DNA of 54,709 nucleotides, filler included, from Jimgerdemannia flammicorona (lineage: Eukaryota), in the NCBI GenBank assembly GCA_003990765.1. It is 3 parts of 3 records of this genome, joined end to end, with 100 filler letters (N's around TTAATTAATTAA, not from the genome) between each part and the next. Parts side by side here need not be neighbours in the genome. Positions count along the whole stretch, not along the records: positions 1 to 18,173 come from RBNJ01002278.1; 2 more parts are not named here. One strand, given 5' to 3'. A program made the position numbers and the translations under genes. Position 1 is the stretch's first letter. Each line of letters begins with the position of its first letter. This document shows, piece after piece, positions 1 to 54,709 of this stretch. The notes below the pieces were generated by a model. It did no database searches, had not been told where the DNA came from, and was given only the letters and a program-made list of their open reading frames with translations.

Positions 1-9
1 AAAAAAAAA

Positions 10-63
<54 letters not shown>
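1..63 (+). repeat. Poly(A) run at contig edge
   Basis: Almost pure A run; probably a retroposon tail where the assembly broke. Confidence 0.8.
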
Positions 64-65
<2 letters not shown>

Positions 66-699
66 AGAGAAGGAAGGCCCAGCAGGAGCCATGGGAGTGA
101 ACCCAGAACCAGTGTCAAAGCGAACAGAAGATATGTGGGAGAGTGTGTATAAGGGGGATGAACAAAGAATATAACTGAAAATACATCAGCCATTTATTGC
201 CATGTAAAAATACAGTCCTTATATATAAAATATGACATCCCAAAAGAGAGGATATGCCACAACTTGGGGCAAACTGAATTAGGAACCACATGACTGCTGG
301 AGATAAGCAGAGATAAAGGGGGAGTCAATCCCAGTTGCAGAATAAAAATCACAAATAAACATAAATAAAATAAATCCAAATCAAGATTAAAAAACATCTG
401 CAGACTCTGAAGAGGTGAGCATGAGCAAGGGGTGAGGCCGAAATGGAGTGAGCCATAGTGAGCCTGAGTGAAGTAAGGGGCCGAAGGCAGCGGAGGGGAG
501 CAGAGTAAGGTCAAGACCCCAGAGCAAGTGCGAGACCCCAGAGGGGGCAAGGATGTTTTTTAATCCTCTCCAGTAGAGCCAGAGGCACTGGAAGATAATG
601 AAAATACAAAACAAGAGCAATGGATTAAAGAAGAAACAGAAGGAAGATATAAATGAGTGATCAGAGGGTATTGAGAAAGAGATGAAAGTCTATGATATG

Positions 700-1936
700 A
701 AAGAGAAGAGTGCAGGACAGTATCAGGGCATTAAGCAACCCAGCAAGTATGATCAAATGGTATGACAAGAATCAGGGGTGGGAAATAAGAGAGGGTATAG
801 AGAGGATAAGGGGGGAGGGAGGGAAGGGAGGGGGGGTAAAGAGAAGAGAGATGGAAAGAGCGAACAACAGACTATTCAACAGAAGCAAGCAGATTGTGAA
901 CAATAGAAATTGGGTAGGCATGACAATGGACCACAAAGTTGCCAAAAACTCGAACAGCAGACACCTAATCAGAATGATGAGAGCAGCATAGTATAAGATG
1001 ACAAGCCTCACCACAAACACATTCTAAAAGAGTACAACAAGAATGGTTAGACAAGAAGTCAGAGAACTGTTGAGAATTAGGAAAATGAGAATAAACAACA
1101 GTTCAAAAGAGAGAAAGAGAAATGGAAATGTCCAAAAAGGGAATACTAGTCATACTGCACACCCAAGTAATAGAATGATGGAGAGGGTAGATACCTAGAA
1201 ACATGCTAGGGATATTAATACCAGTAACAGTAAAGACAATAAAGTTATTGATATATTGGCAAAAGAAGATATTCCCAGCCCAGAACATGATAGATAGAGA
1301 TGAAGAAAGATCACATATCACATAAAGTTCATGGGCCAGACCAATGAGATTGGCAAGGGTGGGAGTACAATTCATATCCATGGGAATATCAGAAGTCTGG
1401 TAAAAAGAGCTAAGGGCTGACTCAAAATAATTCGAGCCATAGACAAGGAGCATAAGCTCAACAATAGAAGCCAATGAGACTGGGAAATCCAAAGAAAAGA
1501 CAATGGAACCCAAGAAGTGAAGGCAATCATTGATCTCATCAAAATGAATAGCAGTATAGAAGGAGGAAAAGTCACCAGAGGCCAAATGGGAAAAATGGTG
1601 GACAGACACAATGGTGGAGCAGAGAAGGGCAAGCTCCTGAGTATCATGAAGAATAGTATACTCAGGCCCAAGACAGTATTGTAAGAGAGCCATCCAGAAG
1701 AGGAAGAAGCAGGATAACCACTTTAAAATCTCAGTGGTAGGGGAACTATAAGCAGCCATAATGAGACACCAAGCCAAAGTAGACTTGTAAACTTTAGGAA
1801 GGGTATAAAAGACTGGAAGACAAATGTCCGGAGAGGACAAAGAGTCCTGGAAGAAGTTGAAAATGGGATTCACAAATGGGGAATCTGAAAGTGATCTGGC
1901 ATGAGTCAGAGAAACCCAAAGAACAGAGGTCCTACA
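700..1936 (-). mobile_element. Degenerate Penelope-like element, reverse transcriptase region (boundaries approximate)
   Basis: ORF 1103-1873 has PLE RT motifs FYTLPKVYK, AAYSSPTT, GDFSSFYTAI, NYFE..FYQTSDIPMDMNCTPTLANL, FCQYINN (decayed RYIDD) and PFLDISI. No GIY-YIG motif recognised. Confidence 0.7.
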
Positions 1937-4635
1937 GCACTCCTTTCACCGGTAACATTTGGGTGACACAAGACTCAGACAACACTTTTCACTATGTTTT
2001 GGTGTCTGATGATTAACAATATGGATGGCAATGATCGAACTGGTGAGCGTACTGGCCAGGGGGATGACAGCACCTTTGACTGGCAGCAGGTGGGGAGGAG
2101 GGGAGATGGTTTGGGGATGCTGGGGGCCTCGATGGCCAGCCGAGGTCCTGGTGGTAGAGAGAGGAGTGGTCTGAGGCAGAGAGGAGGGGAGAGGTTGACC
2201 TTTGCTGACAAGGTCAGAATGGGGAAGATGGCTTCAGGTCTTGATGGTTGGCTGGGCCTGGGGAAGGCATTGATGGCTGCTGCTGGGGGACTGGGAGGTG
2301 TACCCAGGGGAGTCACTGTGGGTGGGGGAGGAGCAGGTGTAGGGGCTAGAGATGTGACTGTTGATGGGGCTGTGACTGGAGATTTGGCAAAAAATCCAGA
2401 TGTGATGGCAGTTGATAATTCGGGATGGGGAGTGGGCATGAGACCTGGGGACCTGGTAGATGGAGTTATGGGCATGGTGTCGGCCCCATTACTCAAGAAG
2501 TCGAGGTTGGAATTCGCAGTCACAATGTGTTTCCGGGGCTTGGCAGTGATGGCAAGGATGATTTTGGGGCTAGTGGTGCAGGAGGCAAAGGGAGCAGTGT
2601 CGGTGAAGTTTTTGAAGGGAAAAGAAGGGGTCAAGGTGGAGTTTGAGGAGGAAGACACCTTGCTGGCAGTCTTGGAGAAAGGGGTGATGGTTGGCGGAGT
2701 TGTCATTCCTATGGCCAGGTGTATGCACTGGGACCTCCGAGTGGTACAGTTGACAGTACTGGATCTCTCTATGGTATCGAAGGAGAGGACCAGGGAGTTG
2801 GTTGTGGAGGTAATCAGGGAGTATAAAGAGATTGTGGATGTTGGGTTCAAGGTCTGGGAGGGTATGGAGCTTTGGACTGGTGACATCAATGTTAGGGTGA
2901 GGCTGGCTAGGAGGGAGAGTATGGAGAAGTCAAGGGACTGGCTGGTGATGCTGAGATAGGGACCAGTGGAGTGTAAGGTCATGAGGGTGAAGGGGACTCA
3001 GGAGGAGGAGGAAGACCTGTTGGAGGCTCTGGAGGATCTGGAAGGGGTAGTTGCAAGGAGGAGATTGGTATGGAAGAAGTTTGAAGCCAGGACGGTGGTG
3101 GGGGAGGTGGATGGGAAGAGGGTCTGAATGGAGAAGGGGGCCTGGGAGAAGCTGCAGGGGAGGAAAATCCAGAAGGAGCTACTGGTGAGATCGGATGGGG
3201 GTAGGGCTGGTGGAAGCTCAGGGGAGAGGGGTGCAGAATTGCAGGAGAGCATCTGGGCTGAAGAGGGTGAGAGAGCCTAGGGTAGGGCTCAGCTGGGAGT
3301 AGAGGTGGAGAGGATAGGCAATATGGAGGCAGATGCAGACATGAGTGAAGGTGTATACCCCCAGTATAGTGTCTCAGGTGGAGCTGAGGGAGAGGAGGAG
3401 CTGCTTGATGTGCCAGATAAGGAGTGGGATGAGTCAGTGTGGAGGAGCATGCTAGTGAACCCTGAGGTGGATGGGGGATAAATCACTCAAGATATAGCAG
3501 AGGCAGTGGATGAGGAGAAGTGGATGTGGAAGACTCTAGAAGAGGTAGCAGCTGAAGAGCTGGGGGGTGAGGATTTCAGGGTGATGGAAGAAAGGCATTG
3601 GGAGGAGATCCTATGGAGGGAGGAGGTACCGAGGAAGATGAGGAATGAGATCCTGGCTGTTCTCCTGGAGTCAGTTGAATATCAAGTCGATGATCAGAGG
3701 GAGGAGGAACTTAAGAGAATTGTGAGCAACAGGGCACTATTCTTGTGGAACTCAAGGAAGGGACTGGAGAAGTGGCATGCAGTCTGCCTGAATTATTGGG
3801 TAGATATGGAGGTGGTGGATGGGGTGGAATGTCAGGAAATCTTGGAGGCACTGGATGCTTAGACTAATGTAGAGGGTGACTTGGAAGCTGAATGGTGCTT
3901 GGATCTGGCTGAGGATGAGATGAGCATAGAATACTAGGATGGGGTCTCTATTATGACATTTTTTCAATATGAACAGTATAACTAGGATATTCTCTTTAAA
4001 TGTTAATGGGTTATGGGGGGTGGCTAGGAGGAAGTATATATTTGGATAGCTTAAGAGACTAGATGCAGACCTCTTCTTATTATAGGATGTTCATTATAAA
4101 GCAGATGTGGACTTACAGGATTGGACTAAGAAATGGGAGAGTGCAGCAGTATGGAGGGGGAAAGTGTATATCCTTGTTTGAAAAGGGATGGGGGACATTG
4201 AGGATATTGGACATTGGGGGTCTCAGGTAGTGTGGAGTAGGTGGATGAGGCCTGGTTGGAGCTCATTGATGGTTGGGTCTTGTTACTGCCTGGCTGAGAG
4301 AGGGGAGAGGGTGGACTGGGTTCGCAGATTGAGAGAGGCTGGTGTATTGAGAGAAGTTGGGCTGGACTGTATGGGGGGTGACTTCAACATGGTATAGGAT
4401 AAGGAGATGGACAGAACAGATGGAGGGAGAGGCGTGTAGGGTGAAAGTGGTGGGCTGGGTGACTGGTTGGAGACAGAGAGGTTGTGTTCTCTAGTGGACT
4501 CGGGAAGACATTTTTGGGCCGATCGACAGGTGTACACCCACTGAGTGGCAGGGCTGGGCTCCAGGATTGATTGGGTTTTGACAGCGGAGTGTTGGGGAGT
4601 AGATGTCTGATCAGTGCTGGAAGTAGTTTAGTGTC
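1937..4635 (+). mobile_element. L1/Tx1-like LINE copy A, 5' part (ORF1 and APE endonuclease); 5' boundary approximate
   Basis: ORF1 fragments 1994-3862. ORF2 from ATG 3969 shows endonuclease motifs SLNVNG, LFLL*DVH, GGDFN. It resumes at 15100 after the Gypsy insertion. Confidence 0.85.
1994..3862 (+). pseudogene. LINE ORF1 (about 620 codons, internal stops)
   Basis: In-frame fragments 1994-2959 and 3506-3862; clearly homologous to 43146-44804 in LINE copy B. Confidence 0.75.
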
Positions 4636-6717
4636 TGTAAGAGGGTTGCTTTTTAGAGTAACCGTTATATAGTTCTGGAAAGGTTTTCTGGAGGTTCTGG
4701 ATATTCTGGAGGTTCTGGATATTCTGGAAGACCGTTTTCTTATGGTCAAGATCAATTTCATATGGAGTATGTCCTCTACACTTATTGATTTCAAGATCGG
4801 TTGACATCTCAACCAAAGTCCCTTTTTCAGACTAGTTCTGGATGTTTAGGATTTTCCATATTTCAGGAAGTTCAAGAAACTAAGACCAGCTTAGTTGAAT
4901 TGGCGTATCACTGCAGACAATACCCAATTAGGAAATTTTGTGACAGGGTTAGGAGGGGGACCTAACAGAGAGTAGATTTACTTAAGAGTGGTTTGTGGGT
5001 TATTAAATAGATTTATTCACTATTCATAATATTGCTATACTAGGAGTAGTAGTGTGAAGGGATATTGTGGGGAAGTATTCAGGAATGTTCTTGTGTGTTC
5101 GAGTCTGAGATTCTGAGGTCTGGGAGAGGGGGTATTTATACTAGTGAGGGGCTATCTGGACTATGCTAGATATGGATGTAGCACTAAGTACCTTTGCTGA
5201 GTCGGAATGCAGTCACATAGTACAAGTGTGATCTGACATGTCAAGAGATCATCTGACTGCTGAGTCAGTTCACAGTCACATCATACAAGGCTAATCTAAC
5301 TATACTATGACTGCTAGGCTATTTATGGGTTTAGGCACTGTCTGGATAGTCTTCGATGATATCACCATCAATTGCATCATCTCTGATGAAGTAGTCATCT
5401 AGGAATAATGGTTCGCAGATTACTTCTCCTTGTTTGCTGAGGTAATAGTACATTGGAACTTCGTCTTCGTCCCACAGGATAGCATCGTCTGTCTCATATG
5501 CTGAATAAGGTATTGGTGGGTGAAGGATGGGTGTATTGTCTTCACTTTCATTGGATTCACTATCTGCATACCTTCTATAGGTTACAGCACTATGAGTTGC
5601 AGAGTTATAGTATGCTGGCAGCTGTGGTTCATGTCACTCATACTTGGGTGGTGGAGTGGTTGGTTCGATCTCGAGAGTTGTCTGAAGGTACAGGTTGTGA
5701 TCTCTGGTCTCTTCATTATAGTTGAAGTAATCGGGGGTGAATGCGGGTTGGTATTCATACCAGTGGTCATTGTCCCAATAAGTCTCATATGTAGTTATGA
5801 ACTGTTGTAAGTTCATTAGCAAGGTTGGCAGAGTGATCAGGGTTGGCAGAGATCCTTGGCTAGAGGTCATGTTGGCATCAGAGGGATCATTGTCTTCTGC
5901 TTCATCTTCATCAAAGTGGATTATATCATAGATGTCCTTCACAGCATATCCAACTTGGGGCATTTGCAGGATATGATCATTGGGGTGTGGGAAGGTTCTG
6001 TCTGTGGTTTTGACGTACTCGAGGTACTTCTGGTTGAGTTCTTGTATCATGTCATCGATTTGGCCATAGGACAGGGTAGCAACCATTTTGCTGGTAGTAA
6101 CTCTGAGGTGAGGAATAAAGGTGCTGTACTTGTAGAAGAGTTCTCAATGTTTGCAGGTAATAAGCTTCTGGTATTGAGACATCTGGGTAATATCTGTATC
6201 ATGGTGGTGTTCGATCATGTCTTCCAGGAGGCGGCCAATCTGGTAGTAGCTTGAGATTTGTCCGATTTGGTGGGCCTTGCTAAGCATGTTCAGGGCATTC
6301 CATTGGGCTTCCACAAAGTAGAGGGGTGCTAGACTATGGATATTCATGAGGGGCAGAGGGGGTGTGGCTTGGTTGACAATGGCATTCCAAATGTTAGTAT
6401 AGATGCGGTTGTAGATCTCAGTGGTCATGTTTGTGTGTTTGGAAGTTTGTAGTTGTTGTTTGTTTTGGTTCTCTGTTTCGATGTGTCTTGGTGCTCAGTA
6501 TATATACATTTGATCCTGATTGATAAGATTCTGTTTGTGTAAATCTTGTGTTCTGTGACTTCGTATTGACTCAGCTTTGTATGCTGTGACTTCGGTTTGA
6601 CTCAGCTTCGTGATCAAGCAGGTGATTTCCAGATTTGTTCGAAGGTCGCATGTGATTTCAGTAGCTTGTTCAGAGGGTAACATATAATTTCGGTGACTTG
6701 GAGGTTGTGTGCTTACA
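4636..6717 (-). repeat. 3' LTR of Gypsy element 1
   Basis: Direct repeat of 13013-15094. On the minus strand it has TATAAATA near 5133-5140, AATAAA near 5012-5017, and 9-bp tandem units (TTCTGGAGG/TTCTGGATA on +) at about 4673-4729. Confidence 0.97.
5331..6428 (-). pseudogene. LTR (U3)-encoded accessory ORF, 365 aa, unknown function (copy in 3' LTR)
   Basis: ATG 6428 to TAA 5331 in one frame; TGA stops at 6144 and 5634 are CGA in the other LTR. Confidence 0.85.
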
Positions 6718-6733
6718 ACTCTCCCCTTCTTAG
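6718..6733 (-). other. Polypurine tract of element 1
   Basis: AAGAAGGGGAGAG on the minus strand immediately before the 3' LTR. Confidence 0.85.
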
Positions 6734-6939
6734 CTTTCGACATCCTTATCAGGGCCTTCTAATTTTGTTCAGTAATACAGGGAGAATAGGCTTGCTTTCA
6801 GTTTCGCCATTTTTCCAGAGAGTTAGTATTCTTGTCTTGTTTTGCTGAGTTCTTGATTTGGTTTGCAACAATTATAATATTCAGGAGGATAGTATATAGT
6901 ATGTACAGATAGGTGTGGAGTATTTGGTTCTAGTTATTC

Positions 6940-9900
6940 AAGGAATCATATTCCTGAACTAGGTCAGTAGTATTCTGGAGATTGGTCTTGGGTTCCCAGA
7001 TTGCATCATGGATTGGATAACCTTTTTATTTGACAAGGTACTCAGGGTGGCTCTTGTTACCACGTTTGTTGAGGATTTGTTCAACTTTGTACTCTTCTTG
7101 GTCATTAATGATGACAGGTGCAGGTGGTTTGGTGGTCTGGTTTGAAAATAGCTCATCATCATTCTCATTGTATCACTTGAGATATTGAATATTAAAGACT
7201 GAGTGAATCTTAATAGTGTCCGGTAGTATCAGTTTGTAGGAGGTTGGAGAGACTTATGCAATGACTTCAAATGGTCCAATGAACTTGCTGTTCAGCTTTG
7301 TAGATGGTCTGTACTTGAGGTTGTCAACTCGGTATCCTCTGATATCTAGTAGGACTTTTTCTCCAATATCAAAAGTTTCTTCTTGGCAGTGTTGGTTAAC
7401 ATACTGTGATTGTTGTTCTTGAGCTCGCAATAAATTCTCGATGGCAATCTGGCTTAAATTGCACATTCAGAGTAAGAATTCTTCAACAGCTTCAACTGTG
7501 GAGGGTTCTTCAGTGGTTCAGATAAGTGTCAAAGGGGTGTTTGGATTTTGTCCAGTATTGGCAAAGAATGGGGTCATTCCAAGAGAGGCTTGCTTGCTAT
7601 TGTTGTAGGCAAACTCAACTATGATGAGGTGTTCATGCCAGTCATCTTGTCTGTAGGAAACATAGTTCCTTAGCATTTGTTCCAGAGTTCAGTTCATTCT
7701 TTCAGTTTGGCCATCAGTTTCCAGGTGAAAGGCTGTGGATAGTGCAAGTTTTGTTCCAAGGTGTGCATGGAGGGCTTTCCAAAAGTAGCTGGTGAATTTC
7801 GGGTCTCAGTCACTAACAATGATCCATGATAGCGGAAGATGTTGTCAAACAAGAGTGTGGCTGTGTCTGGTGCTGTTGCAGTGGTGGTAGTTGGTACAAA
7901 GTGGGCTTGTTTGCTGAGATAGTCTACAAAGACCACAATTGTATCTTTTCTGTTCTTAGTTTGGGGTAGTTATACAATAAAGTCCATAGAGATTTGTTCC
8001 TAATTCATGGATGGTACTGGGATAGGGTAGAGTAAGCCAGGTTTTGCTAGTGTTGAGGACTTGTTTCGTTGGCAGTCATCACAGGAAGTGATGTAGGTTT
8101 TGAGCTGATCTACCATATGGGGCCAATAGAAGTTTCGGGAGATAACTTCGTAATATTTATCAAATCCTAAATATCCAGCTGTAGGGGCATCATGACATTC
8201 AAATAGGATAGTCCTTTGGAGGTCTCGGTTGTTTGGGACATATAATCTGTCCTTATAGTAGATAGCATTGTCCTTGAGTTGGTATTGATTATACTGGGTA
8301 TGCTTATCAGTATCATCATTGTTCAGGATTTCTCGGAGTACTTGAGCTTCCTTATCATCAACACATGCTGCAATGATTTGTTCCATGATAGTGTTGGTAA
8401 CCAAGGTCAGAGTTTGGATAACCTCTTCGATTGGTGGTCTGGAGATTGCATCGGCAACAATATTTTCCTTACTAGGGCGGTACTGGATTTCATAGTCAAA
8501 GTTGGTGAGGACTTTCATCCATCTAGCTTGCTTTCAAGAAAGGGTAGCCTGTGTCTTGATGTTGACTAATGACTTGTGGTCAGTCAATACAGTGAAGTGT
8601 ACTCCTTCTAGGTATGGTCGCCACTTGATCAGAGTGTCTACGATGGCTAGTATTTCCTTCTCATGAGTTGTATAGTTGATTTTGGCATCATTGAACTTGC
8701 GAGAGTGATAGGCCACAGGGTGTCCTTCTTGCATGAGCACTGCTCCAAGAGCTAGGTCAGAGGCATTAGTAGTGACTTCATATGGTAGGGCAGGGTTTGC
8801 CACTTGAAGTACTGGTGTGGTTATCAGGGCATCTTTTAGCACTTGAAAGGCAGTATCTTGCTTGTGTCCCCAATTTACAAGATTGTTGAAGTCTTTCTCT
8901 TGTTTCATGGTCCAGGGTTGTTCTTGTTTCTTACTATACTTGGTCATTTGGGTGAGGGCAGTAGTGATTTTAGCAAAGTTGGCAACAAATCGCCTATAAT
9001 AGTTTGCTAATCCCAGGAATGACTGGAGGTCTTTTAGCTTCTTGGGTCTGGGCCAATCTTTGATTGCAGAGATTTTACTGGGGTCCACTTTGATTCCATT
9101 TGGAGTGACAATATGTCTAAGGAATTGAATTTCTTTCAGGAGAAATTCACACTTGCTAAGTTTTGTAAAGAGTTGGTTTTCTCGGAGTTTCAGTAGTACT
9201 AGTTCAAGGTGTTCAAGATGTTCCTCCAGGGTTTTGCTGAAGACTAGAATGTCGTCAATGTAGACAATAACAAATTTGTCCAAGTATGGATGCAGAATGG
9301 TATTCATCAGTGTCTGGAAGGTTGCTGGAGCATTAGTTAAGCCAAAGGGCATAACTAGGAACTCAAAGTGTCCATAGCGAGTTCAGAAAGCTATCTTGTA
9401 GATATCTTCTTCTTTCATGGCAATTTGCCAGTAACCATTTCACAGGTCAAAAGAGCTCATGAATTGTGGGTTGGTAAGCCTATTGAATATTTCATCAATC
9501 CTTGGTAGTGGGCAACAGTTCTATGGTCTGTTCATTGAGATTGCAGTAGTCAATGCACATTCGTAGGTCTCCTCCTTTCTTGACAACAAAGAGGACTGGT
9601 GCACCATAGGGTGATACGCTGGGTCTGATGAATCCTTGTTCTAGGAGTTCATCAATTTCTTTCTTAAGTGTATCGATTTCTCTTGAAGACATGTGGTAGA
9701 TTGACTTGAAGGCTGGTTTGGCATCTGGGATAGTCTTGATTGCATGGTCTACTGCTCATTTGGGAGGTAGGCCTTTTGGGAGCTTCTTTGGGAATATGTC
9801 TCGGAATTTCTAGAGTAGTAGTCTGACATGGCTGTCAACTTTGGAAAAATCTTCTTCAGAGTTCTCGGGTTCTCCTTTGGATAGTCGGATGGAGATGGCA

Positions 9901-10475
9901 AAGAGAGGGCATTTCTTGGCCAATTTCTTGAGTTATAGCTTGTTGATGTGGGTGATCTTTGGTCCAGGGTCACTAGAATTAAGTAGGTCCTTTTCACCTT
10001 GCAGTTTGAAGTGGTGGCATCCTTTCTTGATGGTCAGAGAATGGTTTACCCAATCAATCATGGGGTTCTCTTGTTTTAACCATGGAGTCCTAAGGATGAT
10101 TTCATTGTCAGGAAGTGATATGATTTGGAGGGTAACATGTACTTGGTAGTCACCAATTCGGAAGGGTAGGTTGCAGACTTCTTTGCTAATAACATGTGAG
10201 GTTCCATCAGCTATAGCAACTGCTTGAGTTTGCTGTACTGGAGAGATAAAGACCTTGAGTCTGTTGGCTGTCTCTTCATTGATGAAGTTGCCTGAGGCAC
10301 CACTGTCTATCATAATCTTGACAGGTGCTCCATTGACAAAAGCCTTAAGGGTGAGCAGTTTGTCTGATCCAATGGTGGTGATTTCAGTTGTAGGAGCCTT
10401 TCTTCTGTTGGTTCTTCTTTGGGCCAGTTCGTTGACACAAGAGAAGCAATCATCAATCATTCGAGAAGAGTACAT
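6940..10475 (-). pseudogene. Gypsy pol: protease, RT, RNase H, integrase, chromodomain
   Basis: [69 protein letters not shown]; chromodomain KVEQILNKR..EYLVK*KGY..AIWEP near 6960-7095. Contains stops and frameshifts. Confidence 0.95.
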
Positions 10476-10493
10476 TCCAATACCATGAGAGTA

Positions 10494-10958
10494 TCAGCCA
10501 CTTGATATATATCCATCTTCGATCTTCTTGTAGAATTGTTCTTCTTTGCTCATGGTAGGTTGGGCTGGGGCTTTGTTTGATAAGCCAAATCCTTTGGATC
10601 CTCGGATGGTGGGCAGTAGTTCAGAGACTTCTTTGACTGTCAGGGTTGACTTGATTTTTTTGAATAGGATCTGGGCAATGTAGAAGCCAATAGGGATCTT
10701 GAAGGGTGTCCAACTGTGGTTTCGAATAAGGACAATAATTTCGCCTGTGTAATCCTTGTCAATGACTCCTCCTTCTACTAAGAGTCCTTTCAATGCTAGG
10801 CTACTGCAACAGCATATTCTTCCAACATGTCCTTCAGGGATTTGGATACTGATTCCTGTGTAGACTTGTTTGACTTCTCGGTTGGAAACTATAGCTTCTT
10901 CAGCTGCATACAGATCATATCCAGCTGCCTTTTGACTTCCTTTGGTTGGGGCCTTCAC
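10494..10958 (-). CDS. dut: dUTPase domain of the Gypsy polyprotein
   Basis: All five dUTPase motifs: AAGYDLY, (R)SSL, GGVIDKDYTGEI, IAQIL, RGSKGFG. In frame with gag and protease. Confidence 0.93.
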   Translation of the reverse strand: MKAPTKGSQKAAGYDLYAAEEAIVSNREVKQVYTGISIQIPEGHVGRICCCSSLALKGLLVEGGVIDKDYTGEIIVLIRNHSWTPFKIPIGFYIAQILFKKIKSTLTVKEVSELLPTIRGSKGFGLSNKAPAQPTMSKEEQFYKKIEDGYISSG

Positions 10959-13193
10959 AGTTTGTCTTAACTTGACAAAGTCCAGTATTCTGGTGGTCAG
11001 GTTGTTGAGGTGATGCAGAGTGGTAACAGTTGCTCGTATTGCTATTCGGGGTTTTCAGTTGGGGCAGGCACTGGCCATGTGTCCTATCTTTCGGCAATAG
11101 AAGCATGCTCCACTTCTTCAAAGTTCATTCCTTTCGCCTTCAGTAAGTTTCTTGAAGGTACTTGGCTGGGTGGGTTCATAACTTCTGGGTGTCCAAGAGG
11201 TGGATGTGGAGGGAGCTCGGGATGCTTCATGCTTGGGTTCTTCTTTCTTGGTCCAAGTTTTTTCCTTGTTGTTAAATTGTCTTCGGGGCAGAATTGGTCC
11301 AGCTGTTAGGATTCGCTTGACCATGGTCTTGATTCTTGCCAGGCACCATTGTTGGTGATCACAACCAACTGGGCAGCCTTGTTCTTGGATTTTTCTAGTA
11401 AGCCATTCAGGCAGGGCATCGAATAAATGGTCTGCTCTTATACTATTTCGTGCTTCATCATTGGCAATATATCCTAGGCCAACAGTGTTCAGGAGTGACT
11501 CGAGTTTTGTATAGAAGGTTTCGAATTCTTCTTTGCCATGTATATCAAATTTGAGGTTGCGGAGTTTTACTCAAGATTCAGCAATCATGGTTTCACTGCA
11601 GTATTGAGCAATCATGAGTTGTTTGAGTCTAGGGGCTGCAGGATGGGCTCTATATTCTGGGGCATTATTTGCTGCATTCTGGGCAACTACTGTAGGTTGG
11701 GTATCCCATGTGAGGGATTTTTCAGAAAGGGTTCACCACCATTCTTCAGCAGGTCCTCGGAAGAATGTAACAACTCAGTGGACATAGGCTGTAGTGGTAG
11801 CAAAGAGTTGTTCCAGAGTGTGGTCTTGATTGTTTGTCAGAACATAGTCAGCAACTCGCTCATTAGTCCATTGATTGGCTTCGAAGTTGGTGTCAACTAC
11901 ACTAATGAAGCTTTGGACTTCTTGTGCAGTACCATTGAAGGTAGGTAGGCTCAGATTTTTGGTAGGTTGGGTCTGTTCAGCTAAGGCAGTAATGGTTGCT
12001 GCCATTATGGCTACCTGGGCTGTAAGGTCAAGAATCTGTTGGTTTGCCATATTGTTTACCAGAGGCACTTGGACTGCTGGTAGTGGTGTTACTGGTACTA
12101 CTTGAGGTACTGGTGCAGAGTGTGATGGGGTTCTTTGGATCTGTGTAAGTTGCTAGAGTAGTAGTTGTGGGTCTGGAGTGAGGGCTTGATAGATAACTGT
12201 TTGTTACTGTGTAGGTGTATTCTGTCCTGATGGAGGTACTTCTCCTTTGGTGGTATGTCTGGGATCGAATTCACTGAGATACTCCTCCTCTTCTTTGATT
12301 TGGTCCCCATGTAATTGGGTTTGCTCGGCATCAAAGTAGATGGAATCAGTTGTATATCTGATTTCAGATGGACTTAATTCAAAGTCAAGTTCAGGTTTGG
12401 TATTGGTTTCAGATTCAGGTAGGGCTGTAGCAGAGCCTGCTTCAGGTTCAGGGTCAGGTAGTTGATGAAGGGTTTCTCTTGCTTCTTCTTTAAGGATATG
12501 GCAGGCCTTGCTGTTCTGAAATCAGTAGTATAAGGAGGTCTTGGTCCTAGTGTGGTAAAAGTTGGTAGAGTTGAGCCACTTGGCTACAGAGGCTTGGGCT
12601 TCATGAGGAACTAAGGCTAGAAAGACTACTGCTGATTGTCCTAGGTCACTTGGATTTGTGGAGCTGACAAAACTCTTGTTGAGAAGAGTAAAGAAGGCTT
12701 CAATAAGACCTTCTTCATCTTGACTTGCTGGGTGTAGTGCAAGGAGTTTGGTGAATAGGGTTTCACCTATTTGCTGGTTTAACCAGAGTACTTCTTTCTT
12801 TGAATGAAGTTTATCCCACTTGTTGTAGGTGTGGAGATCAAATTGTCCTTGTATATCAGGTTCAATTCTCTCCAGATTGTCAGATAGTTCATGATAAATT
12901 CCAGTTCAGAGGTTGGGCTTTATACCAACTTGTAGGAATTCTCAGAAGGGTTTGTAGTGGAGTGAGGAAGCGTCTTGAAGCAGAATTGGATTGTAAACCA
13001 CTGCTATCAAGTTGTAAGAGGGTTGCTTTTTAGAGTAACTGTTACATAGTTCTGGAAAGGTTTTCTGGAGGTTCTGGATATTCTGGAGATTCTGGATATT
13101 CTGGAAGACTGTTTTCTTATGGTCAAGATCAATTTCATATGGAGTATATCCTCTACGCTTATTGATTTCAAGATCGGTTGACGTCTCAACCAA
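10959..13193 (-). pseudogene. Gag with CCHC knuckle and long upstream in-frame extension
   Basis: CFYCRKIGHMASAC at 11064-11105; LPTFNGT..VQSFI capsid-like start after ATG 12050; the same frame continues to 13193 with few stops. Confidence 0.8.
12996..13012 (-). other. Probable decayed primer-binding site
   Basis: TGATAGCAGTGG just after the 5' LTR resembles TGGTAGCAG (tRNA-Met-type PBS) with one G>A change. Confidence 0.45.
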
Positions 13194-15094
13194 AGTCTCT
13201 TTTTCGGACTAGTTCTGGATGTTCAGGATTTTCTGTATTTCAGGAAGTTCAAGAAACTAAGACCAGCTTAGTTGAATTGGCGTATCACTGCAGACAATAC
13301 CCAATTAGGAAATTTCGTGATGGGGTTAAAAGGGGGACCTAACAGGGAGTAGATTTACTTAAGAGTAGTTTGTGGGTTATTAAATAGGTTTATTCGCTAT
13401 TCATGATATTGCTATACTAGGAGTAGTAGTGTGAAGGGATATTGTGGGGAAGTATTCAGGAATGTTCTTGTGTGTTCGAGTCTGAGATTCTGAGGTCTGG
13501 GGGAGGGGGTATTTATACTAGTGAGGGGCTATCTGAACTATGCTAGATATAGATATAGCACTAAGTGCCTTTGCTGAGTCAGAATGCAGTCACATAGTAC
13601 AAGTGTGATCTGACATGTCAAGAGATTGTCTAACTGCTGAGTCAGTTCACAGTCATGTCATACAAGGCTAATCTAACTATACTATGACTGCTAGGCTATT
13701 TATGAGTTTAGGCACTGTCTGGATAGTCTTCAATGACATCACCATCAATTGCATTATCTCTGATGAAGTAGTCATCTAGGAATAATGGTTCGCGGATTAC
13801 TTCTCCTTGTTCACTGAGGTAATAGTACATTGGAACTTTGTCTCTGTCCCACAGGATAGCATCATCTGTCTCATATGCTGGATAAGGTGTTGGTGGGCAA
13901 AGGATGGGTGTATTGTCTTCACTTTCATTGGATTTGCTGTCTGTATACCTTCTATAGGTTATGGCACTATGAGTTGTGGGGTTATAGTATGCTGGTGACT
14001 GAGGTTTATGTCGCTCATACTTGGGTGGTAGAGTGGTTGGTTCGATCTCGAGGGTTGTCTGAAGGTACAGGTTGTGTTCTCTGGTCTCTTCATTATAGTT
14101 GAAGTAATCAGAGGTGAATGCGGGTTAGTATTCATACCAGTGGTCATTGTCCCAATAAGTCTCGTATGCAGTTATGAACTGTTGTAAGTTCATCGGTAAG
14201 GTTGGTGGAGTGATCAGGGTTGGCAGAGATCCTTGGCTAGAGGTCATGTTGGCATCAGAGGGATCATTGTCTTCTGCTTCATTTTCATCAAAGTGGATTA
14301 TATTATAGATATCCTTCATAGCATATCCAACTTGGGGCATTTGCAGGATATGATCATTGGGGTATAGGAAGGTTCTGTCTGTAGTTTTGACATACTCGAG
14401 GTACTTCTGGTTGAGTTCTTGTATCATGTCATCAATTTGGCCATAGGACAGGGTAGCAACCATTTCGCTGGTAGTAACTCGGAGGCAGTGAATAAAGGTG
14501 CTGTACTCATAGAAGAGTTCTCGATGTTTGCAGGTGATGAGCTTCTGGTGTTGAGACATCTGGGTAATATCTGTATTGTGGTGGTGTTCGACCATATCTT
14601 TCAGGAGGTGGCCAATCTGGTAGTAGCTTGAGATTTGTCCAATTTGGTGGGCCTCGCTAAGCATGTTCAGGGCATTCCATCGGGCTTCCACAAAGTAGAG
14701 GGGTGCTAGACTATGGATATTCATGAGGGGCAGAGGGGGTGTGGCTCGGTTGACAATGGCATTCCAAATGTCAGCACAGATGCAGTTGTAGATCTCGGTG
14801 GTCATGTTTGTATGTTTGGAAGTTTGTAGTTGTTGTTTGTTTTGGTTCTCTGTTTCGACATGTCTCAGTGCTCAGTATATATGCATTTGATCCTGATTGG
14901 TAAGATTCTGTTTGTGTAAATCTTGTGTTCTGTGACTTTGTATTGACTCAGCTTTGTATGCTATGACTTCGGTTTGACTCAGCTTCATGATCAAGCAGGT
15001 GATTTCCAGATTTGTTTGGAGGTCGCATGTGATTTCAGTGGCTTGTTCAGAGGGTAATGTATAATTTCAGTGGCTTGGAGGTTGTGTGCTTACA
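13013..15094 (-). repeat. 5' LTR of Gypsy element 1
   Basis: Direct repeat of 4636-6717 with identical length. Confidence 0.97.
13708..14805 (-). pseudogene. LTR-encoded accessory ORF (copy in 5' LTR)
   Basis: Same 366-codon frame; the single stop TAA at 14125 is CAA in the other LTR. Confidence 0.85.
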
Positions 15095-15099
15095 GTGTC

Positions 15100-18000
15100 T
15101 GTAGTCTGATCACTGGGGGCTGCTTGGAGGGGGGAGGTTTGGGGGAAATGAGGATGGGCCTGGATATTGGCAGCTAAATTCTTCCTTGTTGGAGGATAAA
15201 GGATTGTGGGAGGGTTGGGAAATGGAGGTGGTTGGAAATATCAGTAGGTGGCAGGAATAAGGCCTTGAGATTGGGGACCGCTGGAGGAGGCTGAAGGTGA
15301 ATGCCTAGGGGTATTGGAGGGAAGCTGGGAAAGGAAAGTGTGCCCAGTGAAGGCAGAGGGTGCTGTGGGCCTCGCGGTATCTGGTAGCACTCATAGAGAG
15401 ATGGGCAGATGTGCTGGAAGATAGGGATGTGACTGATTGGCATATTGTGAGGATTCAGCAGGAGGTGGAAGAGCTTAAAGGAGTATTACGAGGGGAAGAG
15501 GAGGTGAAGCTGCAGGGAATAGTGGCCTGACTATGGTGGCAGGGGCTTGAGGAGGGGGAGAGGCCTACTAGGTTTTTGTTGTGGTTGTTACAGGCATGAC
15601 GAATGAGGCAGTGGTGGGAGGGAGTTCTGGATGCGAATAGTGAGCTGGTGGTGGAGACTCTAGCTATTCTGGACCTATTGCAGACCAGATGGGGGAATCT
15701 ATGGAGTGAGGAGGAAGGAGGAATGGATGCTCTGAATGTTGAAAGGCAGCTGGGAGATTGGTACCCAGACTCTGCAATGGGTCTTGGGGCATTGGGGGAC
15801 CCAGTGAGTGGTGAGGAAATTTGCAGGGTTGTGGCCTTGACGGGTAAGGGGACAGCTCCAGGAGAGGATGGACTTCTCTGGGATTTTTGGCAGAAGATGG
15901 CTGGGGTGAGCGAGGTGCTAGAGGAAATGACTGTTATGTGTGATGGAGTTCTCTGGTCTGGTGCTTAGATTGGGGGATAGTGCTTAGGGCTAGTCTCCTT
16001 GCTCTATAAGAATAAGAGGAGATGAGAGGACTGGAAGAACTGGCGGCCAATCAGGCTTCTTGACATGGACTGAAAACTGGTGATGAAGATCTTGGTGATG
16101 AGGCTGTAAGGAATCACTCAACAGGTACTTGGTGTGGAGCAGTGTGGTTTTGTTGGTGGCTGGTTGATTTGAGATGGGACAGCTTGGGTACATGGAGTGA
16201 TCGAAAGTGCCTGGGCAACAGGGGTGGATGACAGATTGGTGTTTCTGGACCAAGAAAAGGCTTATGATAGAGTGTGGAGGATATGGCTGGAGGGAGTGCT
16301 GAGATGGATTGGTATCCCCCCAGGGTTCCGAGGATCATTGATCAGCCTCTTGGAGGACAGTCAGGCAGCATTGATCATCAATGGCCACAGGGGGGTGACC
16401 TTTCTCCTGGGACATGGGGTATCACAAGGGGACCCCTTGTCGCCCATACTATATGCCCTTTCCCTGGAGCCTCTACTGGATAGAATTCGGTATCAGATTG
16501 GGGGTTTAGACATTTTAGAGATTAATTGGAAGGTGGGGGCCTTTGCTGATGATATGGTAGTCAGGCTGGGCTCCTTGGTAGATGTGGGGGAGTTACAGAG
16601 GTCTGTGGATGGTATGAGAGGGGTTCTGGTGTGAAACTAACCTGGCACAAATGTGAGACTCTGGTGCTGGGTGCTGGAATTGTTAGTGGTGATGTCATTG
16701 GGACAGTGGTACTAGCAGGAGAACCAGTGGGTTATTTGGGGATCTACTTCTTGGTGTTCAGATCTCTTCTTCCCTGGGCATGGTGGAACCAAAAACTTCT
16801 GGAGTGGGGAAATGTTCTGCTGCGATGGGGAGGTCGGCATATGTTACTAGCGGGAAGGATGATAGTGCTGAATGTGTATTGGATGCCGAAGCTGTGGTAT
16901 GTGGGATATCATTTGGATTTCCCTATCTGGGTGGTCAAGGAGCTGTTGAAGATGGCAAGGTCATGGATCTGGGGAGGATGGTGGAGTCAGGTGGGATGGG
17001 AGGTACTCACACTACCCTTGGAAAGAGGTGGGCTGGGCTTAGTGGACTTTGCTAAGTGACTTCAATGTTTGAGAGCTTGGTGGTTACATAGGGCGAGTGA
17101 GCTTAGGGGCTGGGAGTGGGTACCACTTATGCAGAGGTTGTGGGAGGTTCGGTACTCTCTACATGGTGGCTCAGGTGACCTGCTTGCAATGGTGGCCATG
17201 GATGGGAGTAGGAGGATGCGGTTTATAGGCTTCTGGTGGGGGGTGGTGGATGGCACTAAGAGAATTGAACTTTGGTAGCATGGTGATGAAGTCGAGGTAG
17301 ATTGGGGACTGCAGATGTGGCAGTGGGACAGGCTTCTACTGGGTGGAGCTCTGATGGAGAACTTTCAGCTTGGTGAGGGTTTGGAGTGTCTGCGAGGCCT
17401 AGGTGGAGACCTGTGGCCCGAAGCCTGGCAGAGGGTTGGAATTGGGGAGGAGTGGGATTGGAATGGGCTCTGGCTTTAGAGCAAAAGGGTAAGACAGTGA
17501 CTGCCCCCCAAGTTCTGAGTAGTATGGTGGCATATCCTATAGAGGAATATAATGTTAAACTATCGGTCTAGGCACTTGGTGGCCAGTGAAGTGTTTGAGT
17601 GTGAGGATTGTTTCAGTGTTGGTCAGGAGGGTGGTGTGGTACAAATGCCTGAACATTGACTTGGTGAGTGTGACATTTTGGAGGAGTTTTGGAGATGTAT
17701 TATGACCCAGTTAGGGCTGGGTGCTTTGGAGGGAGAGGAAGGGAGGAGATGGGGAGAGCTCTGCTGATGACTGGTGGGTGGGGTTGGGGATGAATGGCAG
17801 ACCCTTGGTTGGGCTTTGGCTATATGGGTTGGATTAGCTGGACATTGGGTTCATGTCTTTGAGGAGGGGTGGCGGGTTGGGGTTGGGGATAAGGTGGCAT
17901 ATTGGGAATAGTTGCTATTGGACATTCTGAATAGCTGGTGGCGAGGTTGGGGGCTGGGTGGGGGGTACCACAGGGGTTTGATGCAGTGTATCTCTCAGAA

Positions 18001-18173
18001 GAGTGGTGAGAGGATTTGGGTAGTGGGTAACTGGGTTGTGCTCAGACAAGGAGAGGTCGAGGGGGGAGGGTTGGGTCCATGGAGTATTGGGTGAGGGTGG
18101 GGTGATATTTTATTGTTAGGATTATAGACATCAGTAATAAAGGGCAGTCCAAGAGACTTTAAAAAAAAAAAAA
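15100..18173 (+). mobile_element. LINE copy A, 3' part (ORF2 RT region, poly(A) tail)
   Basis: SDH, GTAPGEDGL, NWRPIRLL, FLDQEKAYDRV, GVSQGDPLSPILY, AFADDM, GGLGL; AATAAA at about 18136 and terminal A run. Confidence 0.93.
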
Positions 18174-18273
18174 NNNNNNNNNNNNNNNNNNNNNNNNNNN
18201 NNNNNNNNNNNNNNNNNTTAATTAATTAANNNNNNNNNNNNNNNNNNNNNNNNNNNNNNNNNNNNNNNNNNNN
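18174..18273. other. Artificial contig spacer
   Basis: N run containing the all-frame stop linker TTAATTAATTAA. Confidence 0.98.
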
Positions 18274-18284
18274 AAAAAAAAAAA

Positions 18285-19800
18285 TGCAGGCAAATTTGCC
18301 TGCAAATTTGAATGATCTAAGGGATAATATTTGATATAAATTTTTTAATAAAAAATTTTTTTGATATAATTTTTTTTTTACAAACAAATTTACCTATAAA
18401 TTAATATAAGGGATAATATTATATAGTTATTTTTTAAATATTTTTTTATCTCTCTATATAATTTATTCTTTTTTTAAAAATTATAAAACAAACTAGTATT
18501 AGCTAAATATCTATTATCTATATAATAATATCTTAAAAGAAGACTATCTGAGCAAACTTTTATATAGCTTATAATAAATTATAGCTCATTTGTTAAGTAA
18601 CTGATAGTAAGATAGATATACTATTAAAAATTATAAAACTATTACAAAAAGTAAGTATTTAAATAATATATCAAGTTCTGAAAAAGATTAGTTTGAAAGT
18701 TACTATCAAGTAAAAGAAATTAAGATTATTATATTAGTATATTAAAGTTTAATATAATTTTATATAAGTATAAAAACTAAATAATTAATAACTAAAACTT
18801 ATATATATTCTTTAATAAAATAAAATTAATTATTTTAAATCTAATAAATAATAATAAGTATAAAAAATATCAAAGATCTTACTTAAAAGTATTATATAAT
18901 ACTAATGATAAAATTTAAAAGTAGATTAATTATAGTTTAGAGCTATATAAATTATTATAATATTAGATATATAAGATTATTAAAAAAAAAAAAATAGATA
19001 CTGAGCTATATATATAAGCTCTAAAATAGAGTAAAAAATAAATAGAATATAGTTCTAGATAATATTTATAATATATATATATGTATTGGAGTAATATGAT
19101 AAAGAAGAATTATATAAAGTATTAAAATATTTATAAAATATCTATAATTATAAAACTAATTTTTTTCTTAAAAATAAAATAATCTTAAATAAATAAATTT
19201 AATATTCTTAAATATCTCTGATATAGAACTATAATATAGTATAATAATATATATATTTATATATAGTGTTTATATTTAAAATAATAAAATATAAAATTTA
19301 ATAAAATATTGAAATGTATTATATTTTTTAGAAAATATTAAATTACTTTATTATTAATTAAAATATAAATTTATAATAATTTATATAATATTAATCTATT
19401 TTTATCTCTCACTATATATAGATTAGTATAAAGATCTCTTTTGCTATTAGTTTTCTTTATACATATATATAATTATATATTATTTATTGAAACTGATAAT
19501 AATAAATTTACTATTAATAGAATTTTGCAGATACTATTTAAAGATAATTTAAACTAATTAATATTAAGTTAACTTGAGATAAATTGATTAATATTAAGTA
19601 ACTCAAATTAATATAAGTATATAAGTATTATTTCTATCTATCTTACTTAAACTCCTCTATATCTTTGAGATCAGATAAAACTCCAGATAAAAATAAATTT
19701 AAAGATAATATAAGAATACAAATATATATATATATATATATTAATAAATAATATATCTCAGAAGATGTATTGCTCTTATAAGCATTGTCAGTTTTTCCAA
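18285..19800. other. Extremely AT-rich hypermutated repeat relic, family unidentified
   Basis: Very low GC. Begins with palindrome TGCAGGCAAATTTGCCTGCA, which has a transition-decayed copy near 18380. Confidence 0.5.
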
Positions 19801-19820
19801 TATGGCCTTTGTGATACTTA

Positions 19821-21436
19821 CAGTGAGAGACAAAAATAGACTAATATTATATTATTATTATTTTAAAAATTTATTATAATTTAAATATAAATATTATTTA
19901 ATTTATATTTTAACCAATAATAAAGTATTCTTATATCTTCAAGAAAATATATAGTTTATCTATATTTAGTTAATTAATCATATAGTTATTACTATTTAAA
20001 GTTAAATTAATTATTGGTCCATTTTTGTCTCTCACCATTGATTTAGCCAATTTATTTTTATTATTTAATATTTTACATAACTACTCTTTGCTTTAAATAC
20101 TGCTACAACTCTCCTAGGTATACTCTCTATCAATTTAATACAAACATCCTTTGAAATTTCATTTCATTCCTCCCTCATCCTCTCCCAAAGCTCTTCAATT
20201 CCTTTGAATGCTTCCTCATAAGCATTCAGCTTACTCTTTAAGTGCCACTAAAGATGTTCAATAGAATTAAGGTCGGGTGATTATGCTGACCAATCCAGTA
20301 GTTGAAATCCATTATCTTTAAGCCAACCTTTCACTATTTTGGACATATGCTTGGAGTTACCATCTTGCTGAAGTATCGTTTTTTTTTTATCTATACCATA
20401 AAATTTAATAGTTTCTTGCAATTCTTTATGAAGAATGCTGGTATACAGCTCCACATTCATTTTGTCGACGATTCGGCACCTGTATCTGACTCTGTGGCTT
20501 GTCATATATCTCCAAAACATCAACGACCTACCTTCAAATTTGATGGTATCACTCACATGATGTGGCTTGAGCATTTTTGCCCCTTTTTTTTTCCACACCC
20601 ACAATCGTCCGTCAGAGCCCAAATGGTTAATCTTTGTCTCATCTGAGAATATAACCTGTTTCCAGTCATCGACGGTCTAATCCTTATATCAGACGGCGAA
20701 TTGATAGCGAGCCTTAATACATATGTCATAAGAGCAAACATAGTTTCTTCATCTTTGGTGCTGATCTCAGGCCCACTTTTTTCAGCATTCAGCATATCGT
20801 CTTAGGGCTAACATGCATTTTGCCATCTCCTTAAAGTGCTTTCATGACATCAGTAGTGTTTTCTGCCTTCTCAATTGTCACTTGATGAATGACCATGCCT
20901 CATCACGACCAGAAAGCCTATGCGGGCAGCCTCTTTTTGTAATATTTATAAATGTCTCATTGCTGGCGCATAACTCTATTCGTATATATTTCATGATCAT
21001 TGTACCAACACCCATTTGCTGTACAATCTTGCTGGTTGTCTTGCTAGACTTCAATTTACTTATGATAGAGTTGCAGATGGTGGTCAATAGCTTTTTCATT
21101 TTTAAAAAGGGTAAAAATGGTATGGAGAGGTAGAGAATATTCAAATGAATAAGTGTGTGAAGTTTCATATATCTAGTATAATTATTAAATAAGTTATAAT
21201 AAAAAGATCATCAAGACAATAGTGAGGGACAAAAATGGACCAATGATTAATTTAACTTTAAATAGTAATAACTTTATGATTAATTAACCAAATATAGATA
21301 AACTATATATTTTCTAAAAGATATAAGATTACTTTATTATTGGTTAAAATATAAATTAAATAATATTTATATTTAAATTATAATAAATTTTTAAAAATAT
21401 AACAATATAACATTGGTCCATTTTTGTCCCTCACTG
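19821..21436 (-). mobile_element. Tc1/mariner DNA transposon with about 220-bp TIRs; transposase pseudogene about 20079-21099
   Basis: TA|CAGTG...CACTG|TA ends; TIRs 19821-20040 and 21217-21436; motifs RGCPHRLS, SDETKIN, QQDGNSKH, SPDLNSIEHL. Confidence 0.93.
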
Positions 21437-23064
21437 TACTACTAGACCTATCAAAGAACGTGAACTCGGATCCAGAGGGCGCTATCGGCTCGGAGTTTCT
21501 TGGAACGATAGATACACTCCAGTGGGTGCATGCACCTCAAATGAGGAGCGGCTTCAAGACGCTGAGACCCCCTTGCAAAATGTGATGGTGTCGAGGCCGG
21601 TGAGTGTGTCGTAGTGAAAAGAGTTCCTTCTTGGGTGTGGCGTGTTTTTGTGTGCTAGAGCACGACGCCGAACGGGAGGTTATATCGTCAATGATGACGA
21701 AGGGAACGGAAAATGTAACTTTCGATAAGAACTCCCGAGAGGAACTTCCCTAAACAGACTGCTGGGAGACTTTGCCGTCTCCTGGCTCAGCGCACCCACA
21801 CACACTTTATCGTGCTTTTATTTCATATTGTGTATATGTCATGTGGCTGTGATTACTATAAGATGGCGTAGACCGGATTCGCCCTTACTCAAGGGGCGCA
21901 TTAGTTGGCATAAGAAGCAACCAAGGCGCGGCGCGTCTCGCACCGGCCATAAGTATGTTAGCAAGAGATTTCCAAATGAATGTCAAAAAACAAACAGATC
22001 TATGAAGGCCTATTTATTTTTCGTATGAGAGAAACTTGCGACTCAAGCAAGCCCTACAGTACACGTTTAATCTTAACTTACAAGAGAAACCATACCTAAC
22101 GTTCGTTGACCGTAGTTAGTTGGCCATACGTCGAGATGTGGGAAAACCGAGTAGGGGCGGTGGGGTGGATACGTGGGCGGCAGAAAGCGTTTGGTATTAT
22201 CCCAAACAACCCCGTGACTCGACGATTCATTCAAATTCATTGTGTTTCATGGTACATCACCAGTGTTTCCTTGGATGACGAGAAACTCGTAGCGGAGCAG
22301 TGGAACGGATCTCGGCAAAGTATCTCGGAATTTGGTGGTTCTTCGTTGCAACAGGGATCTCGGTGAAGGCGGATGTCAGCGGAGGGCGCGCCACCACAAC
22401 GAACCATGGTGTATACAAACAATTGCATGTTTCAAACATGCAATAATACCAGCAAAGGTGCGAACCGGCTTCGCGTATGTCTAAACGATACCCAAATTTC
22501 CATGTTCGAATGTTATCCCCGGAAACGTCAATCAATCGGCGACGAATGCGTGCAGCGTTTCCTTGGTCCCGGTGTGCGGTTTAAGGCTCCGCGGCCGAAA
22601 ATATACCGACGGACAACGCTGAAAGGTACTACGAATGGATGATGATATTTATGGAAGGGAGAATAGTAAACTTAAAGAGAGAGAATGAACGCCGAATAGA
22701 AAGAAAAATATGTTAGATTTTTATTTTTATTTTTTTAATTAAAAACGTCATTCGGATTGGCTATACCGCGCCGCTCCATTCCAAATTCAGAAGTGTCGCC
22801 GCAACCCTCCACGGAAATAACATAAGCAGCGAGGAATGTGTCCATGGCTTACGAGCACTTACTGATAACGCGTGTAGTGCCCCTCGGAGACTACGTTCTA
22901 TGGGCAAGGTGGAGATAGCATGCAATACGTGAGCATTCCAAGAAAGCTAAGCCGCAAATGTAAGCATCGGCGATGACCGCCACCACATTTTTCCGGAACC
23001 AATAGGCATAACTCTCCAAATTCTTTTAATTTTTTTCTTTAATTTTAAAACCCCCCCTAGGGGG

Positions 23065-23248
23065 TCGGCGTCACCCGGAGTTAGTGCGATACCGGGGACA
23101 CCAGTGGGCCTGAGACGGCAAGCCGGAGCTCAGAACCCAAAGGTCAAAAATAAGATTAACAAACAATGAATCATTGATCCATATAATAGTTGTTAAACTA
23201 TTAAGAACAGATACTACACTTGATCTTAGCCAATAGGCCTGAGAGGAT
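23065..23248 (-). ncRNA. U2: U2 spliceosomal snRNA
   Basis: 5' ATCCTCTCAGGCCTATTGGCTAAGATCAAGTGTAGTATCTGTTCTT with branch-pairing GTAGTA, Sm site ATTTTTG, and stem-loops III and IV. Confidence 0.96.
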
Positions 23249-23339
23249 TGTAAGGTTTCATTCACCGCCAACCCGCCTCTCTTTTATTTTATCTCCCTCG
23301 AAATGGGATGCCGTCGCAGGAATCGCAAAAAAAAAAATT

Positions 23340-23415
23340 GGGAGCGGCCCATATTGGTTGATTGGCTGGAGTCACGCCAATGGCGTCACGGCGCCAAATC
23401 AATCAGATTGGTTCG
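23340..23415. promoter_or_regulatory. CCAAT-box cluster upstream of U2
   Basis: ATTGG three times, CCAAT once and GTCACG twice within about 70 bp, 100-165 bp upstream of U2. Confidence 0.4.
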
Positions 23416-23492
23416 TTGATGGAAAAAAAAAATTATTATAGCGTAGGGGGTGCGTGGGACGGGTCTTTTCGTGGACAAGACAAAAAAACAAA

Positions 23493-23565
23493 TGACTTCA
23501 GCCGGAATTGAACCGGCGACCGTCTGTGTGTTAGACAGACGTGATAACCACTACACCATGAAGTC
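23493..23565 (-). tRNA. trnV: tRNA-Val(AAC), intronless
   Basis: Acceptor GACTTCA/TGAAGTC, anticodon arm TCTGT-CTAACAC-ACAGA, GGTTCAATTCC T-arm, downstream T7 terminator. Confidence 0.96.
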
Positions 23566-23778
23566 CTATTATGCACGCCAAATTATTGATATATATAAAT
23601 AAAAAAGGAGTAATATTATTCACATTGTAATAACGAAATTCCAGTTATGCATTTGAAATCCAACTAGCTCTATAACAGTAACTAGTGTTCGTGTTCCTGA
23701 ATTCGGTATTTACAGTTACAAGGCGCAGAACAATTACATTACAAATACCCCTACTCATACGATTGCCCTCCCCTCCGC

Positions 23779-25197
23779 TTACGTGTCTCCATCTGCGCCA
23801 GGAATCGTATCAATAATCCTAATCATGGTCGACTCCTCCGCGAATTCGTCCTCAACCACCCCATCTACTTCATTATCCCGCTTCCCAACCCACCCTCCGT
23901 TCATTTCCACTTCCCTCCTGGCCTTCTCAGTCCCCTCTTCTCCGACAACAAACGTCCACCAATTAGCATGCGTCCTCCTCGCGACCTGCTCACACCCCCA
24001 CCCCCTAGCCTTGGCAACCCTCTCACAGATAGCTTTCATCATGGGATCGACCCCTTGAGGCGAGTTAAAGTCAGATTCCAGGAGCAGACGGTCGTCGAGG
24101 ACAGCGCAGATAAGATCGTCGAGCCGTGGACCGAGCCGGTCGTTGATGGCGACAGAGAAGGAGAAATAGCACCGGACGATGGAGGGCGGAAGGCTGAGAA
24201 GCGATCGGATCATGTCAACGGAGCCGCCGTATGAGTGCACGCAGATGCGGAGCGGTGGGTGTGGGACGGATGAAGACGCCGACGTCGATGTGGACGGTTT
24301 TGCTTGCGCCTGTCCGTCGTCATTAACTTCCTTCTGTTTCTTCCCCTTTCCGCGCTTCTTCCCACCTCCCGCGCTACCCCACTCCTTTGTCTTCTCCTTC
24401 AACAGTTCCAAAAGCCCACCATACGCCTGCACGCAATGAACGCTCGCCGCCCTCTGAATTTCCCATGCCAGATCCAGTTGCGCGCCCAGTACCGCCATCT
24501 GATGCTCTTGAGAGCATCGGACGGAGGTAGGCACAATACCAGCCCAGTGGTCCGCGCCGGGAGGCAGGAGGCGTGCGGATCGGTCGAGGCCCACCTCTCC
24601 GACGATGGCATACGGGTGAGCGAGCAGGTTCTGGCGGAGTCGGGCGGACCAGTCGGGAAAGGGTGTTGGGTCCGGGAGTGTAGGGATCAGGGTGGCAATG
24701 TCGGCAGGTGAATTGGAGGTCAGGATGTTCGCATAACGGGTGTCGTGGTTGTAGTCGGCGGAGGTGGATTGGGGTTCGGTGGGAGAGCAGACGGTGTGGA
24801 CGAACCACGGGTGGACGCCTGTGAGTTTGGGAAAACGTGCGGGGATTCGGAGGTCAAAAACTATATTGAGCCTCTTAACGACCAAAATCATCAAGCCTCA
24901 CAACTACCAAACAAAACCCCGCGCCCACTCACCAAAGCAAGGCACGGCCTTCCCCACGTCACCGACCCTCCAGGCCTCTCCACACAACCGCACTACTTGT
25001 TCCACAACGCCCCAATCCGCTTCTCGTACACCCATGACGGTAACGTGACCGACTTTGAGCTGCGGGATGGTGGCCAGGTTGTCGATGTCGTCGTGCGGGT
25101 GGCAGTGTGCATCGCAGAGTAGTGGATACAGCGAGTCGTCAAAAGGTGTCTGCGCTATCTCGGCTAGCGAGGGATACGGGCGGAGAGAAGAAGACAT
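23779..25197 (-). CDS. tatD: TatD-family metal-dependent DNase (Scn1-like); intron 24819-24932
   Basis: DAHCH, FGVHPW across a GT-AG intron, GEVGLD, SVHCV, VHSYGG, LLESD. Confidence 0.92.
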
Positions 25198-25289
25198 TTT
25201 GGATCAATCCACGGCTTTCGGATACATAATATGAAATAGAAATAGTAGCGGGCATATATGTAATATATACAAATGTTTTCTCAAATCGA

Positions 25290-27153
25290 CTACATACCAT
25301 CCGCCGCCAAGGCCGTCACAAATTCGGCCGACTTCTCTTCTCGTCCACTCTTACCCTCACTCTCACCATCAATTATCGCCGTCACAGCCCCCTCCTGATC
25401 AAACGCGGTGGCCCTCATCTCCTTGACGCGCACCAATTCTACCCCCTCTCCAACCACCTTGGGATCCCTAAACGCTTCCACCAGCTCATTCAGCACCTTC
25501 TTGACGGTCGTTATATCAGGCCTTTTCTCTGGATCCGCATCCCAGCAGGCTTGATATAGTTCCGCATATTTTTTGGGTGTCCCATCGACGACATGCTCGC
25601 GAACGCCAGACATGATGTCAAAGGCAAGCGGGATGTCGTTCTGTCCGCCAAAGGGGCGATGCACCGACGAAATTTCCCAAAGGATCACGCCGAGAGAGTA
25701 GATGTCGCAGCAATCGTCGTAACGGTAGGATGGCGTGCGCAGACGCTCTGGCGCCGTATAGGCCACGATGCCGTAGACGGTCATGCTCTGCTCAGATAGG
25801 GCGACAGACTCGGTGCGTGAGAGGCCGAAGTCCGTGATCATAGGGGCGCCGTTGAGGTCGATGAGGATGTTGCCCTGGATGGAAGAGGAGGGGGTTGATA
25901 TAATGAAATCATTTTGTGCGAGCCGAGCATTCGACCAATACTGATATCCTAGACCTTACATACGCTATGGAAATCACGATGGAATATTCTTTCCCGATGT
26001 ATGAACGATAGCCCCGTCGCGATCTGCTGCGCAAGTCTGAGTCTGTCGTACCAGGACATGACCGACCCATGGGACGTGATGTACTCGCGCAGGTTTCCGT
26101 TGTGCGCGTATTTCATGACCATGCCAAGCGTGCCCTCAGGATCCTTAGTCACGCCATGAAACTTTACGATCTGTAGGGTTAAGAAGGGTGGATTTTATTC
26201 AAAGATCTCGCGCGTGATATTTGATGCAGAAACGAGGAAATCTCAAAATACCTACGTAATCTCCATCATGAACCCGCGTATGCAGCATAACCTCATCGAC
26301 AAAATCCTTCTGATCAAACAACTGCTTCAACACAACATCACTGTCATCCCACAGCGCTGTAGAAACGATTCCAAACCCTCCCTTCTTCAAAAACTTGGTC
26401 ACTTTCAAACTCTCATACGGTATCAGCCTAATATGGTGATGTTCGATCGCCAGTTCAAGCCACCGCGTCCTCTCTTGATCGGGCGTGAGCTTGGCCCTTC
26501 TAATTTCCTCGAGCGCGGCGAGCTCTTCCTCGACGCCCTGCTTGAGCTGGCGGAGGAGCTGCTCCTGCGCGACAAGGTCGAGGGCGCGTTGCACACGATG
26601 CGGTGTGAAGGCCAGGGCGAGCTGGGCGAGGGATTGATCAAGCCGCCGATTGAAGTCGGTGAGTTTTTGGGATGTCTGGAGCTGTTGGCCAGCCGCGAAG
26701 GAAGGCTTCGACAACAGGGGTTGCGGGTGCCATTGCATTTGGATCCAGCTGGTCATGTCACGGATGACGGCTGGTTGAGGATAATACGTGAGATTGAAAG
26801 AAATATGCACAATGAGATTCCTTTTGCTCTGCAGCTTTGCGAGACATTTAACGGATCAAAAATACTCTATAATACCCACTCTTCAATCCCACAAACGCCT
26901 CCAGCCCCGCCTTCAGATCGAATTTCTGCCCGGCCGTCTCGGGCTGCTCCTTCACAGCCTCGATATACTGCTGTATAGTCTCGGTGACCTGCTTGGCCCG
27001 CAACGCGAGGGCCATGCACTGCCCCTGCCAGTTCTTTGCCATCTTGGCCAGCTGCTCCATGTGTAAGCCTGAGTTGCGCACGCCTTTGGCGATGTCTTCG
27101 ATTGCGGCGACGGCTTCCAGGGGGTTCTCGGGTGGTTCGTGTTGGTCGGACAT
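25290..27153 (-). CDS. TKL-type protein kinase with N-terminal MLKL-like four-helix bundle; introns 26771-26879, 26171-26255, 25875-25963
   Basis: Spliced frame is open: KGGFG, VVLK, HRDFHSGN, DFG, APE, DIYSLG. The N-terminal helical domain resembles the MLKL N-terminal domain. Confidence 0.9.
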
Positions 27154-27631
27154 TGTGTGGGTGGTGTGGGTGGGAAGAGGAGGAGCGCAGAGCGACACCT
27201 AGCAGTCTCGAGGCCCATTTATGGGCATAATTAAGTTTGCGCGTCGCATCCGCGGTGGGCGAGGTCCTTCGAGGGATATACCATGTGCAAAGGGGTCATC
27301 ATATCGGATATTAGAATTGCCGCCCGTGTGAAATCTATTTCAAGCATAATTGTTCCTCCACTTGCGTCACGACGTTCTCAACGGGCGACGAATAGGAGAT
27401 TGGAGCCCATTTCCATTAAAAAATGTTTACTATGTACAAATCCATAAAAATGCGGAACAGGATCCTACTACACAGTTTGTACAAACTGTCATGCGGCCCT
27501 CCTCCTTCGAGCGCTCTGCTACGACCAACCACAATTCGCCAACATCTGACTATCAAACCAACCCCTCAAATCACCCTTTGACATTCTCAGCACTCTGAGC
27601 TTCTCCGCCTGAATGACACAACCCCCCCCCT

Positions 27632-28916
27632 TCACAACTCCCACTCCTCAAAGTTAAGTGCCCCGGTCTTCATCGACGCCAGTGGGTCGATTGTCTCTAG
27701 TTCCTCCCGGATAGCATTCCGCGCCAGCGCGTCCAGCTCCTTGGTAATGAGGGAGATGATTTTCTATTGTTGTGGTGAGTTGAGAAGTATGAAAACGAAC
27801 CAATGCCAGTGGAGAGATGAGAGTGGTATCAGAAATCTATCGTTGAATTATCCTCCCCTCAAAAAAAAAAAGGAAAAAATCGTAATTCTACCAATCTTTC
27901 TCACCCTCACCTCCCAACTTCCCTTTTCCCCGTACGTTTCCCGCATCCACCAAAAGCTCCCCTAATTGCAACCCACCCAACACCACTACGCCACGCAACT
28001 CACCTTAAACCTCCCATCAATCTTGAGTACCAATTCGCAGAACGGTTGCGTGCATACGCCACCATTCGTGTTCATGAGCAGCTTGTGATAAACCTCGCAC
28101 AAAATGTCGCACAGCGTGAAGAAGGTCTGAATGTAGTCCAACTCGAAGGGCTAGAAGTAAAGGACCGGAGCGGTTAGGGGCCGGAACTGGGGTCTGGGAA
28201 AATGGGGTAAAATTATCGAGGAGAGAAGCAAATAAAACCCAAGGGCGAGAAATGCGTACCACGTTGGTAGTGACCAGGTGCGTGTATTCACCTGTCTCAA
28301 CGTAAGCGTGGTCGTCCTTCGATCTGGATTTGCGGAAGAGGTTTTTCTGGCGACGGCCATGCAAAACACATCAATGAACATACTGAAACAGGGAAGGCAT
28401 ATCATAACAATGCGCACCCACCATCTTGGGCTTGGAGTGGTCGCTGGTGTGATACTCAAACTCCTGCAGCAACAAGCTCAGCGCCTTTACATAGTCCGGC
28501 GGGTTGGAGACGTCGAGAATCGGTGCGAGGGACGTGCCAAGGATGTAGAAATTGTGCGTTCTACGGAGGCCGGGCAAGCGGTTAAGAGGGTGTTTTTTTA
28601 TACTGAATCTACACTACGTCAACTTCACACCTCCTCCCACGTACCACCAGCCAGCACCGTTTTCCACCCACCTCTTCCGCATCTTCGCGTTCTGGTACAT
28701 TTTGGTCAGGTCCTCCCTGCCCAGTAGCACGGTATTAAACCAGTGAGTCGACCCCTCGTGGGCGCGCCGGAGGTAGTTGATGGTGGCGATACGTTTATGG
28801 ACTAACTCGGTCAGAAACTCGTAGGCGGTATCCTGGGGTCCAAAGGATGTGGCAGCCATGTCTGTGTGGGGAGATGGGACAGAGGTCGAGTGTGGACGAG
28901 ATGAGACGTGAGACAT
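27632..28916 (-). CDS. Multi-exon conserved hypothetical fungal protein (5' end uncertain)
   Basis: Exons flanked by GT-AG join into KRIATINYLRRAHEG..WFNT, PFELDYIQTFFTLCDIL..Y.KL, KID.RFKKII, ending at TGA 27632. Confidence 0.8.
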
Positions 28917-29190
28917 GTTTTACCAGGGACACGTGATCTATCTCTCGAAATGGACTCTTTATCAGCATGAACTATCACCGTCTCCCCCAGAGAAGCGAGT
29001 CACAACGTACAAAGTAATATTACATAGGATCTGTCTATGAACATCCCGGGTTTCAAAACTGAATGTGGCATATATATGTCTACAATTACACACTGGAAAA
29101 AAACATTTTTCTAATTGACGACTGGACCTCACACCCGCCTTTCCTTCCTCTCATCCTCCAGGTTTCATCCCTCCTGATTCGATGTCACTT

Positions 29191-32107
29191 CTACTTCAAC
29201 TTATACATACCCCCTCCAAATTCCAACCGATTCTCTCTGATCATTAGCGCCAAGAATGCCCTCAGTTCCTCCGCCGATCGACTGTACTGCGTTGGCGATT
29301 GGACGAACATGGTCATCATGCCCTGAATTTTGTCCAGCGACTGCGGTCCAAAATTCGTTAGGAAGTTCTGTACGAACAACCAGTAGATGCGCATCTCCTC
29401 CGCCTCCTTCTCCTGGGCGGACTGAAGCGCTGACGAGGAAGCTTCTCCGTCCGTGGCATCGGTGGGATCTGTGACAGGGTAGGTGGGGAAGGGAGAAGAT
29501 GTGAGTAGTGGGTTCTGTCTGATATTTACGTGACACGGAGGATGAGAGCAACCATACCAGCTGTTGTTGCCGCCGCTTCTGCGGTCTCCAATAACACGTA
29601 TGTGTCCTTGCCGTCTTCCTTTAATATGCCTTGGCTGACCCAGAACCCCATCCGCCGTTTTACTTGTGCTGGCGGCATCTTGAGGGTTTCGGCGAGCTCA
29701 CCAATCGTCAGAGTATCTTTATTATTGATGAAAACCAAATTGATCAGAAAAACCCTCAGTTCAACCGCCATGCGCTACGGCAAAAGCGCCATCCTGTAGA
29801 CGCCCTCATATTACATACCTTTCTCCTCAAAACAATGAATTATCGACGCATGTACGGGCGACACGTTGAACTCAAGCGTCCTGTCCTGCAGCTGGAGTTC
29901 AAGCTTGACGTTGCCGAGGTGGGGCAACCAACTGAGCTTGCGCGCTGGTTTGAGGACTTCGAAGGATTTTTCGTAATCCGACATCCACCTGATAAACCAT
30001 GATGGAAGGGATAAGTGACGGGAAAAGCGTCAGGCTCCAATATGTACAAGAATGACAATAAGCAACATTCAAGAGGAGAGATCACCTACTTTTGGAACGG
30101 CTCCGGGACCTGCATCTCCTCCGCCCGGAAGCTTGGCCAGAATAGCCTTGACAAGACGATGCTGTGCAGCGGCGCCTATATGATTGCGTTCAAAATATAG
30201 CAATAAATGGCGATTAATGAAAATCTCAAAATGGCATTGTGCATCATTCCATCATTTTCAGCACCCATCCTTCTTCTCTCGAATAAATAAATAAATAAAA
30301 GACAACGCACATTATTCGGAAATTCCTTATCCTTATGCACATGGGCATCAATCCTCTTCGAATCGGCGATATCCTTGATCATGACCTCGCACGTCTGGAA
30401 GCTGCTCTCACCGAACCGTAATTTGAGCAGCTCCAAGTTGCGGACCTCGCGTTCCGTGTCGTAGTCGGCCACGGCCATTAACCGATCGGCGAGCAAGACC
30501 TGGAACTCCTTGATAAATACGTCCTTGGTGTCGTAGATGTTGACGAGCATGCTGATGATGTCTGCCGAGTGTTTGCTGGTCGACTTGTAATCTACAATAT
30601 TCATGGACGAGGCGGAGACAGATATCGGGTTAATGATTGGTCATCTTGAGTAAACAATAGAGCCCAATCATAAGACCCCCTAAAGTCGAGAGAACATACT
30701 CGGTCCAGCATCCACGGGATCAGGCATCCAATTGTCATCGTTGAAATCTTCCACGTCGTCGTCCGCTAGCTGAATCGGCTCACCCGCCAGATCCTCCAAC
30801 AACTCGTTGCGGCCGTCATCGACCAGAATGGTGACGATGCACCGGATCGTATCGTCGCGGGTCCTGTGAAGCATACGTAAATCATCCCATGCCGTGTAAA
30901 CATCAAAATTTACTGTGCCTGAAACCGAGATCTATACATAATAATAACATGAGATGGAACCAACAAACTCTCTTGCCTGAGATATGTCCTTATAGGGCTT
31001 GTCACATGCTCAAGCAACACCCGCGACGGATCAAGAATGCGCAAACATTTGATGCACGAGATGTAGTGCGACAGAATATCGGTGGTGTTGGCACCCGGAT
31101 GAAGCAAACGGCGCTGTAGGCTGCCAGGCCAAAATTGAAGGTCCGAGTAAGTCGCGTATCCATCGGGTCATTGGAAACCGCGCGGTAAATCGCTGTACTC
31201 ACGCGTTCCGTAGCGATTCGAGCAACTGCTGCTTCTGATCAGTTTTGGACATGCACTCCTTTCAGATGCAAGGTGGTATTGATCAGTTGGGGAGCTCATA
31301 AAGAATGAATTCGACCATGCAAATAATAACGTACCCAAGAGCGACACAACTCATGCATAAATAACGACACAAAGTCCGTAGTTTACCTTCAACTCATCTA
31401 TCGCACATGTCGAGTCGGGGTACTCGACGATGATGTCGAATAGCTCTGATATCCTAAACACAAATGGGTGTGTTCACCAGAGAGGAGCAATAAAATTGAG
31501 CCGGATATTCCGAACCGAGCCATTTTCTCACCACAGGTTGCATATTCGGAAACTCACCCGCCCATCCGACTCGCCCGTGACGCTCACCTCAATTCACCAA
31601 AAGTTTTGTAGAGATGATATTCGAGACGCGTCTTCCACTGCAAGAAACTATCCCATTTCTCGGACATATTCGCTAGGTTGAGGTTTCCAACAAAATATGA
31701 ATGATATATCAACTTCGTTAATTCCAAGCTGCCTGATTAGATTGATAATAACAGAACCGCGATGCCTTTCTGAAAGACACCAAACATAAAACCCCTTACC
31801 TCCGCCACTCTCCTGGCAAATCACCAAACTCAACCATGCTAGCACCACCCCGCGCATCCATCTTAACCCTCTGCCCAACAGCGCCGGCTCGTCAAACCTC
31901 CCACAGAATCCCCGCCGAACCTTCTCCTCGATCTCACCATACAGGATCTCGGTGAATATGCCCTCCGTCCTCACAACGAGACCCAGCGCGTCCATCCTTG
32001 TACACAGTAACACGAAGGCCCGCACCCGCGTGACGAGGTCCTTGACGACGGTGGCGCCTTCTTCGTCGTCCTGCCCATCGCTCTCCGTAATCTCGTCGTC
32101 GTCGTCG

Positions 32108-32139
<32 letters not shown>

Positions 32140-32458
32140 GTCCTCGTCGTCGCGGTCCATCGGCTCCGCCTCGACACCCTGATCTGTGACAAACAGGTCC
32201 ATGACGGCATGGTCGTTATTGATGAAGTGGGTATGCGAGAGATTGCGGAGCGCACGGCCTTTCATGGGAAGGGAAGGTGAGAAGAGGTCGGCGGTCGGGT
32301 GACCGGTGCGACGTTGGAGGCGGTAGAGGTGCTCAAAGGATTTGAAGGTGGTGCGGAAGAAATGGATAGCGATTTGGTTAAAAGAGGGTGGGAGGAGAGA
32401 TTGAATGAGAGATTGATATTGGCGGGTGTATGTGATGAAGATTTCCGGGCTGTTTGCG

Positions 32459-32492
<34 letters not shown>

Positions 32493-33310
32493 ATTGTTAG
32501 CTTAAATGCACGATGACGAAAATAAATCTGCAAGCCATGTCAAGTATCTACCCCCTTGTTCACCTGGCTTGAATCAACACGAGCGGCCGCTCGCACATCT
32601 TAAAATTGTCATACAACGTGTTCACCACGTCGCCGAAGGTGTAGTATACCCACTCCGGCAGGTCTTCTGGGGTGTCCTCTTGTCGCTGTGTATAGTTCGA
32701 TGGAAAGGCATTGTATGGCATTAATAAACTCAGCAATCCTCGCTAATCCGTGGAAGCAGCTACAAACCTTGAACTCCAGCGCCCAAGCTTCAAATCGTGG
32801 TCCATACGTTGCCGAAACGTAACCCAAGACTGAATCTGTTTGGCACAGGGGAAGGAGTGGTTAACCAATGCAGAAGCGAAATTTCATTTTATCGCCTGAT
32901 GCTTGTTATGACCTACCTAAGTACCATTCAACGATGCGTCCCACCAGCTGCGCTTCACGAAGGACCTGGACGTTGCCCAGGAGATCCTCCTGCAATCCTA
33001 GCATGGAATGAGACGAAACGAATCAAGTTTTGTCGCAAGGTTTGGACAAGATGGCGTGCCGACGGCTCGGAGCTTGTCTACCTTCGAGTTGCATGGTCTC
33101 TAACGTCGCGGGATTTAGGGCCGTCGTTACGTTCCTCCACGCCTGCAATAAAAAAAAAAATTCACAAAAGACCTTCAGCACTGCCTAGAACGACATCTTG
33201 ACAATTGAGCGGAAGCGACTTACTTTAGCGACGTTGAGTAAGCCTGCGACACCCTGTGTACCGCCGTTGAGTGTTTGATATGCGTTATTCCATGCAGTTC
33301 GGATTGTCAT
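29191..33310 (-). CDS. APC2: Anaphase-promoting complex subunit 2 (cullin-like), many introns; start inferred
   Basis: ELFDIIVEYPDS, RLLHPGANTTDIL, DTIRCIV, WMPDPVDA, LELLKLRFGE..CEVMIKDI, and C-terminal winged-helix YWLFVQNFLTN. Confidence 0.95.
32080..32152 (-). repeat. GAC/GAG repeat encoding a poly-Asp/Glu tract in APC2
   Basis: DDEDDEDEDEDEDDDDDDDE in frame. Confidence 0.85.
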
Positions 33311-33551
33311 TGTGCGATCTTGCTTAGGAACAAAAGTGCACGCGTTTGCTTCATGTCCTGGTCCCACGTGATATAAATATATAACAGTCGATGACGTCAT
33401 TGAAAATTCAAGTATATATATATAAAGAAGGTCCAAATCCGCAATAACAGCCTCAGGTACGTATGCTTTACAACCACACAAAACCAACGTTTAACGACCT
33501 AACGGTCATACACATCAGCTCCACCCATATTCTGCCGAAAAATCACCGCCC

Positions 33552-35888
33552 CTATCCATTCGTGCCCTGACATTTGCTTAGGAACTCGTCCACAACGCAG
33601 TCGGCTGCCTGCCCCGACGTCATCTCGCCGTCGAACACGCGGCGCTCGAGCTGCTCCGCCGTGTCCCGGACAACTGGGTCGCGGTTCAGCCGGTCCAAGA
33701 GTTCCGCCGTGATCTGCCGCCACATCCAGAGCCTACGCTGGTCGCCGCGCTTTTCATCGAGGAGGCCAGCGTTCTAGGGAGTGGGAGATGGAAAAAAGAG
33801 TCGGCGATAACAGAAAAGGAAGGTGTGGGATGGATGGAAGGATACGCAAAACCAATACGATACCATCATAACATTCTGGTACCCGCTCATGGCCTCCCAC
33901 GCCTTATCCATGCCACTCTGTTCCACCGACGATATTCGGAGGACCTATTCAGGAGATCCAAGCCCAGAGGTAGAATATACGAGTTAAAACCCATCCCTAA
34001 TCAAAGCCCCTCAACCCCAACCTCCGAACACCGACCTTTGGTCGCCACACAGCATTGGATGGCTGCAAGAATTTGAGGGCACTCATATATTCCATGGCTG
34101 CGGCGCGAGCTGCGTCTGCCAGAACGCCATCGGCCTTGTTCACGAGTACCAGGTCCGAAAGCTCAACGATACCCTTCTTGAGGCCCTGTTTGGCGCGGGA
34201 AGGGGGGAAAGTGGGATGAGTGGTGACCGTTTTAGTTTGTCAATTGGCGGCTCCCACGTTGAAGTGTTTCAGGACAGTAAAGAATGGGAAATGATATTCT
34301 TATCTAAGACGGCGGTCATAAAAAATGGGAGTGGAAAATTGATACAGATACCTGCAGCTCGTCACCGCCGGCCGGAGGTACAAGTAACACAAACCTAGTA
34401 AGCCAAGTTTACAATGTTGTGAGAACAGAAAATGTGGCACAATACAAGCAATTCGATACGAAAGTGGCGGAATGAAAGGTATTATAAAAAAGTCCTACAT
34501 ATCAACCATCTCTGCTACCATTGTCTCCGACTGGCCCACGCCGACGGTTTCCACCAGTGTGATATCATAGCCACCGGCTGTGAGAAGGATAGAAACCAGA
34601 ACGGGATTGTTGAATTGGGGCCGCCGATCGGGTCAATGTCCACTGTCGCCAAGGTAGGAGAAACTGGATGTTGTGGATACGTACCCTCGCACAAGATGAT
34701 GGCTTCGTTAGTGTTACGGGCAACCTGAAGAACGACGATGACCACCGGTTTTGATATTAGCTATCATCCCCTTGCCATCGTACGCCTCCATAACGGATGT
34801 GAGCTCGTCGATGACAGCCGCATACTTACACCACCTACACAAGCAAAAAGGACACAAACCGTGTTTCAGTAGAGGCATGGGAGCCATCGCACGGGCCAAA
34901 CAAAAGACAGTTCACTCTCTCCTCTATTTGCCGAACCCAGCATCGCGCTAGTCGAGACTCCCAAACTGCGGATAACAACACCTACCCAATGTTCCTCTGC
35001 TCGGCGACGGCCGCACGTACGCGTTGTCCTGTCGCGACAACTCAGTCATGCGCGTCTTGTCGCCCAGAATTGAGCCTCCAGTACGTGTGGAGGAAGGATC
35101 TACAGCCTTTGTGGGGCAAAATATGTTAGGTTACGAATCATTGGAGGCAAGACAACTTCAACAGAAGACATCTCTATTCAATTCGTCAAATCATATTCTA
35201 CACCATGCACAACCCAATTTCCGCCCATCTCAGATGCCAATACCAACTCACCAGTACCGCAACCTTATGTCCCTTCTGTAACAAGAACATGCCGAAAGCC
35301 TCGATGAAAGTCGACTTGCCCACGCCGGGTGATCCCGAGAGACCTATTCGGAAGGTTGATTTTAGTTCCACAAGGTGCCTCTTTTGGGATTCGAGGATCA
35401 GTGAGAGGAGCTGGTGCGCTTTCTGGCGATGATCTTGGCGGTAGGATTCAACTTTAGATGGTGGTGTTGGATGGGTTGAATGTATGGAACAATGATGCGG
35501 TTAGAGGTGTGATCGCGAACAGCGACGCATGGGAGGAAGGGCTTGATTAAAAAAAATAAAAATAAAAATAAAAATGTTGACATGTACCCAAAGTGATGGA
35601 TCTTGCGAGTGCATAACGATCGCCCTTAACGAGGGCGTTGTAGAGCTCGCGTATGTCGGCGGGGATGTCGGGGTGCGAAGGCGCCGCGCTCTGAGGCCGA
35701 AGGAGAGTTTCGCGGGTCACGGCGTTGAGTTCGAGATTGCGTATTACAAAGAAAGAGCATCATGGATGCGGGAAATGTACACACTAACGCCGCCACCTGG
35801 CGCTGCGCAAACCGGTGCACAGCTGGAGCGATGGATGGTCTTGCCTAGGTAATCGTGGCCGAGCGCGGACCGGAGAAGTTAAGGCCAT
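33552..35888 (-). CDS. MMAA: MMAA/MeaB GTPase (methylmalonyl-CoA mutase chaperone); 5' end uncertain
   Basis: [78 protein letters not shown]. Confidence 0.94.
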
Positions 35889-36445
35889 TGATTCGCGTCA
35901 TGACGTGACGTTAAGAGGCCGAACGGACAGACGGTACAGTTGATTCAGCGTACCGATTGGGCTGTAATTGTGCGCGTTGAAGGTAACAAGCGTTGTGTGA
36001 CGGTAGACCACATTGTTTCGGAGGCAGAGAAGAGATGGTAAATAGATCAGGTCGGCACAATTTTTTGGTCCATGTTCGAACTAATTATGATGTCACAAGA
36101 GGATTTGTGACTTTGTTTCGAGGGGGTGGAGCAGTCAGGCCACCCAACCAAGACAGATCATAGGACGGCTAAATGGTCTCATCAAAACTCACGCGCTCAT
36201 CGCCCTATGACCGAAACAACCTTCTTGATGAAATCCGTGAATGGTGTTATATGTAGGTTCCGAGAGAAATTGAGGAGCACAGATCGAAACATGAGGGATA
36301 AAGAAGAGTGACCGACGATCGATATGAACCAATAACAGAGGCCGACAAGAAAGAGACAGACAGAGAGACATAAAACGAACAAAACCGAAAGAAAAACAAA
36401 AAACGCGATACACATTTGATAAAATGGGAACAAAAAAAGAAAAAA

Positions 36446-36545
36446 NNNNNNNNNNNNNNNNNNNNNNNNNNNNNNNNNNNNNNNNNNNNTTAATTAATTA
36501 ANNNNNNNNNNNNNNNNNNNNNNNNNNNNNNNNNNNNNNNNNNNN
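36446..36545. other. Artificial contig spacer
   Basis: N run with TTAATTAATTAA. Confidence 0.98.
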
Positions 36546-36776
36546 GCTAGCAAACTTGTATAAATAACCCAGTATCTTCGAGTGAATAAACCTCAGATCG
36601 AAATAGTTCAAAGCAAAGAGATAGCAAAGGAACTAGTAAGCCTGCGGGCAGATACACTTCGAACTCACCCACCCTCCCCTGCAACTTCAAGAAGACTCTG
36701 CGAGAGTCAGAACAGTCAAGTTTTCAAGATACAGAAATCCAACGTACTTTCAAGAGTAAGTGTCCGCTACGTTACA
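36546..36776 (+). repeat. 3' part of a younger LTR related to the LTR at 40851-41315
   Basis: TATAAATA, AATAAA and a GTTACA end. CAAACTTGTATAAA..TGAATAAA is shared with 41069-41108, but this copy retains CpG. Confidence 0.55.
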
Positions 36777-39700
36777 ATACTAAAGAAAGGAGATAATAAA
36801 GCTCAGATCTGAAGAAATCTAGCCAAAAATCAAAGAAGAAGGCTCTCAAGATCTATGATCTAAGAGGCAATATCCTAGCTCTCATCAGACATATAATCCA
36901 TCAAAGATAAGTAGAAGATATACTAACTTCATAGAAGCCCTAGATCCTATGGAGAAAAGAGAAATTAATTATTTCCAAGACCCCAATACTGGAGCCAGAT
37001 GGCTGTATCTCTACTAGAGTCTCAGCTCAAGGACAATCTAAACTCAGTAAAGATATCACCCAATATGTCTTGCTATATTTCAGAGCCAAACCCCCAACCA
37101 AAGTTCACCAGGAAGATATAAAATATAACCTCCATAGCCTCAAAGATAAATCTATCAAATTTGAAAGAACAATAGTACTCAGTATAAGACTAGCTATACA
37201 GCTACTCAAAAGAACCTATACTAACTGACCTCAAGGTCCAGACTCACTAGATAAGGAATAACTATAGAAGGAGAAATAATAGACCCTAGATATATAGGTG
37301 AAATTAAAGTTATTCTAAAAAATAGTAATATAGAATAATACTTAATCTTTAAAGAATAAAATATTACACAAGTAATCTTCATAGATATCAAAACTCTTAT
37401 AAGAGATCAAAACTCTTATAAGAGATCTCCAAACTAACTCAAGACACAAGTCAAACTAAAGGATTTAGAAGCTCAGATAAGAAAGAAGCACACCTTCTTC
37501 AGATTAAATATTTTAAGAAGAACACTCCTCAGCAAATATACTGCTAACTAGTCAAGCTATATAAGAATCTTATTCTAGAATCAGAAGAGCAGACTATCTT
37601 CAAAATTTACACCACCTGATCCTAGAAATCTCTTCTTTAAACCCTGTGAGAACATCAGGAATCTAGATATAGAAGGTTATATAATTCCTAATAAGATAAA
37701 CTCTATGTACTCTCAGACAATTAACCAAAGCTGAGAAATTCTCATTCTGTTAAAAGGAACTATCATAGGCCATCTGGTGCCCTATCTCAACTAGATATAT
37801 AGAGAATTTATAAACTAAACCTATTAGAAAATGGCAGAAGGTCTCAGAAGAAAGGAAAGGCCCTTTTGTAACCTAAGAGAAAGTGAAGTCTTATACTAAT
37901 ATTAGAGAAGAATTAATACCTCAGCAATAGCAACAACTACTTAAACTTCTTTATTAATACCAGAATATCTTTATCACAAACTATGATAATCTACCATATA
38001 ACCCATCATACCACTATAGCATAAATATAGAAAATACAATATCTATTCAGCAGAAGCCTTATAAAATACCCTATCACCTAAAGATATTTGAGAAAGAACA
38101 CATCCAGAACTCTTAGAAAATAGAGTTATCTAACTCTCTATCAGCCTCAGGGCCAGTCTTATACTTATTATACTTAAGAAAGGAGGATGAAAACTCTGTA
38201 TAATTTATAGAAAGCTCAACTTAGTTACAGAAAAAGATACCTACCTCTTGCTCAGAATTGATGACCTCTTAGATCAATTATAAGATATCAAATATTCAGC
38301 AATATGGACTTTTTTACAAGATTCTACAAAATCTCTATAGACCCCAAGGATATCTAGAAAACAGTCTTTCTTGTCTTAGAAAAACTATTTGAATACCTCT
38401 GAATGCTCTTTAGACTCTATATATACCCTCCACCTTCCAGAGAATAATAAACTCAGTCTATAGCTTACTGATCCACTACTGCCTGATTGTATACATAGAT
38501 GATTCCAATATCTATTCAGCAAATTTTGAAAACTACCTGCACTATTTAGAAGAATTCTTTCAGCTTACTCACAAGAATCACCTGTGACTCAATACTAAGA
38601 AATATTACTTTGGAAAACAGAAACTTAAATTCCTTGACCCAAAGAAAACTGAAAAGATCAACAACTGATTAGTACCTAAGACTCTGAAGAAAACACTATC
38701 ATTTCTAATATTAGTATCTTACTATAGAAAATTTATCAAGAACTTTATCCAAATCACTACCTCAATCTGAACTCTTCTCAAAAAAGAAGTATTATATAAA
38801 TAGATAGAACTATAAGAACTAGCCTTCAAAGAACTCAAATACTGTATAACTACAGTACTAATTCTTGTATAACCTAATCTATAGAAGTCATTTACCTTGT
38901 ATACAGATATCTCTAAAGATAGTCTTATAGTAGTTCTAGCCCAAGAAGAATCTGACCAGTAGTACTATATAATAGCTTATATAAGTCAAGCTACCAACTA
39001 ACAACAAATCAATTATAGTAGTACTAAACTGGAATATCTTGTAGTCATATGAGCAGTTACTCTGTTCAAACACTATCTTATTAAAAAAAGATTTACTCTG
39101 ATAACTGACTATACTACTCTCAAATAGCTATTCAACTATAAGAAACCTACTAGGATTCTTGTCTACTAAATTCTTATTTTATAGGATTACAAAATCACCA
39201 TCATTTACAAGACAGGGAAAGCTCACATTAATGTCAATGTACTTTTCTACCAACTCTAATAAACTTGAAGAAAGGTGTATCAAGAACTATATCCTAAAGA
39301 AAGCATCTATGATCATCAAAGCACCAGAAGACTTTATTTAAAAGAATATCAAAAAGTTCACCAAGAATAGGCAAATATAAAAAAAAAGCTATAAATAATA
39401 TATCAACATTAGCCTAACCTCAGAATATAAGTCAGAAATATACTCAAGAAATATAAGATCTATTAAAAGTACCAAGGAAAGAAAAGTTACCAAGCACTAC
39501 TATACCACTAGATAATATTCTTCAGAGATAGAGAGTAGATATTATTGGATCCCTACCAGTTATATCAAGAAGGAACAAATATATTCTAGTATTTGTAAAA
39601 CATCTAACAAAATGATCTAAAGCTTTCTCAATAGAAATTTCCAATGTCTTGACCATTATTAATCTTCTCCATAATCTTATACTCAGATATAGACCTCCAA

Positions 39701-41315
39701 AAGAACTTATTTCTGACCAAGGTACAAAATTTATCAATAATATAATTATAAGTTATATCTGAATTCACAAGATCCACCTCCAATAAACTATATTATACTA
39801 CTTTTAAACTAATGGTATAACAGAATAAATAAACCAGACCATCAAGAAAAAACTTATCTGAGTTAATCCTACTAACTGAGACCTCTGCTTATCTGAGATC
39901 ATATGGAAAATTTGGAATACCCCTGCTATCTCCACCAAATAAAAGCTATTTGTAATAATGTTTATCAAAAAGACAAGAAATACTAATCATAAGAACCTTG
40001 GAAACCTTTTCAAAAAGGCAGAATAATTATATAATCAAGCCTGAGATCAGATAATTAAGACTCAGAAAAGACAAAAGAAGTACTATAACTAGAAGTAGAA
40101 AGATTAGAAGATCAAGATTAGAGATCAAGTAAATACTAGAGAAGTATGATTGAAATAAACTTTGCTATCAAACTAGAGCCCAAATGGAAAGAACTTTATC
40201 TTGTATATAATATCAGAGAAAACAGTATCTATTTAAGAAGTATGAATAGATAACCCCTGAGAACATTAGTATATATCAATTACTTCAAGTTATATCTCCT
40301 CTCTATACTATAAATCAAAGGATTAATCAGTGCCTCCAGACTCTCATTTTCAGTTTTCTGCAATCTCTGCCTATTTCTATACCCACATTTTACCAATCTC
40401 AAGAAACTCCAAATAGGTTAATTCAATTGTATATTGAAAATCTTATCATAGCTCAGAGATTGTTACAAATCCACCAGTTGCAGATCTACTACTCTATCAG
40501 ACAAGCCCTCCAAGACCCAATATGTGTAGAAAGACATATATGTTTAAACTGCTAAAATAATATAACTGCTTAAAGGATCTATACTCTCTACAGAAATAAT
40601 GTAGAAGTACTTATCCAAGTATAGTTCTATCTCAATAATATCCAGAGGATAAATTAAGCCATCTTTCAAAATATACTATAATAAATAGAGTTCCTGTTCT
40701 CAAAACTAAAACAACAAGACTCAGATTTTAAATAAAGTGGCCCTGATATCAATAAAGATAATAGTACTGGTATTGATACAGAAGATGCCTATGCCTAGTA
40801 AAATGATAACTAAAGGACAGTTTGAGGATAGACCATCCTTTAGTGGGGGCTGATATAATATGTATATAAATAATATAAATACTTAATATACAATAGTTAT
40901 TTATCTACATAGTTACCCAGTTACTATGGAAATTATATAAATAGTATAAATAGTCTGATTAAAAACAAAACAACTATACTCTGAGAGTACTATATTCTGA
41001 GGGTATGAAGGAAATCATATACTATATTTAGCCATTCTATAGTTAGCTATATAGTAATCAGATAATAACAAACTTGTATAAAATATTTTAGAGATAAGAA
41101 TGAATAAATCTTAGTCCAAAATATTTCTAAGTAAAAGATAAGTCTATCTATTATACTTTGAGAGATATATTTGCCAAAAGCCACTTGATCTAAGAAGAAT
41201 TGTAATACTTAGAAGAAATACCTACTCTAAAGCTACATACTACTAGGAGATTGTGAGCTTACTTTATAAAGAAAAGAAGATTTACTATTTTCAAGAAGTC
41301 TACTATCTTGTCACA
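36777..41315 (+). mobile_element. Older Ty3/Gypsy relic with dUTPase (element 2): dUTPase-RT-RH-IN-accessory ORF-3' LTR
   Basis: Decayed dUTPase (IIDPRYIGEIKVIL, KGFRSSD) 37080-37480; YRKLN, VYIDD near 38490, YTDIS, RVDIIG, ISDQGTKF, KLEPKWK; PPT-like AGTGGGGG before TG at 40851. Confidence 0.85.
40310..40813 (+). pseudogene. Decayed accessory ORF between integrase and PPT
   Basis: Frame from ATA (probably former ATG) at 40310 is open for about 80 codons and resembles the LTR ORF of element 1. Confidence 0.55.
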
Positions 41316-41849
41316 AAGTCAGTTTATCTAATATAACTTTATAGTAAACTTATATTCATATAAATGAAGCCAGTCTTTGATATAACTTCACCAAGAAGTC
41401 TGCCAATTCAGGAGAATCTACACTATCTGAGTTATCTAAGTTATCTATACCATTTGAGTTATCTGTCAAATTTACCAGTCTATTACTTATTAAAAATATT
41501 ATTAAGATTATTATTTAGAAATTATATACTTTTGGAAATATAATCATTATATAGAAATTATATAAGGAATCTACTTGTACTATATAAGATTATTATACCA
41601 GAAATTGTATACTTTTGAAAATCATCATACTATACTGAGAAATTAACTACTACTTAAGAAGAAAACCTACTTGTACTATATACAAATCACTGCTATACTC
41701 AAGAACTATCTCAATAAGAAAATTGATCACAGTATTCAGATTTAACTATTATATTGCTAAATACCAAGAACATTAGAAATTATAGAATATTTTAATGCTT
41801 TTGACAAAGTTACTAAGAGCTCAAGCCAAACTATACCAATCTTCAATCT

Positions 41850-42830
41850 TATAATTTGTCTCTATTTGAGCTGGTATATTAGAGTATGATCATTGAAATA
41901 GCCTAGATAATGATCAATATAGCTGGATTATTATATTCTTATTGGGCTAAAGCTATCAATATAGTAACATATTTCTAAAATCATTATATATCTTGAGTAT
42001 TAAGCAAAGATTTCAGTAAAAAGTACAGTAATCCAAGAATAATACTAATTATACCTCTGAGAAATTATAGAGCAGATTTAAGCCCAATATATCCCATCTA
42101 TATATTTAAATATAAGACTTATATTCTGGACAAAGTTAGCAATTAACATAAGTTTAAGCTAAAGACCAATAAGTATATATTTTTTAGAATGATAAGTTAA
42201 TATATAAACTATATAAAGAGTTATATAGTATCAAACAAGTAGCTTATCTGTAGAACTGAAAAATTGATAAATATCTTCTTAATAATAGCTTTATATAATA
42301 CAAAGCAGATAATTGTATATATATTTAATATTATACAGATGATGATATAGTCTTTGTAGATATATAGGTAGATAACATAATCATCTTTGCTAGCCAGAAT
42401 AGGCTTAACAGAGTTAAAGAAGTCCTATACTAAGAATTCAAGATAATAGATATGTATAGGTGACTCATTCTTCCTATTAGAGTATTAATTATATATAACA
42501 AGAGTATATATACTATATATCTCTCATAAGTAATATATATCTAAGTCATTCTAAAATACTTTAGTATGAGTAAATGCAAGCCTATTGATAATTCTATAGA
42601 TATATCTATAAAGTTAAGAAAGCCTAAGACTGACAAAAATGACAACTATATTAATATTCTCTATTATCAAATAGTTAGTTCTCTCATATATCTAATACTT
42701 GAAATAAGGCCTAATATATTCTATATGTATTATAAATAAGATAGTACAATACTCTTTCTATTATAATAATTTATATTAGAGTATTATTAAGAGGATTTTC
42801 AGATATATTAAAGAAAGAATAAACTATATA
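41850..42830 (+). mobile_element. Highly decayed Ty1/Copia fragment (integrase end and RT)
   Basis: YWAKAINIVTYF*N, DI*VDNII (YVDD), EFKIIDM, CKPI, YYQIVSSLIYL..IRPNI. Confidence 0.65.
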
Positions 42831-42999
42831 TTCACTCTTAATAAATTGAGTAAGAGTAATAGTAAGAATAGCATTCAGCTATCTGATATATATCAACCTT
42901 TTCTCTGATAACATTCAGATTATACAAACTTCTGACAATACTTAAGATATTATTTTTGGAAAATAGATACTAGTTATATAGCAACTGATGAGTGTTCTG

Positions 43000-45036
43000 A
43001 GGTATATGCTAGGTAGAGTAGCTCTAGTACATTTGACTCACAGTATGTGGAGAGGAGTCATGGCTTGGGGGGAAGCATACAGGACTTGCTGGCTGGAGGA
43101 CATGAAAGAGGAGAAGGTAGTGCTGAGAGATAGAAGACTGGGAGAGTGAGCTTTATGGACAAGGTGAAGGGGGGATATCTGTTGACTAGATTGGAGAGTT
43201 GGCTGAGGAAGAGCAAGAAGATGGCAAGGGCTGCAGGATCTGGTGGAGTGGCTCATGGTAGTGAGGGCAGTAGGGCTGAGAGAGTAGTAGTGGAGAGAGT
43301 GGGACTGCTAATGATTAGGAGACTGCTAATCTGGAAAAAAAAATCCAAATATAATAGTTGATGGTAGATCTGAACAGAGAGTGGACATGAGATCCAGAGA
43401 TCTGATGGATGATATAATGGACCTAGTGGTGGCACTATTACTTAAGAAATTGAGATCAGAATTCACTATTACATTTTGTTTCCAGGGCTTAGTAGTAACA
43501 GTAAGAATGATTCTGAGGCTTCTGGCCCAGAAGGTGAAGGGAGCAGCCTCAGTGAAATTTTTAAAGATTCTGGAAGGGGTGGAGGTTGGCTTTGAGAAAG
43601 AGGAAGTGCTATTTGAAGTAATAGAGAAGAGAGTAGTAGTAGGAGAGGTGGTAATCTCCATGGCCCAGTGCTTATACTGGGATCTCTGAGTGGTGTAGCT
43701 GATAGTATTGAATATTCCTATAGTATCAAAGGAGATGACCAGAGGGTTGATTGTAGAGGCCACCAAGGAGTATAGAGATATCATAGATATTAGGTTTTAG
43801 GTCTGGAAATGTATAGAGTTCAGGATAGAAGATGTGGGTATCAAGGTATAGCTAGTAGATAAGGAGAATATAAGGAAGACAAGGGACTGGCCAGCAGTTC
43901 TCAAATGGGGATCTGTGGAGTACAAGATCTCAAGAGTAAAAGGAATATCAGAAGAAGAGGAGGACTTGCTGGAGGTATTAGAGGATCTAGTAGAAGCTAT
44001 TGAGAGGAGAAGATTGGTCTAGAAAGAGTTTGAGGCCAAGATAGTAGTAGAGATCATAAATGGCAAGAAGGTGCAGCTGAATCAGACAGTCTGGGAGAGG
44101 GCACAGGGGAGGCATATTCAGAAGAAGCTATTGGCAAAGTTGGGTGGGAGGGTAGAGGGGGGGACTGCTACTGAAGATATTGGATCAAGAGTGAGTGCTT
44201 GGGTAGAGATGAAGAGAGCAGCACCCAAGGAGGCCCTGGGGAAGAGTAGAGGTATCAGACAGAGTGTGATTCTGGAAGATGAGAAGATGGACAAGGATGA
44301 GTGCACTCAGTATGGAGTACCAGTGGGGGCTGGAGATGATAAACTACAGGATGTACTAGAGAAGGATTGAAATGAGTTGGCTATGATGAATGTGGAGAAA
44401 GGGTAGGTGGAAGGGGAGAAGGGAGTGGCCCAGAGAGTAGAAGAGGCTGTTGATGAGGAGAAATGATTGTGGAAAATACTGATAAATATAATGGCTGAGG
44501 AGCTGGGGGGGGAGAACTTTGAGTACTGAGCAAGAGGCACTCAGGTGAAATCTTGCAGAGTGAGAAGGTACCACAGAAACTTCAGGATGAGATAATGACA
44601 GCTTTGCTAGAGACTGAGATATATCAAGTGGATGATACAAGAGAGGCTGCACTTTTGGTAATTGTGAATAACTAGGCTATATATCTGTGGGGCCTAAGGA
44701 AGGAGCTGGTGAAATGGCAGGTAGTATGTAAGGAATACTGGATGAATATAAAAGCAGTAGATAGTACTGATTGTCAGGAGATCTTAGAGGCATTGGAGGC
44801 TTAGTGAGGAGAGGCAGATGAGCTTGAGATAGAGAAGAACCTGAATGTGGCAGGGTATGCAGTGAGTATGGAATTATAGAGTAGATGGCTGTTCTCCAGA
44901 AAATACATTCTTCAATATAAATAGTACAACTAGAATTTTCTCTTTGAATGTCAATAGACTACAGGGAGTAATGAGGTACATATCAAAATATCTTCAGCTA
45001 GCTGAAGTGACTGGAAGTAGATTTTTTCTTACTATT
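43000..45036 (+). mobile_element. LINE copy B, 5' part (5' boundary approximate)
   Basis: ORF1 similar to copy A (SFMDKVK, LLKKLRSEFTITFCFQGL, CQEILEALEA*); ORF2 start RIFSLNVN. Confidence 0.88.
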
Positions 45037-45288
45037 GACTAAGCTTCACTTGGTCTCAGACTGTTTCAGAGTTGGTTTCTGCTGTCTAGAAAGTGATAGC
45101 ATGCTTTATTTATCTTAGAAATAGTGGTTTTACATGTAACTGCAAATTAATCTGTCTAAGACATATATGTGAGACATTTGTATAAAACATAGTAATAAAA
45201 GTGTCCCTGCTCCTACAGAGTTCTCTTAGCCATTTTGAAAGCTTGGCAGTTCACCTTCTTACTTTCAACCCTCAAAACTTTTCTGACT

Positions 45289-46368
45289 ATGAACCATGAA
45301 CAACTTCAACAGCAACAACAACAGGCTGTCTTGACTGAATGGGCTGAGTTCATTCAGCAGGTCTCTGAGGTGGTCATGGTCAGTCTCTGCTCTGTACCAC
45401 TGGATCTAGCTATTGCAATTAAACATGAACAACAGTGTATCATCAATTCTCTCTTCTTCTGATGAATGGGACATACTAGGGGCCCAGTCTCTGGACCTGA
45501 CAGGCACTCCAATGGTATGGATAATGATGCCCCCATCAATGATAATGGCAGTGATGAGGAATTCCTCACAGCTGCAAGAATGAGAGCTCTTGGCCATTTT
45601 CACATCCCACCCACCTTTACTGATGTTGTTCCCACCGAACACATCCATGTGCACCTCACCCCTCCCAGCCTTAGAAAGCTCATCCACCACAACCCGGAGC
45701 CCAAGGGTGGTGTCTTTTGAACTCCCTCCATCAATGAGGTGTTGCTTGATGATTTCCCCAAAGCCACTTGAGATGCCAACTGCATCCTCACCAACTCACA
45801 ATGCACAATCTACAACATGCTCTGCCCTATTGCTATTCTCCTCCATGCCCTTAAACCATGGAGTGATGGGGCCGATGTTTACTAAGGCTTGGTCCATAAT
45901 GCTGTCATTACCCCCATAGTGGAAAAACTCCAAGACTCTCTTCAGATCAGATTCCACAAGGCAGAAAGCATCTGCATCCACCATCAGATCGACCTTGCCA
46001 AAGCTGCAGGATGGTCCCCTATCCTTATCTCTACATGCTGTATGATTGCATCTGACTCCAAGTATGATGGTGACCTCTTCGGCACCAAATTCATCTGCTG
46101 CTTCCAGGATGATGCAAAACACCAGAAATACTGACTCATAGTTCGAGTGGCCTCTAGCAAGCCCTCCACCCCTCAGAACAACTCCTCCTCCATCTGTGGC
46201 AAATTTACCTCCAGGAGTCAGGGCCAGGGAAATGGATCCCAGGGCAACCAATGTTCTGACTTCCACTACTCTCTCCAATCTTCTCAGAACCACACCCCAA
46301 GTCAGTGGGGCAGCTTCCAAAGCCAGATACCAGGGCCAGGTGCAACAATACCAACCACCAACCTCTGA
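45289..46368 (+). pseudogene. DIRS gag-like ORF1
   Basis: In-frame fragments 45289-45462, 45466-45720, 45889-46134 and 46147-46368 separated by TGA/TAG stops. Confidence 0.7.
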
Positions 46369-46399
46369 AGGATCCCCCCATATATCACTCCCTGGTCCT

Positions 46400-48243
46400 G
46401 AAGGTGCCCAACATCTCCAAGGTAGGTATCCATCTGGCTCAGGTCCCCAAATCAGTTTGGCAAGCCCTAGGAGTCAACTGCTGGGTGAACAATACAGTCC
46501 ATGGCAAGACATGCATTGATTGGATACACCTCCAGATACTGCTATACATCTGGCCCTGCTTCTCATACAAATGAGGCATGACTGCTATGGAAAAAGCCCT
46601 AGTGGACACTACCATCCAGGACTTCCATGACAAAGAGGCCACTTATGAGACCTAAACCAGAGAAGAGCTCTTCTTCTCCATCTCTCAGATTGACAAGAAT
46701 TGGGTCTGCCTTGATGCATATTTGCTGAACAAGTTCATGCAGTGATTGCACTTTAAGATGGAAGGTATTCAAATGCTCCACCACATGGTATGTCCAGGGG
46801 ACTTCCTCATCAAGATAGACATCAAGGATGCCTACCTCCACATTCCCCTCCACCCTGCTGATCAACAGTTTCTGGCCTTCCAATAGTGACAAATCAACTG
46901 GAAATTCTGGACCATGCCATTCGGCCTATCTTCAGCCCCTCAAATCTGGATGAAGATGATGGCTGCCATTCTGGAACTGCTATGGTGACATGGCATTTGC
47001 CTCACCTACTACATTTATGACATCTGCCTACTGGCCTCTAGCTATGAAAAAGCTGTTCACTACAGCCAGATGGTCTGCAACCACCCTATGAGCTTGGAGT
47101 TCCTCCTCCATCTGACAAAATACACATGGGACCCCAAGCAAGTTCAGACATTCCTTGGGTTTCTGATAGATACCAATGCCATGGAGCTATACCTGCCAAG
47201 AGACAAGGTATGTAAGATCCACAAGGGGACAGCCTCCCTCCTCCATTGGGCCTCCGAATCCAGCATCCTGATCCACAAGGTGGCCTCTCTGGTTGGCCTC
47301 TGCAATTCCATGACCCAGGCCATCTTCTCTGTATACTTTCATGTTTGGGCACTCATCTGCAATATACATACAGGTGCTCTCTACTACTCTGATTGGAACA
47401 GACAGATGATACTTTCCTGAGCATCATTGACCAACCTCCATTGGTGGTCCCATGAACTGCTGGGATGGAACAGCCACTCTCTCCTTACTGAGGTCCCTAA
47501 GATCACAGTGGACATAGATGCCAGTGATGTGGGATGGAGTTTCGAGATCTCCTCCTCTACCACCAATATCAGTCATATCACATGGTGGGCAGCTGGCACC
47601 TGGATATCCTTGGAGCACCATCTGTCCATCAACTACCATGAGCTAAAGACAGTTCTCTTTGCTCTTCAGATTAACTCACACCACTGTCGGAACTGGATGG
47701 TCCTGGTCTAGACAGACAATATGACCACACAGGCATTCATCAACAAACAGAGAGGCTCTCTCCACCACCTCTATGCTATTGCAATGTGTATCTACTCAAT
47801 CTGCATGACACACTGTATTCACCTCTTTGCAGAATACCTCCCAGGTTTGGAGAATGTTCAGGCAGACTTTTTGAGCTATCTCCATCCTGACCCCAATGAC
47901 TGGAAGCTATACCCAGCAGTGTTCCAATGCCTATACCACCTGTGGGGCCTGGTCCAACTCGACCTATTTGCCTCACGAATAACCATGCAGATCCCCCTCT
48001 TCTACAGCTGGCAGGCTGACCCCGAAGCCTTAGGGATAGATGCTTTTTGACACCACTGGCCTCCAACCAGGGCATATGCAAACCCTTCTTGGATTCTGAT
48101 CAATCACACACTCTGCAAGGTGAAGAAGGACCGATGCTCTCACCTCATCCTCATCACCCCTTTCTGGCCATGACAGAGCTGGTGGCCTGAACTCCTGGAG
48201 ATGGTGGTAGCCCTTCTGATTCTCCTTCCATGTTGGGCTCTGA
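46400..48243 (+). pseudogene. DIRS RT, RNase H and N6-adenine methyltransferase-like domain
   Basis: DIKDAYLHIP, MPFGLSSAP, YIYD (YLDD), DASDVGW, INYHEL, LDLFAS..GIDAF..ANPSW. Confidence 0.88.
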
Positions 48244-49306
48244 TGGCAGCTATATGGAGGCGCCATTGGGATGCCCTTGCCTGGCTGATCAGCAGCACTC
48301 TCTAGATACCGCAGCACTGGTGAAGCCAGCTCATGACCTCATCTGTGTCAGTATCTGGACCTCTTCCCATAAGAACTATAAGTCTGCCTACCAACACTAT
48401 GTCCATTGGTGTCATCAATGGCATATCAATCCCCTTTGTACATCTACTGAGCAGTGGACAAACTACCTTACCCATCTTTTTCATAAGGACATGAGCACCC
48501 AACAACTCTGTAGTGTCTGCACTGCTATCGGCCGATGGACTCCTGCTGTTGATGGTGTCCATTTCTCCAAACTTCCTACAGTCTCTCACCTTATCCAGGG
48601 GATAGGCAACTTATGCCCCCCCCTATCCAAGGATAAGGCCCAGCAGTGGGACATCTCTGTTCTCATCTACTGGTTGGCCTCTTTGGGTCCCTTTGACTCT
48701 ATTGAGTAGCAGGTCCTGTATGGTAAGAAAACTCATACCCTTTTGGCACTTTGCATGTTGTGGCATATCATAAGTGACTTTGCCCAATGTTGGGCAACTG
48801 TAGATTTCTGAGGTGGCCAAGGTGACTGGCCTACCAAAATGGTTCTCACTCCCTTCAAAATCTCCCACCCTATCCTAGTACTTCTGGAGGACAAGGATGT
48901 GTGCCTGGTGTACTGGGTCTACTGCTGGATGTGTGAAATGAAACCCCTAAACCCAACACATAGTGGAGACCACCTCTTCATCAGTATATGCTCTCCCCAT
49001 CACAACTTAACTGCTGACCACCTTCACAACTGGTTTTCAGAATATATGGCAGCCACTGGCATCGACTCCATCCACTGCCCCTATTCTGTTCAGGTGGAAT
49101 CCTCTACTGAGGTATTGGAAGGAGGAACTCCCATTGACAAAGTCCTAGAGAGCAGGAACTGGAGCTCCAAGACCACTTTCGAACATCACTACCATCTATC
49201 CCACAGGTTGCCAGTTCTTTCCAAGACCTCTTGGGCAAAATCTTTGGTATACATGGTCCTCTGGTGCAAGGCTGCTATGCCAGCCCAGTGCTCCACTCAT
49301 CTCTAA
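48230..49306 (+). pseudogene. DIRS tyrosine recombinase
   Basis: N-terminal helical region, QWDIS, decayed HSxR (YSVQ), and WSSKTTFEHHY carrying the catalytic Tyr. Confidence 0.85.
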
Positions 49307-49788
49307 TCTATGAACAACCAACTCTGAAATGGTCTGAGACCAAGCGAAGCTTAGTCCTGGATGGATGAGGTGTCATAGGTGCCAAAGTCTGTCCCAGACT
49401 TTGCGAGCTTGGAGAGGACCATGAAGAGTTGGTTTCCCACCCATCTCTACCCTTTCCACTTCCTTTTTGTGAGTTCTTCTTTTCCCTGATGGCCCTGGCC
49501 ACTGGGGGGTTTTTTCTTTTTTTCTTACTTCTACTTCAGACTTACTGCCAATCTTTCTTGGCTAAGGGAACTCCATGGGAGCAGGAATACTTTTATTACT
49601 ATGTTTTACACAAATGTCTCACACATATATCTTAGACAGATGAATTTGCAGTTATATGTAAAACCACTATTTCAAAGACAAATAAAGCACACCATCACTT
49701 TCTAGATAGTTGAAACCAACTCTTCACGGTCCTCCCCAAGCTCACAAAGTCTGGGACAGACTTTGGCGCCTATGGCACCTTGTCTATC

Positions 49789-52700
49789 TGGGAATATGAG
49801 GTATAATAGAAATATAGATAGTCTGGCCTGGACAAAGGAATAGAGTGGTGTGGCTATATAGCAGGGGTATGTAGGAATTCTGATTATAAAGGGCAAGGAG
49901 GATATTGGGGATATTGGATATTGGGGGAGCAGAGTAAGGTAGGGAGTTTGGAAGAGACCAAGCTAGAGACCCTTGACTGTTGGGTCATATTATTGTTCAG
50001 CAGAAAGAGAGGAGAGAGTGGAATGGATTTAAGGGCTACAAGAGTCTGAAGCATTGGTAGAGACAGAGATTGACTATCTAGGTGGGGGCTTTAATATGAT
50101 ATAAGATGAGAAGGTAGATATAACTAATGGAGAAAGGAGATTGGCTGGCAGAAGTGATGGAATGGATACCTGAGAGGAAGTCAAATGGCTGAGTTTCTTA
50201 ATAGATGCTGGGAGACTTGGATGGGGAGATCATAAGGTCTATACTCACTAGATAGCAGGATTGGACTTGAGGATTAACTGGATACTGACTGCTGAATACT
50301 GGAGAGTCAATATCTAGAGATCTTTGGAAACTGTTTGATGTCTGTAGTCTGATCACTGAGGCCTTCTGAGAGGGGGGAGTTTTGGAGGAAGTGGGAAAGG
50401 ACCTGGACATTAGTACCTGAATACTATGTTATTGGGGGAGGCCTCCTTATAGAATATATAGATAATAAACATTAGCTCCAGAATACTGGAATAGTAAGTA
50501 AAGGGGTTGCCAATTGGAGATTACTAGAGGCAGCTAAAATCAGAGGTGCAATAGTATCAGAGAGAGGCCAGAAGAGTGCATGGTGCTTAGAGGAGGAAGC
50601 AAGTAAGGTGGGCCTCCCAGAGATTGGCAAGGTTGTTGGCAATATAGGCAGATCTGCTAAATGATAATGAGGAGAGAGATTGGAGGACCCAGAGGGTTTG
50701 GCTGGAGGTGGAGGAGTTGAAGGAATTGCTGAGGCAGGAGGAGGATCAACAGATATAGGGCATAGTGGCCCAGCTGAGGTGGTAGAGATTGGAGGAGAGA
50801 GAGAGACCTATGAAGTATTTGTCTCACCTTTTGTAGACAAGAAGAGTATAGCAGAGATAGGAGGGATATTGGATGAGACAGGGGAGTTGGTTGTTAGTAC
50901 TCTAGAGATTTTGGATCAGTTGAGTATATAGTAGAGGTATTTGTAGAGTAAGGAGGAAGGGGGGGGGTGGGGATGCTAGATATTGATAGATACTTAGAGG
51001 AATAGTACTCTGATTTGGTAGTGGGCTTAGGTGACCTTGGTGCTGCTGTCTAAGGGAAAGAGATTCAGTGGGTACTGATGATGATAAGCTCAGGGATAGT
51101 ATCAGGAGAGGATGGCTTACTGCAGGATTTTTGGAAGAAGATGGCAGGAGTTGAGATAATTCTGGAGGAAATAACAGTGATGTACAATGAAGTTATTAGC
51201 TCAGAGACATAGATTGGGGGGCAGTGCCTCAGTCTTATGGCTCTACTGTATAAGAATAAGGGGAGGAGGAAGAAGTGGAAAAACTGAAGGCTGATCATAC
51301 TTCTGAATATAGATTGCAAACTAATTATAAAGATACTAGTAGCTAGGCTGCAAGGAGTGGCTCAGCAGGTTCTAGGGGCTGAGCAGAGAGGATTCATAGG
51401 GAGACATCTGATCAGAGATGGGATAGCCTGGATGCATGATATCATCAAGAGAGCTCATACTACTAGAATAGATAGATAGCTGGTTTTTTAGACCAAGAGA
51501 ACACCTATGACAGGGTCTAGTAAGTGTAATTGAAAGGGGTGCTAAAACATATTGGGGTCCCCTCTGGTGTCTGGTGGGCCTTAGTTGGTCTGCTGGAAGA
51601 GAGTCAGGCAGCAATTATAGTAAATAGACAAAGGGGGATTTTATTCCCCCTGGGAAGAAGAGTGCTACAGAAGGATCCATTATCACTAATCTTGTATATA
51701 TTGTTCCTGGAGCCTCTTTTGGATAGAATATGGTTAAAGGTGGTGGAGCTGGATATTCTGAGGGTTAATTGGAAGGTGGGGGCTTTTACCGATAATATGG
51801 TGGTTGAGTTGGGGTCAGCAGAAGATATAGTGGCACTGAAGAGTACAGTGAAGTGATTTGAGGAGTAATCAGATACTAAGCTCAACTGGCATAATTGTGA
51901 GACTTTGGTATTGGAAGGAGGAATAGTTGGTAGAGATATAATCAGAACAATTATCTCTATGGGGGAGGTTGTTTATTATCTGGAGATTTACTTTTTAGTA
52001 TATAGCTCCTTATTATCTCAAAGATGGTGGGAGCAGTGATTAGTAGAGTGAGGAAGTACTCTCTTGGAGTAGAGTGGCTATTATATATCTCTGGCAGAGA
52101 GAGTGACAGTACTGAATATATACTAGTTGTCTAAGCTATAGTATCTGAAGTACCACTTGAACTTTCTAGTATAGGTGGTCAAGAGATTATTGAAGATGAC
52201 CAGGACCTAGATATAGATAAGGTAACAGAGTCAGATTAGCTAAAAGGTGTTGGCATTGCCAGTGAACTGGGGAGGCCTAGGTCTGGTAGACTTTTTCAAG
52301 TGTCTTCATTGCTTGAGGGCTTGATGGCTGAAGTAAGTGAGCAAGTTGAGGGGTAGAGAGTAAGTTCCCCTTATGCAAAGGGTGTGAGAGGCCCAGTTCT
52401 CCCCCCATGGTATGACTGGGGATCTTTTTTCTCTAGTGGCTTTAGAGGAGAGTCACAGGATATGCTATAGGGGATTCTGGTAGAGAGTAGTTGATGGGGC
52501 TCACCATATTGATCTCTGATAGTAGAGTTATGAGGGGGAGGAGAATTGGAGGCCCTAGATATAGAGGTGAGACTACCTTCTATTAGGTGGAGTACCAGTA
52601 GATGACTTCTGCTTGGAGGATGACATAGAGTACCTTTGGATACATGAGAGAGATCTGTGGCCTGAGACATAGCAGGGAGTGGAGATTGGAGAAAAGTGAG

Positions 52701-53272
52701 ACTGAAATGGTACTTAGTTGTAAGACAAGCAGGTAGTAAGATAGATTCCCCCCAAGTTCTGAGTGGCATGGTGGAGACTTCTATGGTATAATATAATATT
52801 AAACTACCAGTTAGGTCACTTGGTGAAAGGAGGTACCCTGGAGTATGAGGAGTATCTAAACATCAGACAGGAGAGAGGAAAGGTACAGACTCCTGAATAT
52901 TGGTTAGAGAAGTGTGAGGTGATAGGTGACTTTTGGAGAGTGATTGAGGTGCAGCTGAAAGTATGCCCACTGGGGTTGGTGGTAAGAGAGAGGTGGGGTG
53001 ACCTCTGGTAGAGACTGGTAGATAGGTTAGGAGATGAGTGGTTGATATTAGGATAGGTACTGGCAATTTGGATCAGGCTTGCAGAATATTGGCTATATAT
53101 TTGAGGAGGGTCAACAGCTGCTATTGGAGATGAGAGTGACTAGATGGGAGTGGCTGATGATAGACCTATTGAATGGATGGTAGAGGGGAGGGAGTGATGG
53201 TAGGGAGTACCAGAGGTAACTAGTAGAGATAATCTATAGGAAGAGTGGAAGAAGAATTGGGGTAGTAAGAGA
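49789..53272 (+). mobile_element. LINE copy B, 3' part (3' end truncated)
   Basis: GGFN, SDH, SGEDGL, LQKDPLSLILY, GAFTDNM; collinear with 15100-18020 and ends before the poly(A) tail. Confidence 0.88.
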
Positions 53273-53307
53273 TAGTGCATCGCAACCTGAGCCAACCCAT
53301 GTACATA

Positions 53308-53552
53308 TTTAACCTGACCTGGAATTATACGTCACCCGTCTTTAACCTGACCTGGAATTATATGTCACCCATCTTTAACCTGACCCAGAATAATATGTCA
53401 CCCATCTTTAACCTGACCCAGAATAATACATCACCTGTCTTTAATCCGACCTGGAATTATATGTCACCCATCTTTAACCCAACCTGGAAACATACGTCAC
53501 CTGTCTTTAACCCGACCCAGAATTATACGTAACCCATCTTTAACCCAATCTG
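53308..53552. repeat. 33-bp minisatellite, about 7.5 copies
   Basis: Unit TTTAACCYGACCYRGAATWATAYGTCACCYRTC, plus flanking ACCCGA motifs to about 53640. Confidence 0.92.
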
Positions 53553-53796
53553 AGAAATATACATGACCCGACCCGAGAAATATATGTGACCTGACCCTGA
53601 CCCATATTTAACCCGACACAGACCTGTCTTTAATCCGCCTTTAAGCTACAAGGCACCAAAAAAAATATATTGCACATCTAAGATATATTTAGAATAAACA
53701 AACAGAAACATAATTAGGAATCAGAAATCAAAATGAAATCGGAAATAAATAGGAAGTAAATCAGGAAAATAAAGAACTTACCGGTGTGAACAGATC

Positions 53797-54641
53797 TTAC
53801 TCTTCATCGCTATAAACCAACTGATCCTCCTCTTTATTACTATAAACCAACTGATCCTCCTCCTTCTTATATTCCGATCCATCTTCCTCCATATATTCCG
53901 AACCGCTTTCCTCTATATCCTCCTCCTCCATATCCTCCTCTGGGCCGACCTCCTTTGTGCCAACCTTCATTTCGTCCTCCGCGCTGACCTCCCCATGTTC
54001 CTCCATGCTGACCTCCCCATGTTCCTCCGTGCCGACCTCCCCATATTCCTCCGTGCCAACCTCCCCTGTGCCGACCTCCCCCATGCCGACCTCCCCTGTG
54101 CCGACCACCCCCACGCTGACCTCTCCACTGACCTCTCCACCAGCGCTGACTCCTCCACTGGTACTGACCTCTCCTACCTCTCCATCTCCTCCACTACCAC
54201 CCCCCTCAACAAAATGCACAAGCCTGCCATCCATCAGTCACATATAAAGCATTTTGTCATTCTTCACCAGTACTCGTTCAAATATGGCCAGCAGTTTTTC
54301 GTGTTCATCCATGATGACAATTCCATCTGGACAACCTCGCTTGTTCCACACTTTGGCATTCACCTTGAAGCTGGTGTGGTATGACGAACATTCCATGATT
54401 TTCGCATGGTTTTCTATCACTCTTATGACTTCTTGCCTCAGTTGGTCATTATGTACTTTCTTAATGTGTTTGTTGGCCGCAGCGAAAACATGCCTAATGT
54501 CTGATTTGTAAGGCCTTTTCTCTGTGAGGTTTGGGGCATCCGGGAAATTGATTTGGCAATACTTCCAGGTGGTGTTTGGGCAAACTTGATGGCAAAAATG
54601 GCAATTGTAGCAAGATTTGAGCTCTGGCCCAGGCTTAGAAG
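53797..54641 (-). pseudogene. Exon of an unknown protein with a Cys cluster and repetitive acidic tail
   Basis: One frame with a single internal TGA (54238), preceded by CTAAT..CCTCCAG acceptor-like sequence; CYNCHFCHQVC..C and GEV(S/G)T repeats. Confidence 0.5.
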
Positions 54642-54709
54642 CTGGAGGATATGTATATTTCGAATGTTATTAGGAAAAAAATTCAGACATTGATTTAAAA
54701 AGAAAAAAA

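Follow-up and report, generated by a model that had tools for sequence, protein, structure and literature searches.

Introduction

The sag gene of MMTV is an ORF inside the U3 region of a betaretroviral LTR, which is expressed from a spliced mRNA. Accessory genes that overlap U3 are found after pol and env in HIV and SIV (nef) and in foamy viruses (bel/bet), of which the latter rely on an internal promoter in env rather than in the LTR. A protein gene in a retrotransposon LTR is unusual, since these LTRs normally carry only control signals. Because LTRs are treated as non-coding and are repeat-masked before gene annotation, a selected gene inside them would also be systematically overlooked.

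Additional ORFs have been described for several Gypsy elements. The rice elements Retrosat2, RIRE3 and RIRE8 carry an ORF0 upstream of the gag-pol ORF (PMC3485330), an ‘add. ORF’ is drawn for some fungal chromoviruses (PMC2864245), and brtn of the Boty-like element of Botrytis is described as an antisense gene (cited in PMC8365987). Fungal chromoviruses bearing a dUTPase include PosPlaTy3 of Postia placenta, elements of Phanerochaete chrysosporium and Tmt1 of Tuber (PMC2864245). In the openly accessible literature that we searched, no ORF inside the LTR of a fungal retrotransposon was described.

Here, we describe a 365-codon frame in both LTRs of a chromovirus from Jimgerdemannia flammicorona, located in a 54,709-nt stretch of DNA that was analysed as a whole (hereafter, the window). 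Judged from its sequence, this frame is probably what is left of a genuine gene for an accessory protein of this chromovirus family, wholly inside the LTR. Like sag, it is a complete frame within the LTR, upstream of the presumed promoter TATA box, so that the provirus has a copy at either end; due to this location, reverse transcription places copies at both ends of every new insertion. In contrast to sag, it is found in a fungal host and in a chromovirus without env, its expression route is probably unspliced, and its product is acidic with an N-terminus that is polar and, in the model, helical. With nef and bel/bet it has in common that an accessory gene shares sequence with the 3' LTR, but nef and bel/bet begin upstream of the LTR and only reach into it, whereas the ORF described here is located entirely inside, together with its presumed promoter.

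As far as the available parts of the sources describe them, ORF0 of Retrosat2 and the RIRE elements, the ‘add. ORF’ and brtn are likewise lineage-restricted Gypsy ORFs that have no homologs outside their family. In Retrosat2, according to the same partial source, the additional ORF also accompanies unusually long LTRs. Unlike ORF0 and brtn as described there, the ORF reported here is on the sense strand and wholly inside the LTR. Should this prove to be a genuine gene that serves the element, U3-borne accessory or regulatory genes would not be confined to retroviruses.

Results and discussion

The carrier element is a degraded Ty3/Gypsy chromovirus

Comparison of the window with itself using BLAST revealed a pair of 2082-bp repeats (4636-6717 and 13013-15094) with 93.8% identity and no gaps. 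Almost all of their differences (125/129) are transitions. The element bounded by these repeats consists of the following features, given in its sense direction:

15095..15099, minus strand: target-site duplication GACAC, upstream copy
13013..15094, minus strand: 5' LTR, 2082 bp, begins with TGTAAG and terminates with TTACA
6718..13012, minus strand: internal region with gag (zf-CCHC), dUTPase, aspartic protease, RT, RNase H, integrase zinc finger, Tf2-type SH3 and chromodomain
6719..6731, minus strand: polypurine tract AAGAAGGGGAGAG, 1 base ahead of the 3' LTR
4636..6717, minus strand: 3' LTR, 2082 bp, ungapped match to the 5' LTR at 93.8% identity
4631..4635, minus strand: target-site duplication GACAC, downstream copy

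The TG..CA ends, GACAC on both sides and the polypurine tract abutting the 3' LTR identify a bona fide LTR retrotransposon. Pfam domains on the minus strand follow the order RVP_2, RVT_1 (7.5e-28), RT_RNaseH (1.8e-31), Integrase_H2C2, SH3_Tf2-1 and Chromo (4.6e-11). Based on the paired direct LTRs with target-site duplication, the order PR-RT-RNase H-INT and the C-terminal chromodomain, the element was classified as a Ty3/Gypsy chromovirus. The internal region is a degraded copy, since its domains are split across two frames and interrupted by many stops, and the integrase core domain was not detected by Pfam in this copy.

With gag, dUTPase, PR, RT, RH, INT and chromodomain, the element resembles the dUTPase-bearing chromoviruses as described in the available part of PMC2864245. 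The N-terminal end of Pol carries the dUTPase followed by the protease, which is one of the arrangements given there; for those elements, in contrast, this part of the paper mentions no LTR ORF.

After the 5' LTR, no clear primer-binding site was found (a TGG lies 12 nt past the LTR). With respect to self-priming, the 45 nt following the 5' LTR were compared with the LTR, and the sole complement was one 10-mer, which is not meaningful. A search for an internal duplication that would mark an older, shorter LTR gave just an 11-mer and a 23-mer repeat, and there is no third LTR copy within the 54.7-kb window.

Both LTRs harbour the same reading frame

Spanning LTR positions 290-1387, the same frame of 365 codons plus stop is present in both 2082-bp LTRs:

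13708..14805 (read 14805-13708), minus strand: LTR ORF, 5' LTR copy, 365 codons plus TAA, one internal stop
5331..6428 (read 6428-5331), minus strand: LTR ORF, 3' LTR copy, 365 codons plus the same TAA, two internal stops

These positions agree with an earlier sequence-only reading of this DNA, whose claim that the stops of the two copies do not overlap and leave the consensus intact was likewise confirmed. Codon 227 is TAA in the 5' copy (14127-14125) versus CAA in the 3' copy, and codons 95 (6146-6144) and 265 (5636-5634) are TGA in the 3' copy versus CGA in the 5' copy. No internal stop is common to both copies, and this frame runs for 387 codons without a shared stop, compared with 25-43 shared stops and longest shared-stop-free runs of 58-147 codons in the other five LTR frames.

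These data show that one intact 365-codon ORF was present when the element inserted and that both copies were later broken, at different sites, by RIP-like C-to-T and G-to-A mutation. Both copies in the window are dead, beside degraded internal genes. The codon differences between the ORF copies, of which 46 are non-synonymous and 22 synonymous, reflect only decay since insertion; because the two LTRs of one element record post-insertion decay alone, this pair is unfit for dN/dS.

T and G are scarce on the LTR sense strand (of 2082 nt, 722 are A, 558 C, 487 T and 315 G), which makes stops less frequent, and the frame could accordingly be a chance opening in an A/C-rich strand and no gene. In 5000 first-order Markov sequences with matching composition, however, the longest frame had a mean of 107 codons and a maximum of 228, and none (0/5000) contained an open frame of at least 365 codons in any of the six frames. 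In addition, two independent database proteins match the ORF (E-values 1e-97 and 1e-67), and the pattern of conservation with these relatives exceeds the neutral expectation (see below). Simulations, database relatives and conservation beyond neutrality together refute a chance origin, for which we see a negligible probability.

Two relatives indicate constraint on the encoded protein

When 1.84 billion representatives, without restriction on length, were searched with HMMER, two relatives of the LTR ORF were found, P0001 and P0002, and the same two alone were obtained in word-indexed searches of 5.8 billion clusters. Three further matches (P0003-P0005) were discarded as spurious, being tandem-repeat proteins that match in 6-9 short stretches.

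P0001 is an intact C-terminal fragment of 247 aa that is 62-67% identical and 81-85% similar to the LTR ORF. Aligned with codons 115-364, it shows 155/250 identities and 203/250 positives and shares the C-terminal end; compared with the less-mutated state of the ORF, 165 of 246 residues are identical and 209 of 246 positive. Its alignment contains two gaps, which are in frame, as each comprises 2 whole residues. P0002 is an N-terminal fragment of 128 aa with the same start Met and 89% identity to codons 1-128. Where the two LTR copies differ within these positions (1-128), choosing C over T and G over A reproduces the P0002 residue at 15 of 17 differing residues.

Neutral simulation down to 62% identity introduced on average 4.6-5.4 stops, left the frame stop-free in 0.5% of 1000 runs and never gave positives above 77.7%. 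At 67% identity, 0.9-1.5% of the runs were stop-free and the positives reached a maximum of 81.6%, with 0/1000 runs at 85%. Set against these expectations, the conservation seen in one 247-aa and one 128-aa fragment, both from gene calls that inherently report open frames, shows that purifying selection has maintained the protein since this element diverged from a relative whose protein is ~65% identical. The comparison thereby establishes coding constraint, whereas expression and function are what we infer.

Codon composition points to a gene of the element

The conservation of P0001 could also be due to selection on a host gene, which was captured as a whole or as a fragment and rides in the LTR. 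Both relatives are fragments from short contigs of 998 bp and 1180 bp and are known here as protein sequences, and promoter-like signals accompany the ORF, as expected for a captured gene cassette; both points would be compatible with capture. Metagenome contigs (alignment A1; P0002) and viral contigs (P0001) were scanned for the relatives' DNA, which gave pattern matches and no relative.

The sequence-only reading had named a match to a recently captured host gene as one outcome that would speak against it. Among the 1.84 billion representatives and 5.8 billion clusters, no such match and no longer or annotated host protein was found; likewise, no host paralog or ortholog outside the LTR context was found in these databases, and the window contains no further copy. 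The ORF shows neither introns nor truncation, and it has its own Met and stop, with the end shared with P0001.

At third codon positions, the LTR ORF has a G fraction of 0.13-0.14 and an A fraction of 0.25. The G fraction of pol is similar (0.11-0.14), in contrast to the four host ORFs in the window (G 0.27-0.32, A 0.14-0.21). The profiles of positions 1 and 2 in the LTR ORF nearly equal those of pol, and the non-coding parts of the LTR do not display such codon-position periodicity. These counts show that, as far as base composition tells, the codon-position profile of the ORF is that of the element and not that of host genes. Since it equals pol and differs from the host ORFs, a capture, if any, was not recent. 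Overall, we consider capture of a host gene unlikely and favour a gene of the element itself.

LTR signals and possible routes of expression

The TGASTCA, TATA, Kozak and poly(A) signals were identified by their general consensus sequences and are presumed signals. They form two groups, for which coordinates refer to the 5' LTR:

14876..14981 (LTR 114-219), minus strand: promoter-like module 1, upstream of the ORF, putative function
13389..13644, minus strand: promoter-like module 2 with poly(A) signal, read as the element's own, putative function

In module 1, two TGASTCA sites (14975-14981, 14944-14950) lie within a 31-bp tandem duplication, and TATATA (14876-14881) is located 71 nt ahead of the ORF ATG; the counterpart in the 3' LTR is found at 6501-6604. 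Module 2 comprises TGASTCA (13638-13644, 13575-13581), TATAAATA (13510-13517) and AATAAA (13389-13394) in the 5' LTR, and TGASTCA (5261-5267), TATAAATA (5133-5140) and AATAAA (5012-5017) in the 3' LTR. In LTR coordinates, TATAAATA occupies 1578-1585, and the sole AATAAA of the LTR is at 1701. The distance of about 190 bp between ORF end and TATA box, which had been noted before, was measured as 190 nt (LTR 1387 to 1578).

The 5' LTR contains four TGASTCA sites compared with ~0.37 expected (shuffle mean 9.69 per 54.7 kb). They form two pairs, each 60-130 nt before a TATA-type box; as each pair lies within a local duplication, the paired sites are not independent events. The ORF ATG carries A at -3 and is, in the 3' LTR copy, the first ATG downstream of TATATA. 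In the 5' LTR copy, the single upstream ATG falls on two sites where the LTR copies differ.

The ORF had earlier been assigned to the U3 of a Gypsy LTR. While its position inside a chromovirus LTR was corroborated, the placement in U3 depends on motifs, because the presumed start site is read from TATAAATA and AATAAA; by the conventional reading of these two motifs, the ORF would belong to U3.

Provided that the gene is real, the arrangement of motifs suggests that each LTR could form a self-contained transcription unit, which we regard as quite possible, though somewhat short of probable. From module 1 (two TGASTCA sites and TATATA, LTR 114-219), an unspliced mRNA of ~1.5 kb would be transcribed, with the ATG at LTR 290 as its first start codon and its end at the LTR's single AATAAA (LTR 1701). 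The genomic RNA would start at module 2 (TATAAATA, LTR 1578), inside the 3' untranslated part of the module-1 mRNA.

The sequence-only reading had instead proposed expression from the 3' LTR through a spliced or subgenomic RNA, so that the ORF would be a 3'-proximal U3 gene served by the genomic transcript of the 5' LTR. With TATAAATA at 1578 and AATAAA at 1701, the ORF (LTR 290-1387) indeed precedes the presumed start site, and the genomic RNA would therefore contain it at its 3' end alone. A TACTAAC branch-point-like heptamer occurs 398 nt upstream of the ATG, at ~6826, in the interval from the pol stop to the polypurine tract. Strong donors (GTRAGT, GTATGT, GTACGT), on the other hand, number only three on the 10459-nt sense strand; the 5' leader contains none of them, pol has one and the other two fall within the ORF copies. 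The required intron would exceed 6 kb, although fungal introns are usually far shorter than this, five ATGs fall within the 480 nt preceding the ORF on the genomic RNA, and a separate promoter-like module is nearer to the ORF. The sequence does not back this proposal, and the route appears improbable to us.

A third route would let the genomic RNA start at module 1, which places the ORF as first ORF in an R of ~1.5 kb, comparable to ORF0 or ORF1 in certain plant elements. TATATA and TGASTCA are indeed present upstream of the ORF, and an R of 2023 bp has been proposed for rice Retrosat2, with ORF0 upstream of gag-pol (available part of PMC3485330). In this case, gag would lie more than 1.8 kb and many ATGs past the cap, and the canonical TATAAATA with its own TGASTCA pair, 123 nt before the only AATAAA, corresponds instead to the usual U3/R layout. 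We consider such a long R very unlikely and retain the unspliced module-1 mRNA as the preferred candidate route.

Properties and proposed role of the LTR protein

The LTR protein comprises 365 residues with a pI of 4.37. Residues 146-365 (pI 4.05) contain 46 D+E, 9 K+R, 31 Y/F/W and 26 P, and helices were predicted across residues 3-141 using AlphaFold2 with a 4-row alignment, in a model of poor quality (mean pLDDT 34, pTM 0.26). A helical N-terminus and an acidic/aromatic C-terminus, as described from the sequence before, were thus seen again, the former in the low-confidence model (3-141) and the latter in the composition (146-365). The N-terminus reads MTTEIY and has no glycine at position 2, unlike nef-type myristoylation.

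For both window copies, the best Pfam result was a sub-threshold RAMP match in one copy (E 0.0066; 16.9 bits, cut-off 27), and P0001 and P0002 gave nothing at E <= 1. A PDB profile search returned only SKA1 (E 0.4). In a Foldseek comparison with the PDB, no match reached E <= 0.001 (the best had E 0.91), with a model too poor for this outcome to carry meaning. No homology to Sag or Nef was detected by Pfam (4/4 sequences, at a meaningful E-value), PDB profile or Foldseek. In the ESM Atlas, P0001 had a model of its own with pLDDT 0.39, zero feature hits and structural rows with TM <= 0.30. The matches listed there for P0002 (feature scores 0.90-0.93: unnamed small proteins, closterovirus coat and phage translation-repressor families) were rejected as noise; they share 131-155 of 256 features, which is under the level of true families, and the recognition value of 2273 is below the 2300 mark.

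A role as transactivator or anti-silencing factor, as suggested by the sequence-only reading, fits the composition, but no family, fold or motif match backs it. Because the model is poor and families and folds gave no match, the proposed activity is a reading of composition only. On this basis, it is conceivable, albeit doubtful, that the product acts via protein-protein contacts and not by binding nucleic acids. The helical N-terminal part (~140 residues) would then serve as a docking module, and the acidic, aromatic and proline-rich C-terminal part (220 residues) as an effector, most plausibly raising LTR transcription or countering silencing.

Taken further, each LTR, solo LTRs included, might be an autonomous unit (promoter, ORF and poly(A)) for an acidic adaptor that boosts LTR transcription or blunts defence; as a whole, we judge this combination to be rather unlikely. 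If true, it would represent a retrovirus-style regulatory gene in a retrotransposon that arose independently of retroviruses. That solo LTRs would spread the gene had also been suggested by the sequence-only reading. If the gene is genuine and of use to the element, solo LTRs, commonly regarded as dead relics, could still express protein, and its product would be a candidate for a factor encoded by a transposon that influences transcription or silencing in fungi whose genome defence is of the RIP type. As a comparison of working mode only, the composition of residues 146-365 fits a VP16-like acidic activator, with residues 3-141 helical in the model.

A chromovirus with a reading frame in each LTR

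BLAST comparison of the window with itself aligned 13013-15094 with 4636-6717 over 2082 bp, with 93.8% identity and zero gaps. Because the internal coding domains lie on the minus strand (Pfam), the former is the 5′ LTR and the latter the 3′ LTR. Matches to zinc knuckle, dUTPase, aspartic protease, RT, RNase H, integrase zinc-binding, Tf2-type SH3 and chromodomain were found between them, in the internal region 6718-13012. The element is a chromovirus, and this copy is degraded, since its internal genes are split over two frames with many stops. Its features are as follows.

15099-15095 and 4635-4631: GACAC flanking repeats, one on each side of the element
Both LTRs: termini TGTAAG (start) and TTACA (end)
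14805-13708, minus strand: LTR ORF, 5′ copy, 365 codons plus a TAA common to both copies
6428-5331, minus strand: LTR ORF, 3′ copy, 365 codons plus the same TAA
10580-10960, minus strand: dUTPase domain (PF00692, E 1e-30), between gag zinc knuckle and protease
Before the 3′ LTR: polypurine tract AAGAAGGGGAGAG

Between the 5′ LTR and recognisable gag, 12020-13012 (minus strand) is nearly open in the gag frame for ~330 codons, with ~5 stops in this RIP-degraded copy and no Pfam match; it may be a long N-terminal gag extension or another leader ORF. Each LTR has, close to its U5 end, a 9/18-bp tandem repeat of 4.8 units, TTCTGGAGA (4686-4728, 13063-13105).

The frame in both LTRs, and the non-overlap of its stops, are as the sequence-only reading had described them. 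The 5′ copy is interrupted by TAA at codon 227 (CAA in the 3′ copy) and the 3′ copy by TGA at codons 95 and 265 (CGA in the 5′ copy at both). Both LTR ORFs of the window are dead copies. Stops common to both LTRs number 0 in this frame versus 25-43 in each of the other five. The sense strand of the LTR is A/C-rich and stops are therefore less frequent, but none of 5000 first-order Markov sequences of LTR composition, scanned in all six frames, contained a 365-codon frame (longest frame 107 codons on average, 228 at most).

Decay since insertion

The LTRs differ at 129 sites, comprising 125 transitions and 4 transversions. Per available site, differences amount to 33/56 at CpG, 70/330 at CpA, 17/197 at CpC and 5/290 at CpT, a RIP-like spectrum with an unusually strong CpG component. 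Differing codons in the ORF are non-synonymous in 46 cases and synonymous in 22, and the ORF, with 0.071 differences per nt, is no less diverged than the rest of the LTR (0.052 per nt). This is the expectation for neutral decay of two once-identical LTRs, and dN/dS between the two copies is therefore uninformative on selection.

Relatives and protein-level constraint

Word-indexed searches of 5.8 billion protein clusters returned one real match at near lengths (P0001), one at shorter lengths (P0002) and both with the protein alignment A1 as profile; HMMER against 1.84 billion representatives of all lengths likewise gave these two. Three further HMMER rows were dropped as tandem-repeat proteins, with matches confined to 6-9 short stretches. 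P0002 (128 aa, on a 1180-bp contig, labelled only “hypothetical protein”) shares the Met start and 89% identity with codons 1-128. There, choosing C over T and G over A between the window copies yields the P0002 residue at 15/17 differing positions, so this independent protein supports the earlier proposal that an intact ORF can be reconstructed from the pair.

P0001 (247 aa, on a 998-bp contig) is intact, has the same C-terminal end and aligns with codons 115-364 (155/250 identical, 203/250 positive); the alignment has two 2-residue gaps, and both keep the frame. Against the less-mutated reconstruction the values are 165/246 and 209/246. We let codons 115-364/365 evolve in silico under neutral nucleotide substitution down to the observed protein identity (1000 runs per setting). 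At 62% identity, runs carried on average 4.6-5.4 stops and 0.5% were stop-free; at 67%, 4.2-4.4 stops and 0.9-1.5%, figures to be read knowing that gene calls by nature report open frames. Since the libraries contain just two members of the family, whatever their length, there were not many decayed copies from which a lucky open frame could come. Positives reached at most 77.7% versus 81% observed (62% identity) and 81.6% versus 85% (67% identity); no neutral run attained such similarity. This shortfall and the in-frame gaps speak for purifying selection on the encoded protein. Support for the coding status of the ORF now goes well beyond what the sequence-only reading could offer.

Origin and comparison with known systems

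In base composition by codon position, the LTR ORF nearly equals the element's pol, with positions 1 and 2 almost superimposable and third-position G of 0.13-0.14 versus 0.11-0.14. In contrast, four host ORFs in the window show G3 of 0.27-0.32 and A3 of 0.14-0.21; non-coding LTR segments lack codon-position periodicity. A host gene captured recently is an unlikely origin on these grounds, and also because no host parent was found in the 5.8 billion clusters or 1.84 billion representatives. An old capture, though improbable, may be the source; scans of metagenome and viral contigs did not find the DNA of P0001 and P0002.

MMTV sag is an ORF within U3, while Nef and foamy-virus bel/bet overlap U3. 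The closest positional analogue of the LTR ORF, which by its motifs would likewise lie in U3, is sag. Some fungal chromoviruses carry an accessory dUTPase domain, as here, and some an “add. ORF” that is not explained (PMC2864245); the antisense gene brtn is cited for Botrytis Boty-like elements (PMC8365987), and in rice Retrosat2, whose LTRs measure 3.2 kb, an orphan ORF0 precedes gag-pol (PMC3485330). Unlike the window element, none of these has a sense ORF placed wholly inside the LTR in the extracts of these sources. No description of a sense ORF inside a fungal retrotransposon LTR was found in the open-access literature searched. The LTR ORF is probably an LTR-retroelement accessory gene, located within a fungal chromovirus LTR.

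LTR anatomy and proposed expression

The following features are given in LTR positions (1-2082).

114-151: TGASTCA pair inside a 31-bp tandem duplication, before TATATA (214-219) and ATG (290)
290-1387: LTR ORF, with the TATA box 190 nt beyond its end
1451-1520: TGASTCA pair before TATAAATA
1578: canonical TATA box TATAAATA
1701: AATAAA, the sole one in the LTR

The distance of ~190 nt between ORF end (1387) and TATA box (1578) was reproduced. The order of TATAAATA and AATAAA agrees with the earlier assignment of the ORF to U3, and from these motifs we infer the usual U3/R/U5 layout; the rival arrangement is a long R with the LTR ORF as leader ORF. TGASTCA, the Gcn4/AP-1-type motif, occurs four times in the 5′ LTR versus about 0.37 expected (window-wide shuffle mean). 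In the 3′ copy, the first ATG after TATATA is that of the ORF; the 5′ copy has a single upstream ATG, which falls on two of the sites that distinguish the copies.

Expression through a spliced or subgenomic RNA, as first suggested, is a rival that is not favoured: only three positions of the sense strand match a splice donor strongly, and none of them is in the leader. Given these few donors and the promoter-like motifs ahead of the ATG, we prefer an unspliced mRNA, which would start inside the LTR and end at its poly(A) signal. If the gene is real, this is quite possible, though somewhat less likely than not, and each LTR would then be a complete gene by itself.

The predicted protein

The protein (pI 4.37) starts with MTTEIYN followed by helical polar sequence, and residues 3-141 are predicted to be helical (pLDDT 50-60). 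Residues 146-365 have a pI of 4.05, with 46 D+E, 9 K+R, 31 aromatic residues and 26 prolines. Modelling of this stretch is poor, and the Atlas model of P0001 has a pLDDT of 0.39; the stretch is nonetheless evenly conserved with P0001, aromatic motifs included. Searches for a Pfam family, a related PDB sequence or a similar fold gave no match for the protein, and Atlas feature matches were at noise level. The few basic residues make nucleic-acid binding of the Tat or Rev kind appear unlikely. Our best guess at a function, itself improbable, is a docking domain with an acidic effector region, which would act through host proteins on LTR transcription or silencing.

Surroundings in the window

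The chromovirus is nested in an opposite-strand, probably non-LTR retroelement (1-4635 and 15095-18170, plus strand) with an RVT_1 match at about 16032-16580 (plus strand, E 3e-18). Its sense strand is markedly rich in G (GC skew about +0.5), and the long ORFs present on both strands of 1967-2997 seem to be a side effect of this skewed composition. Diverged copies (65-77% identity) lie at 44444-44955 and 50339-51729. Positions 1-63, the very start of the window, are a stretch of 63 A (96% matches), perhaps the tail of a retroelement lying upstream or else the edge of the assembly.

AT-rich blocks at 18001-20000 (GC 14-18%) and 36001-43000 (24-37%) adjoin gene-bearing sequence of ~50% GC, as expected of RIP-degraded repeats; four 44-base N runs fall at 18174-18273 and 36446-36545. 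Beside the repeat cluster lie ordinary eukaryotic host genes for a TatD-type DNase, a protein kinase and APC subunit 2 (23779-24897, 25290-25955 and 29191-29697, all minus strand).
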